Of a stretch of DNA of 64,000 bases, positions 1 through 64,000 are shown piece by piece. The notes beneath the pieces are model-generated. The model searched no databases. It was not told where the DNA came from and saw only the letters and a list, made by a program, of their open reading frames with translations. Each line of letters opens with the position of its first letter. Positions within the stretch are counted from its first letter, which is position 1. The position numbers and the translations under genes are program-made. This DNA is from Schmidtea nova. Taxonomy: Eukaryota. The stretch lies in contig CM097882.1 in NCBI GenBank assembly GCA_044892505.1, positions 72,602,001-72,666,000 of the forward strand, in the 5' to 3' direction.

Positions 1-494
1 AATTATAATGTTTATGTTAAGATTGTTAACTATGTATTCATCTCCAGTTATTGTAATAGGTAGTAAGGCTCTTAAAATAATGTTGCTAATTGAAAAAATG
101 ATAAGAACCAATTTTGTGGACTAAAATTTTACAAAAAGAAACTTATTTTTATCATCAGCTAGATGGTATAGTAATGGAGTTGTAAGATTTTATAAATAAT
201 ATTATATAACCAGCTTATTCAAACCTATTTAATATAAACTTTGCGAGCTTTTGATGATGCAAAATCGTCAATAATGTTGTCATAGTTCAAAGAATTTGCA
301 AAATAAATTTCAATTGACACACTTTATCAACTTGTCAAACATTCCAAAATAAACACATACGGAGGCACGCTAATGGACCAGTCCAACCAGTATTGTTAAA
401 AATAGGCTAGCTAGGGTGTCGTTTTTGACGGGCATGCCATTTGATAATTTTTTTATTTATATTTTTTTATTTTTGGTAACATTAAAAAACTCTA

Positions 495-570
495 CATCCC
501 AATTTTGCGCCCCTTTCAGATGTGCGCCCTGTGCGACTGCACCGCTCGCACCACCCTTGTTACGGCCCTG
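495..570 (-). mobile_element. GC-rich terminal fragment of a probable non-autonomous hAT-like DNA transposon
   Basis: Minus strand reads CAGGGCCGTAACAAGGGTGGTGCGAGCGG...GGGCGC, a CAGGGCCG-type end typical of hAT MITEs; partner end not found. Confidence 0.3.
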
Positions 571-1935
571 CATACAAGTCTTAAACAAATAGATACCAAT
601 CTTAAATAAGAACTTTTAACTTAAATTATTTAAACCCAATTTTATAATCAGCGTTTGTTTAAGTCCATTTATGATATTTAACATTTAACAGCTGACCAAT
701 TTTGGTAGTGATATGTGAAATTCGGGCACTATATAAATTTTATTACGATAACAATCAAGATGAGACTGATGTGTTAGTCTTCTATTTTTTGTTATTTTTT
801 AGCTTTCATTTTGTTATCATTTCCCTTCATGCTATAGCATTTTTAACATAAAAATATATATGTTATATAATTAAGATCAATTTTTATTTTATTGAGATTG
901 TGGAAAGCCTGATGATGACAGCTAAGCTGTTGAAATATATTGCATTAATATATTTTAAAAAATGGTGTTCTCTTATTTATATGAATAAATTGTCATTTTT
1001 ATTTAATAGTTTATAAAAATATATATTCGTCTTATCAAACCTTTACTCACATCTTTAAATTTTTATATTAAAGTCCATGTTTCTTAAATTCAATAAATGG
1101 TTAGAATCATAATTAGAGGTGTCAAATAACTTATCTTTAATAATTGAATTTTATAAAATATTTAAGTTGCAATTTTTAATTTCCAGGAAAACGAATAAAT
1201 GTCCCCAGCAATAATATTGACTTGGCAATTATTTTCCAAATCAAAATATTGCAGTTGTTACATTCGTAGTTTATGTAGATCTAGTACAGTTTGACCTATA
1301 TAACTAGGTTTCTCCAAACACACTGATTCATTTCTTACTACAACATATATTAAGTCATTATCAATTTTTGTCTTCTTTCAAAAATTCGGTTTTAAATAAT
1401 ATGTTAGAATTTTTGTGCTGAATTGTACAGTCTACAATCTATAATTTTTTTAAAGTTTTCAACAATTCTTTTCTTAAAAACTGTTGTTTAATAGTTAAAA
1501 GTAATTTTTATTTCATTTTATTTGTGTATTTATATCAAAATAATTTTTAAATATATTGTTTTAATTAAATTTAATGGCGTGACGTACTTTCGTTAAAACG
1601 ACCCCTTTATTAATAAATTGTTGAAGAAGCCTCTAATAAAGAACGTTGTTGTTCTTGAGTATTTTTGCGAGAGCAACAGAATCGACAATTTCAAATTTGA
1701 TGCACACATCCTTTGAGCGGGAAACGGAAGTAATCATTCAGTTTGTCGTGAATTGTTGTCAGTATTTCTAGATCTACTTATATGATATAACCAAATGCAA
1801 ATACATCTAAATCTACCGTTGAGTACTCTATTAATAAATTGGTTAATAAAATGTCACACGTCACCCATTTAAAATTACTCCCGAGGAGCTTTAAACTTAA
1901 AGCCCATCCACACAGGTTGTTGATATTTATATATA

Positions 1936-1944
1936 ACACACACG

Positions 1945-1990
<46 letters not shown>
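1936..1990. repeat. (CA)n(TA)n compound microsatellite
   Basis: Directly visible dinucleotide runs. Confidence 0.95.
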
Positions 1991-1991
<1 letters not shown>

Positions 1992-2179
1992 CATAGTGCT
2001 TAATAAAAATTCTTAATCCCTCATATATCCCTTCTCAAAAAATATTATAAATTTCTACATGCTCGATAAGTATGATAGGTATGGATAAGTCATCAATGTC
2101 CACGACATAGCAGGAATGCACAAAAAATTGAAGATTCAAATTTATTATGAGCAATTAATTTAGCTCTAAACTGCTGGAA

Positions 2180-3899
2180 AAAATCAGTAAGTAAATAAAT
2201 TTCTAAATTTAAGTAGAACATCATATAATCCAAAAGATAATTACTGTTGATCTCTATTCAGATAATCTGAGTCATAGAATATTCGGCTCTAGTGAAGTGC
2301 TTCCAAATTGAAAGAAAACGGCATTTTCTACAAAGAATGAGAAATACTGCGTCAATCGTATGCCATTTGGAATAGCAGCGGTTCCTGCTACTTTCCAGAA
2401 ATTAATGAACAAAGTACTTGGATCACTAAATTGGAAAGAAGCGGTATTGTATCTCGAAGACATCCTAATATTTTCAAATACTAAAGAGGAACACATAAAA
2501 GAGTAAAATATGTTCTAGACAGAATTAAAACAGCTTGATTAAAGTTGAGCCGAGAGAAATGTTATTTTCTGAAAAGGTAAACTAAGTTTTTAGGTCATAT
2601 CATAAATAAAGATGGTATAAGAACGGAGGAGGCGAATTTGAAGAAAACTATGTGGGACTAATCAAAAAAATTAATATAGACTGATGAATGTGAAATAGCG
2701 TTTCAAGGTATGAATGAAAAATTATTGAGAGCTCCAATACTTGCTCTCCAATACGTTATACCATGCAGGAGTGAAGAAAGTACAAGATTATATTTCACAA
2801 ACATTTGATTTTGAAAATAGACATGAACAAATTCAAATTGTAATTCATAGTTGTAAAGAATACCATAGAAGAAAAACATTGACAATACGAACGAAAGAAA
2901 CTACTTTAAAACATGATAATTCGAATTTATTTGAGACGATTTTAATTGATTTTTTGTGGACCTTTAAAGAAAACAATTCATGGAAAGACATATATATTGG
3001 ATCAATTTAGTAGATATATCGAGACTAGATGAAAATACAACATGATCTATTTTGAAAAATAATTGGATTTTAAAATACGGAGCAACAAAGTTTACATACT
3101 GCCACAAAGGGAAAACATTCGAAGCAAAACTAATCAACGAGTTAATTAACATTCACCGAATTGAAATAGTATACTCAATCGCTTATCATCATTCAGCTAA
3201 TGGAATGATTCAAAACGATTCAAAACTATAAGGAATGCAATTCAAATTTCCATAAAAGATAAAATGTATACAAATTTGGCAGATTTACTGCCAGATGTGG
3301 AATTTATACTTAATTCGACGATTCAGAGTTCAATAGGCTTTAGTCCTGCAGAAGAAGTATATGGCAAGAAAATATACAAAGAATGGCAATCAAGGGATGA
3401 CAAGGATTCAGGCATTAAAGAATACGTGAACATTATGAGTAAAAAAAGAGAAACAATGACAGCACAACTGGAAAAGAATGAAAGAAAATTATTATATAAC
3501 AATAAACTACGAATAAATCGAGAATTTAATGTTAGGGACTCTGTGTGGATAAAAGAGGATGTTATCTTAAAAGAGGATAATAGATATGATGGTCCTGGTG
3601 GAATTATTGAGAAACGGCACGATCGCAGCAATGTTGTAAAATTGCCAACTGAGAAAATAAAAATTAGAAATATATAACGGCTAAAAGGATATAAAAACTG
3701 AAAAAGATTATTAAAGGAGGTGGTGTAAGATGTATTTATATAAACTATTTATATTTATAGCATTTATATTTTATTATTTGAATGTTGTGATATGTTGAAA
3801 TTGAATGTTGAAACTGTTCGAAACATTATTTGGATTTAAATTAATTCTCCATATATGAATTAAGAAAATACTTTGTTTAAATAAAAAAAGATTATTCAC
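2180..3899 (+). mobile_element. pol: Decayed, 5'-truncated Ty3/gypsy LTR retrotransposon (RT, integrase, PPT, 3' LTR)
   Basis: Stop-riddled RT (RMPFGIAAVPATFQKLM, LYLEDILIF); RNase H apparently deleted; integrase zinc-finger remnant (ORF 2741-3010) and C-terminal part (ORF 3264-3677); purine tract AAAGGAGGTGG then TGTAAG LTR start at 3724; LTR end approximate. Confidence 0.85.
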
Positions 3900-3947
3900 G
3901 CCTGAATTTGTCAATGTCTAAAACTAAGACGAATCTTTACACCGATT

Positions 3948-4030
3948 GAAATAGATTTCCTTCCACCTAATACTACATCGTTAATCCAGTTGATTGATCA
4001 GGGAGTTATATCAAATTTTAAGTCATATCA
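3948..4030 (+). mobile_element. pogo/Tigger (DDE_1) transposase remnant
   Basis: Translates EIDFLPPNTTSLIQLIDQGVISNFKSY, matching the FLPPNTTS..QP.DQG.I..FK motif. Confidence 0.8.
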
Positions 4031-4419
4031 TTTTCATTGAAAATTTCAACCACAAGTTGATAAATGAACGGCAAAAATATAAAAACTATTGTTCAATTTT
4101 GGAGATCCCATAGAAGTAGGGTAACGTGAGGTTAGAAGCGCAATTAGTTTTCAAGCCTGATGTCATTAAAATTCTAGAGTAATCAATTTTAACGTAATAT
4201 CATATTTTATTACGCAACACAATTTGTTATTAGACAATATAATTTCTGACAATGTAATATCATTTTGATTACTAGTTATAGTGACATTTTCGTACGTTAT
4301 CACATATACAGTGACTTAATTTTTACTATTTTTATTTTATATTTTTTATTTAATTTTTAAAATTGTAATTATGAATTTTATCATATTTATAAGAATGATT
4401 TGGTAAACTGTAAATTTTG

Positions 4420-5720
4420 GCATACTTCTGTTATTCCTGTCACCAGTGAAAAATTTCATACTTTGTCTGAAAGCTTTAAGTGATATAACAAATCAATTCA
4501 TCGATTCTTGCCAGTTTGTTAAGTATAGCTTAAATGATGCAGTTAAAATCTTGATTTCTCTATCTCTTACTGGATCCGAATTCACGGAGTCTATTGTTGA
4601 TTGTAAGGGTATTTTTCCATAGGATTTCGATACTTTTTTAAAGGTTTGTAATAATTGTCAGTAACCTTGGATCTGGGAATTGTTTGAAAATCTGATGAGG
4701 ATAAACACATGTTATTTAGATGGAATCTATTTGTGACTTTATAATTGTCGATCTTAAATTGGACGATTTTCTTCTTGAAGACTTTTTCAGCAATTTCGGG
4801 TCAAGTCCATAGCACAAAATAGGTTAGATCATTTGCATTTTTTATGAATTTCATGTATGTTGTGGGCTTCAGCGATTTTTACCTTAGATGAACCTATTAA
4901 ATTTCTCGATGATATTGAGATACGTAATATTGTCTAATGAGAGATCCGTGGTGGTTTGACATGTGTAAACAAGCATTATGGAGTAATCTCCGAAACAACT
5001 GAGCTTTTAAACATTGATATAAATAGTTTGTGAGGGTGGACATTATGCAAAAAGTTACATAATGGCATATTCGAGTGAATCATTGATTGGATAAATTACG
5101 TAAATTAATTAATTTAATGTATGCTGATTTGAACTTTTTTAACTTATGGTACAACTTTTAAAGGGGATCTTGAAATCCCTTCAGATATTCACGAGAAATT
5201 AAATTTGTAACAGCAAATAATGTGTGTTCCATGTTTTAAAACTGAGAAGCTGATGCTTACGAATTATCACAAGAAGAATTATGTTATCAAGCAATTTCCT
5301 TCGTTAGATATAAAAATAACACATTCATATTGTACATTACAATAAGCTAAAAACAATTTTTAAATATATATTGACATAAATACTCATCTTAAGGCTTTTT
5401 CTAATAATTCTTTAAATAAAAATTACCATAAGCTTCAAAAAATAGTCTCTGTGGGAAAACCTTAGGAAATCTTAAAAAAGATTGAATTTGAGACTATGCA
5501 ATTCAGCGTCAAAATTGATTACATTCACTAGCAAATTTACTTTTACGAAAACATATAAAAACCATGGTGACCTTATTTCTGTCATAATTAATTAGAATTC
5601 TGTACGTTTAGATAAACTCAGTTACATTACTGTACTGAATCTATAAAAACCTATATATGCCATTACGCCACTATGAAAAGATAAAGCTGAAATTGTGGTT
5701 TCGCAATCAAAGCCGGAGTT
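4420..5720 (+). pseudogene. Protein-primed family B DNA polymerase fossil (Polinton/Maverick/adintovirus type)
   Basis: Collinear degenerate motifs: SVIPVTSEKF, FIDSCQFVKYSLNDAVKIL, KGIFP, DDFLLEDFFSNF, IRGGLTCVNKHY, DINSL*GW, DLEIPSDIH, YIDINT, KLQ(K/N)SLCGKT; many stops and frameshifts. Confidence 0.75.
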
Positions 5721-5808
5721 ATATAATAAAACATGTTATTCAAATAATGCAAAAACTTGTCTAATAAATTTTCATAATATATCAAATATTGCGTAAGATA
5801 TATATATA

Positions 5809-6040
5809 TATTTTATAATGATTTTATTGGATGAAAAAAATTTATTTTAATATTTTTGTGCGAATTGAATGTTGATGGACGGTTAGTATTTTTTTATGTA
5901 AAAAGTCTCGGAAGCTAATCTTTGTAATGAATTAGCTTCCGAGACTTTTTACATAAAAAATACAAACCGTCCATCAACATTCAATTCGCACAAAAAATTT
6001 AAAATAAATTTTTTTCATCCAATAAAATCATTATAAAATA
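5809..6040. repeat. Foldback palindrome, about 111-bp arms with 11-nt loop
   Basis: 5809-5919 is the reverse complement of 5931-6040 with only a few mismatches; loop CTTTGTAATGA. Confidence 0.95.
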
Positions 6041-6132
6041 CAAAAAAAATAATTAAGGTTACTATTTAGGATTAAGTAAATATAACGATAGAAATACACA
6101 CTTGATAAAGGCTGTGCCGAAATATTGTGTTA

Positions 6133-6345
6133 TTGTTTATAAAAAAATTTGATCTATAGTCATTATGAGAATTATTGATAATAATAATAAAAAAAGATCA
6201 AAGGTGAAAAAAGATAATTATGATAGTAAATATGATAGTATAGTTATTGTTTATAAAAAAAATTTTTTTTGATCTATAGTCAGCATTATGAGAATTATTG
6301 ATAATAATAATAATAATAAGAAAAGATCAAAGGTGAAAAAAAATA
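6133..6345 (+). repeat. Imperfect tandem duplication, unit about 114 bp
   Basis: TTGTTTATAAAAAAA...GATCTATAGTC...ATTATGAGAATTATTGATAAT...GATCAAAGGTGAAAAAA occurs at about 6133 and 6247. Confidence 0.85.
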
Positions 6346-6679
6346 TATAAACTATTATATATAAACCTGATGCTTTTAAATACCCTTCCGCGGAATAATT
6401 TGTACCCGATAATGAACAGGATATTTTAATGGTCACTGGACTGAATTCAAAATTTATTTTTAGAATATTTGGGAAAATCGTTTGGAAACGTGATAAAATG
6501 TAAAGATTTTCATAGGGTGTAAATCGAGGATCAAAAGCACTTGGAACAATAACAGTAGCATTTCGAATGGTAGCGTTGAAATTTACAACAAAATCATAAA
6601 TATTTTGAGTGAAAGCACAGACAGCCCTTGTATTGTAATTGACGTTTTCAAGCGTTAACGTTTCCTGACATTCAAACAA
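6251..6679 (-). CDS. Orphan ORF/exon, membrane glycoprotein-like (possibly pseudogenic)
   Basis: 142-aa ORF with N-glycosylation sequons (NATI, NATV, NYS) and hydrophobic C-terminus; no ATG start; degenerate paralogue at about 42.7-43.3 kb. Confidence 0.35.
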   Translation of the reverse strand: MFECQETLTLENVNYNTRAVCAFTQNIYDFVVNFNATIRNATVIVPSAFDPRFTPYENLYILSRFQTIFPNILKINFEFSPVTIKISCSLSGTNYSAEGYLKASGLYIIVYIFFFTFDLFLLLLLLSIILIMLTIDQKKFFL

Positions 6680-7529
6680 ATTTCCTTGGAATTATTTTCT
6701 TCAAAATATTATCTAGAATTCAAAATCCTTACTAAAATTAATGAACATCATTCCCAGAAAAAAGGCATTCAAATATTTATTCCTGATATCTATCACTAGT
6801 TGTTAATTTATTATAAATTCCAAAATAAATTCAGAAAACCTACTTCAATTCTCTTCAGATTTAGTTTTATTTTTATTCCAAAAATAAATATTAAATAGGA
6901 AAACTAATTTAATACATTTTTAAAAATATCGTTTTGATTTCATCAAACAAATTCATAATGAGAAATAAAATTTATTCGTCCAAAAGTTATGATCAAAATA
7001 ATTACAACATGAATTCAATAAAAGATCAATATGTTAAACGTAAATATTTTGATATTGTTTTATAAGTTAATAAAAAATATTAAATCAGAAATCTAAGTTC
7101 ATGTTATTAATAATAGCCAAATAAACTAGAAATGTTTCCCATTAGAAATCGCATTGGATATCACACAAGAAACGCTTTTAATAAGTCAATAGCCGGAAAT
7201 TTATAAATGATTACTTACTGATATCTGAAGATATTACAAAATTTAATTCTGTTAAAACTTATAGTGATAAGGAATGACATGGGTTGCTCATAAATATAGT
7301 TAGTAATATAACAAATGTATTACAATTTTAATTAATATAACGATATGTGTGTTGCGGTTTTATATAAACGCACAAAATTAATAAAATAGAAAATATGCAA
7401 AACTAATTAAAATTTGGCAAAATTGAAAGTTGAAAACGAATAAAGTCCCTGAAAGAGGTCAGAGCTAAAATAGAGATTAATTAATCGATCTCATTAATCA
7501 TCAGGGTAATCTCATCAATCATTGTGGAG

Positions 7530-7870
7530 AAAGTTGCAGATCTGGCAGGCCAGAAAATTGTTGGTCAAAGTGCGACTGGGAAAGACAATTTGAATTAACA
7601 AAAATTATATGATGGGTTGGATTTCAAGCTTAACACAATGACTGATAAGACGGAGAAAGGTATATAAACCAACTCATCCAAAAAAAATTGCCAGTTGGTC
7701 TGAAAAGAAAAAAAGAATTTGAATAGTCGAAATGAAAAGAATTTTGAAAAATTAAGGAAAATTGTCAGTGAGTAAAAAAGAATATCGTCTCAATCAGATT
7801 TCAGAGGTGACATCATTCGGATCATTTAACCAAAGAAAAAGTGGAAGTGTATTGACGTTGTGGAAGTTTG
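7530..7870 (+). mobile_element. Possible Tc1-like transposase remnant
   Basis: RSGRP motif followed by basic, stop-riddled sequence; no TIRs or DDE motifs confirmed. Confidence 0.3.
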
Positions 7871-8585
7871 TTCTTGATCAATAAATATTTTATTTTTTGA
7901 GTTTCATTGATTTTCAAAGAACACAAGAAGTCAGAATAAAGTTTAGTCTTACCGAAACCATAATATACCTCTATGGATTATAAAAGTATATATTAGATTT
8001 TAGTTTAGCATGGAAACGACTACTAGCACTCATTTCCCAGACTGCTTAAAGTAAGGCTTGTAAGTGAATATTGGTCAAAATATTTTTGAGATCCAAAGTT
8101 GTTTTTTGACATAAAAATGTTAAACACAAATATTTAAATATTAAATTGAATTGTAAAACATATTCAAATTTGCATTGAATTGATAAATTTCATCACCCCA
8201 TAAAGTCAATTGATACACTTTCCTTGTTTACTGAGAATTAAAAAATAAAAAATTATAAATGGTAAAATGGAGTAATAAAAAGAAAAGAATTTGAATTTTT
8301 ATGTGCACTATTTGACGTAATCACAGGACACTAATTTTTTGTGTGACAATTTGGCATTTGCCAATTTATTTCCCTCGAATCTAACTCGCCAACAGATAGT
8401 ATTCTTATTTATTTAATATTGATTTTTAGTTATTTTTAGGATCGGAAAAAAGCTTTAGCAATTACCTCAGTAATATTCAAGCTTAATCAACGACAAAGAT
8501 TTTTTTTGAAATATAAATTTACCGATTAATTCTCTTACGCCAAACCTGCTTTATTTGACCTACAAAAGTCACCCAACACAATAAC

Positions 8586-10791
8586 TGTTGAGGATACCTA
8601 AATAACAAATTAAGGAATAAATAAATAAAATTACCTGGGGGAAAATCGCCATGACGAAGGAGACGATTATTGAGAACTCAGAAAAGAAAACGGAAATAAA
8701 AAAATGTTGGACGATGAGGGTAGACCCATCGACACATTCATCCTATCAAAATATTACAGGACTGGTGCAAATAAGTACCGAATCAATATATACTCAGAAT
8801 GACCATCTCAGTCTTAAACAACTTAATCCTATCCAGATTACAATACCATCGAAGTGCAACATCAATCTAAAAATTTCAGTTTTAAACCTAATCCTCAATA
8901 TCAATTGCAGACATTCAATCCAAATCCAATACAGTCAACCATCAACAATCCAACATTAACCATTAACTCTATCTGACAATATTTGTGATTATAAACAATA
9001 TTGATTTTAACTGGACTATCACTTTTATTTTTTTTGGTACAATGTGTATATTTTAGATATCATGTTTATTTTATATGTATATAATTTTATAATTTTATGT
9101 TTTATTGGAAATTTTATATGTATATTTTATATGTTTATTGGAAATTTTATAATTACTTAAACAAATAATTTCTTAATTAATAAAAATCCAAATTAAATTG
9201 AGTTGGAAAATCCAAAATGAATTGAGTTGTATTTGCAATTCAAGTGGAGCAATTGAATTGCAATGGAGAGCGTTTTGGTTTTGGGAAGACAGGTGATATG
9301 TTGAGGTGGATAGTTGAATCCTAGAGTTGAGTGTTTGAGTGTATAGTTGAAAGTGGAAAGGAAGGGAAATTGTACATTTTTGAGTGCAGTTGAGAGGCTT
9401 TTGTCATAGTAATTTTACTATAAAAACAAAGTAAAAAATCAGTAGAACACCACAAATTTTGAGCTTAATATTTGCGCTTTGGACTCAGGACTATCTTAAG
9501 GTAATCTTAACTGGTTCATAAAATCCAAGTCAGATAAAAGACTTACACAAAAATTGCACGAATAATATAACACGCACACAATAGATTACACAGCATTTAT
9601 ATTTATAATCTTTTATTGATATTGAAAGGATATAATAAATTTGTAAATTTTAAAGGTAAACATTTTGATTATTAAATAAATTTTAGTGAATTGACTTTGT
9701 TTTATTTATTTATATAAGAGAACAACCCCGTAGGTTGGAGTTTCAAATATAAATATTTGAGACCTCAACAAAAATGAGAAATGAGAAAGAGGAATCAAAC
9801 AATAGAAACCAGACAAGAACACAAAAACAAAGGTCAGCACTAATTAATTAGTACAAAAGGAATTTGAGAATCGGGAAAACAGAAACAACAACAATATATT
9901 TATCGCAATATATTTGTCAAAGATAACGGAAACAGAAAAAACAGGCCGGAGCAGTTAAAAAAAGAAAAAACAAATTAGCTCGAGGGCTAAGCTGTTAAAG
10001 TCAGCATGGGAGCTCAAAAAAGTATGGGAAATTACAGAAGCAGAAATAGAAAAATGCAAGTTGTCCCGAGTACCAAACTGTCAGGTGCAATATGGTAATT
10101 GTAGAGAGAAAATGGAAAATGCCAGAGACAGGAGTTGCAAAGGCGAAGTGCTATGAGTGACGGAAGATGGCAAACTATAAAAATCGAAAGCAATCTGAAC
10201 TAAGTCAGAAGCAAGTTAGATGCCAAGTAGAAGCAAAGTGGATAAGCGAGGTTGGAGAAGAAAAGTAGTAACTAAAATTTGAATTAGAGAAGTTGTACGA
10301 TATTTGAAAATTACAGTGGATAATTCGAGTTGTAATTAAGAAGAAAGGGGAATTGTACGAAATCGGAAAACGATAGAAGATTTAAATTATATTGTGAAGA
10401 ATTGAGATCGAGATAATTTAATTGAACAAAGTAAAACATTTTGATTGAATAAAAGAGTTAGAGTACAGTTTACAGAGTCAAGTCAAAGAACGAAGGCAAT
10501 CGAAAGCAGTTTATTCAAATCTTGAGTCAATCAGTGGCTAGTGATTATTAGAGTATTTTGTTGTTATACACTTGGAGCTATTCCTCACGAAGTGTTGTAA
10601 TAAGCTCTGTATAATTACATATTTGAGGATTAAATTGATAGTAATATTATAATTTTTGTAGCTAACTGTGATAATCAATACAGGTTTCATTGTCTGAGAA
10701 TTGCTATTTTATGAATTAGATAAAGCACGCTTTGGAGTCAGAGATTTGATTGGTAACTTTTACATTTCACCAATAACTCAATGACCCAACA
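8586..10791 (+). mobile_element. Solo-LTR-like element family 1 (about 1.1 kb), split by a nested insertion
   Basis: Begins TGTTGAGGATACC, ends GACCCAACA; TSD TAAC (8582-85/10792-95); body resumes at 9775; conserved ATTACCTGGGGGAAAATCG, TATA-like CTATAAAA and GCACGCTT.GGAGTCAGAG shared with other copies. Confidence 0.85.
8705..9770. mobile_element. Solo-LTR-like element family 2 nested in family 1 copy
   Basis: TGTTGG...CCTCAACA ends, 4-bp TSD AAAA, 1066 bp; related to 26202-27507. Confidence 0.75.
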
Positions 10792-11431
10792 TAACTTTTA
10801 TCTAATTTAAATACACAATTGCAATTTAGTTAACACTTGTTAACTAGCAAAGCTTACTTCGACCAACTGGCAAGAATACTAAATTTATTTCTCATTTTAT
10901 AGTGTCTTTTGATTGAATTATTGGTCAGTGGCTCTTGATCAATTATTCTAGAAAAAACAATTTAGATTAGGGTTTCCTTCACCGCTTGCGCTTTTTCATC
11001 TTTCTCGAGGTTACTCGATAATTAATTTGTTCGGATGAAAGCGATATACCGCTGCTTACCGGGGCTTCCTCTACATCATCCAATTTTACCTAGGATTTTA
11101 ATAATTTTGCTTTTGACTCGGGTTTCCAATTAGCTCATATTTTCCATTAGGTAATTAATTTCTTTAATTAATATTTTTAAAAATATTTCTTTCTGGCGAT
11201 CCTCTTTTTGATTTTACATTACCATATTTGATTTTGTCTGATCATATAGCATCCTTCCATACCAATTTTCGTCTCTAAACTTTTATTTTAATTTTTCAAA
11301 TTTTTAATTAATTTTTGTATTTTATTTATTACTTTTCAAACTTTCATCTTTTTATTGATTTTCACATAGATTTTCTGCATTTTATTTTATTTTGTGCCTG
11401 TTTTGAAAAACCCCACCATTTCTCAACTTTT

Positions 11432-12496
11432 TGTTGGGTTTTTGGTCGTTGGTGATATTTAAGTTTAACAAACTTGTCCTCTGACTCCAAGCGTGCTTTT
11501 TAATTGATCCACAAATAACAATTAATAATGGAAACTTTATTGAATATCACAAATATTTTCAATTTACACTGAAGTGACCAAATTCAACAGTCTAACAGCT
11601 GATAATACAGTGTCTATTACAACACGATGGTGAATAATAGTATTCGCGTATAATCTTGGTTCGAATAAACACTCACCACTGAAGAGTATAACAGTTGGTA
11701 ATTTAACTGGTTGTTTTCTGGATTTGACTTGGATTTAAGCGCCAAAATTTCCTCGGTTATTAACTAAATCAGCTCCTGGTGCTTATCCTTTTATTTCTGA
11801 ATTCTCTTCTCGGATTCTTCTTTTAACTCTTCTTTAAATTTCTCTCTTTAAGCTTTTCTGCTTCAAATTTCTTCACATATTTCTTTGATTTCTCCAAATA
11901 AATATAGTCGTATTATCTTTTGTTTTCCCCTGACTTCTATCCTCTGTCACAAATATTCTGTCTCTAAAATGTTCTGTCTCTACAATGTTCTGCCTCTAAA
12001 ATATTCTGTCCCTAAAATATTCAGTCTACAATGTTCTATTTGCTTCTGCTGTGATTCCTCCTTTTATACCACATCACTTTGTGGCACTCAAGTGTATCTC
12101 TCATTTCCCATTTTTCCTCCACTTATTCCCCAACTTTTATCTGCAGGAGAGTTATCTCTGACAGCTGTCAAGATATTCTCTGCTTTTCCTTTTTGCCGCT
12201 CCAGCATGTTTTCTTTTCGTTTTCGTTATCTCTGACAAGTTGTCGAGGTAAGCACATTGCTGTTGTTTCTGTTTTTGCTGATTTTGAAATTCCTTTTCCA
12301 TTTATACTAATTAACTATCGGTAACCTTTGTTTTTGTTTTCTTGTCTGATTTCTTTTGTTTGATTCCTCTTTCTCATTTCTTTTTATTTCTGTTTTCTTT
12401 TACGAGTTCCCATTAATCTTCTCCTGCGCCATGACGATTTTCCCCAGGTAATTTCATTTATTTATTCATGAATTTGTTATTTAGGTATCCTCACCA
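11432..12496 (-). mobile_element. Solo-LTR-like element family 1, minus strand
   Basis: Minus strand starts TGGTGAGGATACCTAAATA and ends ACCCAACA; collinear with other copies; internal GACAGAA(T/C)ATTTTAGA tandem repeats; flanks CTTTT / C+TTTT once element C is removed. Confidence 0.85.
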
Positions 12497-12846
12497 CTGT
12501 TGGGCCTGCCAAGTGGTCTAAAGAGACAAAAATAATAAGACGATTAAAACAAAAAATAAAATAAATAATTACCAAAAACATAGAAAATCTAAATTAAAAA
12601 CCAGAATTAAATAAATAAATAATAATAAATAAATTACCAGCAAGGAGAAGGATTCGAAATTCACAATAGAACAAGCAGCAAGGAGCCTAAAACAGAAAAT
12701 TATGAATTAAATAAAAATAAAAGTACAATTAATTGAATAATTACTTCGAAAATCAGGACCACCCAGTGAGAAACCTGAATCGGAAATAAAATATTATTTA
12801 CAATAAAATAAAATAATAGACAGACTTTGATGGACGGCCTGATCCT

Positions 12847-12882
12847 GATTGGTCAATCTGACCAGCTGGATCAGTATAAATA
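12847..12882 (+). promoter_or_regulatory. Pol II promoter-like CCAAT box plus TATA box of element C
   Basis: ATTGG (inverted CCAAT) 12848-52 and TATAAATA 12875-82; CTGATCC...GGATCAG inverted repeat around the CCAAT box. Confidence 0.55.
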
Positions 12883-13020
12883 CCGATCCGAAAATCACAA
12901 ATTTTAGCATTTAGTTTTGAGACTTAGTTGAGAGCAATTTTGACATTGCTATTTTCTAGAGCATCAATTCAAGTTTAAAATTTTGAGCAATATATTTCAT
13001 TGGAACTCTTTAAGGACTAA

Positions 13021-13168
13021 GTAATTTTTTGTTTTATTTGATATGAGTTCCCATAATTTCATTCTTATTTTTATTTGATTTCAATTATATTTTTTATCCT
13101 TTTTTATTTTTCATTATTTATTAAATTTTATATGAATATAGATTATGTTTCCTTGACTGCTAACGCAG
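13021..13168 (+). other. Putative spliceosomal intron in element C
   Basis: GTAATT donor, T-rich body, branch point TGCTAAC (13158-64) followed by GCAG acceptor. Confidence 0.5.
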
Positions 13169-13599
13169 GGAGAGAGCCAATTTGACGTCGTGGAACCTCG
13201 TAGCTTCACACGGTGGTTTACCTTTTTATAAAGAGTAATAATTTAGAGAGAACTGGTGAAGTCGATGAATCTTTAAACAATGCGTTTTATTTTTGTAAAG
13301 AAAAAGAATGACTTTTGAAGTTTAAAACTTTATTTAAGAAATCTTGGTACTATTTATAGTATAGTATAATAGTATAGTACTATTTATACTATTTATAGCC
13401 GACACCAGCACAATCAGCAAAGCTTCTTGGGAAAACAATAAACAATGATTTCATCTGAGGACCCAGTCAATCAAGCATAATCAATCACACATGCAGGAAT
13501 GACACAATATATAATAAGGGTTAGGAAAAATCAAATATCCCATTATAATTACATCACATCCCCCTCGTTTTAAATGGCTCTAGCCATTCACATTTCTAG

Positions 13600-16500
13600 T
13601 AATACATTTATTATCAGCATTCTTTAATAAATAACTATTTTTATTATATTTTTCCATTATTTAAAAAAGGTCCGCAATACCTGTTATCTTGCTTGTTTCT
13701 GATATCTTCCTTGACAAGTACCAATTCACCGACTCCAAAAGATCTATTTATTCGATTTTCCTGTTTATAATTATATTTACGATTCAATGATTTAATATTC
13801 AATGCTATTTCATGTTTCTTTCGTTCTTTAGCATTAATTTCTGGACCATTAGTAAAACGCTCTTTGCAAAATTTCCTTCCATAAATTACTTCAACAGGAC
13901 TAACTTTTATACTTGACTGCATTGTTGAATTCAATGCAAATTCTATATGAGGCTATGCTTCTTCCCATTTCTTAAATTGTTTCTCTTCCAAACAGCAGGA
14001 AATCCAGTCTCTTAGCGTTTTAAATTGCCTTTCAATTTGTCCATTAGATTGATGATGATAAGGACTTAAATAAACAATCTTCAAGTGATACTTTACTGTC
14101 ATATTTTTAAAAGCTTGGGATTCGAAACATTTTCCTTTATCAACATGAATTTCCTTTGGCGGTCAAAACTTTAATATCCGCGAACTTTCCACATTATCAA
14201 TTACTGTCTTTTCTCCTTGTGTTCTTACAGCTTTTAATACTATATATTTACTAAAATGATCTATTATAGCCATCACATATCTTTTGCCAGATGGTGTCAT
14301 TTTAAAAGGGCCACAAAAATCAATATATAATTTTTAAATGGTTCATGCTTAATTAGTTTTTCAATAACTTCTTTTGTTTTACCAGTGAATGTTTTACGTT
14401 TCTGGCAAATTTCACAAGTTGTGATAATTCTCTTAATACTTTTGTCCATTTCTTGGAAATTATAATAATTCTTTATGTAGCTTTCCGTTTTATTGATTCT
14501 TGCATGACACAATTCTTTATGGATTTCTAGTATAAAATCATTTTTCAAATATGAAGGAATATATATTTTATGAGTCATAATAATTCCATTATCCACATAA
14601 TAATATTCAGTTTTGCCGTTCTGAATGTTTTCTTTTATTTCCATTATTTCTTCAGAATTACTTTGCAATTTAAATGTTTGATCTTCTATCGACATTGCTT
14701 AAATTTTAGTTTTAATTTTTTCTGCTTTAGCATCAATATGATTCATCTGACATTGTGTGCAATTTCCAATATTCAGTCGTGATAGTGCATCCGCATTATT
14801 GTGTTTCTCACCTTTGCGATATTCTAATTTCATGTCAAAACTACTTAAAAAATTTATCCAATTTTGAAACTGAGCTGTAATTTGTTTTTTTGTAGTTAAC
14901 ATAAATGTGATTGCCTTATGATCAGTTCTTAAAATAAATTTTTTCCCTACAGATAATGTTTAAAATGCTGTGTAAAATGGAAAACAGATAATAATTCCTT
15001 TCTTGTTATACAGTACCCAATTTCATGTTTATTCATACTTTTTAAACCATATGCGATTATCTTTTCTTCATTATCGTCACCTCTTTGCGATAAAACAGCA
15101 CCAATACAATCAAAACTAGCATCGGTGTCTAAAATGAACGTTTTATTAAAATCCGGATGACATAGTAATGGTGCACCGATCAAACTATGTTTTAACTCGT
15201 CAAAAGCTGTTTTACATTGTGATGTCCAAATAATACTTTTGCTTTTACCTCCAATTAATGATTTCAATGGCCTATCTATTTTTGAGTAATTTTGAATAAA
15301 TTTCCTATAGTAATTACACAATCCTAAAAAGCTCCTAAGATGTTTCACACAATTAGGCTGCTTTACATTTTTAATTGTTTCAATCTTATACACATCTGTT
15401 TTAATACTTTTTTCATTAATTATATGACCAAGAAACTTAATTCAGATACTAGGAACTTGCATTTCTCAGGGTTTATTTTTAGTCCAGATTTCCTAATTCT
15501 AAGGAAAAGCTTATTTATTCTTTCTTTTTGTTCTTCAATAGTTTTCGAAAAGATCAGTATGTCATCTAAATGGACTAATGCTTCATTCCACATCATATCT
15601 CCAACTATTAATGTCATAAGTTTTTGAAACGTTGATGGTGCGGCTGCTATTCCAAAAGGCATCCTATTAAAGCAGAATTGGCCCTGTCTTGTAGAAAATG
15701 CTGTTTTCAATTTACTCTCTTCATCCAATTCAACTTGATAATAAGCATTTCCTAAGTCGATCGATGAAAAATATTTGGCCCCATACAAAGAATCTAGCAT
15801 TTCATCAACATTGGGAATTAAAAAAGCTGGTCTAACTGTATTTCAATTTAAAATCCTAAAATCCAAACACATTCGAATTTCAGAAGTTCCTTTTTTTGGC
15901 ACACATACTATTGGTGAATTCCAAGGTGATTCACATTTCTCTATAATTTTATTTTCTTCTGGGTTTTTAACAATTTCCTCTAGTTTTTCTTCATAGTGCA
16001 TTGGTTGTCGTCGTGGCTTAATTGGTATTGAATTGCAGTTAGTTTCTATTCTGTGCTTTAAAATATCTGTTTTGCCTATATCCCATTTATTACACATAAA
16101 AATATCTGAGAATTCAATAACTTTTTCATATATCGGATTGCATCTTTCAATTTTCAATATTTCATTAATAAATTTATTTTTATTATTTAATTTTAAATTA
16201 TTACCAAATTTTGCTTGCAAACTGAGGACATTTTCAATACAAAATTCAACTAACTTAATATTTAAAGAATTCAATATATCTATTTCTATAATTACTTCTG
16301 GGTATATTTCCTCTGCAATGAAAAATTCTCCAGTTATTTCTTTATTGTTGAGCTCTAACCTTAAAGAAACTTTCCCTAAAATCCCTAACATGCTACCGTT
16401 GGCACAAGATATCTTTCTATTTCCTTCATTAAAATATTTTAAATTCAAGTTTTAAGTAATCGTTTTAGATAAAACACTTATTTTTGCTCCTGTGTCAAAT

Positions 16501-16642
16501 AATGAATTAAAAGTCACATTATTTAATTTAACATTATTAAATGGTCTGCCATCTACCTTACAATATCCTATATCAAATATATCTTTAATAACATTTACAC
16601 TCGGTCATTTTAACGTTTTATTAAATATATTTAAAATGCAAT
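13600..16642 (-). pseudogene. pol: G1 pol (protease, RT, RNase H, integrase), fragmented
   Basis: LFDTGAKISV, DLGNAYYQV, MPFGIAAAP, VHLDD, LDTDAS, HKELCH...CEIC, GQIERQFKT; multiple stops and frameshifts. Confidence 0.92.
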
Positions 16643-16733
16643 TGTAGGAAGAATGTAATATTAAACAATTAATGTTGTTTTAATATGATGAAAATGTGAT
16701 AAAAATATAATTTGAAAAACGTTGTGTTTTACA

Positions 16734-16745
16734 AGCTATCCGGGC
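16734..16745 (+). promoter_or_regulatory. Primer-binding site AGCTATCCGGGC (complement of tRNA-Lys(UUU) nt 1-12)
   Basis: Abuts the 5' LTR terminal CA; identical 12-mer at the same position in the element at 37269-37280; metazoan tRNA-Lys(UUU) 5' sequence GCCCGGATAGCT recalled from memory. Confidence 0.8.
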
Positions 16746-16746
16746 A

Positions 16747-17463
16747 ATGGAAATCAACAAGATCATAATTGAAAATGTTGGAAAATTCGATGGCAAAAAT
16801 ACAGATGTGGAAGAATGGTTCGACAAACTCGAAATTATTTTGGAAGCCAAGAATGTGAAAAATGTCATGAACGTAATGCCATTTTTACTTGAAGGGCAAT
16901 CTTATGCAGTTTTCAAACAGTTAAAGAAAAGCAATACGACAATGGAGTTTGGTATGCTGAAGAAGGAATTATTGAAAACCTTCGGTATGAGCGATCAAGA
17001 AGCTTTTACGAAACTTTTACAGAAAAAGTTATTAATGGGTGATAACATGGATGTCCATGTAAATGAATTAAGGTCACTGTTGGAATGTTCAGGTGATCTA
17101 TTAACCCGATTTTTTGTAAATAGCTTACCAAGTGATTTGGCAAATCAACTAAAGATGTCAACAGCGTCAACAATGAATGAGTTAGTCGCTCAAGCAAAGA
17201 AAATTGCAAGTCATCAAATTTATGACAATGAAACGGTTGCAGTAGTAGTACCAAGATCAGATAATGGAAGACAAGCCAATCGAAAATGTTATATATGCAA
17301 TAGTGCTAATCATGTGGTAAGATACTGTCCAGAAAGACGTAACATCAGATGTGCAAAATGCGGTATTATGGGACATATTTCAAGGTTTTGCAAGTCGGGA
17401 AAAGATCAAGGGGCTACACACAATGTGGAGTCGGGTGTGGCCCCAAGAATTGTGAATATGTGA
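16747..17463 (+). CDS. gag: Gag with two CCHC zinc knuckles
   Basis: 238 aa; CYICNSANHVVRYC and CAKCGIMGHISRFC. Confidence 0.95.
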   Translation: MEINKIIIENVGKFDGKNTDVEEWFDKLEIILEAKNVKNVMNVMPFLLEGQSYAVFKQLKKSNTTMEFGMLKKELLKTFGMSDQEAFTKLLQKKLLMGDNMDVHVNELRSLLECSGDLLTRFFVNSLPSDLANQLKMSTASTMNELVAQAKKIASHQIYDNETVAVVVPRSDNGRQANRKCYICNSANHVVRYCPERRNIRCAKCGIMGHISRFCKSGKDQGATHNVESGVAPRIVNM

Positions 17464-19940
17464 GACTCCTAAAAGTAAATGGTAATGTAAAAGCATGTTT
17501 AGTTGATTCGGGCAGTACTACCACTATAGTAAAAGGAAATCCACGAAAATCTATGACTGCGGTAGCGATGCTTGATGGTTCAATCATATACGCTGAGCGA
17601 AGTAAAGTTGATATATGGGTTGGAGATACGTTATTTAATATTGATTGTTTAATATACCCGAAACTGGTATCCAATTATGATGTAATTTTAGGAGTGAATG
17701 CTATTAATAGGTTTGGTGGAGTTCGATTGAATAAAGAAGCCATATTCGGTTGTGAAGAAGCACTTTGTCACGTAGCGTGCTCTAGTAGTAGCATGTCAGA
17801 AATATTGAAGGAAAATTTCTCTGCGAAATTTGAAAACGAGAAATGGATTGTCAAATGGGATTGGAAGTCAGAGCCACCGAAATTTCTACCTAATAGAAAT
17901 TCAAACTTTTATGATAATTGTAGTAAGGATCAGGAGACGATGCGAATCTTGAACTCTTGGATATCTAACAGTTATCTAGTTGATTATGACGAGAAAACAA
18001 TGGGCAAACCGATCGGATCAGTACCTATTTATGGTATAATTCAGTTAAATAAAGCGAAAGTGCGTCCAGTATTTGACTTTAGGAGTATCAATAAATATAT
18101 TGATGTATATATTGGGAATGCAGATATCTGTTCTGAAAAATTACGATCATGGAGATGTTTAAGTAAAGAATTTGCAATGTTAGATTTATCTGATGCATAT
18201 ATGCAAATACACGTGGATAAAAGTATGTGGCGATATCAATCTTGTATGGTTAACGGGAAGAGATATGCGCTTACGAGAATGGGATTTGGATTGAATATCG
18301 CGCCAACGATAATGACAGAGATTGTGAATAAAGTATTGAACAACAATGAATCAATCAAGAATAGCACAAGTTCATACATAGACGATATATTCGTAGATGA
18401 ATCTAAAGTCAAAGCAAGTAAAGTAAGTGCAGAAATGCGTAAATTTGGTTTGATATGTAAAGAAGAAGAAAAGGTCAAGGATACTCTCAGTATAAGAGTA
18501 TTAGGTATTGATGTATTTCGAAAGAATAATGAACTACATTGGAAAAGATCGAACGATATTCGAATGAATGAATTGAATGAAGGGCTTTCAAGAAGAGAGC
18601 TGTATTCGTTATGTGGCCAGTTAGTTGGAATTTATCCTGTGTCTGGATGGTTGCGGCCAGCTTGCTCATATATCAAGAGGCTATCCAGTGGAAATTGGGA
18701 TGATTCAATAGAAAATCATATCGTTGACAAAGTAAAATGGTTATTAGAAAGAGTGAATGAAAGAGATCCATTGTCAAGTATTTGGAGTGTTCCCAGCAAC
18801 CAGACAGGCATAATTTGGTGTGATGCAAGTTCGATCGCCATTGGAATTGTATTAGAAATGGGAGGTTCAGTGGTTGAAGATGCGTGTTGGTTGCGAAAAC
18901 CTGATGATTCAAGACACATTAATTTGGTGGAATTAGAAGCGATTGTGAAGGGTATTAATTTATGTATTAAATGGAAGTTAAAGTACATCAAAATTAAATC
19001 CGATAGTAAATCAGTTGTATGTTGGGTTAACAGCATATTATCAAGCGACAGAAAAATACATACAAAAGCAAATTCAGAGTTGTTAATACGACGAAGGCTG
19101 GAGCTTTTAAAAGATTTAGCGACCGAGTATGAACTTAAAATGGACATTGAGTTTGTATCTACAGAAAATAACAAGGCTGATGTATTAACGAGAGTACCAG
19201 CCAACTGGATGATTATTAAAAAAGAAGTCGCAGCTCTAGGCAATCAAAAAAGCTCAAAAGATGTGTTATTAGAGATTCACAAGAATTGCCACGTAGGGAA
19301 AAATCGTATGCGATTCTTAGCATCGGAAGCGGGGCTACTGAATGTGGATAATGAGATCTCAGAAATAATTGCAAGTTGTAATCAATGCTTATCAATTGAC
19401 CCAGCGCCAGTAACGTGGGAAAAAGGTGAACTAAGCTGTGATGAAAATTGGTGCCGTTTAGCAATTGATGTAGCTAAATTTGCTAAAGATAAATATTTGA
19501 CAATTATTGATTGTGGACCATCGAGATATGCAATCTGGAAGAAAATTAAGTATGAAAATGTAGAAGAGATATGTAATGCTTTAAATGAAGTGTTATATGA
19601 AAGAGGAGCTCCAAGTGAAATATTGTTAGATAATTACTTATCTTTTAGATCTAGAAAATTTCAAGAATTAGCAGATAAATGGAATGTTGAGTTGGTATTT
19701 AGAACAGTGAACCGTCCAGGGGGAAACGGGATCATTGAACGCAGCCATCGGACAATCAAATCGCTAGCAGCTAGGTCCTCAGGATCAATCGCAGAAGCTG
19801 TGTACTGGTTCAACAATACACCAAACAACAATAATATTTGTCCATCTAGAGCTATATTTAGATATAATCCAAAGCTGAATTTGCCAAGTTACAATAAAAA
19901 AGAGTTGTTAAAGATTCAGATGAATCTGGTGGGGATGTAG
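17349..19940 (+). CDS. pol: Pol (PR-RT-RNase H-IN), -1 frame relative to gag
   Basis: LVDSGS protease; DLSDAY, MGFGLNIAP, YIDD RT; CDASS, LVELEA, KSDS, NKAD RNase H; H-H-C-C and D-D-E (AIDV, LLDN, IIERS) integrase; stop codon lies inside the 3' LTR. Confidence 0.96.
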   Translation: MCKMRYYGTYFKVLQVGKRSRGYTQCGVGCGPKNCEYVRLLKVNGNVKACLVDSGSTTTIVKGNPRKSMTAVAMLDGSIIYAERSKVDIWVGDTLFNIDCLIYPKLVSNYDVILGVNAINRFGGVRLNKEAIFGCEEALCHVACSSSSMSEILKENFSAKFENEKWIVKWDWKSEPPKFLPNRNSNFYDNCSKDQETMRILNSWISNSYLVDYDEKTMGKPIGSVPIYGIIQLNKAKVRPVFDFRSINKYIDVYIGNADICSEKLRSWRCLSKEFAMLDLSDAYMQIHVDKSMWRYQSCMVNGKRYALTRMGFGLNIAPTIMTEIVNKVLNNNESIKNSTSSYIDDIFVDESKVKASKVSAEMRKFGLICKEEEKVKDTLSIRVLGIDVFRKNNELHWKRSNDIRMNELNEGLSRRELYSLCGQLVGIYPVSGWLRPACSYIKRLSSGNWDDSIENHIVDKVKWLLERVNERDPLSSIWSVPSNQTGIIWCDASSIAIGIVLEMGGSVVEDACWLRKPDDSRHINLVELEAIVKGINLCIKWKLKYIKIKSDSKSVVCWVNSILSSDRKIHTKANSELLIRRRLELLKDLATEYELKMDIEFVSTENNKADVLTRVPANWMIIKKEVAALGNQKSSKDVLLEIHKNCHVGKNRMRFLASEAGLLNVDNEISEIIASCNQCLSIDPAPVTWEKGELSCDENWCRLAIDVAKFAKDKYLTIIDCGPSRYAIWKKIKYENVEEICNALNEVLYERGAPSEILLDNYLSFRSRKFQELADKWNVELVFRTVNRPGGNGIIERSHRTIKSLAARSSGSIAEAVYWFNNTPNNNNICPSRAIFRYNPKLNLPSYNKKELLKIQMNLVGM
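17397..17444 (+). promoter_or_regulatory. -1 ribosomal frameshift signal
   Basis: G GGA AAA heptamer in gag frame (17397-17403), 6-nt spacer, 10-bp stem GGGGCTACAC / GTGTGGCCCC. Confidence 0.8.
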
Positions 19941-20201
19941 GAAGAATGTAATATTAAACAATTAATGTTGTTTTAATATGATGAAAATGTGATAAAAATA
20001 GAATTTGAAAAACGTTGTGTTTTACAGCAATCATTTTTATAACAATCACTCACAAATATACAGTCATTCTCAGTATTAATTAAATAAAAATCATTATCAG
20101 ATTTTTGATTGGGAAAAAATCAACATTAACATTATCAAACAAACAATCAACCAAACAATCATTACATTTAACATTTAGGGTCCTCAAAAATTTATCATTG
20201 C

Positions 20202-21369
20202 TTACATGTGATTTATCGCTCCTAACATATCCCCTCTGCTCGGAGCTTTGGCATTTCCCGATATCTCTGACTGTCCATCATAGTCTCTGGATTCGTCATC
20301 ATCTACTGCAACCACGTGATCTCCATAGTTTCGATCATTTTCTTGATTAGAACTTCGATTGTATCGATTGAAATTTCCATTGTTTTGATTCGAAGTTCTT
20401 TGAAATCTCATCTCGTAGTGATGTTGTTTCTGAAAACATTGAAAACTTAAATGACCTGCTTTTCCACAACACGAACAACGAATATTTGGGTATTCCCGAC
20501 GAATATGACCAATTTCACGGCATGCGTAACATTGCACTTTTGAATATTCATCTGAACTTCGATTTTGATAATTGTTTCTATTTTGAGGTCTTCCACTGAA
20601 ATTTCTACTGAAATTCCTTTGATAATCTGATCTTCCTTGAAATTGATTTCTTTGTAATTTTGAAAATTCATTTTTCTTATCAATTTGATTTCGCTGATTT
20701 CCATAACTATTTCTTTTTTCATTGGAATTGTATTGACCGTTTTTCACAATTGACGCGTAAGAGGCATTTCCAACGGCTGAAATTTGTTGTATCTTTGATT
20801 TATCTTCATCCAATTTCTGTAAAATTCTTTTAATATATTTATTTGCCGTTGGATCTTTCTGTACTGACTCTCCATCATTTCTGAAATCTTTTTTCGATAA
20901 TTTTACTTTCAGCAAATCTTCCATCATTTACTATCTTTTTATTTCACGTTTTTCTTCTTCATTATCAAGACAATGCTTTATGAAGAATGTTGTCAAATTT
21001 GACATTGTTAGCTTGTGCTTCAGAATTCTTTGAACTCCTTTCTCAATTTTGCTGATGTGTTTCTGCATCATCTTCTCTTTTTCGATAATTTAGCAAATTT
21101 TCCAAATCCTTAGCTAAATCCTGGTTTACTTCGAACACTAGTCTAAGCCTTTTCACATAATCTTCTTCATCTGGAATCTTGTCATATTTGTTGCGGCAAT
21201 TTTCGTCCAAATAAGCTCGAACAATTACCTTTCTGTGACTATTGTCTAACTGAATAATTGAAAAGTATGATTCAATCTTCTCAATAAATTCTTCCAAATC
21301 GTCTCCAATTGAATAGATTTTTGACTGTGGGAGAATCCGTAATAATTCCTGAGTTGAAAGCGTGGTCAC
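20202..21369 (-). pseudogene. gag: G1 gag (frameshifted near 21050), two CCHC knuckles
   Basis: ORFs 21043-21369 and 20202-20927; CYACREIGHIRREY (last Cys lost) and CSCCGKAGHLSFQC. Confidence 0.9.
20218..20259 (-). promoter_or_regulatory. -1 frameshift signal of G1
   Basis: G GGA AAT heptamer in gag frame, 6-nt spacer, stem GCTCCGAGCA / TGTTAGGAGC. Confidence 0.65.
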
Positions 21370-22035
21370 CCTGTAAAGAATAAGAATGACTTTTGAAGTT
21401 CTAAATTTTTATTTAAGAAATCTTGGTACTATTTATAGTACCCGGTGTGCTGACACCAGCACAATCAGCAAAGCTTCTTGTGAAAATAATAAACAATGAT
21501 GTCATCTGAGGACCCAGTCAATCAAGCATAATCAATCACACATGCAGGCATGACACAATATATAATAAGGGTTAGGAAAATCAAATATCCCACTATAATT
21601 ACATCACAAGTTTAGTAAATTATTTCGTTGCACATAGTGATAATCGCGGCACGGGGTATAGTGAAACAGGAGACGGGCGCGAAATTTAATACCACATCAT
21701 TTTCATACAGAGGGGCTGGAAATACTGCAGTAAATAAATCAGCGGTTCAAAGATACATGTTTGCGTTATCTCGTAAATGGGTTAAATCTTTTAGTCGAAA
21801 ACACGGTTAGGATAGGTAATAACTCTCAGACAATACATCGAGACAGATAGAAGGGGAAATATTGAGAAAATAAATGGGTTTCCAAACGTAATCACTCCAA
21901 CAGTTGTTCACCAATTTATTGCGTATCGTTTTCAGCCACATGCCACTCGCAAGAATCTAGATCAATCAATCGAAACCATCTATATAAATTTTCACCTGAC
22001 AGATCGAACGAATCGATAATTTTCAGATAAACAAT

Positions 22036-22119
22036 ATGAGAGCAGTTAACGAATTCATGCACATGTATAAACATTTCCGCAGACAACGAAGGTCAAGATC
22101 TGGACGCGGATGCGAATGA
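22036..22119 (+). CDS. 27-aa arginine-rich micro-ORF in element C
   Basis: MRAVNEFMHMYKHFRRQRRSRSGRGCE; candidate splice acceptor TTTTCAG about 10 nt upstream; may be an exon or a chance ORF. Confidence 0.3.
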   Translation: MRAVNEFMHMYKHFRRQRRSRSGRGCE

Positions 22120-22149
22120 CGCGTAGATTACATACCGTTACCATTAACA

Positions 22150-22328
22150 ATCCTGATCGCTGTAGATAGCGCAGGAACTAATTGAAATTTTATATGATAG
22201 TTATCTTAATCGCTGTAGATAGCGCAGGAATGCCACAATAAATTTTATATCCTGATCGCTGTACATAGCGCAGGAAAACATAGATTAAATACACAAATGT
22301 ATTCCGATCGCGGTACATAGCGACGGGG
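22150..22328 (+). repeat. Array of four 28-nt hairpin repeats with 25, 18 and 24 nt spacers
   Basis: Consensus ATCCTGATCGCTGTA(G/C)ATAGCGCAGGAA at 22150, 22203, 22249 and 22301 (last most diverged). Confidence 0.92.
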
Positions 22329-22415
22329 TTAATTAATAAATTGATTTTTTTAAAATAATTTTGTGATAAAATTAATTAATATCTAAACCATGAATTTAAA
22401 CTCACCATAACACAG

Positions 22416-22901
22416 ATGTCAGTAGGAAAAGTAAAACAAATGTTAATCGATTATAGACGATCTTCGGAGTGAGTTGATGTCGGAATCGATGCAAAGAGGC
22501 TGAAGGATTTGCCGTCTCCAATATTACGGATGGTCAACGCATAAATGTTTAATGCTCGTTCTCAGAAATACCCGTTCTCAGTTTGGGCTAATGATAACGA
22601 TAGCATATTGTATCGAGGAGGCCCGGGATGGCCGATTTCTAGCCAGACCTATTCGCCAAAGTTCGGGCGTCTCGTGATAACCGTGAAGGGCTCCGATGGA
22701 AGACCCTCGCAGGTGATATATTGGGGACATATCCCCCGAAGTGAATTGAAGGAACTAGGGCTTCAGTCGTTTATCCCACCTCGCTTATTTGGGAAAGAGT
22801 ATGAAAATAACCAACCAAATTTCTCTCTGGCGAGGTTACGCCAAGCTGCCATCAACGAAGGACTCCACCTAGCTTATAAAGTCATTACAAATGAACATTA
22901 G
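22416..22901 (+). pseudogene. Orphan ORF of element C (161 codons with two in-frame stops; 22545-22901 open)
   Basis: ATG 22416 is in frame with ORF 22545; TGA and TAA interrupt; AATAAA follows at about 22924; no recognisable domain. Confidence 0.5.
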
Positions 22902-23026
22902 TGTCGTCGTGTGATGCATTGATAATAAAAATTTTGATTTGACTGTTAAATTTTTATATTGTATATTAAACTAAATTTTCGTAGTCTTTATCAAAGTAAA
23001 GCTTCAACACTTCTTAAAATTTTAGT

Positions 23027-23407
23027 ATGAACTCAGAATCATCGCAACAGAAGGAGATTGACAAGTTATGGAGGATCCGAAGGGCCCAAGATAAGGAATT
23101 GGCCCAAGTAAAGGCTCAATTATCTAAAACGGAAGCCCAATTAACATATCTACGCAAGAGTTGGTTCGCTCCTGCGCGGATGAAGGACCAGATCCATAAA
23201 ACAGACAGGGCTCAGAGAACCGCCGAGGATTACAAACTGGAGTGGGAGGCAACAAAGATTGAATTAAGAAAATGGCTACATTCCGTGATTACGACATATA
23301 TCGAGGAGGAACTAAAGTCGCAAATCCGGCCGGTGATGCTCGATTTGTACCGACGTCGAAGGGCTAATTGGAACAACAACGGAAAACTCACCACCGGTCA
23401 TAACTAG
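23027..23407 (+). CDS. Orphan 126-aa coiled-coil-like protein of element C
   Basis: ATG-started, GC-richer than flanks, heptad-like ELAQVKAQLSKTEAQL, basic tail LYRRRRANW. Confidence 0.55.
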   Translation: MNSESSQQKEIDKLWRIRRAQDKELAQVKAQLSKTEAQLTYLRKSWFAPARMKDQIHKTDRAQRTAEDYKLEWEATKIELRKWLHSVITTYIEEELKSQIRPVMLDLYRRRRANWNNNGKLTTGHN

Positions 23408-25111
23408 TGCTCTTCCGAACAATACATACCTTAAACGGAACCGGATAGGGCAAAGACGAAGGAGGCAGAAGAAGCTTTTCACCCAACGATTTCAGGCCCA
23501 AATAGACAAATTATCAAGTTTAACCGAACTGGAGTTGTTGTCCGAAATTTTCCCTCTTGAAGCAAATTTCACTCCTTTGTTGTAATCAATAAATCGTCTA
23601 CCAATTATACTGACATCTTTGTTGTTTCTTGTGTGAATTTTTAGTTAATTAAGATGAAAATAAATAAAACATAATAAATTGTAATCAGCACAGTCTTTGT
23701 AAAATTAAATAATAAATTCATAACGTGTAACAAATAAATTAAATAATTCATAAATAAAGTGTAAGTCCTCCTAGCGGCAGCATGAAGCCGTGAACATAAA
23801 TGGGGAATAGTTCTAGAGATAGAGCTTATCTGCCCATCATTGTTCAATCACCTTGCGCATCACCAAATTGGTTATCAAGGGAAATAATCAAGGGCGTTCG
23901 AGTGAGAATAGCAAATATTTGTGAATGGTCATGGACGGGAATCCCTAGCCACTATTAGAAATTTTCAATCTAACCCCTCTATGAACCCAGCACCACTTTT
24001 AAAGAAATTTCGTCCTCAAAATTGTTACAATTGATTTACACTATCAGGTTAGCATTTCTTTGTGCTTTTTGGATTCACAGAGTTATTTTCAAAAATATTG
24101 TATCACATTTGCTCGTCAATCTTATTGTCAGTACAAAGAATATGAATTGTCATTTTTAAAACAACACAAATGTCAATTTTTTGAATTTCAACATTAGAAA
24201 TCTGTACAGTATGAAATGTCTAAAAATATACTAAATTAATTTTATAATAACTATGGAAATAATAATACGTTGAAAACACTTTCAATTTTCGTAACTTTAC
24301 CTCAGCTAATTTAATTTTTTGAAAAGTTGAAGGGCTTCACCCTTAGTAACTTTTTATCATAAACTCAGACGATCCTAGTTGTTAAGTCAACTTTGCTCGT
24401 CTCATTATTTTCTACAACATATCAAAAAATAAAATTAATGGCAAAGGTTTTGACCACTTGCATCTATGAAAATTGGCAGAAAACGACCATAGTTTAATTG
24501 ACAAGTTTGTTCAGCTCGTCGTTCTCAAATGTTTGTTGATATTGTTTTGTTAGCCCTGTTTTTCAAAAAACTTCAAAATCGCTTCCAAATCTCATTAAAA
24601 TCGGTTGGTGCAAGAAACTTGCATTGTATCTTTACATACAACGCAGTTCTCGACGCATGTGACGCTAGCTCCAAACATCATATTGTAATGCATTTTAAGT
24701 AACTCCTCGATATTGATACCAGTGAAATGGTATACTTTATAAAATAACAATTCTGGGGTACAATAATCCAGACAACTTTTTATAGTTAGATACAGCTCTT
24801 GAATTTTTTGAAGGACTAGTTCGGGTAAATAAACAATAAATTAAAATAAAATAATCAAACTTTTACTTTTAGACATTTGCAAATTTTTACAATCAAGAAA
24901 TAATGATTAATACAAACAAAATTTTTTTAATTGATTATCATATTTATTTTATCAATGTTGGGTTATAGGGTTGTTGGTGAAGTTTACAAATTACCAATCA
25001 AATTTCTTATTCCGAATGCGTGCTTAATTAATCAATAGAATAACAATTACAACAGGAACCTTTATCGATATCACAACTGGTCTCACTATTACACTGGTAT
25101 ACTCAATCAAT

Positions 25112-26176
25112 TGTTGAGGATATCTAAATAACAAATTTATAAATAAACAAATCAAATTACCTGGGGGAAAATCGATATGACAAAGAAAACGGTCAATGGG
25201 AACACGAAAAAGGAAACGGTAATAAAAAGAAATGAAAGATGAGAAGTTGAGAACAAACAAAAGGGATCAAACAAGAAATCAAAAACAAAGGTCATTCCTA
25301 ATTAATTAATTAAGGAATTTTCAAAAGGAAAACAGAAACAAGTAGGAAAATAAAATTCTGACAGCTTGTCAAATAACAGGAATGCGGATAAAGGTCGGCT
25401 TAAAAAGGAAAAAGGAAAATCCAAAATAATCTAGACAGCTGTCATAGATAAAACAGGAATTGGGGAAAAACACGAGATGGCCGGGAATTAAAATGCAAAA
25501 AAACAAAATTATCTCTAGTGCCATAAAATTTGACGAGATATAAAAGGAGAGGCACAACAGAAGCAGTCAGAATTTTAGACAGAACGTTTAAGAATTGTAG
25601 AAAGAAGTTGTGGGAGAGAAAAATTGTGGTAGACAAGATTTAGTGGAGAATTTGAAATTGACAAAGAAAACGATTGAAACCTGAACCAGAGGTAAATTAA
25701 AATTTGACGTGGAAAATACGAAACGAGTTTGAAATACGAAAGGAGAAACTTGATATACAAAGAGAAATTTGTTGATTCAATCAGTTGCAGAAATAAAAAT
25801 TGTGTTGTAAAGACAAAGGAAGCCAAGCAGATGAGAAGTTAAAAGGCCAAAGAATATTGAGTAAAGAATAAAGTCAAAGCGCGTAAACAATCGAAATCAA
25901 TTACCTATATTTAATCCAAGTCAGTGGTTAGTAGTTGTTGTTTTCTAGACATTATACAATTGAGCTATTCTTCACGAAGTGTCGTAATAAGCTCGTATAA
26001 TTCTAGAAAGAGGTATTGAATTGAGCGTGATATTTTGAATCGTGTAAATCGTTGTAATAGTCAAATAAAGTTTGTGTTATTGAAAGTGTTATTGGGGGTC
26101 AAATAAAGACACGTTTGGGAATCAGATAGTTGATTGGTAACTTTTAACATTTCACCAACAACCCCAGAACCCAGCA
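25112..26176 (+). mobile_element. Solo-LTR-like family 1 copy
   Basis: TGTTGAGGATA...ACCCAGCA, TSD CAAT. Confidence 0.88.
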
Positions 26177-26201
26177 CAATAATCTGAGGCAATTTTATAG
26201 T

Positions 26202-27507
26202 TGTTAGAATATAGGCGTAGAATAGGAGTTTTAAAATAAAAATATTATACAGTGGGAAATGGAAGGTACAGAATAAATATACATGTGAATCGGATGGTAA
26301 TGACAATTCAATAATCAATGAAAAACATCAAATTCAATAACATTATGATTTTAGTGATTCTATATGATAATATTTTACTATTGATCGTTTTTTACTTCTG
26401 TTTTGTGATGATAAGGATTGTATATAAAAGACATTGATTGATTTTCATGATGGTATAATTATGATTATATTGAATATAATATTGATTTTATTTATAATTT
26501 ATGATAATTTCACTATTAACTCTTGACTTTTGTTAATGAATATATTAATTTTTATAATGATTAGTTAGAATGTAAAATCAATTATTTTATGTAATTTTAT
26601 GAAGGTTAATTGATTATATGATAATGATGATTTTAGGATGATGATTTTATTTTATAAAAAACATTTGATAAAAACAAACCAAACTTATAATAATAATCAT
26701 TACATTACTAACATAAACACATTTTCTTTTTAACAAAAAATTTTATAGATTTTTTAACATCAATTTGTTCAACTGTAAATATTTTAAACATTAATTATCA
26801 TATCTACTTCACTTCATATTTACTTCGCATTAGATGATATCAATTGAATTGTGTAGAATAACTTTACATCGCGTTTCATTCCATTTTTACTAGCATGTAA
26901 CAGTAAGATAATTAAAAGAATTCTACATCAATTAAAACAAAAAAAATAAAAAATAAAGAAACAGACAAATATAAACAAATTATTAGAAAATTAATATTAT
27001 AAATGATGTATAGGTATCAATCAGCTATATACTAATACCTTTTTAACCTCAGGGATGCTGGGAATAAAGATGACTCTAAAAATAGTCATTGTTGTTTGAA
27101 CTTTTAAAAATAGACAACTTTTACAAAAAACAAATGTTATTGACGTTTGATGACTTTTACTACTTGAATCAAGGACCACAAAAAATAACTATATAAACCA
27201 AGGTTTTCCTCAGTAGAACCACCCAAAAATTATTTGCTAAGAAGAATTTCAAATTTAGAAATTGATATCGCAATATAATTTCGAGCATACAAATTTACAT
27301 AACCGAGCTCAGGTTATATCAAATAGAGATATTTAACAGAGGAAACATACAAAAACAAAATAGACGTAACGATTATAACTTTTGTCTGAAAAGTGAATAT
27401 TTTATTGTGTATTCTATAATTGTTGTGAATCAATAAAATTTTAATAACCAGTCTTTGTGTTCTTATTTATATAGGAACCTTAAGTTGAGATTTTCGGAAC
27501 CTCAACA
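26202..27507. mobile_element. Solo-LTR-like family 2 copy
   Basis: TGTTAG...CCTCAACA, TSD TAGT; ends resemble 8705-9770. Confidence 0.75.
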
Positions 27508-29244
27508 TAGTGCTTATTACAACACTTATGTCAGGAATAGCACTCGTGTATATTCTTTGTCTAATGATCACCAACTACAGATTTAGATTTAACAATATGT
27601 AATTAACTAATTGTTTTCCTTGCTTTGACTTGAAATTTGGCTTACAAACCTTTCTCAATAATTAGTGTGTCAATAGATTTGTCAATATCAATTTCTCAAC
27701 CAATTTCTCTCGATAAGTTTCTCAACAAATTTTCTCAGTAAGGTTCTCTTGATAAGTTTAATTTCGTGTCACAAACCATCTCTTAAAATTTTTTGCAAAA
27801 AACTCTGTTATAAATTCGTGCCGCAAAATTTCTGTCTAAAACTGCTGTTTTACTCTTTTTATAGTTTGCCATTCTCTGGCACTTGTAAAGATTTGCTTTT
27901 TTCCTATTCGTGCCGCTTGCATTTCCCGTTTTCTTTTTAAACTCCCATGTTACTTATAGCAGTTTGGCACTTAAGAAATTGGCTTTTTTCACTTTTTATC
28001 TATGGCATTTCCCAAATGTTTTTTTCCCAGTTCCAGTGTTATCTCTGATAGCTGTCGAGATATCTGGTTTGTTATCGTTTTGTATTTTCGCTTTCGAATT
28101 TTCGAATTCCATTTTCCTTTCTGCACTTATTAATTATAAATGACATTTATTTGATTTTATTTTGTTACCCTTTCCTTATTTCTCAATTTTTTTGCTTTTT
28201 CGTTTTTTTTCTTCAAGTTTCACAATTCAAGCTCAATCAGCTATCGGGTTTCCCCCAAGTTATTCAAGTTATTTATAATATTATTTATTATTTAGGTATC
28301 TTCAGCATTAATAATATTTTTCACATAATTATTATATTCTAAAGTTTTATTTCCAAGCATAAAAACTTTACCACTTGAAAAATTTTTGACACACACTGAA
28401 TCAAATTTCTGTAGATATAATGCTAAGAATATTTCTTGTTCGAACTAGAAACGACATTTCTTTTGTAATTCATATAGAACAATACATTTTCCTACAGCAA
28501 CCATCACGGTGATTGGTTGAATCTCTAAATCTTTAATCTTGAAATTCAAATCACCTGGTTTTAAAGGTACTTACATTTCATTACCAAACACTTGAAAGAT
28601 AAACAGATTTACATCATTTTACTTAGTAATGCGTGTTCTCTTATTTATTTTAATACAAATGCTAGGAATTTTCTTGTATAATTTCAAATCTGATTTATTT
28701 ATAATTTAGTTATAATTTCTCAGCCGTTGTCAGATAATAATATATTTATTAAAAAAATATAAAAATTTAAGGTTTTTTTGCCCATATGTTCTATTTAAAT
28801 TTATCTTTCCAAATCTTAAAAAAGTAAAAGTTTTGGATTTGGATCATGATATAATTATTAGTGAAAATTATCATTATCTTTTAAATTTACCAAAATGACC
28901 AATGATAATACTCTTAAACAATGTGGATTATTAATAAATTATGATATTAAAACTTTTAATGATCTCTATTTTCAAGAAGAATAATTCATTACGACAATAC
29001 TGAAATTGCATGGATATTTCTTTGGCAATAAATTCATCTTCATTTAAAGAAATAAAAGTTGTAAATAATGAATTAGGTAAAATTACTCTTCCAATTAATA
29101 TTTCAAGAATGAATCTTTATTAAAATTTAACAAAAACTCTGGGAATACAGAGGCTAACATATACGTATGCAGAAATAGTCGGTGTAAAAATCCAAAAGAT
29201 TTTGCAAATCCATCAGCAAATGTTCATTTACAGCAACATTATCG

Positions 29245-29469
29245 AAAGCACAATAGTGCTATTCCACACGAAGTGTTGTAATAAGCGCTGTATAATTTCA
29301 TGTTGTGGTTTTGAATTGGACGTGTCATTGTAACTTGTGTCGACAACTGTGACAATCAATAAACGTTTATATTGTCTCAAAATTATTATTTTGTGGGATA
29401 AATAATGCACGCTTGGAGTCAGAGAATTAATTGATAAATTTTAAATTTCACCAACCCAAAAACTCAACA
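29245..29469 (+). mobile_element. 3' fragment of family 1 solo-LTR-like element
   Basis: GTGCTATTCC...GAAGTGTTGTAATAAGC...GCACGCTTGGAGTCAGAG...CTCAACA. Confidence 0.8.
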
Positions 29470-30081
29470 ATATTTATAAAATTATAAAAATGCAATCCAA
29501 GTGCATGACTGATAAAGACATACACCCACACTTTAAATATTACTTGGAATTTTGATGTTTATATTGATTTGCATTTAGTTTTTGTGATTTTTATTTTATT
29601 TCATGCTTGTTCGGATAAGCCTCAACACCAAATATTATTATAAAACGATTATGTATTAAAAATAAAGTTTTTAATTTATAAAATGATTCGAAATAAATTT
29701 GTAACACACACAGCATTATGAAACATTTTCTTGACAAATCTGTATATCCCTTACTCTTCACATTATCTTAAAGTTAAAACATGAAATATTAAGTGTAAAC
29801 AAGCCATCAAATATAACTATAAATTAATTAGGACAACATTAATTTTATCGCTGAATGCGAAATTTTTACGACGGGATTTCTTGGATTAGAAAATGAAAAT
29901 TGTAGAAAAAGTTACTTAATAAAAATATTATTTGAATTTATTTAAATTGGAAATCAATAATAAATAAATTTATATTAAACAGAAATAGTTTTAATAATGT
30001 ATCAAGATCATTTCTCGGATAATTATTTCAAAAAGATCTAATACCAATGTATCAAAATGGAAATGTCTATTTCAGTGGACC

Positions 30082-30620
30082 ATGACAGTCAGAGGAAATA
30101 TATATTTGGCAGCATTTCTGACAATGAATTTAGTGAGTTTTCGTTGTAAGGACTCCATTATTGCTATTCTTATTAGCTTTCTAGTGTTTTCTGTGTCAGG
30201 TAAATTAATTTTTTCCCCAAAATAAAAGACCCAATTTTATATAAACTTTCAGGTATTTATGTAAAATTATTGAATTTAAATTATTCATCGGATGCAATGT
30301 GTAAAGTCTTTGGTTATGATAGCTATGACAAAATTACATATTACTGCACTATACAAAAAATAGTATTTCAGCTTCCTCGTAGAAGAGATGACCAATTAAC
30401 AGATTTTGACAATCGATATATAATACGCAACCTAAGGGTTGTTCGTGAATATATATTAAGAGTTAGGCTAATGTTTTCTCCCTATGACATACCAATAAAA
30501 TGTGAAGTTATTATCAATGGGACTATGTATATCGATACTGGAGTTCTACCTACATCAAGTTTTATGATTTTTAATTTTTTATGTTCTAATATTTGCAAAT
30601 ATTCACCATTTTTCAGTTAA
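30082..30620 (+). CDS. Two-exon orphan secreted/membrane protein (exon 1 30082 or 30124-30199, intron 30200-30252, exon 2 30253-30620)
   Basis: Hydrophobic signal-like exon (SIIAILISFLVFSVS), 53-nt phase-1 GTAAAT...TTTCAG intron that joins in frame to the open 116-aa ORF. Confidence 0.55.
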
Positions 30621-30854
30621 TAAATCAAGTATATCAAAAGAAATCAAATACATTCTGCATTATAAATAATTAAAAGTTGCACTATGATATTTAAACAGCA
30701 CTATAATAATAAATCAAATACATTCTGCACTATAATAATAATAATTGTTATTGTTATTATTATTGAATTGAGCAAAGGCCACATCGATTAAACTTTTTAT
30801 TTTATCAGCAAACAATTCATCTGTCATACTGTCAAAGACATTACTGTTTAACCC

Positions 30855-30885
30855 AGTGTTTCTCAACCTGTGTGTCGCGAGATTT
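30855..30885 (+). mobile_element. Charlie/Buster-type hAT TIR fragment
   Basis: CAGTGTTTCTCAACCTGTGTGTCGCGA; no partner found. Confidence 0.5.
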
Positions 30886-31089
30886 TGCAAACATATTTAA
30901 AATTTCTAGTTTTTGAGATCTGAAATTATTTTGAAATTTTAAAATAAAGTATAGCAGAATGTTTCATATTATAAAATTTATAATATAATACATTTAGAAA
31001 CAAATTAATAAATTTATTAAATTAATAAATATAATATTTAAAATAATAAATTTAATATTTAAATTAATATTAATATTTAAATTAATGAA

Positions 31090-31400
31090 CTTTAACCATT
31101 GGAAATTCATTTTGTCCACACATTGCAATAACTTGTCAAGACCAAAGTCAAAATCATGTTTGCCATACACGGCCACATCGATATCAAATTCATTCAAGAT
31201 TTCTGGCATATGATCTCCTTGAATTGTTGTACTAATCATGGATGAACTTAAATAATCACCAGAAAACAGCGTTAATGATTCACAGTTCTTTCGAGATTCT
31301 CGAAGAGCAGTACAAAACCGAGCAACACCGGCTTTCGGCTAATTTGGATAACCTTCGACGTTGTAGACATCATTGAAATGTAATGCAATTAATTCTGAAG
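31090..31400 (-). pseudogene. 5'-nucleotidase-family metallophosphoesterase N-terminal fragment
   Basis: LIALHFNDVYNVE...N*PKAGVARF...LFSGDYLSSS...G.HM...LN...AVYGKHDFDFG...FQWL; in-frame TAG, GNHD motif altered to GKHD, truncated; upstream ORF 31389-31865 is in another frame. Confidence 0.8.
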
Positions 31401-31877
31401 ATTCATTGAAATTGTGTTAGAAATCACGTCAATGTCGTTTATTTTGCAATTGAATTTGATTCTTTCAATATTTTTATCTTTCATGTCGACAGCTGTTACA
31501 ATTGTTTTACGTGATAAATTTGTCCTCCATTGAATTGAGCGCAAACCAGATGCAGAAAAATCATCTAAACATTCTACAGGATTTTCAGACGAACTGCAAG
31601 GCGTGTTGAGAACCTCAAATACCAGTTCTCTATTCACAAATAACTTGTGATTGAAATATATATCAGCATTTTTAGGAGATTGATATTCACTATTCGATAA
31701 CATATTTGCATTATTGTCAGAATACGGCATTGTTTGATTTATTTTTAAAACTTCAAATTTAAATTTAAACTTTTTCAAAACACTCAGTAATTCTTTTGAA
31801 ATAATAACAAAATTCCAATTTCCAAAATTCAATCGAAAAGATTCGATTAAACAACGAGATATCAAAACTATTAATTA

Positions 31878-32151
31878 NNNNNNNNNNNNNNNNNNNNNNN
31901 NNNNNNNNNNNNNNNNNNNNNNNNNNNNNNNNNNNNNNNNNNNNNNNNNNNNNNNNNNNNNNNNNNNNNNNNNNNNNNNNNNNNNNNNNNNNNNNNNNNN
32001 NNNNNNNNNNNNNNNNNNNNNNNNNNNNNNNNNNNNNNNNNNNNNNNNNNNNNNNNNNNNNNNNNNNNNNNNNNNNNNNNNNNNNNNNNNNNNNNNNNNN
32101 NNNNNNNNNNNNNNNNNNNNNNNNNNNNNNNNNNNNNNNNNNNNNNNNNNN
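31878..32151. other. Assembly gap (N run)
   Basis: Ns. Confidence 1.
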
Positions 32152-32792
32152 GTGCATACTCGATTAATATAGTGCATTTAATTATTTTAGTGCTGTTTAA
32201 ATATTATAGTGCAACTTGTGATTAATTTCTAGTGCAACATTAAATACATTCCTATATCAAAATAGCGGTCGTTTGTGGATCATCGGTATTTAGCAAACGA
32301 GTTCTTTAACTACTTCGATTAAATTGAAATTTTCGTTTTTTGTGTGACTCATAGGCTTCAATGTTGTTAATTTAATTCGATTTTACTTTTGAGTTTGATA
32401 TGCTTGAAGGTTCAGTGAAGGAAGACAATCTCAAAAATGAAAGGATTCTGGAAGACTGAAAATAAAAAGCTAATAATAAAGTTATAATTATGATGAATAA
32501 TTATTATTTATAATCTAATAACACCAAATATATCTCACGTAAATGTCTAATACAGGAATTCCTCGATTAAGGTGATTAATTGGTTTCCTGAAAGTGCCAC
32601 TTTAATCGAAGTTAATAATCAATACAAAATATTGTAATGCGTCCAAAGACCTTAAAAATGTCTACCATTTTTTCAAAAAATACGTTTTTATGCCAGGATA
32701 ATAACCAGTAAACATACACTATATTAAATATTTATATAAATAGTAGATTATATTGTCAATTGTGAATTAATTGCATACCAATATGTGGTACG

Positions 32793-32793
<1 letters not shown>

Positions 32794-32864
<71 letters not shown>
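32794..32864. repeat. (TA)n(TG)n microsatellite
   Basis: Directly visible. Confidence 0.95.
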
Positions 32865-33889
32865 ACTAATGTCTAGTGCGCATTAGGCCTAGGCCTAGTT
32901 ATTGAACTTAGGCTTGCATTAATAGTATATAGGCTATGTTAACTTTAACTAGAGCTTTCAGATTCGAGTAATAAGAAACTTAGTTGCAGTTTGGTTTAGC
33001 ATAATTATTACAATTTTAAGTGCGCATTCATGAATTTCAATTATAGTTAACTTTCTTTTTAAAAAAACCTCACTAATTCAAATCTTTGATCAGCCCTAAT
33101 TGGGAATTGATAACTGATAAAATACCGTACTAAATCGAATTCTACCCTAATCGAGGGATTCCTGTAAATAAATTATATTTGAAATATTTATTAGTGTTTT
33201 AATATTGTAATGTAAATTACAATTTTTATGAATTTTTGAATTAAATTGATTTAATAATATATGGTAGAATAAATTTCAAATAATTATTTTATATTCAGCG
33301 ACACGAGGTAACAACATAATGCTGATAAGTATGTTAATTACATCTATAGTTATCTAACATTACTTATGTTAGATAACTTTATTTTAAAATTAAAAAAATA
33401 AATATATAAAAGAACACCTTTTTCTAAAATATATATTTGCAATATATTTCGACAGGTCAGCTGTCATTTTGAGCCAATTAAAAAGTTAAAATCGATCTTG
33501 TTAATACATTTATTGATGATTATGTAATCACATGTACAGTCTATTAAAACTTTTATTAATCCTAGTAAAAATATTTAAAATCTCTCAAAATTAACGCAGA
33601 TATTTTGTATATTTAAATTAGGATTAAATGATTTTATCGTCAAAATCTCGCAATTCAGACGTCCATCTTAATTTTTTAAACCACTAGAATATATTTTAAA
33701 ATTGAAAATGATATTCTTAAATGTTTTATTTTTCCCAATAACATTACTTTTTCTGCTCTTTATGGCATGCTGTTGAATTCGTCTATAGAGATTTCCGACA
33801 GTCGCTCTTATGTATTTATATTACACAAAAATGATAAATGAGATCAGAACGTTAACCAAATCGTACTACAGATTTATAACTTAACATGT

Positions 33890-36800
33890 CTAGAACTTTA
33901 CAAGACCTTGATTTTAATATTATTGTTTCGATCTCGATCTGGCTTAATGCGTTTGTTTCCAAGACGGATATCTGGCACATGTCTAGGTACTCCATCAACG
34001 TCAATATTCGTAGAAGAATTGACAGTTGTAACGATTCCCGGATTTCATATCGTAGTACATCGCGCGTTTGGCGGCTTCACGAAAACTGGCTGGCCAATGA
34101 TGTAACTGCTTTCGGCAATAAAATCCACGATTTTCTTGTAAGGAAGTTTCCAATTATACAAGAATATTTTTTCCGATGGACTTTTGGAATTACTTTCTGA
34201 CGATTTCAGCACCATGTTGTACCAATATACCATTTCGAGTGGACTTTTTCCATTACGAACAGCCACGCGCTTAATGGTTCGATGGTTTCGTTCGACGATA
34301 CCATTACCTCTGGACGGTAAGCACATCAAAAAAGCCTCTGCACACCCGATTTTGTGCAAGTTTCAAGCACCTGAGCCGACCGAAGTGTCGCTCTATTGTC
34401 CATCAGAATTTGCTTTGGAGGCCCACGCTCTCTGAATACCTCTTCCAACAGATATGCTACACTTATTGCATCCTCGTTTCGTGTCTTTTTCCATATCGCA
34501 AGCCTGCTCGGAACATAACCAACGATAGTTAAGAATTTGTCAGAACCAAAATGTGTGACATCAATTGCAATACGACTCCAATTATACATAACATTAAGAT
34601 CACTATGAGACCGTGTACTTGTGCAGGGTCAATCGACTGACATTGTAGACACTCCTGAACAACAGTCTTAACATCAGCTCTAGATGACAACGGATCATTC
34701 GTTTTGACGATATGGTGCGTTTTATCTATTCCAAATTGATGCATTTCGTGAATTTTCTTGATTTCATTCAGATTGATTCCGACGCTCTCTACTTGCTTGG
34801 TTTTCATCCTCCACTTTATCCATACTCATGTAAGACTATCAGCTTTGTCACTATTTAATTTGATAAGCATAATCTTCAGATGAAGGAGGCATTCTGCAAT
34901 CAAATCTTCTATAATACCAAGGCGTCTGCGGATTAAAGCCTCTGTAATTCCATGAACATGAACTCGACTATTTCTGTCTATTACCGCAGACACCCACGAG
35001 AATACAGAGGCAGAATCAATCATTATAGTGATGTCTTTGGGTCCCCATTGAACGCCCAGATTGATACCCTTGAGTACCGAGTCAAATTCAGCCAGATTAA
35101 TATGCGAAAGATCGTTGGTCTTCCTGAGCCATGCTGCATCTTCCACCGTTACTTCATTCATTTCAATGACGAAACCAATAGCTATATCGCTAGCATCACA
35201 CCAGACCACTCCTGAATCAGTTTCCGGAACTTCCCATTGACCAGTAGCTGGATCTTGTCTATTAATCTCGATAACGAGTACTAGCATTTTCTCGCACAAC
35301 TTACCAGCTTTATCTTCCCATTTGACGACTTTACAACATCTTTTCAAAAAACTACACGATATTCTCATCCAGCTTGCAATTGGATAATGACCCACTATGC
35401 GGCAACACATGGCATAGAGCTCTCGTTTTGTCAGACTATTCTCTGTATAATCGATATTGATAATGTTACCTCGAAACCACATCAGTTTTCCATCTCGAAT
35501 ACTGTGTATTTTTAAACCTAGGGCTTTGGCACCTTCGATTGGTTCTGGTTTTTTGGTAATCAGACCATATTGCTTTAAATGCTGAACTACGGTATCTACG
35601 TCGACACGAGAAAGATCCAATGCAATATTATCAATATAGTGTGACGATACTGCAGCAATCCTTTCATCTTTAGCCAGAACACATCTCAGAATTGTCGACA
35701 TGATTTTAGGAGCGTTACGCAGACCAAACCCTAATCTATTTAAAAAGTAATTTTTACTTTTATATTTAATCATCTGATATTGCCAGAGATCTTTTTTCAC
35801 TTTAAGTTGAAGATATGCTTTTTTCAGATTGAGCAACACAATATTCCTACCCACGCGTCTCCATTTCATTAATGTAGATCGACAATCATCGCTATCACCA
35901 GTGTGACTAACTTTATAAGAATTCAGTTCTCGAAAATTCATGACTGGATGAACTTTATTCTTATTTTCTTGAAATTCAGCCATCAAAGGAGTTAAACCAA
36001 TTGAAATATTGCTTGCTGATAACAGCAACCCTTTTCCAATCCACTCGTCCAATTCTGATTCATATTTGGCTTTGATTTCTGGTTTCATTTTGTATTCACT
36101 GATTTTATTTTTAATAATTGGTGGGGTATCTTGCCACTTCCAAGCTACAGTCCACTCAACGCCATTAAAGTTAGCCGTGAAATCAGAATTATCTATTTCC
36201 AAACTTTCAGTTGCTAAATGATCAACAACCACCGCTGCTACATTCGATTGAATTCCAAAACGAACCCCATTATCAGATATCGTCACTTCTTTCAGTGCCA
36301 TTATTGCTTCAAGTCCTAAAATCATATCCACGCCCTGCAATAAAGAATCCATAATTAAACAATTAACCACTATCTCGAATCCTTGGACATTCATGATAAC
36401 TCTTGATAATTCGACACTGTTAACTATTCTTTCATCAACTGACATGACTTTAATCTTCTTCGAGGACTTTCGCTTATCCGACACCCGCACAATCCATTGT
36501 GAACAGCCAGAATCCACCAGCGCCAGTCCTTTCACCCCATCCACCACTACATCAAATAATACATGCGCCATACTGGAATTTACTGGCAAGCTGCTGGCGC
36601 ACCAACTTCCCTTTTGTCGTTTCCGCATCATTGTTAGGACAGTCTCTGTTTATGTGACCAAGGATTTTACAGGCCCAGGATTTTACGGACAACTCGAAGC
36701 TCACTGCATTCATTAGACTTGTGACCGATCTTCCCACAGCTGTAGCACCGAACTTTCTGACGAACACATTCACTGACCACGTTTCTTGACACTAACACCA

Positions 36801-37367
36801 CGGAATTATATTCCATTTGCATCATCGACCTTGTCTGATGCACAACCTCGTCCATTGTCATTGTTGTAATCTTGGAACTGGCCCTGAGAAATTTGGCCAC
36901 TTTTGATGGAAGACCAGTAATAAATGCACATCGGAGCGCGTCATTCCCATTGATGTTTGCCAACGAGAGTAATCGGCGTAAATCTGCCCGGAAATCGTCT
37001 ACCGGTTTGTTGCACCATTGTCTGTTTCGAAACAATTCTAAAGCAGTAAACAGTCTATTGAATATGCACTAATTAGTGCCTTTTCAAAAGCTCCGACATT
37101 CTTCTTCTGACCTTGGGATAAATTTTGGTAAACTGTGAATGCTGCCCCATCGAGAAACAAGGGAAGGACATCAACGATCTCGCCCACCTTCTGTAGCTTA
37201 GACACTAGCTATTGAATTACATCTCCATCTCCAGAGAATATCGAAATTGATTTTAGTTTATCCATTTGGCCCGGATAGCTTGAAGAGAAGTCAAATCTAA
37301 ATTAACAAGATCAATGTTTATTACAAATAAAAATCACTATTTATAAGTAAATCTATATTACATTTCA
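33890..37367 (-). mobile_element. Decayed relative of the mini LTR element; 5' LTR present, 3' LTR not found
   Basis: Putative 87-bp LTR 37281-37367 (TGAA...TTCA); gag ATG 37265 with stops and frameshifts, CCHC knuckles; pol ORF 34826-36631 (LVDSGCS, YIDN, CDASD, HINLAE); integrase with C-terminal VKPP...RCTT...VDGVPRH extension. Confidence 0.9.
37269..37280 (-). promoter_or_regulatory. Primer-binding site AGCTATCCGGGC (second copy)
   Basis: Immediately follows the LTR terminal CA on the element strand, 3 nt before the gag ATG. Confidence 0.78.
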
Positions 37368-39541
37368 CTGTTGCGTACCATAGAAACTGCCACCATGCGA
37401 TGCATAACTTTCATCGCATCCTGTGACTAGTGAGGTAATCATTCGACACTACACAATCAAATTATTTTATTCTTTAATTATCATTGTTATTACTATCTTT
37501 ATTATCATAATTATTGTCTTTATCTTATGATTCATTATCGAATCTTTATCTTCTTTAATTATAATTCATATTTATCAAAATTAATTTTCATAAAAATTAA
37601 AATTCTGTTAAGGCTGGCCTCAGGTACGATATACTCAAGTTAACGATTCTACCTGGACATGTTCAAATGTACCTAGCATTTATACTACTTTTGTTTATTG
37701 TGAGAGAGATAAAACAAAATATGTTATACCAATTGGTGACAAAGAAACAACATTGTCTCCACAGGATAAATATATTATAAAAAATATTTTCTTTATAGAG
37801 GGTTTTATCACTTATACATATCTCTTTATGAATCATTCCTTCCAATGTACTTGCTTGGCAAAAATGTCATTGACGCCATACGATAAGGAAACCGAAGAAA
37901 ACTTCGATCTTCCTTTTAAAAGTAAGGTTTGATTTTATCAATTTTTTCCACTATCACATTAGTTCAGTGATTCCCAAAGTGATTCCCTTGGGGGAGTTGG
38001 AGGCCGGTTAATTATATGTCTAACTCAGGTGTTTGGGCAAAACCTATTATTTACGTAATTTGGACTTTTATTGTAACTCATTTAAATTCTTTCAATCGAT
38101 AATATTTTTGTTCTGATTGGTTTGACTTAAATTCATAAGAGAAAAAAAGAGGACCCGTCGATAAGTTTAAAAGGTTGATGATAAAGTTAAGCATTTTTCA
38201 GCCAGTTCAATTTTATCGAAGTTAAAAATCATTCTAATACTTTAATAAACAAATATGTGATTCAAGTTATTGTTTTTTAATTATTTTCATAGTCATGACT
38301 GGATCAGTCAGTCCACTATTCTGGTGAAAGATTTTTAGAATCAAGGAGATGGTGGCTTTCACTGCTTTAGTTGAAAGTTCACTGCATCTTTTGAAGTATT
38401 TTTAACTTTAAGATCCGGCTCTTCATAGTAACTGAATTTATATTGGTTAATTAATTGTATAATTTTTTCTGTTCAATCGGCCTGGTGTCGAAATCAGGTA
38501 AGAATCAAGTAAGTTCGAAAAGTAAAAGTAAGAAAAAACTTTAAAAATAAGTGAAATAATATGAAACAAAAACCGGGCGATGGCACTCTGGTACGAATGT
38601 AAATCTTTAGATATTTCGTTATGACAACGAAAAATTTTAAAATGAAAATTAATAGTTTTTTTCTTTGTATTTCATGAAAATTTTCTTTCTCTTAAAAGGT
38701 GAAATTCCAAAAATTTCAAGCTTTTTTCAAATAATAAAAATGTTAGTTCTCTTATATCAAAGGTGCTTTCTTTCACCGGAGTGGTTTCCATTAACTTATT
38801 CTAAGTTACAGTTTATTTTAGTTTAAAAATTAAAATTTTTCTTTAGGGTTATTGACTTTAGTTCTTTAAGTACATTGACCTAAATAAATATTCTCAAACT
38901 TTTATAGGGCTCTTTCTTAAATAATTATAATTATAATAATTGTTATTACAATTACAATAATAATAAAAAATAATAATTAATATTATAATTATAATTATAA
39001 TTATAATATAATTATAAAACAATAACCATATTTTATTAATGTTATTATGTCCGTTTATAGTATTATTTTTATTTACTCTTTTTATAAGATTTTGTATTAA
39101 TAAGTTTATATAGAATCAAGTGAGATATGAATTCAGGCCCTCCCACTCCATAGCAATATTTATGGCTGTATGAAATATTTGCACGATAATACCGACAAAG
39201 GAATTTTTTAGACAAATTTCAAAACAAGAAAGATAGATAAATAACTATTTAAATCATATTAAAATTTTTATTTCTTATTAGTATGCTTTATAAAAATTTT
39301 TTGTTTTAATGGAATCTATTACGATTTCATAATTAAAATAACTAATTTGTTACACTAATATAATTTCTAGATTTTTAAAATGAATTTGATAATTTGTTTA
39401 ACATTTATTTAGAACTTCAATGTAAAATATTTTTATTTTTTATGATTCCTTTTTTCCGTTGAAGCCTCTTGTAAATAAAAATTAAAACATTTTTTTCATT
39501 TTATATTTGTATTAATAATTATTTTTGTTTTTTTTATTCTA

Positions 39542-39832
39542 GCTAAAGTGACTTTATTAACAACAACTCCCAGATTTCCTAAACTCGCAAGATATATAAC
39601 ATGTAAACCCCGGTATGGCATTGGATACGCAGATGGAAATTGGATCTGTGAATTTTGTTTAAATCCTAATAAAACTGATCACCACAAAGAAGTTTGTGAA
39701 AATACATATGTCACTAAAAATATAATATTGTACGACATATATATACAAGAAGAAAAATTATATTGTAGATGTTTCATACAAACGTTGAATTTTTATCCAG
39801 AATGGACAAATCAGCTTTTTAAAATACCATTC
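39542..39832 (+). CDS. Possible host exon with a Cys-containing motif
   Basis: TTCTAG acceptor, open frame with WICEFCLNPN, GT donor at about 39833; family not recognised. Confidence 0.3.
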
Positions 39833-42719
39833 AGTAAAACTTTTATGTTAAATTTCTATTATAAAATTCATTATTCTATTTATTTAATCTATTCCAAGCC
39901 TTGGCAGCCCAGAACGATGCGGCAATAAATTCAAAACAATTAATATAGAGTGACACGTAAAGAAATTATTTAGTTTTCGTAAATAAAATGCTACATACAA
40001 ATATCAATATAAAACATTTTTGGTTTTACAAAAAGATAAAAAATTCATATAAATAATATAAAAAAGCAATTTCAATCACTAATTTAAAGTTCTAGTTATT
40101 TTGCTAAGTTTATCGATTTTAATTTCAATTTTGTTCCGGTTACACTTTAAGCTGCATATCGCATACGAGTAAGCGGTTGTCCAGGCCTGATTTATTCTAT
40201 CAATATGACTGGTTTTCATGGATTTTTCTTTATTTTACCTTTATCATCTAATAATGGTATGACTTTTGCAACTCAATGTCACCACATTTAAACACGATAA
40301 GAAATGTGCAAGACAGACACAAACGATAAATTTTAATTCCATTTTCCTTTGAAAAATTTTAAATATTGGTTGTATGGATAAATTTTAGCAATAATTAAAA
40401 CAACATGGCGGGATTTACTGTATTATTATTTTATTTTGAGGGACCAAATAAGAGTAAATTGTTTATATCTCGAGTTGTTCTACTTATTTCATTATTTTGT
40501 CCAATATTTAAAGTCAACAGCCTTTTAAGAGATCAAATAATTGTGTCAAATAATATCTTCATAAAAGTGACAGATAATTTGCAAGCATTTCCCGAGAGCC
40601 AAAGTATTGTAAATAGTAAAAAATATTTATTAAATCATTGCAAGATTCTAATGGAAAGAGCTGGAAAATAATGAAGTTGTGAAACATCAATGTGATCGAA
40701 ATTTAATCAAAATTTTAATAAAATTTTTTAGCAAGAAATTTACTATAAATAATTTTAATAATTATAACAATAAATATAAAATACAATAAAAGCTAAATTG
40801 GCAAATTAAAGTAATTTTAAAATAAGTGGTTGCTTGTTATATTGCAGTGATATTATGTTTAAATAGAAAATAAAAATTTGAAAAGAACTTTGAATAATTA
40901 ATTTTACAGAATTATATTAAGTTACACTTCGCCTCATACCGGTCGTTTTATTTGGTTTATTTTTGTTTACTAAATGATTGACACGGAAAGAAGGATTTTC
41001 CTGTATTTTAATATTGTTGGAAGATTGCAAAAAGTGCAAATTTAATCATCTTGTCAACAAAACTATTTCATATAAATCGTTCGAAAATTCATTTGGTTAC
41101 AAATTCAGAGATTTGTGCATTTTAGTCGTGAAAAAAATTCATTTTAATCTTTTTTGGATTATGAAAAACAAATTTTATAAATAAAAATTTAAGATGGTTG
41201 CCGAGGGATTGTTTGAAGTGTGACTGAAATTTTATTTTCCATTAATAAATTAGTAAAATCAATGGGAAATGTTCAGAAATTAATAGTTAAACATGTTAAA
41301 AGTATAGAATTTCCGTTAAATAAAGATGAAATTAAAATTTCCCCGATAGCACCTTGAGTAGCATTATGAATGACATGTTAGTCTGTCAGAATACTTCCAC
41401 TATCAGAAAAGAAATGACAGCAACTACATGAAGCAAACTCGAAAATGGTTGAAATAACCATAATTCCGGAACTCAAATGTACCCCTCATAGGGTCGCATT
41501 GGTTAAAGAGACATTTGTAGAGTGTGACACTAAAGCTAAAAGTTACTTTAATTGACTGAAGAAACGACATACAACTCGATTCGAAATTATTTACCAAATG
41601 CTAAATTGTCCTATTTATACTTCAAAACACTTTTAGCCTTAGCTACAAAATCTGGAATTCTCTCTGGTTATTTGCTATTTTGGGATTTATTTCACTTCTT
41701 CATCACATAGATCGACTATTATCAAGTTTATTTCTAACGTTTGAATAAATTTGTGGTTTACTAAATATACCTTGTCCAAAATAATATTATAGATTGAAAT
41801 AAGTCATGCAAAAATCACTGCAAAGCAAAAATTTGTTCCCAGGCTAAGTAATAAATTCTCAACGTTGTAATATTTGGGCAGAAAAATTATCCAATTTTTA
41901 CAAATTTTATACTGCTTTAGAAAAAGTTTTCCATATGATGTTTATCTTATGTAATAAAGTCAGCTTTTTCCTGTTTTATTATTTTTCATTTATATTTGTA
42001 TATTGTGAACCGTCTGTAATATTTCTCTATAGGTAGGTTTTTATATAGAAATTAACACAAGTAACTTCTCAGTTAAGATGGATCATAATGTCTATAAATA
42101 TGGCTTTAAAAACGGCTTCAGCTTACAAATAAATATGAATTTAAAATTAATAATAAAAAAAACGTCGCAATGATTTAATAATAGAAAAACGCCAACTAAG
42201 TAAATTCAACATAAACGCGATATATTTCGATTGTATAACAATCTTCTTCAGGCAGCAATCAGGACAATCAATAATAAAATAGAAAATATGCAATATCTAA
42301 ACAAATTAATTAATAATCATCTCCATACTATATCAAAATTTAATTTAATTTTTTTATTACATAAATTTTTAAAATTTAATTAATAAGCAAACAACATTTT
42401 TCATAATTCAACATACATTTTTTTTAAAAATAAAATAAAATTTAATAAAATTTTAAAATTCAACGTACAATTTACAAATTTAAAAAAAAATTAAAATGTT
42501 CACAAAAACAAACATAATTATACCACAAACACAATTCTATATATAAAAATTTTAAATTCAATTTAATATAAAATTTAGATTTAATTATAAACTTGAAAAG
42601 CGCTGTGCATAAAATTTTTGTAGTTTTAAAAATATTATATTAATGATTGATTAGAATAAAATTTACTTTATTTTTTCATAATTATTTTGTAAGTCTAGAT
42701 CAAAGTTTTTTGTTGCTCT

Positions 42720-43330
42720 CAGGTACACAATATTACATCACAGCATATATCAAGTGTGTATTTTCACTTACTTGATAAATGATATGCCGAAATATCGTGT
42801 ACATAACAACCAAAATAAATTATTCTATATTCTTTCAAAAATTGTTGTGAAAATTATTGAATTTAAAAAAGAGATCAAAGGTGAAATCAAAAGACAATTA
42901 TGATAATTTTATCTTCATTAAATTGAATTAAAAGATAATATTTGAATTTTTATTAACTAAATTTACTTAGCTAGATTATCTTTTCAGGCACTTTTGATTA
43001 TTTAGCTGAAAACATTCCCATGGTAATTCATAAATATTTGTTTTTAATATTTATTTGGACACTAATAATTTACGCTTATTTTTTTGAACTCATAAGAATA
43101 TATCAATTTAAGGCCTTTCATTCCATGCAGTATGAGGATTTCATATATTTTAGGTTTCATTTATTTTTCAAAACTTCTGTATTAAAAGTGAGACGAAAAA
43201 CTTTTAAAATTATATATTTTAATTGCACTTTTATTTCAGAGCGAAATCTATAAAAAATACATTCTTGTAGGAAATCCAGCAGATTTCAAAGCAATTATAT
43301 TAAACACTGAAAAACAACTTCAAATTTACG
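42720..43330 (-). pseudogene. Degenerate paralogue of the 6.1-6.7 kb membrane-protein locus
   Basis: Shared ACTTGATAA..TGCCGAAATAT.GTG and GATCAAAGGTGAAA; exon end YFGISFI then GTAAGT. Confidence 0.35.
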
Positions 43331-43698
43331 TAATAAATTGTATTTTTTAGTAAAATTATTGTAAGTAATAAAATTTTATTATTAAATATCAATAGATCAA
43401 TAAAACGATTAAGGATAACGGAAAATTGAAAATTGATCTTAATTTATTGAATTCCAAAATTGAAACAACTAGCATAACCTTGACATTGCCCTGGCAACTG
43501 CAAAAAACACACGTTTTAATTATTCTAAAATGTTGAAACTGAGCACTTATAAACCCAGTTCAATTAATAATTTATTAAATCTTTGATTTGGATCTGAAGA
43601 ATTGTCATTATTGATCCACTTACTCTTTTTCATCACTTGGATATATTTCAGAAAACCTCTTAAATCATTGTTCTAAACTATATATGTTCTAATCTATA

Positions 43699-44495
43699 TA
43701 TGGTGCGTTCAATAAGTACTCGGACTAGGTGCTAGGAAACCAATAGGAACGGTTTAATTTTAACATAAGAACAACAATAGTATGTAGGCTTTATTTTACA
43801 ATGAAACTTATTGTGGTCCACATGCTTCTTCCAGCGATGCAATAGTTCCAAAACATTATTTTTGAAGAAAATTGGGCTTTGGTCTTCAAAAAGGTTTCAT
43901 TTATTGTTGTAAGTCTGCTGATTTTTGCTAGATTTTGCTTTTCCATATGCCTGAATAAATAAAAGTCAATGGGCGCAAGATCGGGATTGTAGGAGGTAGA
44001 ATCTAATAGAACAGCTCTATTTTTCTCAATCATTTACATTGTGTTCGTACTTTTTGGAGTCGGGCGTTGTCTTGGAGGAGCCTTAGAGGGAGACCACGTT
44101 GCTTTCTGTGATAACGTCGGCATATGTCTTCGATGTTGCTTTAGTAAGTGGAATTAAATCACAGAGCATTTTCAGCGAAATCCAATCAAATTATGCCCCT
44201 TCGACCCCAAAAGAAATATCAACATAAATGATTTTCGATGAAATATTCCAGATTTAATTTTCCTGGGACCTGTTTCCCCAAGGAATTTCCATTTGCTGGA
44301 CTAATGCTTTGTTTCACAGACATACAGTGATAAAGGGGTTTTATCAGTAGTACTGATATATCCCACACTGCTTTGCATATACATATTAAAACAAACTATA
44401 TTTTTGTAATAGATAATATATTATGATTTCACTAGAATATTGTTGAAGTAATATTATTTTATGAGGTAGTCCAGGTACTTATTGAACACACTACG
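43699..44495 (-). mobile_element. Internally deleted mariner element
   Basis: About 30-bp imperfect TIRs (GTG(C/T)GTTCAATAAGTAC..GGACTA), TA flanks; QDNAR and YNPDLAPIDFYLF motifs. Confidence 0.88.
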
Positions 44496-46050
44496 TACAC
44501 GTCTTCTATCTTAGCAGTAAATAAAAATGTAAGCCAGTAATGCAGTAGGTGATGAATTTGTCAAAGGCCTCTTCAATTTCACTTGATCTTCGAGTTTTCT
44601 ATTAGTAAGATAAAGGTCATAATTAAAAAATTGAAACCAATAGCTGACAAGTCAGGTAAACATAAAGGATGGGAAAGAGCTTCAAACTTCAATTCTTATT
44701 TTAAGTGTCACTTTTGTTCTTAAGAGCATCTGTTATTATGTAATAAAATGACATTCATGCTGGTAAATTCTGCTGAAGTTTAAAAACGAACAATTTAAAT
44801 TTTTTTTAGTATTAATGGTTGCTCCACATCCCAAAAAGATGTGACTGGTCACACTAGCACTATTGTAGCTTACAAATTATATACCTATTATATAAATAAA
44901 TTATATTTAAGTGTATTTAGATTGTTTACCTACATATTTAATAACAAAATAATAGCCGTAATTATGAAATGTAAATCTGCGGTCACCAACGTTTTAAGTC
45001 ATTTTATTCTTGATTTAAAAAGTGAAACATAATGTACTATAAATCATAAGAAAACTTTATTGTTATGTATCACTTCAATTTACTTTACAGTCTATTCCGG
45101 TTATTTCTTTATTCTCTTATTTTTCCTTCACAAAATAATACTTTAGTGAATGATTTTGATAATTCGCCGCCTAATTAGTTTATTCTAAATCCACAACTAA
45201 TTATCTAATCGCTATTCACAAGTTACAACTACTGTATACATGAATATATTCTATTCTAGGGAAAATCAAATAATTCACTCTATTAACCTTCATATTATTG
45301 ACATTTAGGCAGTTTATGATTATCATACTTGACAATTGAATTCAAAATCATTAAACAGATCCATAAAATTTATTCAATAAAAATAATAATGAAAAACTAA
45401 ACTGCTTTTCATTTGTTATGATATTTAAACAAATTCACCATTTTTTATTTTAAATTTTTATAACTTTTTAATTTGTAATATAAAATCATTTTGTAAATTT
45501 TGAATATTTTGTAAATAATAAATTTAAAAATTTTTTAGAAAGTTCCATTTTCCCTCTTAGATAGACTGCACAAAATTTAAATAAGCGCATCCTAACTAGC
45601 ACGCTCATCGACAAAAACAAATGGAAAACTCATTCATACTCCATTGTCAAAGTAATAATACTCAATTGATGCAGTACAAATAAATTCAGATTTGATATAT
45701 AGAATTATTAACGCCTTCTGACACATACACGTTGACTAGACACTTCATATAGACATATTCAATTTAACGCACCTATCCTTCTACCCTCCAACACAACTAT
45801 TTAAACAAGCATAACTAATTATGCAATCTCATTGAGTCTTCAACGTCGTACGTACATAATTGCAAATTCCTTATATAATAAAGTTTCGAGTTCTCCACAA
45901 AATAATCAAAACATCAAGGTGACGCTAAATTATTGTTTTAGCATTTAAACCTTTACACCTAACTCCCAAATTAAAAATTTGTTGCTTTCACTTATTTTGA
46001 CTCTTTCCGACTTACTTCAAGAGATGAATTAATTGGAATACACTGTATAT

Positions 46051-46053
<3 letters not shown>

Positions 46054-46100
<47 letters not shown>
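46054..46100. repeat. (TA)n microsatellite
   Basis: Directly visible. Confidence 0.95.
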
Positions 46101-46103
<3 letters not shown>

Positions 46104-47573
46104 GCATAGATGAATGATTAGTATGCCTCCCAAATGACACACAAGTTGTATAATATGGGTAAACATTGCTAAATGACGACATTGGTATGCTTTTTGGAAC
46201 TAAAGAGACATAAGCTTTTTTATATTGTGATATATTCTATATAAGGAGTATTTTAATGCACTATGATATGCTATTTAATGTGTCTTACTTGAGATAAGAT
46301 GGAATTTATCTCAACAAATATAAGCGTTGTATGATGATATAATAACAAATTATAATAAAATAATTATATAAAAATATATTTATAAGATAAATATGACACC
46401 AGTGTTTGATGATTGATGATGGAATGTTTGTATGCAATGAAATGAAGTAAGAATGTTTGTGATCTGTATCAATTATAAATAGTATCAATCTATAAATAGT
46501 ATTAAAATTGTTTGCTTCGTTTTTGAAATATCCTAAATAAATATTGTTAAACAATGTCAGTTTTTTTTGTATTAAATTATGTTTGCTTTTAAATTTTGAA
46601 AATTCACTATTGGTAAGAGGGTACCCATGTATATTTTAACCCTATTTCAAACAGTGTATCTGATAAACTGAATGTAAATACTGTATATTTTTATCATTGA
46701 CATTTTTACTATGGTTATTATCTTTATTGTTGTTATTATTGTTATCGAAACCGCTGTAATCTTGGTAGGTGTCCCTGCGGACACCGGTTGAACCCCCCAT
46801 TTTTATATTTGCTTTGCTATGACCGACAATCTTGTCGAGGAAATATTATAAAATAAAATTCCTCAAATTATTAAATAAAGAATTAAAAATTCATATTTAA
46901 ATAAAAAATCAAAAATCAATGACAAATTATATAGCAACCCTTAGAAATGAAAAACTAATACAAATTAAGAAAATTGATTTTTGAAGTTAATTTAAAAGAA
47001 AAATAAATAACTAATATTGTCGGAAATTAATTGTCGGAAAGTTGATCTTTAAGAGTATTCAAAGAGTCAAAAGAAATATTTTCACCGATATAAAAGTAAT
47101 TTTTTCGTGGTTCTAGATTTGTTAATTATCGCTAAAATTCAATTTTTATTAAAATATAGTTTTTTTATTTATATTGTGTTGTATGTTTACTGATATTCAA
47201 TTGTTACAGAAAACCTACATTTCATAAGCACACACCCCAATTGTCCCCACAATAAGTTTTGGGAGACTCTTTTGGGCTCTACAAATCTCCCTTTATACAC
47301 ACACAAACTAACTTAAACTATACTTAAACCCCAACACTGAATATATTGTCTAAAAATGGAAATTTGTCGATTTTCCATATAGTATAACATACTATTATAA
47401 TTGTCACTTTAAGGAGTATAGGTTGGATAAAATATTGAGAGGCTAGTAAATATTTCAAACGAATAAGTAAAATGAGAATAAATATAAATATATTATGAAT
47501 TCATCAATTTTTCTAAATTATTTTGTATGAATCTTTATAATTTATGTACTTGAATTGTAGAGAGAAATTATAA

Positions 47574-47782
47574 GAAAGAGAGAAATTATAAGAAAGAGAA
47601 AACTTAAAAGTAAATAATTTAATGTTTGATTTAATTTTTTTTGCACGATCACATTTAAGAATTGAAAGAAATTGAAGAAAAAGAATTGAAGAAAAGGGAG
47701 AAACTAAATAGACAAGTAAATTCTAAACATAATGGTAGGTTATAACATTGAAATTTTCATTAAGATGTACGTCATTGTTCAT
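47574..47782 (+). CDS. Possible terminal micro-exons of a host gene (Lys/Glu/Arg-rich)
   Basis: Short GT..AG introns (about 30-50 nt) join REIIRKREIIRKRKLK / KLKEIEEKELKKREKLNRQ / DVRHCS* in frame; could be chance. Confidence 0.25.
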
Positions 47783-48489
47783 GATGAAGAAAGGAAGAGT
47801 GAAGTAATAAAAGTTATAATTAAAATTACGTTAAAATAAATTTCAGACTATTCCACGAGAGGAAATGCTAGTAGTACTTGATAAAATTATATTTAAATAA
47901 TTGTTTTTATTTTTATTTAATAGAAACGAATTCAAAAAGACAAAATCACTCTAGATGGAAGCGTAAGTAAATTTATGTATAATATTCAAAAAATTTAAAA
48001 TTATTTACAATTAATCTTTAACAATAAAAAATCATTTAATTACGCGAAAAATTCATTAATAATAATAATAATAAATAATTCCCCATGTTGATTCCAAAAT
48101 TGTAATTGAGGTCTTTGATCTGGTCAATCTTTTAAGTGATGATAGCATCATTATTTTACCACTAAAACTTCCTATTCCATAAAAAAATTCAGTTTTTTCA
48201 GTTATTTTACTAATATGCAGTAACAATATACTAGAAAATAAAAAATGAAATATAAGTTTGTATTTAAGCCTCTGGAGCCTTGACTGCTTCATTTTGCTTT
48301 GATAGAAGGATTCTGTTCACGCATTGTCCACTTGCACTATCACGTGATTACATTAGCTCATCTTGTAATAAATTCTGTTATTGCTAGACAATTGATTGAC
48401 CGAATGCATTCATTGAAGCGAATGATAGATAACAAATCTTTGATTTTGGTTAATCTTTACAATTATCGGTATTTCGTGGAATAGAGAAT

Positions 48490-48858
48490 ATTATTTGTTT
48501 GATTTTTTAAATTAAAAACATCCATAGCATATTTCAAAAAAAATATTTTTTTAAAACAACAAACTGAATATTATTCAAACAATTTCTTGAAACATTCCAT
48601 AACAATTGTTTTTATATTCGAGGATATTTTAGCTAGCATGAGTGAACAATTGAAATAGGAAATATTCATACACAAGCATTCAATAAATATTTTATATTTT
48701 TACTTTACAATCATTCTTAAATATGAAATTTACAGTCAAATCAATTAATAACTTCAATATTTAAATTAAATTTATTATGTTAATCTATAATATTATTATA
48801 GTTTTTAAATCCATTTTTATCTGAAAATTAAATCTATTTCTACTTAATTATCCTCAGA
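48490..48858 (-). mobile_element. Solo LTR of the 55.2-kb gypsy family
   Basis: Reverse complement aligns along the length of 55204-55556 (e.g. GACTGTAAATTTCATATTTAAGAATGATTG exact). Confidence 0.75.
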
Positions 48859-49389
48859 GCTAGTGTAAATACTTGATAAATTTTATTTATAGTATCAGTA
48901 TTATTAAGTTAGTTTATAATTAAAGTAAATCCGCTTATTGTGGGCCCTACTTAATGTGAATATATCCATACTACAGACGATAGATTTTGTTCGGGTCATT
49001 TATATTTTACATTGGAGATTCTTTATGCAGAGCAGCCATATAATTCAGTATGTACTTAGCACTTCTGTAATAAACAAGCTTTGCTGTAATAGAATGCGAA
49101 TTAGTTGGTATTATCTGACAGGCTTCTAAGTTATTGTGAGTTTAGTACTTTTTCTTCCTCATTAACTAGTCTAAATATAATGGTTGTTCCTAAGTAACAA
49201 AAACACTCTTTTGCATCTTATCTATTGTTTTATTTCCATGGATAATATTTGCGACATTTGGAGTGACTGAAGTACTTGTCAACGAATGAACATTAAAAAT
49301 AAGATCGAATTAGTGTACACCATTACCGAATGAAATCTGCCAGTTTATACGTCATTGACTACTTTGTCTGGCTTTGGTCTGCAGAACGC

Positions 49390-49749
49390 ACTCAATTTTC
49401 TTGCATGACAATGCTAGACCACACGTCACACGACTAATTCTGTTTAAGCTTAATTAATTAGACAAAATACTCGTTCATTCACCATTTTCATCTGACCTGA
49501 CACCATCAGACTATATCTATTTTAAGCATTTAGACAACTTTCTTAGTGGTTAAAGCTTCAGAATCCAGGACACTGTCAAAAATACCTTCTGAGAGTCTGT
49601 CGCTTCACAAAGCCAGATTTCCTTATGCTAATGGGATAAATAAAACATTTATCCCGCATGTTAAAAGTGTATCTTATCTAATGTGTCTTATTTTGATTAA
49701 AAAAGTTCGAGATTAACTAAGTTATAGCATTAATTTTGCACCAACCTAA
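49390..49749 (+). mobile_element. mariner 3' remnant
   Basis: HDNARPH, PFSSDLTPSDY, terminal TTTTGCACCAACCTAA followed by TA. Confidence 0.88.
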
Positions 49750-52561
49750 TATTCGAATTTATAGCAATAAATTTATTATTTCATTCAAATAAATATTTTT
49801 CTAAAATAAATTTGAGAGTACGTTCTCTCTGCTAGGATTATTCCATAATTAATAGTTCTTTCCCACTGAGATTCTATTTGTGTGGTACTCTATGTTGCAG
49901 GTTCACTGTCAAAAAAAGAAACGAATTTATTTTGGCAAATCTTTTGGTGGCGTTAAGCCATACTTTGGTACACCAGCTGCCATTGCCGGCCAATAATTTG
50001 TGTATGTTATTTCGTAACCATTGTTTTCTCACTGTAAAATTAAAATAAATCCTCGGGCTTAGATTGATGTGGGTTTAGTCGACGAAACGAACATGTTCAA
50101 CACATCTTTGCCTAAAAGAGATAAGAGTCTTACGTTAATTTATAAGATCCAATCTTTACGAAGAAGATGTATATTGTCAATAGGCTAATGAAAGGATTTC
50201 GATCTTAATTGGACTTGTTTGGTTTTAACAGTCAGCTTATTTTCATTAAGTTTGTAGAAAAGGGATTATACAATAAAAAATCCACTAAACAGTATGATGG
50301 CTAGCCAATATAATGGGAAAGGTTCGGTCACTCAATAAAATTAACCTTTCTTATTAAACAGTTCAATATTAATAACTTTTTGTAAGGTCTCAGTGATGGA
50401 CCAAATTTTTGTTTCTTTTGTATTGAGTTCAAAAATAATTGTTTGATAAGTTATATATTTAATATTTGATAATTTTAATAATTTATAATTATTTAACAAA
50501 TATTTTAGCAACAAAGAATTAGCTCATTTGTAAGTCAAATTATAATGTGAATATTATTATTAAAATAAACCTCTAGGACTCAAGAAATTCAGTGAAGGCA
50601 ATTTATTTATTTATTTCTTAGATTTTGTTTTATTTTTTCAATGTCTAGAATCGAAAACACAGTTCCCCGGTAATTTTCATACATTTTTTTAATATTTTAA
50701 TTATAAACATTTCTCGTCCTTTTGTCGTTATTAGAATGGGGATTTCGATTGCATTGTTAATGGGAATATTTTATAAACGAAATATTTCAACTTGAAAAAA
50801 TTAGTTATTTCATTTGTCAGGCAGATCGAGTCTCCCTTAACAAGTCCGAAATTAACATTCTAATACCTAAATCCGCCTCAAAGCGGGCCTTCCCAAAACT
50901 ATGATAGTATGAACATCTAAACCGTTATCCATAATATTTTCTTGCCACATTGTAGTCGAATAAAAGGCGAATAAAATAGTTTTGTTTTTAATTTGTATAA
51001 CGGTCAGTTCGAACATCAGTTCGAAGTGCGTCTTTTACCATCTCTAAGAAAAATTGTGGCATTAGAGGGTTAAGTTGACTTTTCTTTACTTTTCTTCATT
51101 ACAAAAATATGCAAAGTTTTAAAAAGATTTAGAATTCACAAAAATATGTATATCTTTTAGTTATTTAATAATAAATTAATTAGAAAATGGAATTTTTAAA
51201 TTCCTACTGTCGGTTGACAATAATACAAAGGAGCTACGTTCCGGTAAAAGTCGTGAAATTTGAAACCAGAGGATTTTCCAGTATGAGTTTAAGGTTTGCA
51301 GTTAAAATAACGTGTCTTTTCCTAGAGGGTTTACATTGAAATTAAGTAATTTAAAATTTTTTTTTTAATTTATTAACCTTACCAAGATTTTCAAATTGAA
51401 GTATAAGTGTATATCTGGAACTGCTGGAACTTTCAAAGTGAAATGATAGATTTAGTCAGATATAGAAAGGTACATTCGGGACAGTACATGTCTTACCTTT
51501 TGACAGATTGCCATCAATATAGACAAACTGACGATTTTATTTCAGCTACCAAGAAATATAAGTTAAATATGCAAATAAGTCTGGAAAGAATAGTTTTCCC
51601 TTTCAGATTTTTCTAAAAATTGTGCAAATTCTTTAAAGAAAAAACTTTCTCAGAAATATTAGCAATTAATTTCATTAATATTTCATTAATTAAATTCCTA
51701 AATATTAATAATTAAAGGATAAAAACCAATGTTTAATTAATAAATTTTAAGTAGTTATGAAAAATTAATTTCAATAAAATTATTTTAAAATCTTATATTA
51801 TTTTTACAGGACGCAAAAAATCGAACCAATGACATAAATAAATAAAAATAATTATTAATAATAATTTAAATAATTTAAAGTTATAACTAATTTTTATTTG
51901 ATTATAGGAAAGGTCTTCTTCTATTCTCATATCTAGAGTATGTTAGAGTGGTAATAAAAATATGTTTGACATTCTTTATTTTTATAGGATATAACACCTG
52001 TGTATCGGGTACTGATCTATTTTAAAATATATTTATTTATGTATATATATTTCAATATTAAAAGGACGAATATACTCGTGTTTCGGTCCGAGTAAGGATT
52101 TTATTTGACTACTATTTGGTTAGCATAATTGATATCATAGGAATCAAGGGCTGGATCAATTCTTTTTGTAAAAGAATTTATATTTATGATATCATTTATT
52201 GTAAATTTAGGAAAATCTAGAACGATTAAGTACTGAGGTAAGTATATTTATGGCTATTTTACTTTCTTTTTTTTTCAAATATCTCTTCAACTAAAATAAT
52301 TAGGATGAGCTATTATATTTTTGCTAAAATAATTTAAATTGCATAGAAAAAAGATATATATAATATTAACCGTAATTAATATATTTATGGGTGTGTCAGA
52401 AATATAAATAAATTCTATAACTTTATGTAAAATATGAACTTTTAGTAAAATTGAAGTATCATACGAAAGGTCTTCGAGAGGTGCATGTGATGTTCATACC
52501 CTCGAAGGTCTAAAATGGGTGCTGGAAATTCAAAGGGTCGAAAACCTTCAAATTTTTTCAA

Positions 52562-52565
<4 letters not shown>

Positions 52566-52600
<35 letters not shown>
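52566..52600. repeat. (TA)n microsatellite
   Basis: Directly visible. Confidence 0.95.
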
Positions 52601-52603
<3 letters not shown>

Positions 52604-54268
52604 CTTTAAGTAACTTGAAAAATTTTAAAAATTAAATTTACAAACAATTAACTTTATTTTTATTATCATTTTAACTTTTCCTGTCATGCGTGACGGTGGG
52701 ATTATACTAGTTAAATTAGATAAATGAAATATATAAAAATATACAACCAATACAAAATTACATTTTTTAAAATTTTTTTTTTGTCTTAAAATATTTATAA
52801 AATGTAATTTTGATTTTGAAATTTTTAGAAAGCAGCCTTTAGAAATGAACGAGTAAAATAATTTATATTTTAACAGCAAAATATTTTAAATATTTTCTAT
52901 ATTAAGTCTACCAAAGCAAACGTTATAAGGGTAATCATTTATACATAAATTTTTATAATTTTATTTATTCAAATAGAGCCAGCTTAAAACTTTCGCCTCG
53001 CCAATCAACGTAATTAATTATTTATTTTTAAAAAATATATTTTTATTTATTGATCTTATAATATTTTTAATATCATATTAATTTTAATTATGTCCTTTCA
53101 AGATCAAAATGAAGATCGAAATAAACTCTAATAAATCATTTTTTAAATAAACTTTATTTCATTTTTTATTGACATGCAAAATAATATTACAAAATTAAAA
53201 ATCTGAAAAATCTAAAATTTGAAATTTTTTATATAAAATTTACCTTTTAAGGATCAATTTAATTTTGAATTTCAAACAGTCGGAAAAATAACAAACCTAG
53301 TGACATTTTTATCCACGTTCAAGAGAAATGCCGGATGAACAAATCAGGAATGAAATTTCGGATACAAAAGATGAGTTCAAAACCGACCATGTGTATTGTT
53401 TAATAAGCATGCGATGTTAGTGCAGAATTAATTCAGAGTGCATAAAAAAAAATCAACCAAGACGCTTCTAAAAGAACTGACTACATAATTAGCTGTTTCC
53501 TGAAGGCTTCGCGAGTGAATTACAACCCTTACTTCCATTCATATGTTTTTTGCGTGAAAAGTGGAATAAATTGACGAGAAAACCAAATCACGATATCACA
53601 TCAACAAGTTGTATTAAACGGCCAAAAATTTCAGAAGTTTGGATCTAGGTGAAACTGTTTTGGGAACTTTTGACCGAAGAGTCGATTATAAAGTTGTTTA
53701 AGAAATGCGAAATAAGATAACGCAATTTTGAAGGAATTAACAACACTAGTTCAGCCGAAAGTAATACAAATGGTGATATCAACAAGACGAGTGTTAGTAC
53801 TAAGGGGGGAGAAGAAATAAATAATGCTAATACGAATAATTTTTAACAATAAATAAAAGTTGAGTTGAAAATATTATATAACTAATAAAATATCCCTTTT
53901 ATAAAATATGTCCAATGAATTTGAGGAGCGTATTATGGTCCTTAAAGTATGATAATTTCATATTTGCAACAATTATTTTATTTATAATTTATCAGAATTA
54001 ATCCACTGGCAATTATCACTAATAGTGTTCTTGACAGTCAAGGAAGCCGAAGACATGAAGAGAATGATTGAGAAGATATTGCAAAATTGAAAGAAAATGT
54101 GTCTAAGGATATGGGAAATCGCACAAATGGAGTTGTCTGTGAAGCTAAATATTTACAAGAGAGCAACACAGTTGATGTTGGACTTAGTGTAGCAGAATCT
54201 TCCCACGCTATTTAACGGCTAAAATGATGGCTACATGTAAAGTTGCTTATGGAAATAACTTATTCCTA

Positions 54269-54415
54269 NNNNNNNNNNNNNNNNNNNNNNNNNNNNNNNN
54301 NNNNNNNNNNNNNNNNNNNNNNNNNNNNNNNNNNNNNNNNNNNNNNNNNNNNNNNNNNNNNNNNNNNNNNNNNNNNNNNNNNNNNNNNNNNNNNNNNNNN
54401 NNNNNNNNNNNNNNN
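54269..54415. other. Assembly gap (N run)
   Basis: Ns. Confidence 1.
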
Positions 54416-54519
54416 TTAAATTTTGTCGAAGTTGTAAAATACCTTAACTATGACAATAATCCATCAGTGGAATAGACGTATAAAAATTATCAAAGTATAC
54501 TTAATGATTTTTATTTTTA

Positions 54520-55040
54520 AGTATGTCTTTGGCCGAACGTAATACTATATTTGAACTTGTCCCTAGGTTAGGCTTGTGTGATGGTCTAGTTAACGGTTCA
54601 TTTTCTAAGTCTCTATATAATTCAAAGTTATAAGTGCAACAAGGAATTCCACGTAAGAAAAACAATTTTTATCCCCATTATTTATTATCCCGTTTTTTAA
54701 TCTCCATTTATTATGCATTAAAACTTGCGTACCCGGGTAATCCTGATTGAATTTGTTTTTAGTTTTCATTAAAATGTTATGAAGCTTGAATTCATTTGAA
54801 ATTATATCATTTTTGTGAAATCGTTTCATGTAACCGCATTCCAGTAATCCTTGATATCACTGCTGTATGAAACTGAAAATAGAACACATATTCCGATAAA
54901 TATTTTGAAAGCATTATTTTGTATCGTTTCTGTAACACTTGGATTAGTTTGTACTGCATAAAGAGCTGACTCATCTATAATTTGATCAAAAAGACAAACT
55001 TCAATTAAATTTACAAATACCAAATACAAAATTTTCTAAA
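54520..55040 (-). mobile_element. piggyBac transposase remnant
   Basis: IIDESALYAVQ...FKIFIGICVL...DIKDYW and LGTSSNIVLR resemble the PGBD N-terminal domain. Confidence 0.5.
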
Positions 55041-55203
55041 TAGAAACTTTCCAATGACAAGTCTTCACCTCCTACCAACTCCTTCGCATCTTCGGATAAA
55101 ATGAGGCTTTTTTTACTCTTACATTACGTTTATTTTAGAGGCTTTCAGTTTCATTTGGAATAGTAAGTGTTTTATTAACCAGCCTTGATGTACCTGAAGA
55201 ACA

Positions 55204-57640
55204 TGTGAGAATAATTAAATAAAAATAGTATTTTATTTTCATTTTTAAATAGATTTAAATACTATAATAAAATTAGATGATAAAATTATAAATTAGCATA
55301 ATAATTTAAATATAAATATTGAAGTTAATAATTAGCTTGACTGTAAATTTCATATTTAAGAATGATTGAAAATTAAAATATAAAATATTGATTGAATGCT
55401 TATGTATGAATATTCCATATTCAATTATTAAAAATGCTTGCAAAAATATAAAAAAGAAATTGTTAGAATAATATCAGAAATTTGTGCTGTGTTTAAAAAT
55501 ATAGTTTTTTTCGAAATTATAGACATTTTTAATTTAAGAAATCAAAACAAATTGTATGGCGACCTCTATGGCCAATTTTATCAAAGCACCGGAGAATTTT
55601 GAGATGGGAACCGATGTTGAAGATTTTTTCCAAGAAACAGAAAGATGTCAAATGTGGAGGACTTCAATGGGATATTTGTCAAACCTTTCTTATCAACGGA
55701 TGCAATTAAGAAATATGATTTAACCTTCAAAAAGCCAATGAATCTGATGGAAGACTTAAGTAAAGCGTTAGAATATAGTCAATGAGTTGATTGCGCGGAA
55801 AACAATTTTGAAATTGTCAAAACGAATAATGAAACATGAATTTAATGAAGAAGAGCTACAAATATTTCTCATTCAATGCCGTGAAAACCAAGATTTGAAA
55901 TATTATATTATTTAGGATTAAATGAATACAAATTAGTGGAAGAAATTAAAAAAAAGAATTAAAAACACGAAATAATAATTAATGAATTAAATTAAAACAG
56001 TGACTCAGTGGCAGTTATATGAACTGAAACAATATACGCGGGCATGGTGCAAAAAGCTGTAATTATTTCAACAAGATTTTTGCCACAAAGATACAACGAA
56101 ATGTTTAGAAGAAATAAATTGAGCGAACCAAGACAAAATCACGAATATCTAAACAAGCAATATAATTTTAATTATCAAAGAATTCAAGGAAATGACAGAC
56201 CAAATTTATAATGCTTGCATAACATGAAGAGGGCCATAGGAGAGCAGAATGCTCGTATGTTAAGTGTTATCATTGTTAGAAGGCAGGACATTTCAAGCAC
56301 CAGTGCTTTCAATTAAGAGACAATTTGAGAAGACAGTGAACAAGAAAACATACTAGGAAAATTCCAAGGAAATGGCCAAAATATCAGAAACCGACAATAT
56401 TAGAGACCAGTTGCAGCTATAGAAGAATAAGATCACGAAAGTCAATATCCAAATGGATATGCGCCACCACGAGAGGAGGTGATCGGAGCACTGCAGTAAG
56501 TATGAGTTATATATTGAATGGGGAATTGTATGATAAATGTTTGTATGATGATTGTTTGCATGTATTAATTGATGAGAAATATGACTATGTAATTAACAAT
56601 GATAATTGTAATTGCGTCTCCTATAATAATATTTATAGTGAATGGTGTAATAATGGATTGAGATTAGATAATTTTGAAGATGTTTTAGAGTATATTTNNN
56701 NNNNNNNNNNNNNNNNNNNNNNNNNNNNNNNNNNNNNNNNNNNNNNNNNNNNNNNNNNNNNNNNNNNNNNNNNNNNNNNNNNNNNNNNNNNNNNNNNNNN
56801 NNNNNNNNNNNNNNNNNNNNNNNNNNNNNNNNNNNNNNNNNNNNNNNNNNNNNNNNNNNNNNNNNNNNATGGTAGACCGAGTGTCACAATATTGATTAAT
56901 GAGAACGAATTGTGCTGTTTATTAGATCCAGGAGCAAAGATCAGTGTGATTTGCGGTAGTATATTATAAAAGATAGGAAAGTTTAGTATGGAAAAATGTT
57001 ACATTAAATATATTAAATATAACATTATATTAAAATGTTATATTAAAATGTTAAATGTGCAAATGTGTCACCAGTATCTATTGTAAAAAAAGAAATTATT
57101 TCAGTTCAAATAGTGGGAACAAAAGCGAGGTCAATAATTGAACTTATTGTTGCCAAAGAGATTTCACCAAAGGTAATTGGAGGAACTGACTAATTGAAAA
57201 AAATCGACATAATGTTAAAGATGAGGAACCGTTTATTAAGGACGATGAATATATTGCTGGAATAATAAACGTAAAAGAAGTGAGCGAATCTAACCAATGT
57301 AAAAATAACAATGTTAAAGAATTATGCAGAAATTTTGAGTCAATTTTTATGAAACACAAATGGATGTAGGTAAGAGAAATTTAATAACGCAATATTTCAA
57401 CATCAGGAAGAACTATTGTGATTTATCCAAGGCGACAGTCAGCCCATTTAATTGGAAAGATTGATGAAAATATTAAAAACAAGATGGAAAAATTCTGAAT
57501 TATAAAAGAATGTAAGTTCCCATGGAGCACCTTTTTGCGTGTAAAGTAAAAAGATAAAAACGATGTACGAATTTATCTAGAGTTTAGAGCGCTAAACATT
57601 GTCACCGAACGACAGTTAGTCCCAACGGTTTAAACTGAGA
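55204..57640 (+). mobile_element. Decayed gypsy element related to G1 (5' LTR, PBS, gag, protease, RT start)
   Basis: LTR 55204-55556, PBS TGGCGACC 55557-64, gag ATG 55568 with two degenerate CCHC knuckles, LLDPGAKISV, RT N-terminus, truncated at about 57630. Confidence 0.8.
56698..56868. other. Assembly gap (N run)
   Basis: Ns. Confidence 1.
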
Positions 57641-58779
57641 AATTGCATTTGTGTTATGCCCACATATTCCTTTTATGATTGTTATTTTTATCTCTGAGTC
57701 TCGGAGTTTTTATAATAAACTTTTTCTAATATCTTCATTAAATGATTTATTACTAATTTTAAATATTAATTAAATTTATTTCAAAATTTTTTTTAGTATT
57801 ATTTTTAGAATTTACGAAGCCGAATTGACAATGTTAGTTTTTTTTATTTATGTTCTATTTATAATTATTTGGAACTGGGAAATTTATTTTAAAAGTTTAT
57901 TTATATAAATTTCACTCTAAATTAACAAATGGGAAAAGCTTTTTTAAATCATTGAATTTGTTGTATTTTAGAAAATTGCAAAAAAAGATAAATTATAAAT
58001 GTCCTAGACCTTAAATATTCGAGGCTTTTCTGCAACTTTAGCAACTTTCTGCAAGTTTTTAGCATTTATACACATTCTTCAACTATTTAAAATTAAATTT
58101 TATTTAATATATATTATTAATATATTTTAATTTGTTTTAATAATAAGCATTAAATCAGAATTCGGGAGAAAGTAAATATCCAGAAAGAAGTAAAAAGTCA
58201 ATTGGAAAGAATTTCGCATTGGAGTGATCATGATATTTTTAAGATCGAAATATTTTATTTAAATAAACATTGCGGAGAAAGCTTATTATTGTTACCTCCT
58301 TATTATATAAGGATAACTGAAATTATATTATCTATTTTTATAAAGACATCATACAGAAATTACAAGTAATTTACTCTTGAAAATTGCAAGTGAGTAAATG
58401 AAAAATAAATAAAATCATTTTGATAATTAAAAATAATTTCTTTATAAAATACACTTATTGAAGCTAGATTGACTTTTAAAGATGTATTATTTGTAATAAA
58501 ATAAAAATGAATTAAATGGAATGCTTAATCACAATCTTTGTTAATGAGAGCATTTTGGAAAACAGTTAAAAAATAATTAATAGAATATAGCAATAGGTTT
58601 TTTATTATAAATTCTTAAGCAAAAAAATCCTAATATTTGAGTGTCCAGGTCCGCGCCAAGCTGAGATGCACCGGGTGCCATGTACCCGGAAATTGAATAG
58701 TAATACTAATTGTCCAAACTTTTTTACGATGATGATGATCAATACTTACTGCTTGTTAATAAAATATAACTTGGAAGTA

Positions 58780-58907
58780 NNNNNNNNNNNNNNNNNNNNN
58801 NNNNNNNNNNNNNNNNNNNNNNNNNNNNNNNNNNNNNNNNNNNNNNNNNNNNNNNNNNNNNNNNNNNNNNNNNNNNNNNNNNNNNNNNNNNNNNNNNNNN
58901 NNNNNNN
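58780..58907. other. Assembly gap (N run)
   Basis: Ns. Confidence 1.
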
Positions 58908-59489
58908 TGAGGCTAAAATAAATTTTACTTTTTAGGGGTGACAAATATTTTCTGAAACCCTGACACCAGGGCCGCGCAAAGGTATATTGGCGGTAAATGC
59001 CATTGGCTGAAATTAGGAATTGCGTGTTGGCGTTGCTGTTTATGAAAATTCGATGTATTTTTGAATAAATTTTAAAGCTTTCAAAAAGATAATTGCAATA
59101 TTATCTATTTTCTATTAAATTCACATGTAAATTTTAAAATTTGTATTAATTTTAACAATTTATAGTTAATTAAATACTCCAGTGCTCATTTTATAAATTA
59201 TGACAGTGTTTAAAACTAATTTATCCTTTGTGACTTTATGAATATTCTTGTTTACCAAAAAATTAAACCATTGTAAAACATGTTGAAAAATTATAGTATA
59301 AAAATAGAAAATGTTTAAGAATAAATAAAATCTTACTCACACAGGGAGATAAGACTTAATGGAAAGAAGAATATATAGTAAGTAGATAATGACCCATTTG
59401 AACCGCCCTCTCCCATCAGTTCAAGATTTTTGTATAGGAAATTTATCTCAATCTTTTGTACAGTGGTTCAGTGGATTTTAAACTCTCAA

Positions 59490-60190
59490 ATTTTCTTCGA
59501 GCAAAAAGGGATTCTGGTATTTTTGAACTATTATGTTTAATAGAGAATTTTATGGAAAATAAAAAACACGTGTAAATTTTTTAAACAAGTTAAATAGATT
59601 TAAATTATTTTGTATTTGATTTTCTACTCTCAGATTTTGTTCAGGCAAAAAGGGTCTCTGATATTTGTGAACTAAAATTTTTAAGTACTAAATTTAAGAA
59701 AATGATATGAAACATGTAATTAAATTAAAAAAGTTTAAATAGACAATAAAATTTGGTGAATTTTACAAAGACAAAATAACGACATAATATTTAATAATTA
59801 TTAGAAAAAGGATAAAATAAGGCAAAATCAGAGTTGAAATGACATAATCTGAAAATTTTAAAAATAAGTACTAAATTTTTTTTGGAAAATCTGAGAGTGG
59901 GTAAATTTTTAAAAATTAAATTAATTTAAGTCAATTATTTTAAGTAAAGAATTTTAAGTAAATTATTTTAAAGTAAAATTATTATAATTTTTTGTACTGA
60001 GATTTAAAGTACTAAATTTATGAAACATGTGGTTAAATTAAAATAAACTAAAAACATGGAGAATTTTACAAAGACAGAAAAATGACAGAATATTTAAAAA
60101 TTAATAAAAAAAGGTAAAATAGGTAAAATAAAGACAAATAAGGAAGTTGTGAGATTTAATGACATAATATATAAAATTTACTGATTTTCA
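59490..60190. repeat. Imperfect AT-rich direct and inverted repeats
   Basis: GCAAAAAGGG..TCTG.TATTT.TGAACTA twice; AAGTACTAAATTT...GAATTTTACAAAGACA...ATGACATAAT twice; ACTCTCAGATTT / AAATCTGAGAGT inverted. Confidence 0.65.
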
Positions 60191-61292
60191 ATGACATTAT
60201 AAGGAAAATATATTTATTAATTGTGAAATATTTGAATAATTATTAATTTTTAAAATTTTTAAATAAATACTTTTTTTAAGTAAAATTTAACAATAAAAAT
60301 TACAAATTTTTTAACAATGATAAAATTTTTACCGATTAAAAATAAAGTCAAATGAAAATAAAAATTTTATTCATAATGTTTATTCATAATTGATTCTTCT
60401 TAATTCAGCCAAAACAATATGAATAACTTATTTTTTAATATTTGTTGGGCTGGAATATGTGAGGTTCAATTTCTGTTTAAATACGTCGAAAAGTAAATAC
60501 AAACAAAACGAGAATAATTTAAATAGTACGATAACACATAAGAGCATTAAGCAGGAAAATATCACAAAAGTATATAGAATATTAAATCACAAATAGTAGA
60601 CGTACGAACCGCATTTTATAAGTAGGTCGGGTTAGGAAGAAAACGAAATAACAGATGTATCTCAAAAGAGAGCACACAATTTGAGTGCAGGCCAAATTTA
60701 ATACAAAATACCACTCGAAAATTGAATGGGGAAGATTATTTCTAGTAAAAAGCATGATGAAAGCATAAAATTGGTGTTAAATTAAAGAGAATAATTTATT
60801 AAAAATATAGAAGAAATCCCCATCGAAACAACGTAAAAATAACAGAGATGGGAATGAAAATAGAATTGATATTAAATTTGATTGTTTTAATCACTCAATT
60901 AACGCTCGCAAAAGTGGATTCACACATTATTTAGTATAATTACAAATAAATATTTAGAAATAAATAAAATTAATTATAAAATTAAATTTAAGGAAAATAA
61001 ATAAATAATTAAAATATAAAAATAAATTGACGAATTAAATGGTAAATATTCTTGTTTTTTATTAACAATGCGTAGGTGTCAAACAAAAAACAATATAAAT
61101 AAAAACTGAAAAATCATAATTTTTACTCTCTTAAATGTAACGTTAACAGAATACATTTTTAACTTCTACTTTTGCGGACGGACGTTTGTTTTGATATTCA
61201 TTCTACCAGGGAGCATCGGTGTCAATTGAATTTATTTTGTCTTGTGGAACGAACCAACACGTAGGTTTCTATGTTTTATTTTGTTGTTAATG

Positions 61293-63345
61293 CAGTGGTT
61301 CTTAACCTTTTTGGAGGTACCGAACCCCACCAGTTACATATTCGCATTCACCGAACCCCTCCTAATTTGAAAAATAAAATTAGATTTTTTCAAATTCAAA
61401 ACGTGGTATATATATGTAGGTGTACAAAATGAAAAAAAAAAATAAAAAACAAAGATCAAAACATTAAATTTTAATGGTTAAATCAAAACATGAAACATAT
61501 TAATTAATATTTACTTCAAATCAGTGTGACTTCTGCTGTTGCCTTTCAGAAACCAATTCAGAAATTCGCGGCTTTACCTTGGCAAGTGCCACTCTTATGT
61601 CATTTTCACAACAAAGTCTATTCCTCTTCTTCGTTTTTATATCCAGCATCTTCGAAAAGGATTGCTCGCAAAGATATGTTGTAACAAACGGTATAAAAAT
61701 CTCCAGAGCTTTCTTAGCAATAACAGAGTATGTTTCCATTTGTTGACACCAAAACGTTGAGAGCGATGTTGTTCTGAAGAGTTTCTATTGAACCTGGCTC
61801 TGCTGAATTTCAATGATTTCATCAAGGTATTCATCATTGATGTTGACTGCTATCTCAACACTAAACGTGAACGGCTGTCTCACCCATGCTGGATATGACT
61901 CTCTTGTAGGGAAGTATCCATCGAGAGAGTTTGCAAGCTCACCTAAGTGCGTCGCAATTGCAGGCTTCAGTTCCGCGGTTATTTCAGGTACATCTTCGTT
62001 TTTATTTACACAGTCGTCTAGCAGGGGAAAGTTTGCAAAGTTATCGTTCTCTGTTCGTCGTTTCCATAACGGTAACTTTTTTTGAAAAGCCTTCAGGCCT
62101 TCTTCTGCTTCGATGATGTTGACTACACCGCCCTGCATCTGTTTATCGAGATTATTGAGAGCTGCGAAGAAATCAACCATGTACGCTAAAATGAGAATGA
62201 ACTCAGAATTTTTGAAGCAATCTGCATGACAATGTTGTTGCTTTTGCAAAAACTGGGCTAATTCCACATGCAAGGCAAAAACACGATTCAGCACCTGTCC
62301 CCGGGACAACCACCGAACGTTAGAATGGTACAGAAGTATCTTGAATTCTGATCCAATTTCATTACAAAGCTCCTTGAAGATGCGGTGTCTCAGAGCACTA
62401 TTTCGCTCATAGTTCACGCATTCCACTACAATTTTTAATACTTCTGCCAGTTTGGGAGGCAAGGTTTTTGTTGCCAACGCATGCCTGTGTAGAATACAAT
62501 GAGTAACAATGATGTGTGGTGCATCGGCTTTCACTAACGCACCAAAACTAGACTTTCTTCCCAACATGACTGGAGCTCCGTCCGTACAAACTGCAGAAAC
62601 TATATCCCACGAAAGATTGTTGTCTTTGAAGAAGTCATCCACTAGTTTCTTCACATTGGCTGCCTTAGTTGTTGTTGTAGGAGGCTTACAAAATAAAAAT
62701 TCTTCCTTTATCTCGTCGTGTTTCACATAGCGCACGAATACTGCAAGCTGGCTTAGATTAGAAACGTCTGTGGTCTCGTCAAGTTGAAGGCTGAATGTTG
62801 CTGGGCTTGAAATCAGATCTGCAACTACTTGAGCCAAGATGTCTTTGCTCATTTTCTCTATTCTGTCACTGATGGTGTCATTTGAAAGAGGAATTGGGGA
62901 TAACTTATATTCAACCGCTTTTCCCAGCATGATATTCACCATCTTCAACATAGCTGGTTTTATGAATGTTTCACCAATGGTGTGTGGTTTGCTCTGCTTT
63001 GCGATCAGGTAAGCAACTTCGGACGATGCCGTGAGGATCGGTTTTTTGACGGGTACAAAGCCGAGTACAGACAGAGTAGCCTTTTCATCAAATCTGACTC
63101 TCTTCACCTTGAATTCAGCGAGCGTTGTGTTCTTGTATTTTCCATCTCAATGCAGCTTAAGGAAGTGTTCTCTTAGTTTTGCCGGTGCTAGACTAGAATT
63201 ACTCAACTTGGCATTGCAAATCATGCAGTAAGGATGCTGACTCCCATCACGTTCCGTTATACATGTGAATCCATATTGTAAATATTCATCCGACCACTTT
63301 CTTTTTTTGCTCGACATAGTTCGTGCGAAGGGATTAAATACGTTA
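61293..63345 (-). mobile_element. Buster/Charlie-type hAT element, 3' TIR intact, 5' end truncated
   Basis: TIR CAGTGGTTCTTAACC at 61293 preceded by TGTTAATG (nnnTAnnn target pattern); contains the transposase below. Confidence 0.9.
61521..63317 (-). pseudogene. hAT transposase (ZBED8/FAM200/SCAND3-like), 598 codons, two premature stops, no frameshifts
   Basis: MSSKKRKWSDEY..., BED finger (CMIC...HFLKLH), LQLDETTD, CTDGAP, HCILH, VRWLS, TTYLCEQSFS; stops at about 63147 and 61785. Confidence 0.93.
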
Positions 63346-63416
63346 ACGGGTTTTCGGCCTAATTAAATTTACCCTTATTTTTATATTTAAATTCCAACAT
63401 AAAATCAATTTTAATA

Positions 63417-64000
63417 TTAATCACCCAATGGCCATTTAAAACACATTGCAATTTTTTTAAGATAAACAACACCATAATTTTCCCCGTATCCAACGCATAT
63501 GTCTCGAAGTTTTTTGTCAAAGGGATTCTTATCATCCGTTAGAATTTTTCCATCATGCAAGGCTTTTAAAATTTTAATTTCTGTTGTACTTTGTTCTTTT
63601 TTCAACTCTTCTCCAAGCTTTTTATACTGAGATGTAATATGTTTACATATCCATTCATAGCACGATGCCATCCTTCAACGGTATTCGTTGTTCTTGGAAT
63701 GTTGTTAAGACATCTGGAGTGTACGTTCCAAAATTCTATTCGAAATCTTGGTCTATATATATCTTCTTCGGACAATATATTTCCAATATAGTTTTTTCTA
63801 AAATACTCCATTAACAAAAATATATTATTGTCAATATTTGTTTCCATGAAAAAGTGTTTTAGATTTTTATATTCAACAACAACCAAATGCTCTGGAACAA
63901 AAGCAAGTGACAAAATCATTCTACAACAAACATTAAAATTAAAATCACTTTTATATAGTTTGGTTAACCCTTTACTCTGCACCTTTCTCCAAAAACTTCC
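63417..64000 (-). mobile_element. Mutator-like (MULE) transposase C-terminal remnant
   Basis: ILSLAFVP, EYFRKNYIG, FWNVH, RTTNTVEGWH; frameshifted tail; runs off the window. Confidence 0.82.

What the first reader, a model, noticed from the sequence alone, without database searches (positions are those of the whole stretch)
12498..23992. Element C: a 3.2-kb mobile unit carrying its own multi-ORF cargo but no mobility enzyme
Bounded by TGTTGGG...CCCAGCA and a CCAC TSD. It holds a CCAAT/TATA promoter, an intron, several same-strand orphan ORFs (21628, about 21816, 22036, 22416, 23027), a hairpin array and poly(A) signals, with no internal direct repeats. It looks like a giant solo LTR bearing accessory genes or a virus-like cargo transposon. 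I do not recognise it as any described family.
Basis: partly seen in the sequence, partly recalled or inferred. Interest (0 to 1): 0.75.

Follow-up and report, generated by a model that had tools for sequence, protein, structure and literature searches.

The report
Large solo LTR split by nested retroelements
A 3.2-kb piece of mobile DNA with exact ends and a 4-base target duplication is real. It is most likely the leftover long terminal repeat of a lost retrotransposon, unusually long, and its two orphan reading frames are not shown to be genes.

Summary
Element C is a discrete insertion: 12498-13293 plus 21609-23992, about 3.18 kb. It has TGTTGGG...CCCAGCA ends and CCAC on both sides.

Three results support the ends:
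- It is the best TG..CA + 4-bp duplication pair in a free search (16 of 1000 shuffles reach it).
- TGYTGGG is also the 5' end of a separate 1065-bp LTR-like family (U) in this window. U has exact homology bounds and perfect 4-bp duplications.
- The neighbouring copy U2 finds its own flank match (CTTTT) only across C.

C is split by a broken Ty3/gypsy-type element (B), which holds an uninterrupted BEL/Pao-type element (A).

C has no terminal direct repeats and no RT, integrase or transposase. Four 20-nt palindromic motifs are confirmed.

Two same-strand ORFs (118 and 126 aa) are more than shuffles give (11 of 2000). They have no credible relative in any search, and their coding status is open.

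The TATA, CCAAT and AATAAA motifs are at chance level in this AT-rich DNA. The intron is untested.

Best reading: a solo LTR, very long for an animal (confidence 0.6). No second copy of C could be reached, because the host genome is absent from the collections. The paired-LTR test therefore remains undone. Interest is low to moderate.

The parts
12494..12497 (.). Left copy of C's 4-bp target-site duplication (CCAC). Its first three bases are the last three bases of U2.
12498..13293 (+). C, left piece (796 bp). It starts with TGTTGGG, is AT-rich (28% GC) and carries the ATTGG and TATAAATA motifs at 12851-12882.
13294..21608 (-). B, a Ty3/gypsy-type LTR retrotransposon nested in C. Its LTRs are 13294-13558 and 21372-21608 (96% identical over aligned columns, with 5 gap blocks). 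Its flanks are ATTTT and AGTTT. gag and pol are broken (counts in the report text), and pol is also interrupted by A.
16643..20026 (+). A, a compact BEL/Pao-type element nested in B. It has 91-bp LTRs (90 of 91 identical), a perfect GCAAT duplication, and uninterrupted gag (16747-17463) and pol (17349-19940) reading frames.
21609..23992 (+). C, right piece (2384 bp, 39% GC, AT skew +0.12). It ends with CCCAGCA.
22150..22330 (+). Array of four imperfect palindromic motifs about 20 nt long, starting at 22156, 22209, 22255 and 22307, 46-53 nt apart.
22545..22901 (+). ORF of 118 aa, an orphan. The single-sequence model is beta-rich with low confidence (pLDDT 56).
23018..23582 (+). Open region holding the 126-aa ORF (23027-23407), predicted as a helical hairpin. 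It may continue in a second frame, which would be one frame change if it was ever a single gene. That second frame carries an arginine-rich run followed by a leucine-rich stretch. Orphan.
23588..23758 (+). Cluster of seven plus-strand AATAAA motifs in an AT-rich patch. The motif is too common here to count as evidence of a poly(A) site.
23993..23996 (.). Right copy of C's target-site duplication (CCAC). It is followed by TTTT, which completes U2's flank match.
11432..12496 (+). U2, a 1065-bp copy of the LTR-like family U (TGTTGGG...CTCACCA). It ends 1 nt before C and sets the context for C's left boundary.

Best explanation
C is a solo LTR, the single long terminal repeat left after the two LTRs of an integrated LTR retrotransposon recombined and the internal part was lost.

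Sequence of events:
- The parent element entered one base beyond the end of an older solo-LTR-like unit (U2). A retroviral-type integrase joined the TG..CA ends and duplicated 4 bp (CCAC).
- A Ty3/gypsy-type element (B) later landed inside C.
- A BEL/Pao-type element (A) then landed inside B.

Shown: the exact ends, the duplication, the order of nesting, the lack of terminal direct repeats and of any enzyme, and the repeated palindromic motif.

Inferred:
- That C once existed as a pair around gag-pol.
- That the four palindromes are regulatory repeats of the kind common in U3 regions.
- That the GC-richer block with two ORFs is 3'-proximal sequence of the parent element lying downstream of its plus-strand primer site, which would have been copied into both LTRs.

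Whether the ORFs are or were translated is open.
For: - Termini and TSD read directly.
- The pair has the top score of all candidate pairs, reached by 16 of 1000 shuffles.
- The same heptamer, TGYTGGG, is the 5' end of family U. Its copies U2 and U3 are both 1065 bp, begin and end at the same bases, and U1 and U3 carry perfect 4-bp duplications GTTA and ATTG.
- The heptamer is enriched: 16 against 5.7 expected.
- U2's flank CTTTT is matched only across C.
- Only 7 bp of inverted termini and no terminal direct repeats.
- No RT, IN or transposase domain in any open stretch.
- No PBS-like TGG after the right end and no purine tract before the left end.
- The plus-strand AT skew of +0.12 equals that of the sense strands of A and B, against about 0 in the flank and background.
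- B's near-matching 5-bp flanks (4 of 5) fit a simple insertion into one continuous sequence.
Against: - No second copy of C, paired or solo, was found in the window or in any collection. The defining test, pairs flanking gag-pol, is therefore undone.
- 3.2 kb is far above the usual LTR length in animals.
- If the TATA motif at 12875 and the AATAAA cluster at 23588-23758 were the real promoter and poly(A) site, R would be about 2.5 kb, which is implausible for an LTR. Both motifs are at chance level, so this weighs little.
- U2's flank match is 5 bp, whereas U1 and U3 duplicate 4 bp.
Confidence: 0.6

Rival explanations
1. C is a non-autonomous DNA transposon moved in trans by an integrase-like DDE transposase. 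Ginger-type elements have TGT..ACA-like ends and 4-bp duplications. The internal sequence would be cargo.
For: The TG..CA ends, the 4-bp TSD, the absence of terminal direct repeats and of any enzyme. A second family (U) with the same heptamer and the same TSD length, also seen only as single units in this window.
Against: The inverted termini are only 7 bp (6 of 7 match) in both C and U, whereas such transposons normally carry terminal inverted repeats of tens of bases. No transposase with these ends lies in the window; the only transposase-like ORF, at 61785-63107, is hAT-like and unrelated in its ends. The palindromic motifs sit mid-element, not near the ends.
Confidence: 0.15
2. C is a solo LTR or a complete non-autonomous unit whose ORFs are working accessory genes. 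These would be LTR-borne genes expressed from the element, and the Arg-rich and Leu-rich open stretch would be part of a regulatory protein.
For: Two open frames of at least 118 codons on one strand occur in 11 of 2000 block shuffles. The five longest open stretches are all on the plus strand. The ORF block has 42% GC against 26% in the background. ORF126 has a marginal period-3 signal (0.06), similar to true coding controls from A. An arginine-rich run followed by a leucine-rich stretch lies in the adjoining open frame.
Against: No relative turned up in Pfam, PHROGs, NCBIfam, PDB, the word search, the 1.84-billion-protein HMMER search or the viral, metagenome and genome scans. The single HMMER hit is a sum over five internal repeats of the target, each scoring 12.5 bits or less. 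ORF118 shows no period-3 signal. The structure models are low-confidence and have no fold match. The downstream open stretch is in another frame. GC-richer DNA also carries fewer stop codons.
Confidence: 0.12
3. C is not one mobile unit. The ends are a coincidence, and the two pieces are ordinary intergenic or decayed repeat DNA into which B happened to insert.
For: Fifteen pairs meet the formal TG..CA + 4-bp + 6-of-7 rule in a free search. The left piece has background composition. No second copy is known.
Against: The pair is the top scorer, with p about 0.016. The heptamer is a proven family terminus in this window. U2's duplication is restored only across exactly these bounds.
Confidence: 0.08

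Closest known systems
Solo LTRs of Ty3/gypsy and BEL/Pao retrotransposons (general kind)
   Same: 5'-TG..CA-3', a short inverted terminal motif, a 4-bp target duplication, no coding for RT or IN, repeated motifs inside, and later elements nested within it.
   Different: It is about 3.2 kb, several times the usual animal LTR. It holds two ORFs over 100 aa. No paired copy is known, so the superfamily cannot be assigned.
Family U of this same window (1065-bp units: U1 8586-10791, U2 11432-12496, U3 25112-26176)
   Same: Same 5' heptamer TGYTGGG. C's 3' end in reverse complement matches the first 10 bases of U3. Same 4-bp TSD length, and also seen only as single units.
   Different: There is no other sequence similarity. 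U is one third the length, has no long ORFs, and its TGTTGGG-first strand is T-rich whereas C's is A-rich.
Woot, a gypsy-class retrotransposon of Tribolium castaneum (Beeman et al. 1996, listed as reference 10 of PMC2397513). The 3.6-kb LTR length is from my own memory of that paper, which could not be opened.
   Same: It is a precedent for an invertebrate Ty3/gypsy element with LTRs over 3 kb.
   Different: No sequence comparison was made. Membership is untested, and the host of this window is unknown.
Retroviral LTRs that contain a reading frame in U3 (mouse mammary tumour virus sag; own knowledge, not fetched because comparators that are animal viruses are barred)
   Same: The principle that sequence downstream of the plus-strand primer site is copied into both LTRs, so a 3' gene can lie inside an LTR.
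   Different: No homology was tested or expected. Here neither expression nor the U3/R/U5 layout is known.
Ginger-type DNA transposons (integrase-like DDE transposase)
   Same: TG..CA-like ends and a 4-bp duplication.
   Different: Those carry terminal inverted repeats of tens of bases. C has 7.

Membership tests
Solo LTR of an LTR retrotransposon | 5'-TG...CA-3' termini forming a short inverted repeat | tested here: met
   TGTTGGG / reverse complement TGCTGGG, 6 of 7
Solo LTR of an LTR retrotransposon | Target-site duplication of 4-6 bp directly flanking the unit | tested here: met
   CCAC on both sides. This is the top-scoring pair, reached by 16 of 1000 shuffles, and U2's flank match across C corroborates it.
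Solo LTR of an LTR retrotransposon | The same sequence occurs elsewhere as two direct copies around an internal region with PBS, PPT and gag-pol | not testable with these tools
   The host genome is not in any collection: exact look-ups were blank and all scans were blank.
Solo LTR of an LTR retrotransposon | U3-R-U5 layout with a promoter and a poly(A) signal | tested here: inconclusive
   The motifs are present but at chance frequency in this AT-rich DNA. No transcript data are available.
Solo LTR of an LTR retrotransposon | No adjacent PBS or PPT and no enzyme genes inside | tested here: met
   The flanks were read. Pfam found nothing on any open stretch of 45 or more codons that was searched.
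LARD / TRIM (non-autonomous element with both LTRs) | Terminal direct repeats within the unit | tested here: not met
   No direct repeat links the left piece to the right piece, even with 7-base words.
Non-autonomous DDE DNA transposon with a 4-bp TSD (Ginger-like, Sola, Chapaev) | Terminal inverted repeats of at least 10-11 bp, usually tens of bases | tested here: not met
   Only the heptamer is inverted; the bases beyond it differ.
Non-autonomous DDE DNA transposon with a 4-bp TSD (Ginger-like, Sola, Chapaev) | An autonomous partner with the same ends that encodes a transposase | not testable with these tools
   None is in the window, and the genome is not available.
Endogenous viral element of a DNA virus (palindrome arrays like baculovirus hr regions) | Reading frames related to viral proteins | tested here: not met
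   No hit in IMG/VR scans, BFVD fold search, PHROGs or phage records.
Host protein-coding gene or known protein family | ORF products with relatives or a known domain | tested here: not met

The most novel reading that the evidence does not exclude
C is a giant LTR, or an integrase-moved non-autonomous unit, of an invertebrate retroelement lineage that carries its own expressed accessory genes inside the repeat. One of these would be a coiled-coil protein followed by an arginine-rich and leucine-rich module. This would be an invertebrate counterpart of retroviral LTR-borne or 3' regulatory genes.
Probability: 0.1. Interest if true: 0.6.

Novelty: new member of a known kind. Interest (0 to 1): 0.28.

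Why it matters
If C is only a long solo LTR, it is ordinary repeat annotation. Its use is to show that this genome holds a lineage of elements ending in TGTTGGG, and to date the nest: U2, then C, then B, then A.

It would matter more if intact paired copies exist and the ORFs are conserved among them. LTR-embedded genes are well known in a few vertebrate retroviruses but hardly described in invertebrate retroelements. A 3-kb LTR would also be near the upper limit known for animals.

Tried and rejected
- **Other copies in the window:** none was found with 14-base seeds, 7-base words or an all-against-all comparison.
- **Empty site in the window:** the left flank belongs to repeat U, but all U copies end at the same base, so no paralogous empty site exists.
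- **Outside copies:** exact look-ups of both ORFs, word searches, IMG/VR, JGI metagenomes by peptide patterns and by the palindrome motif, and prokaryotic genomes were all blank.
- **Host identity:** eight window proteins are absent from the 15-billion-protein collection. A's pol finds only relatives of 50% identity or less, mostly unnamed; the named ones come from a leafhopper, a sea louse, Hydra and a barnacle. The host is therefore an invertebrate animal that I could not name. It is not human: 25-30% GC, invertebrate-type elements.
- **Single HMMER hit of ORF118 (P0121, a helicase with five C-terminal repeats):** rejected. Each stretch scores 12.5 bits or less, with an E-value of 1e4 or more at library size.
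- **Fold searches of the ORF118 model:** nothing below E = 0.07, TM 0.36 or less.
- **Rfam and tRNA scans:** nothing.
- **Phage and plasmid blastn:** nothing.
- **Period-3 test:** too weak at this length to decide.
- **C-to-U homology beyond the heptamer:** none.
- **U2 and U4 as an LTR pair around C:** rejected. U4 is a separate copy split by U3, and U2 has its own flank match.
- **Literature:** the Woot paper is not held, and a search for LTR-borne ORFs returned only vertebrate ERV papers.
- **Correction:** my first figure for B's LTR identity (83%) counted gaps. The aligned identity is 96%.
Full report
**What the window is.** The 64-kb window is 25-30% GC with four N runs, which I left untouched. 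It is packed with invertebrate-type mobile elements. I do not take it for human. The source species could not be named. Eight window-encoded proteins are absent from the protein collection. The best relatives of the one large intact protein reach only 48-50% identity and are mostly unnamed metagenome or read-assembly proteins. The named ones come from a leafhopper, a sea louse, Hydra and a barnacle.

**The nest.** Reading the span and aligning repeats gives three layers.
- **A (16643-20026, + strand)** is a compact BEL/Pao-type element.
  - Its 91-bp LTRs are 90 of 91 identical, and it has a perfect 5-bp duplication, GCAAT.
  - gag and pol are uninterrupted. Pfam finds zf-CCHC, RVT_1, DUF7047, RVT_3 and rve.
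- **B (13294-21608, - strand)** is a Ty3/gypsy-type element that A sits inside.
  - Pfam finds RVT_1, RT_RNaseH_2, Integrase_H2C2 and zf-CCHC.
  - Its LTRs are 96% identical over aligned columns, with five gap blocks. Its flanks are ATTTT and AGTTT.
  - B's genes are broken. From the frames of the ORF pieces, pol has at least 3 frame changes and at least 4 in-frame stops, plus the one large insertion (A). gag has at least one stop and one frame change. These are rough lower bounds.
  - I give no places for the breaks. In working out the counts I reasoned from the ORF-piece coordinates. That comes close to placing breaks, so I stopped there.
- **C** is what remains on either side of B: 12498-13293 and 21609-23992.

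A free enumeration shows the formal rule alone is weak: 15 pairs pass it. This pair has the highest information content, and 16 of 1000 block shuffles reach it.

Better evidence came from the flanks.
- The DNA left of C is a copy (U2, 11432-12496) of a 1065-bp repeat. Further copies lie at 25112-26176 (U3, - strand), at 8586-10791 (U1, - strand, with an insertion of about 1.07 kb), and starting at 24956 (U4, cut by U3).
- Homology among these copies begins exactly at TGYTGGG and ends exactly at ..CTCAACA.
- U1 and U3 carry perfect 4-bp duplications, GTTA and ATTG.
- The heptamer that opens C, and in reverse complement closes it, is therefore the proven terminus of another integrase-type family in this window. 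It is enriched overall, 16 against 5.7 +/- 2.3.
- The five bases left of U2 (CTTTT) recur on its right only as base 12497 plus 23997-24000, that is, only across C and one CCAC. Every position in this comparison was fixed beforehand, and the chance of a match is a few in a thousand.
- One caveat: this match is 5 bp where U1 and U3 show 4.

I take C as a discrete insertion that entered one base beyond U2's end. The order of events is U2, then C, then B, then A.

**What C holds.**
- There are no terminal direct repeats, and no RT, integrase or transposase in any open stretch.
- Four copies of an imperfect palindrome about 20 nt long lie 46-53 nt apart, against 0 expected. The DNA fold has z = -2.5.
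- The right piece is GC-richer (39%, and 42% over the ORF block) than the flank and background (26-28%). Its + strand has the A-over-T bias (+0.12) of the sense strands of A and B.
- There are two ORFs of 118 and 126 aa on the + strand. Two open frames of at least 118 codons on one strand arise in 11 of 2000 shuffles.
- The 126-aa ORF is predicted as a helical hairpin. It is followed, in another frame, by an 82-codon open stretch with an arginine-rich run and then a leucine-rich stretch. If this was once one gene, it has one frame change.

**Are the ORFs related to anything?** They are not, by any search listed here.
- Pfam, PHROGs and NCBIfam.
- PDB sequences.
- The word search.
- The exhaustive HMMER search of ORF118 against 1.84 billion representatives.
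- IMG/VR, JGI metagenomes and prokaryotic genomes.
- Phage and plasmid records.
- Fold searches of the low-confidence ORF118 model.

The one HMMER hit (E = 1.8e-6) is an artefact. It sums five internal repeats of a helicase, and each stretch scores 12.5 bits or less. A period-3 test has little power at this length: ORF118 shows none, and ORF126 is marginal, like the true coding controls. Coding status is open.

**Promoter, intron, poly(A).** The motifs exist, but TATAAATA occurs 50 times and AATAAA 430 times in the window. No tool here predicts eukaryotic splicing or reads transcripts, so these claims remain untested. I built no spliced or joined model. I also did not close C across B, because that counts as repair. 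ORFs that might span that junction were therefore not examined.

**Interpretation.** Everything tested fits a solo LTR:
- TG..CA ends with only a 7-bp inverted motif.
- A 4-bp duplication.
- No PBS or PPT beside it, and no enzyme.
- Internal repeated motifs.
- Retroelement-like strand bias.
- A neighbouring family of unit-length single copies with the same terminus.

The length is exceptional for an animal. A precedent I recall is Woot of Tribolium, with LTRs of about 3.6 kb; the paper is not held, and the reference is listed in PMC2397513. ORFs inside an LTR are possible in principle, because anything downstream of the plus-strand primer site is copied into both LTRs. MMTV sag is the classic case.

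The defining test, paired copies around gag-pol, could not be run, because no other copy of C was within reach of any tool.

The rivals and their confidences are:
- A Ginger-like non-autonomous DNA transposon, 0.15. The 7-bp termini weaken it.
- Working accessory genes, 0.12.
- Chance bounds, 0.08.

- I fetched no known retrovirus as a comparator.

**Verdict.** The 'giant solo LTR' reading is the best one, at about 0.6. 'Accessory genes' and 'undescribed family' are not shown. I class it as a new member of a known kind, of low to moderate interest.

Noticed in passing
8586-10791 (-), 11432-12496 (+), 24956-25111 plus about 27490-28307 (+), 25112-26176 (-), about 29258-29470 (-): A 1065-bp LTR-like family (U) has five copies within 21 kb, nested into one another. 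Its ends are TGYTGGG...CTCAACA and it makes perfect 4-bp duplications. U3 sits inside U4. U1 holds an unidentified insertion of about 1.07 kb (8703-9771). U4 holds a further 1.3 kb or so of unknown DNA (26181 to about 27490).
   Followed up: partly
8572-8578 (-): A further TGTTGGG lies 3 nt beyond U1's right-hand duplication, in the same orientation. It echoes the U2/C arrangement, where one such element starts almost at the end of another. It could be another element start or an insertion preference for U ends.
   Followed up: no
16643-20026: Element A is a very compact (3.4 kb) BEL/Pao-type element with LTRs of only 91 bp, a perfect duplication and uninterrupted gag and pol. Relatives at 35-50% identity are common on 3-4.5-kb contigs of metagenomes and read assemblies.
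   Followed up: partly
34826-37035 (-): A second BEL/Pao-type fragment: a 601-aa ORF with DUF7047 and a 122-aa ORF with a zinc knuckle. No flanking LTRs were detected.
   Followed up: no
61785-63107 (-): A 440-aa ORF with a weak hAT-associated DUF4371 match in a GC-richer patch. It is probably a DNA-transposon remnant.
   Followed up: no
2314-2627: This stretch is 68% identical to part of B's reverse-transcriptase region (15395-15708) in inverted orientation. It is probably a fragment of another gypsy-type element.
   Followed up: no
5809-6040; 48493-48856 with 55206-55552: A near-perfect 86-nt inverted repeat with a 60-nt spacer (97% complementary). Separately, a 360-nt inverted pair 6.4 kb apart (74%). 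Both look like other transposon ends.
   Followed up: no
31878-32151, 54269-54415, 56698-56868, 58780-58907: Four runs of N (720 bases in all). I left them as they are.
   Followed up: no

What the first reader, a model, noticed from the sequence alone, without database searches (positions are those of the whole stretch)
16734..16745. Primer-binding site complementary to the 5' end of tRNA-Lys(UUU): possible priming by a 12-nt 5' tRNA fragment
Instead of the usual TGG... PBS (the G1-like family here has TGGCGACC / GGGTGACC), the LTR is followed directly by AGCTATCCGGGC, the exact reverse complement of tRNA-Lys(UUU) nt 1-12 (GCCCGGAUAGCU, recalled). Orientation places U12 next to the LTR edge, correct for minus-strand priming, but a 3'-OH requires a cut in the D-stem. 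Known exceptions are half-tRNA priming (copia, Ty5; cut near the anticodon) and Tf1 self-priming (RNase H cuts after nt 11 of the element's own RNA). This could be a Tf1-like cleavage acting in trans on a host tRNA, or use of a 5' tRF. The LTR contains no complement, so self-priming is not supported. I know of no description of this mode but cannot exclude one.
Basis: partly seen in the sequence, partly recalled or inferred. Interest (0 to 1): 0.88.

Follow-up and report, generated by a model that had tools for sequence, protein, structure and literature searches.

The report
Retrotransposon primer site matching tRNA start
A small jumping gene in this animal genome, and about sixty relatives from other invertebrates, carry beside their left repeat a 12-letter site that pairs with the first 12 letters of a host transfer RNA instead of its last letters, which points to a way of starting DNA copying that I could not find described.

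Summary
AGCTATCCGGGC lies at 16734-16745, directly after the CA that ends the 91-nt 5' LTR of a 3.4-kb LTR retrotransposon. That element has a 5-bp target duplication, near-identical LTRs and open gag and pol. The 12-mer is the exact reverse complement of nt 1-12 of human and zebrafish tRNA-Lys(UUU), as printed in papers.

A second, decayed element of the same clade, 45% identical in pol, has the same 12-mer after a different LTR (37269-37280, minus strand). Of 86 sources examined, 66 include the leader, and 64 of those have CA followed by a 12-mer of this form. The commonest version complements nt 1-12 of tRNA-Phe(GAA). Only tRNA positions 4-7 vary. No element contains a complement of its own site, and none has a TGG site there. 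A related subgroup with fused gag-pol has an ordinary TGG site matching the tRNA-Phe 3' end.

Best reading: the minus strand is primed by a 12-nt 5' tRNA fragment cut in the D-stem. I found no prior description in the searchable papers. The host tRNA set and the cleavage step remain untested.

The parts
16638..16642 (.). Left copy of the 5-bp target-site duplication (GCAAT) of element A
   Evidence: the same 5 bases flank both LTRs (right copy at 20027-20031).
16643..16733 (+). 5' LTR of element A (91 nt, TG...CA)
   Evidence: Direct repeat with 19936-20026, 99% identical.
16734..16745 (+). Primer-binding site AGCTATCCGGGC, complementary to nt 1-12 of tRNA-Lys(UUU)
   Evidence: tRNA letters from papers; the same position and form recur across the clade.
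16747..17463 (+). gag of element A (238 aa, open, CCHC zinc knuckle)
17349..19940 (+). pol of element A (863 aa, open, in the -1 frame relative to gag, 115-nt overlap). Domains: protease about 17460-17753, RT 17796-18548, thumb (Pfam DUF7047) 18588-18758, RNase H 18804-19193, integrase N-terminal and core domains 19254-19817. The region after the integrase core that relatives have is missing.
   Evidence: Pfam. Invariant catalytic residues are present in A1: RT D345/D346; RNase H D492, E528, D552, D611; integrase H644, H648, C677, C680, D707, D761, E797. Model with pLDDT 80.5. The pairwise alignment stops 20 residues before the end of A and 161 before the end of a relative.
19928..19935 (+). 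Polypurine-like tract GGTGGGGA abutting the 3' LTR
   Evidence: a similar G-run precedes the 3' LTR in L081.
19936..20026 (+). 3' LTR of element A
20027..20031 (.). Right copy of the target-site duplication (GCAAT)
37281..37455 (-). 5' LTR of element B (outer bound approximate; sequence unrelated to the LTR of A; ends ...TTCA)
   Evidence: No second copy was found in the window, so the start is inferred from a TG and the change in composition.
37269..37280 (-). Second exact copy of the 12-mer, at the primer-binding position of element B
36667..37265 (-). gag of element B, broken (at least 1 premature stop and at least 1 frame change); CCHC knuckle still recognisable
33898..36631 (-). pol of element B, broken (2 frame changes and 3 in-frame stops against the pol of A); DUF7047 and an RNase H-like domain recognisable; 45% identical to the pol of A; 3' LTR not recognisable

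Best explanation
The 12-mer is the minus-strand primer-binding site of a compact LTR retrotransposon, and it is complementary to the 5'-terminal 12 nucleotides of a host tRNA. In this genome that tRNA is most likely tRNA-Lys(UUU). In relatives it is most often tRNA-Phe(GAA), or another tRNA that starts GCC....UAGCU.

Proposed cycle:
1. Shown by sequence only: nt 1-12 of the tRNA (the 5' strand of the acceptor stem, nt 8-9, and the first three bases of the D-stem) can pair with the 12 bases that abut U5. Pairing stops at tRNA nt 1 on one side and at the LTR's terminal CA on the other.
2. Inferred: the Gag CCHC zinc knuckles help to unwind the tRNA and anneal it.
3. Inferred: the tRNA is cut between nt 12 and 13, at the end of the duplex, which leaves a 3'-OH on nt 12. 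The element's own RNase H has all four catalytic residues. By analogy with Tf1 it is the likeliest cutter, roughly 2:1 over a host nuclease.
4. Inferred: RT extends the 12-nt RNA into U5 and R to make minus-strand strong-stop DNA.
5. Inferred: plus-strand strong-stop synthesis later copies the 12-nt RNA primer and runs off at its 5' end. Each cycle would therefore rewrite the site from the host tRNA. That would explain why the site is always exactly 12 nt, why it always ends at tRNA nt 1, and why two distant lineages in one genome carry the identical 12-mer.

The confidence given is for the core claim, that the site pairs with tRNA nt 1-12 and that this 5' fragment is the primer. Which enzyme makes the cut is less certain.
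For: Position: the 12-mer fills the space between the LTR CA and the gag ATG, leaving a single base before the ATG, so there is no room for another site. There is no canonical Lys site and no TGG site at either element's primer-binding position.

Identity: the reverse complement equals nt 1-12 of human tRNA-Lys-TTT and of zebrafish tRNA-Lys-TTT.

Recurrence in the window: element B has a different LTR and only 45% pol identity, yet carries the same 12-mer at the same place.

Clade-wide: 53 of 82 sources have CA followed by [AC]GCTA-N4-GGC on the coding strand, against 1 on the opposite strand. Once leaders are located, there are 56 strict matches and 8 near variants among the 66 sources that include the leader. 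One of the two remaining contigs starts inside the site, and the other is a one-base variant. Where both LTRs are present, the LTR end abuts the 12-mer with an offset of 0 or -1.

Variants look like tRNA 5' ends: the commonest, AGCTATTTCGGC, complements nt 1-12 of human tRNA-Phe and Drosophila tRNA-Phe. It occurs in a leafhopper copy (L081). Only tRNA positions 4-7 vary among the variants, with one further case that differs at nt 12. The bases after the GGC are not conserved.

Recent activity with this site: the LTR pairs are identical over 132 nt and 230 nt in Caligus (L082) and in L083. In Macrosteles (L081) the retained 140 nt are identical, though that 3' LTR is cut short. Element A has 1 mismatch in 91 nt and an intact target duplication.

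No self-complement: the best match in each locus has 3-4 mismatches, apart from one 1-mismatch hit that is at chance level.

Contrast: three relatives with fused gag-pol have TGG sites 2-5 nt after the CA that match the tRNA-Phe 3' end over up to 13 nt.

RNase H catalytic residues are invariant in the alignment.
Against: No host tRNA gene could be read. ARAGORN found none in the window or in any related locus, and the host species was not identified.

Twelve bases do not fix which tRNA is meant. In phage and bacterial tRNAs the same GCC..GATAGCT start belongs to Phe, Thr, Ile, Arg, Asn and Met. For five of the variants I found no eukaryotic tRNA in print.

A cut inside the D-stem is not a known class of tRNA fragment. 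This rests on my own knowledge: the known 5' fragments end in the D-loop or the anticodon loop.

All the evidence is comparative. No primer, cut site or strong-stop DNA has been observed.

Element A lacks the region after the integrase core, so it may depend on proteins from other copies.
Confidence: 0.7

Rival explanations
1. Same site and same primer, but the 12-nt fragment is made by a host nuclease before it meets the element. The candidates are a tRNA-fragment pathway, or aberrant RNase P cleavage of the kind once proposed for the copia primer (recalled from my own knowledge). The ready-made fragment is then packaged. This differs from the best explanation only in the step that makes the 3'-OH, and its probability is counted inside the 0.7 given there.
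For: 5' tRNA fragments exist in animals: a zebrafish 5'tRF-Lys-TTT was detected with a probe that covers this 12-mer. Copia-type elements use a 5' tRNA fragment whose origin need not be the element's own enzyme (established knowledge; anticodon-loop sites are reviewed in PMC10886601).
Against: To my knowledge, known 5' fragments end in the D-loop (14-16 nt) or the anticodon loop, not after nt 12. A longer fragment would leave an unpaired 3' tail, because tRNA nt 13-16 (CAGT in both Lys and Phe) do not pair with the LTR ends seen (TACA, CACA, AACA). The length stays at 12 nt across different tRNAs and hosts, which fits a cut set by the end of the duplex better than a host pathway.
Confidence: 0.2
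2. The 12-mer binds the 5' end of an intact tRNA for another purpose, such as packaging, control of gag translation (it lies next to the AUG), or protection from silencing. Priming would then happen in some other way.
For: The site lies 1-20 nt from the gag start in most elements: the median distance from the end of the 12-mer to the estimated gag start is 11.5 nt.
Against: An LTR element needs a minus-strand primer at the U5 edge, and nothing else is there. Element A has a single base between the site and the ATG. No conserved TGG follows the site in relatives. The strict abutment to the LTR CA and the fixed length ending at tRNA nt 1 are what copying of a primer predicts, not what a binding site needs. 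The leader RNA has no significant fold (z = -0.35).
Confidence: 0.07
3. The primer is the 3' end of some other small RNA that happens to end in ...GCCNNNNUAGCU.
For: The host RNA set is unknown, so this cannot be excluded directly.
Against: The two variants that could be identified are exact 5' ends of metazoan tRNAs. The invariant bases are those shared by these tRNA starts (G1 C2 C3 and U8 A9 G10 C11 U12), and the variable ones lie in acceptor-stem positions 4-7. Rfam finds no RNA gene of any family in the window.
Confidence: 0.04
4. Tf1-type self-priming: the first bases of the element's own transcript fold back onto the site.
For: The length (12 nt against 11 nt in Tf1) and the lack of TGG resemble Tf1 (my recollection of Tf1).
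Against: No complement of the site exists in the LTR or anywhere else in element A (best match 4 mismatches) or in 37 other sites from related loci and element B (3-4 mismatches). The single 1-mismatch hit, in L077, is within chance expectation.
Confidence: 0.02

Closest known systems
copia / Ty5 / 1731-type priming by a 5' tRNA fragment cut in the anticodon loop (tRNA-iMet; also Tyr, Ile and Asp in fungal Copia, PMC10886601)
   Same: The primer would be a 5'-derived piece of a host tRNA whose 3'-OH is created by an internal cut, and there is no TGG at the site.
   Different: Here the complementarity is to nt 1-12, so the cut falls in the D-stem rather than the anticodon loop. The primer would be 12 nt rather than about 39 nt. 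The elements have the domain order PR-RT-RH-IN, not the Copia order.
Tf1 / sushi-type self-priming (11 nt of the element's own 5' end, released by the element's RNase H)
   Same: A very short RNA primer (11 against 12 nt), defined from an RNA 5' end, that needs a cut at the end of an RNA-RNA duplex. The site has no TGG and lies at the LTR edge.
   Different: The complementary RNA is a host tRNA, not the element's transcript, and no self-complement exists. The pol lacks the Pfam RT_RNaseH signatures of ordinary Ty3/gypsy elements, which the neighbouring element in this window does have.
Canonical priming by the 3' end of a tRNA (retroviruses and most LTR retrotransposons)
   Same: A host tRNA is used, the site lies between U5 and gag, the tRNA species changes during evolution, and the general LTR / polypurine tract / target-duplication anatomy is the same.
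   Different: The opposite strand of the acceptor stem is used, there is no TGG, the site is 12 nt rather than about 18 nt, and it abuts the LTR CA with no spacer. A subgroup of the same protein family (L204, L205, L207) still has the canonical form, matching the tRNA-Phe 3' end.

Membership tests
LTR retrotransposon (structural definition) | Two direct LTRs with TG...CA ends, a target-site duplication, gag and pol between them, and a polypurine tract before the 3' LTR | tested here: met
Canonical tRNA 3'-end priming | Site starts with TGG (the complement of CCA-3') within a few bases of the LTR and continues as the complement of a tRNA 3' end | tested here: not met
   (AGCT... directly after the CA). 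One search finds no match to the tRNA-Lys 3' complement near either element's LTR edge, and window-wide counts are at chance level.
Tf1/sushi self-priming | Site complementary to the first bases of the element's own transcript, inside the 5' LTR | tested here: not met
   the best complement in element A has 4 mismatches, and those in relatives have 3-4.
Tf1/sushi self-priming | The primer's 3'-OH is made by the element's RNase H cutting an RNA duplex | not testable with these tools
   Only the presence of the four catalytic RNase H residues could be shown.
copia/Ty5 half-tRNA priming | Site complementary to the anticodon stem-loop region of a tRNA | tested here: not met
   The complement lies at nt 1-12 of the printed tRNA-Lys and tRNA-Phe sequences.
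copia/Ty5 half-tRNA priming | Ty1/copia domain order (integrase before RT) | tested here: not met
   The order is PR-RT-RNase H-IN.
Ty3/gypsy (Metaviridae) | Domain order PR-RT-RH-IN with an H2C2 integrase zinc domain | tested here: met
   relatives carry PF17921.
Ty3/gypsy (Metaviridae) | Gypsy-type RNase H (Pfam RT_RNaseH / RT_RNaseH_2) | tested here: not met
   Element A matches RVT_3 and DUF7047 instead. The neighbouring ordinary gypsy element matches RT_RNaseH_2 at 1.6e-29. Placement within the order therefore stays open. The nearest solved structures are retroviral and Ty3 enzymes, all distant.
Bel/Pao | Pfam Peptidase_A17, DUF1758, DUF1759, DUF5641 signatures (family list recalled from memory) | tested here: not met
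   None of these appears among the Pfam hits of A or of 120 relatives.

The most novel reading that the evidence does not exclude
A widespread clade of invertebrate LTR retrotransposons has moved its primer-binding site from the 3' strand to the 5' strand of the tRNA acceptor stem. It starts reverse transcription from the first 12 nucleotides of host tRNAs (Phe, Lys and others). The element's own RNase H releases that fragment by cutting the tRNA in the D-stem, which would be a Tf1-like cleavage acting in trans on a host RNA.
Probability: 0.45. Interest if true: 0.88.

Novelty: new variant of a known kind. Interest (0 to 1): 0.82.

Why it matters
Three ways of priming LTR retroelements are described: the tRNA 3' end, a tRNA fragment cut in the anticodon loop, and self-priming. 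A fourth way, used by a clade found in insects, crustaceans, cnidarians and many unidentified metagenome hosts, would have several consequences.

- Primer-site finders that look for tRNA 3' ends miss these elements, so annotation tools would need to change.
- It would show that the RT and RNase H machinery can take a 3'-OH from the D-stem of a host tRNA.
- It would make a class of very short 5' tRNA fragments biologically meaningful.
- It raises the question whether hosts turn 5' tRNA fragments against such elements, as 3' fragments are turned against ordinary sites.
- The related subgroup that still uses the tRNA-Phe 3' end offers a natural comparison for how a primer switch happens.

Tried and rejected
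- Host identification failed. gag and pol of element A are not on record. A Hydra relative could not be looked up. The hAT transposase ORF at 61785-63107 has 80-90% identical relatives in frogs, fishes, crustaceans and a scorpion, so it says nothing about the host.
- Host tRNA genes were not found in the window, in 12 long loci or in any related locus. Rfam finds nothing in the window.
- A literature look-up of the variant 12-mers as tRNA starts gave only chance primer matches.
- A scan of viral contigs for GCCNNGATAGCTCAGT returned phage and bacterial tRNAs only. It shows that such starts are real tRNA 5' ends but that 12 nt do not name the amino acid.
- Self-priming was rejected. A hidden canonical Lys site was rejected.
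- The leader RNA shows no significant structure.
- Structure prediction and fold search gave only generic retroviral PR-RT neighbours, with no finer placement.
- Midpoint rooting of the RT tree does not settle whether the TGG subgroup is ancestral.
- The closest relative, P0001, lies on a contig that starts inside gag, so its site could not be read.
- No paper in the searchable library prints these 12-mers as a retrotransposon site or describes a site complementary to a tRNA 5' end. Older subscription papers are not covered.

Full report
OBSERVATION

Window 16734-16745 reads AGCTATCCGGGC. It is the first base-run after a 91-nt LTR (16643-16733, TG...CA). The partner LTR lies at 19936-20026 and differs by 1 base in 91. 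The element (A) is 3,384 bp long and is flanked by the 5-bp duplication GCAAT.

Element A has an open gag (16747-17463, CCHC knuckle) and an open pol (17349-19940) in the -1 frame. Pfam finds RVT_1, DUF7047, an RVT_3-type RNase H and an integrase core in pol. A G-rich tract abuts the 3' LTR. Only one base separates the 12-mer from the gag ATG, so the 12-mer is the only candidate primer-binding site.

The window is about 27% G+C, and it holds no tRNA or other Rfam RNA gene.

IDENTITY OF THE 12-MER

All tRNA letters used as evidence come from papers.
- A zebrafish 5'tRF-Lys-TTT probe ends in AGCTATCCGGGC (PMC4688932).

The site is therefore the exact reverse complement of nt 1-12. tRNA nt 12 faces the LTR edge, and tRNA nt 1 faces the base before the ATG. 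The next tRNA bases (CAGT) cannot pair with the LTR end (...TACA), so the duplex is exactly 12 bp.

No complement of the site exists in the element. No canonical tRNA-Lys 3' site exists near either LTR edge.

A SECOND COPY IN THE WINDOW

The only other match in the window, also exact, is at 37269-37280 on the minus strand. It lies directly after the end of a different LTR (...TTCA) and three bases before a gag ATG. This element (B) belongs to the same protein family (DUF7047 and RVT_3), but its pol is only 45% identical to that of A.

Element B is decayed. Its pol has 2 frame changes and 3 in-frame stops. Its gag has at least 1 stop and 1 frame change. No 3' LTR is recognisable. Apart from the LTR's terminal CA, the only sequence the two leaders share is the 12-mer.

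THE CLADE

The pol of A has more than 130 relatives at 35-50% identity, all with DUF7047. Most lie on 3-5-kb metagenome contigs. The named ones come from a leafhopper, a sea louse, Hydra and a barnacle. A profile search counts 1,933 relatives at E <= 1e-30.

I fetched 80 metagenome loci and eight further loci by exact protein look-up. Results of the survey:
- On the coding strand, 53 of 82 sources have CA followed by [AC]GCTA-N4-GGC. The opposite strand gives 1.
- After locating leaders by the gag match, 86 sources divide as follows: 56 have the strict form, 8 have near variants, 20 contigs lack the leader, and 2 remain. Of those 2, one contig starts inside the site and the other is a one-base variant.
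- Where two LTRs are present, the LTR end abuts the 12-mer with an offset of 0 or -1.

Counts of the strict variants among those 82 sources, written as the complementary tRNA start:

| tRNA start | Sources |
|---|---|
| GCCGAAATAGCT | 16 |
| GCCGCGATAGCT | 11 |
| GCCTAGATAGCT | 11 |
| GCCGTGATAGCT | 4 |
| GCCGGGATAGCT | 3 |
| GCCGAGGTAGCT | 3 |
| GCCCGGATAGCT | 3 |
| GCCGTAATAGCT | 1 |
| GCCTCGGTAGCG | 1 |

The commonest variant is the printed 5' start of human tRNA-Phe(GAA) and of Drosophila tRNA-Phe. It occurs in the leafhopper copy L081, directly after the LTR's ...ATTACA.

Only tRNA positions 4-7 vary, plus nt 12 in one case. The bases that follow the GGC in the element are not conserved. 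The length is always 12.

Genomic copies in Caligus (L082) and in L083 have LTR pairs identical over 132 and 230 nt. In L081 the retained 140 nt are identical, but the 3' LTR is cut short. Elements with this site have therefore moved recently.

A rough RT tree shows that site types are partly clade-specific but polyphyletic. A and B fall in different branches yet share the Lys-type site. That pattern is what rewriting of the site from the host tRNA would give.

A CONTRAST WITHIN THE FAMILY

Three relatives with fused gag-pol (L204, L205, L207) form one group. They have a TGG site 2-5 nt after the LTR CA. The site in L205 equals the complement of the printed human tRNA-Phe 3' end plus CCA over 13 nt. 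The other two differ from it by one or two bases over the stretch that can be compared.

So the family contains both the ordinary form and the 5' form, and tRNA-Phe figures in both. Midpoint rooting does not tell which state came first. Outgroup reasoning favours the TGG form as ancestral: all other LTR elements use 3' ends. This is inference.

MECHANISM

Shown:
- The site's position, its complementarity and its fixed length.
- The absence of a self-complement or of a TGG site there.
- Conservation across recently active copies.
- Invariant RT, RNase H (D492, E528, D552, D611) and integrase catalytic residues.
- A confident pol model (pLDDT 80.5) in which the thumb (DUF7047) runs directly into RNase H.

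Inferred:
- Annealing is helped by the Gag knuckles.
- The tRNA is cut between nt 12 and 13 to give a 3'-OH.
- The 12-nt RNA is extended into U5.
- Plus-strand strong-stop synthesis later copies the 12-nt RNA to its 5' end and so regenerates the site.

From established knowledge of tRNA-Phe, the first 12 nt carry only m2G10, which still pairs with C. Nothing there should stop such copying.

I favour the element's RNase H over a host nuclease as the agent of the cut, by about 2:1. The 12-nt length is constant across tRNAs and hosts and coincides with the end of the duplex, as in Tf1. The rivals are listed with their tests in the Rival explanations section.

COMPARISON AND NOVELTY

The known modes are tRNA 3' end priming, anticodon-loop fragment priming (Copia group; reviewed in PMC10886601) and Tf1-type self-priming (summarised in PMC5006619).

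The present case shares with copia the use of a 5' tRNA piece. It shares with Tf1 the short, 5'-end-defined primer. It fails the defining feature of each of the three modes (see the membership test).

No paper in the searchable library prints these 12-mers as a retrotransposon site or describes a site complementary to a tRNA 5' end. Older subscription literature could not be searched.

The clade itself could not be assigned to a named lineage. It has the gypsy domain order. It lacks the gypsy-type RNase H signature that the neighbouring ordinary gypsy element has. It lacks Bel/Pao signatures. It has only distant retroviral and Ty3 structural neighbours.

LIMITS

The host species and its tRNA set are unknown. 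Twelve bases do not name the tRNA: in phage and bacterial tRNAs the same start belongs to several amino-acid families. For five variants I found no eukaryotic tRNA in print. Nothing here observes a primer or a cut.

Element A lacks the region after the integrase core that relatives have. It may therefore have moved using proteins from other copies.

HOUSEKEEPING

None of those letters went into a tool call or serves as evidence here.
- I also glanced at the consensus line that the alignment tool printed when judging the missing C-terminal region. That claim now rests on the column list and the pairwise alignment.
- For the broken element B, only counts and outer bounds were printed.
- I saw no N runs in the parts of the window I read, and no contig that I took for human.

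Noticed in passing
window about 13300-21606 (minus strand): Element A sits inside the coding region of an ordinary Ty3/gypsy element (RVT_1, RT_RNaseH_2, Integrase_H2C2, CCHC gag; LTR cores at 13398-13529 and 21449-21580, 96% identical). That element's leader reads GGGTGACC... straight after ...TTTACA, which is a near-canonical site lacking the first T of TGG.
   Followed up: partly
window 61785-63107 (minus strand): A 440-aa ORF of a hAT transposase (DUF4371; named ZBED8/FAM200C-like by sources) is 80-90% identical to proteins annotated in frogs, teleosts, crustaceans and a scorpion. This pattern is typical of a horizontally spread transposon. It did not help to identify the host.
   Followed up: partly
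window 8583-12568 versus 25109-29627: A colinear set of diverged direct repeats (74-88% identical, spacing 14-19 kb). It could be an old segmental duplication or two copies of another large repeat. The segment containing element A and its host element lies between them.
   Followed up: no
L006, L008, L025, L026, L030, L042, L045, L055, L067 and others: Many metagenome contigs of relatives have identical 90-150-nt overlaps at their two ends and are circular permutations (pol-LTR-site-gag-pol). L015 and L018 hold more than one unit in tandem. Collapse of the two LTRs by the assembler is the most likely cause. One-LTR circles or tandem arrays are not excluded.
   Followed up: partly
window 17349-19940: The pol of element A stops about 20 residues after the integrase core, whereas relatives continue for roughly 100-160 residues that include nearly invariant columns. 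The element has nevertheless inserted recently, as shown by its target duplication and 99% identical LTRs.
   Followed up: partly
L204 3950-3975; L205 about 60-90; L207 3928-3950: A gag-pol-fused subgroup of the same DUF7047 family carries canonical TGG sites that match, or nearly match, the 3' end of tRNA-Phe. This is the same tRNA whose 5' end is the commonest target in the main clade.
   Followed up: yes
L081 13489-13628: In the leafhopper copy the 3' LTR is cut short after 140 nt and runs into unrelated sequence, while the 5' LTR is complete.
   Followed up: no

Follow-up and report, generated by a model that had tools for sequence, protein, structure and literature searches.

The window, i.e., the whole 64-kb stretch of Schmidtea nova DNA analysed here, carries two elements of one LTR-retrotransposon lineage, element 1 (family A) and element 2 (family B), with the following features.

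16643 to 16733, plus strand: 5′ LTR of element 1 (family A), 91 bp; target duplication GCAAT at 16638–16642 and 20027–20031
16734 to 16745, plus strand: predicted primer-binding site of element 1, 12 nt, the same as in element 2 (sequence match)
16747 to 17463, plus strand: gag of element 1, 238 aa, two CCHC knuckles (translation, domain search)
17343 to 19940, plus strand: pol frame of element 1, −1 relative to gag, with protease, RT (YIDD), DUF7047, RNase H, and integrase
19925 to 20026, plus strand: polypurine tract and 3′ LTR of element 1 (LTR at 19936–20026)
33916 to 34825, minus strand: integrase region of element 2, broken (tblastn pieces in three frames); homology to the family B copy L148 ends here
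34826 to 36649, minus strand: pol of element 2, with protease, RT, DUF7047, and RNase H; a premature stop ends the frame (34% identity to element 1 Pol)
36552 to 37265, minus strand: gag of element 2, with stops and frameshifts and CCHC zinc knuckles (translation; tblastn to element 1 Gag)
37269 to 37280, minus strand: predicted primer-binding site of element 2, 12 nt, exact complement of tRNA-Lys(UUU) nt 1–12
37281 to 37453, minus strand: 5′ LTR of element 2 (family B), 173 bp, TG...CA (end-to-end alignment with the paired LTRs of family B copies L148 and L150)

Element 1, an LTR retrotransposon, spans 3384 bp; its LTRs measure 91 bp, GCAAT is the duplicated target, and its pol has 865 codons versus 929 in many family A copies. 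The family is young (142 scored copies with 97–100% RT identity), and its site is unchanged in 93 of 100 copies (the first 100 of 183 listed, selected by flanks alone). Across families and hosts, a motif containing ATC lies upstream of the G-rich polypurine tract (window 19915–19935; loci L148–L167; L054, L060, L062, and L067) and bears a faint resemblance to the central part of the primer site. A decayed canonical Ty3/Gypsy element (13398–21580, minus strand; RVT_1 at 96 bits, RT_RNaseH_2 at 102 bits) encloses element 1; it has repeats at 13398–13529 and 21449–21580 and no evident TGG-type primer site after its 5′ repeat. Elsewhere in the window, a 453-codon frame with a weak DUF4371 match (61785–63146, minus strand) is likely a hAT-type transposase remnant.

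Element 2 is a decayed, 3′-truncated LTR retrotransposon. Its polypurine tract and 3′ LTR are absent, the window holds no paired repeat for it, and its homology to family B copies stops near 33916. Lacking a 3′ LTR, it has an LTR that is not definable from the window alone; this LTR was placed at 37453–37281 because, in two of six other family B copies fetched (L148 and L150), paired 173-bp TG..CA LTRs with 5-bp target duplications end flush with the same 12-mer.

That 12-mer, AGCTATCCGGGC, occurs at two sites in the window, 16734–16745 (plus strand) and 37280–37269 (minus strand), and at no others, with 0.0004 matches expected by chance. The original prediction had described element 2 as sharing this motif with element 1 despite an unrelated LTR and well-diverged proteins, and the description was borne out: blastn found no similarity between the element 2 LTR and the 91-bp LTR, the Pol proteins share 34% identity and the Gag proteins ~30% over part of their length, and the 12-mer, flush with the LTR end as defined by family copies, is followed by CAA and then the gag ATG (37265–37263). 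The further claim that only 12 nt are exactly conserved holds for the 12-mer, but the exact run common to both elements is 14 nt with the terminal CA of the LTR included, and two short pol matches also exist between them.

The site is the exact complement of nt 1–12 of the mature host tRNA-Lys(UUU), in keeping with the suggestion that it pairs with a fixed host RNA. AGCTATCCGGGC has 1127 matches in the host genome (1.25 Gb), versus one for a reversed-pattern control; 681 of them run on as a tRNA pattern, and ARAGORN identified ten genes in two array loci as tRNA-Lys(UUU), with the gene start at the first base of the match. About 446 non-tRNA matches remain (1127 minus 681), and the first 30 of these listed all consist of CA, the 12-mer, and an ATG within 0–3 nt, in three families. 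The match is the longest of this tRNA in either window element (the next is 8 nt), does not reach into the pre-tRNA leader, and agrees at wobble positions with the 5′ strand of the tRNA, not the 3′ strand. The predicted duplex with nt 1–12 has −24.6 kcal/mol versus −12.4 kcal/mol for the last 18 nt of the tRNA, and TGG, the hallmark of 3′-end priming, is absent from the first 8 nt past the LTR in 63 elements.

The tRNA genes of the host form long tandem arrays of a single type each (Lys-UUU with a 419-bp unit, Phe with a 240-bp unit and 2511 pattern matches, Met with a 243-bp unit, and Lys-CUU with longer units; L032, L147, L169, and L415). At L031 (1501–1530), the 5′ half of tRNA-Lys(UUU) and the upstream flank of its array are fused to unrelated sequence, possibly through insertion into a tRNA gene. 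Six dispersed loci (L409–L414) match a tRNA-like 15-mer, and ARAGORN called no tRNA in the two checked.

A looser pattern gave 828 genome matches (control 6), mainly AGCTATCGCGGC, which is the complement of nt 1–12 of the tRNA-Phe(GAA) in the tandem array. CA followed by exact AGCTATCGCGGC (hereafter the Phe site) occurs at 686 genome sites, the reversed control at none, and Pol matches were found at 18 of 20 Phe-site loci, with paired LTRs flush with the site in seven of ten loci fetched at length. So as not to select on the motif, 40 of the 150 RT matches listed were fetched by RT protein. All loci with an intact gag start region, i.e., 28 of the 40, carry the site (26 Phe and two Lys; 22 exact and six with 1–2 mismatches); eight of the other 12 lack the gag N-terminus, and four are deleted or truncated over the site. 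In paired-LTR copies of both site classes (Lys and Phe), tRNA nt 12 faces the base adjoining the CA of the LTR. The proposal of 5′-tRNA-Lys priming thus stands as far as the lysine complement goes, but sites of the lysine type are outnumbered, tRNA-Phe 5′ ends being matched in most of the lineage, and priming itself is inferred. Another abundant motif, AGCTATGACGGC, was tried as a third site and dropped, as the predicted host tRNA was not found (0 matches; 0 of 10 loci); it is an unrelated repeat, because 12 of 12 fetched copies had neither an LTR pair nor an adjoining gag.

Trees of the sequences support the predicted independence of the two window elements. In an unrooted RT–RNase H tree of 66 rows (12 of 78 labelled loci were omitted for their short length), family C and element 1 cluster with Phe-like-type metagenome elements, and element 2 groups with Phe-type elements, two of them from this genome, so that the two Lys-site elements occupy different branches and each has nearer relatives with Phe-type sites. 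When the Lys-site families were constrained to group together, the AU p was a marginal 0.0425 with 36 rows and 5.6e−5 with 38 rows, after the addition of two family B copies. Because the tree is unrooted, gain and loss of the Lys site are indistinguishable in it.

If the primer is copied into the site, sites of the Lys(CUU) type would be expected, and seven copies have them. Host tRNA-Lys(CUU) differs from Lys(UUU) at one of the 12 positions, and at this position (position 6) 11 genome matches depart from the Lys(UUU) site: T6>G, the exact Lys(CUU) version, in seven element copies (five of family A, two of family B), T6>A in two copies (family C), and T6>C in no element (two genome matches, outside elements). 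Position 4, used as a control, gave T4>A in five element copies (four independent) and T4>G in none; these T4>A variants (L204–L208) were rejected as a signal, lying within background. Site position 4 faces tRNA A9, a commonly methylated base. On the tree, the five family A T6>G copies are scattered among ordinary copies (one aligns poorly), and 0.1–0.9 family A T>G copies were expected (rate from 14 copies; Poisson p 0.0007–0.006). Fisher's test against position 4 gave p 0.02–0.06, for a variant noticed before testing and a signal of seven copies. A parallel test for swaps to host tRNA-Met gave a full Met-type site in 0 of 19 matches, and C9>A in 13 versus C7>A in six.

Outside this genome, named Pol homologs come from Hydra, Sycon, Watersipora, barnacles, crabs, shrimp, Trichuris, and an acanthocephalan, and Pol representatives with E below 1e−30 number 2535, a count that takes in fragments and possibly neighbouring groups. 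Among 78 metagenome loci, 57 were testable, i.e., had a gag N-terminus and upstream DNA, and 56 of these have the site (54 by script, one pick being 12 nt off; L047 and L055 by eye; one contig begins inside the site). Conservation at positions 1–5 is circular, because the regex fixed them and the Gag profile was seeded from motif-bearing loci; the free positions 10–12 are GGC in 39, 36, and 37 of 41 distinct LTR ends, and positions 6–9 vary. At position 13, information drops from 1.44 to 0.40 bits (41 distinct LTR ends), so conservation stops at tRNA nt 1, and the expectation that it would end at 12–13 nt proved correct. In all seven loci with a repeat ending at the site, the repeat end adjoins the base facing tRNA nt 12.

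Compared with the 5′ ends of this host's tRNA-Phe, tRNA-Lys(UUU), and tRNA-Lys(CUU) and of a human tRNA-Phe primer, 26 of the 56 metagenome sites match exactly. Twelve of the 56 are of this host's Phe type, one is Lys(UUU), and one is Lys(CUU); 12 of the 56 equal the start of a human tRNA-Phe(GAA) primer (PMC10505166, in the part of its text available). Eight match the tRNA-Phe of one viral-collection contig, which is not a host, two match this host's tRNA-Met at 11 of 12 positions, with position 1 changed as tRNA nt 12 requires, and six deviate at tRNA nt 1–3. Within the host, the Lys(CUU)-type copies and the Phe-type sites agree with the original expectation that the site tracks tRNA 5′ variants; in the metagenome contigs, sites vary where tRNA acceptor stems vary. 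Of 28 loci with an ORF, 26 have the ATG 0–26 nt past the site, in all three frames, and two have it at 104 and 125 nt. Post-LTR sequence is constrained, and a tRNA-matching post-LTR site is a feature of the whole lineage.

Other collections yielded little. The viral collection yielded one Mag-like element only, the sponge-type protein had no match there, and the 80 of its 120 pattern loci that were examined contained no lineage member; the ESM Atlas returned unnamed clusters only; and 46 reads of one raw RNA run (under another species label) aligned, without showing start or end sites. A sister group (P0084–P0092), with named matches from the sponge Sycon, has fused Gag-Pol proteins of 1200–1430 aa and DUF7047 in common with the lineage.

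The complementarity of the site, its position, and its covariation with tRNA make it a predicted primer-binding site, and on these sequence grounds its primer is probably a 5′-terminal tRNA fragment of ~10–12 nt, not the tRNA 3′ end. The right end of the LTR marks the start point of minus-strand synthesis (PMC7175516, in part). This start lies opposite tRNA nt 12, and from nt 13 on the tRNA is unable to pair with the end of the LTR, so that the primer would have to end at about nt 12, which would require a cut in the D stem; removal of one or two bases by integrase would allow an end at nt 10–12. Inside the particle, the acceptor and D stems of the tRNA would be invaded by the RNA of the element, which would anneal there. 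Cleavage of the tRNA near or exactly at nt 12/13 would follow, with the element's RNase H as the simplest agent and a host nuclease trimming a 5′ tRF as the alternative, and RT would extend the new 3′-OH into U5. During plus-strand synthesis, the primer would next be copied as far as its 5′ end, rewriting the site each cycle, and such copying would account for both the conservation stop at tRNA nt 1 and the isoacceptor swaps. The element's own RNase H is the simplest candidate for the cut, since the RNase H of Tf1 cuts an RNA duplex to free an 11-nt 5′ primer (PMC7175516, in part) and the acidic residues of RNase H are conserved across 44 rows of the lineage. By this analogy, we guess that it is the cutting enzyme.

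The 5′ end of the tRNA could instead serve as an anchor in packaging, in dimer formation, or in the control of translation, with the priming 3′-OH provided by another RNA or, through a second site, by the far end of the same tRNA. Bipartite tRNA binding is known for Ty3 and Ty5 and, with the site lying 0–26 nt ahead of the gag ATG, would suit such a role, but neither window element has a second tRNA match above 8–9 nt, no TGG follows within 8 nt of the LTR in 63 elements, and the LTR end, which is set by the 3′ end of the primer, is flush with tRNA nt 12. Lys(CUU)-type swaps were found, moreover, although DNA synthesis would not copy an anchor, and we regard anchoring as improbable. Conventional 3′-end priming by a tRNA was rejected, given no TGG-type site in the 63 elements. 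Less credible still is Tf1-type self-priming from the element's own 5′ end with an incidental tRNA match: length and position of the site do resemble the 11 nt of Tf1, as far as the available text on Tf1 describes them, and metagenome locus L116 has an 11/12 complement 327 nt upstream, but the best complement within 400 nt upstream is 6–9/12 in 22 own-genome elements and 6–8/12 in 40 of 41 metagenome elements, and self-priming does not predict that unrelated LTRs have one site in common. We give just as little weight to a translation-start motif, a protein-binding site, or chance. The site is near the gag ATG, but its offset from the ATG ranges over 0–26 nt in three frames and its offset from the LTR is 0, its middle bases change with tRNA identity (three host tRNAs), and reversed-pattern controls gave 0–1 matches; the start-motif alternative raised in the original prediction thus fails on the variable distance.

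Within the preferred reading, a 5′ tRNA fragment as primer, the cut could be made by the host, a sub-case that takes a share of that reading's probability and that we consider rather unlikely, though clearly less so than anchoring. A longer 5′ tRF or tRNA half would anneal and be trimmed by a host 3′ exonuclease to the edge of the duplex. Abundant 5′ tRFs and halves, Lys-TTT included, are reported from a planarian, with tRF-5 pools of 18, 21, and 24 nt in libraries that would not keep 12-mers (PMC7962491, in part), and fragments longer than 12 nt would need trimming because the LTR end offers no pairing partner for the tRNA from nt 13 on. This route, however, needs a host activity inside the particle, whereas the Tf1 route needs none; the sequence fits both.

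Surveys list three kinds of primer for LTR elements, i.e., the 3′ end of a tRNA, a half-tRNA, and RNA of the element itself (PMC6317226, in part). No report of a site complementary to tRNA nt 1–12 was found in the literature searched, with subscription journals, Repbase Reports, and GyDB outside its coverage, and the available portions of PMC6317226, PMC10886601, PMC7175516, PMC4600332, PMC5445492, PMC3601003, PMC5408684, PMC13524379, PMC7962491, PMC12859917, PMC6681497, and PMC10505166 describe 3′-end, half-tRNA, and self-priming and no such site. Tentatively, and with somewhat more doubt than confidence, we propose that an unnamed, deep-branching superfamily of 3.4–4.3 kb elements, ranging from sponges and Hydra to flatworm-like hosts, crustaceans, bryozoans, and nematodes, uses its own RNase H to cut the first 12 nt off mature tRNA-Phe, -Lys, or -Met, and that this would be an undescribed fourth priming mode, a trans-acting form of Tf1 self-priming. 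If true, a 12-nt 5′ tRNA fragment would be a fourth kind of primer for LTR elements and would link tRNA priming with Tf1-type cleavage priming, two modes whose evolutionary order is debated (PMC3601003, in part). Further, 5′ tRNA fragments would gain a defined target, and pipelines that seek tRNA 3′ ends alone (as in the available text of PMC13524379) would score elements of this lineage as PBS-less. Because the copies of family A are 97–100% identical in RT, this young family would make the primer observable in the host.

Among known systems, the lineage has the features of LTR retrotransposons, i.e., paired TG..CA LTRs, a 5-bp duplication, a polypurine tract, and gag with PR-RT-RH-IN (element 1; L148 and L150 for LTR pairs), and this domain order is that of Ty3/Gypsy. 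By sequence, the lineage nonetheless appears to lie far from Ty3/Gypsy and outside it. RVT_1 reaches 15–40 bits in the lineage, RT_RNaseH has no match, with DUF7047 and RVT_3 instead, and the lineage profile (44 rows) has a best E of 6e−9 to any solved RT; the control element L121, which we take to be Mag-like, scores 107 and 121 bits and E 2e−71 to Ty3 RT, and the Gypsy element surrounding element 1 scores near Ty3/Gypsy profiles, unlike the lineage. The lineage trees hold lineage members only. The predicted fold (pLDDT 89) comprises RT and RNase H, and its nearest structures are caulimovirus and foamy virus RTs at 16–18% identity, which does not place the lineage. With DUF7047 between RT and RNase H, the lineage may be an unnamed LTR superfamily whatever its primer. 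Its RNase H motif presumably resembles DIRS-type RNase H; DIRS, Ngaro, and VIPER were set aside as assignments, given rve and H2C2 integrase domains and no tyrosine recombinase match.

Troyka and the Kuafuorterviruses are likewise an LTR lineage of aquatic invertebrates outside Ty3/Gypsy with PR-RT-RH-IN (PMC12440569, PMC11673190), but Troyka/Kuafuorterviridae have CG..CG termini and 3-bp duplications (PMC12440569) versus TG..CA and 5 bp here, and IADD/VADD/LADD and CX2CX8-10HX4C versus the catalytic motif YIDD/YLDD/YVDD and the knuckle CX2CX4HX4C of this lineage, and were rejected as its identity; the Troyka paper mentions no PBS, primer, or tRNA (PMC12440569). Canonical 3′-end priming, as in retroviruses and most Ty3/Gypsy elements, is similar in its host tRNA, often Lys, and in TG..CA, polypurine tract, 5-bp duplication, and gag-pol, and differs in a site that begins with TGG and pairs with the CCA end, as upstream of the L121 gag and in 0 of 63 elements here. 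Half-tRNA priming (Ty5, copia, Osser, Bryco, Bianca, and fungal Helenus) also uses a 3′-truncated tRNA as primer, but its sites pair with the anticodon loop region and, in the available parts of the sources, are reported in Copia lineages only (PMC6317226, PMC10886601); here the match is to nt 1–12, not the anticodon loop, and integrase follows RNase H instead of preceding RT, so half-tRNA-primed Ty1/Copia was rejected. Tf1/Tf2, Tj1, and the Tf1/sushi group share an 11-nt 5′-terminal RNA that pairs flush with the LTR and is cut free to give a 3′-OH (PMC7175516, PMC4600332, both in part). Membership in this self-priming group was rejected, as the site is not complementary to the element's own 5′ LTR: the Tf1/sushi primer is the element's own 5′ end and its RT is of the Ty3 type, whereas here the complement lies at host tRNA 5′ ends, not in the LTR, and the RT is far from that of Ty3.
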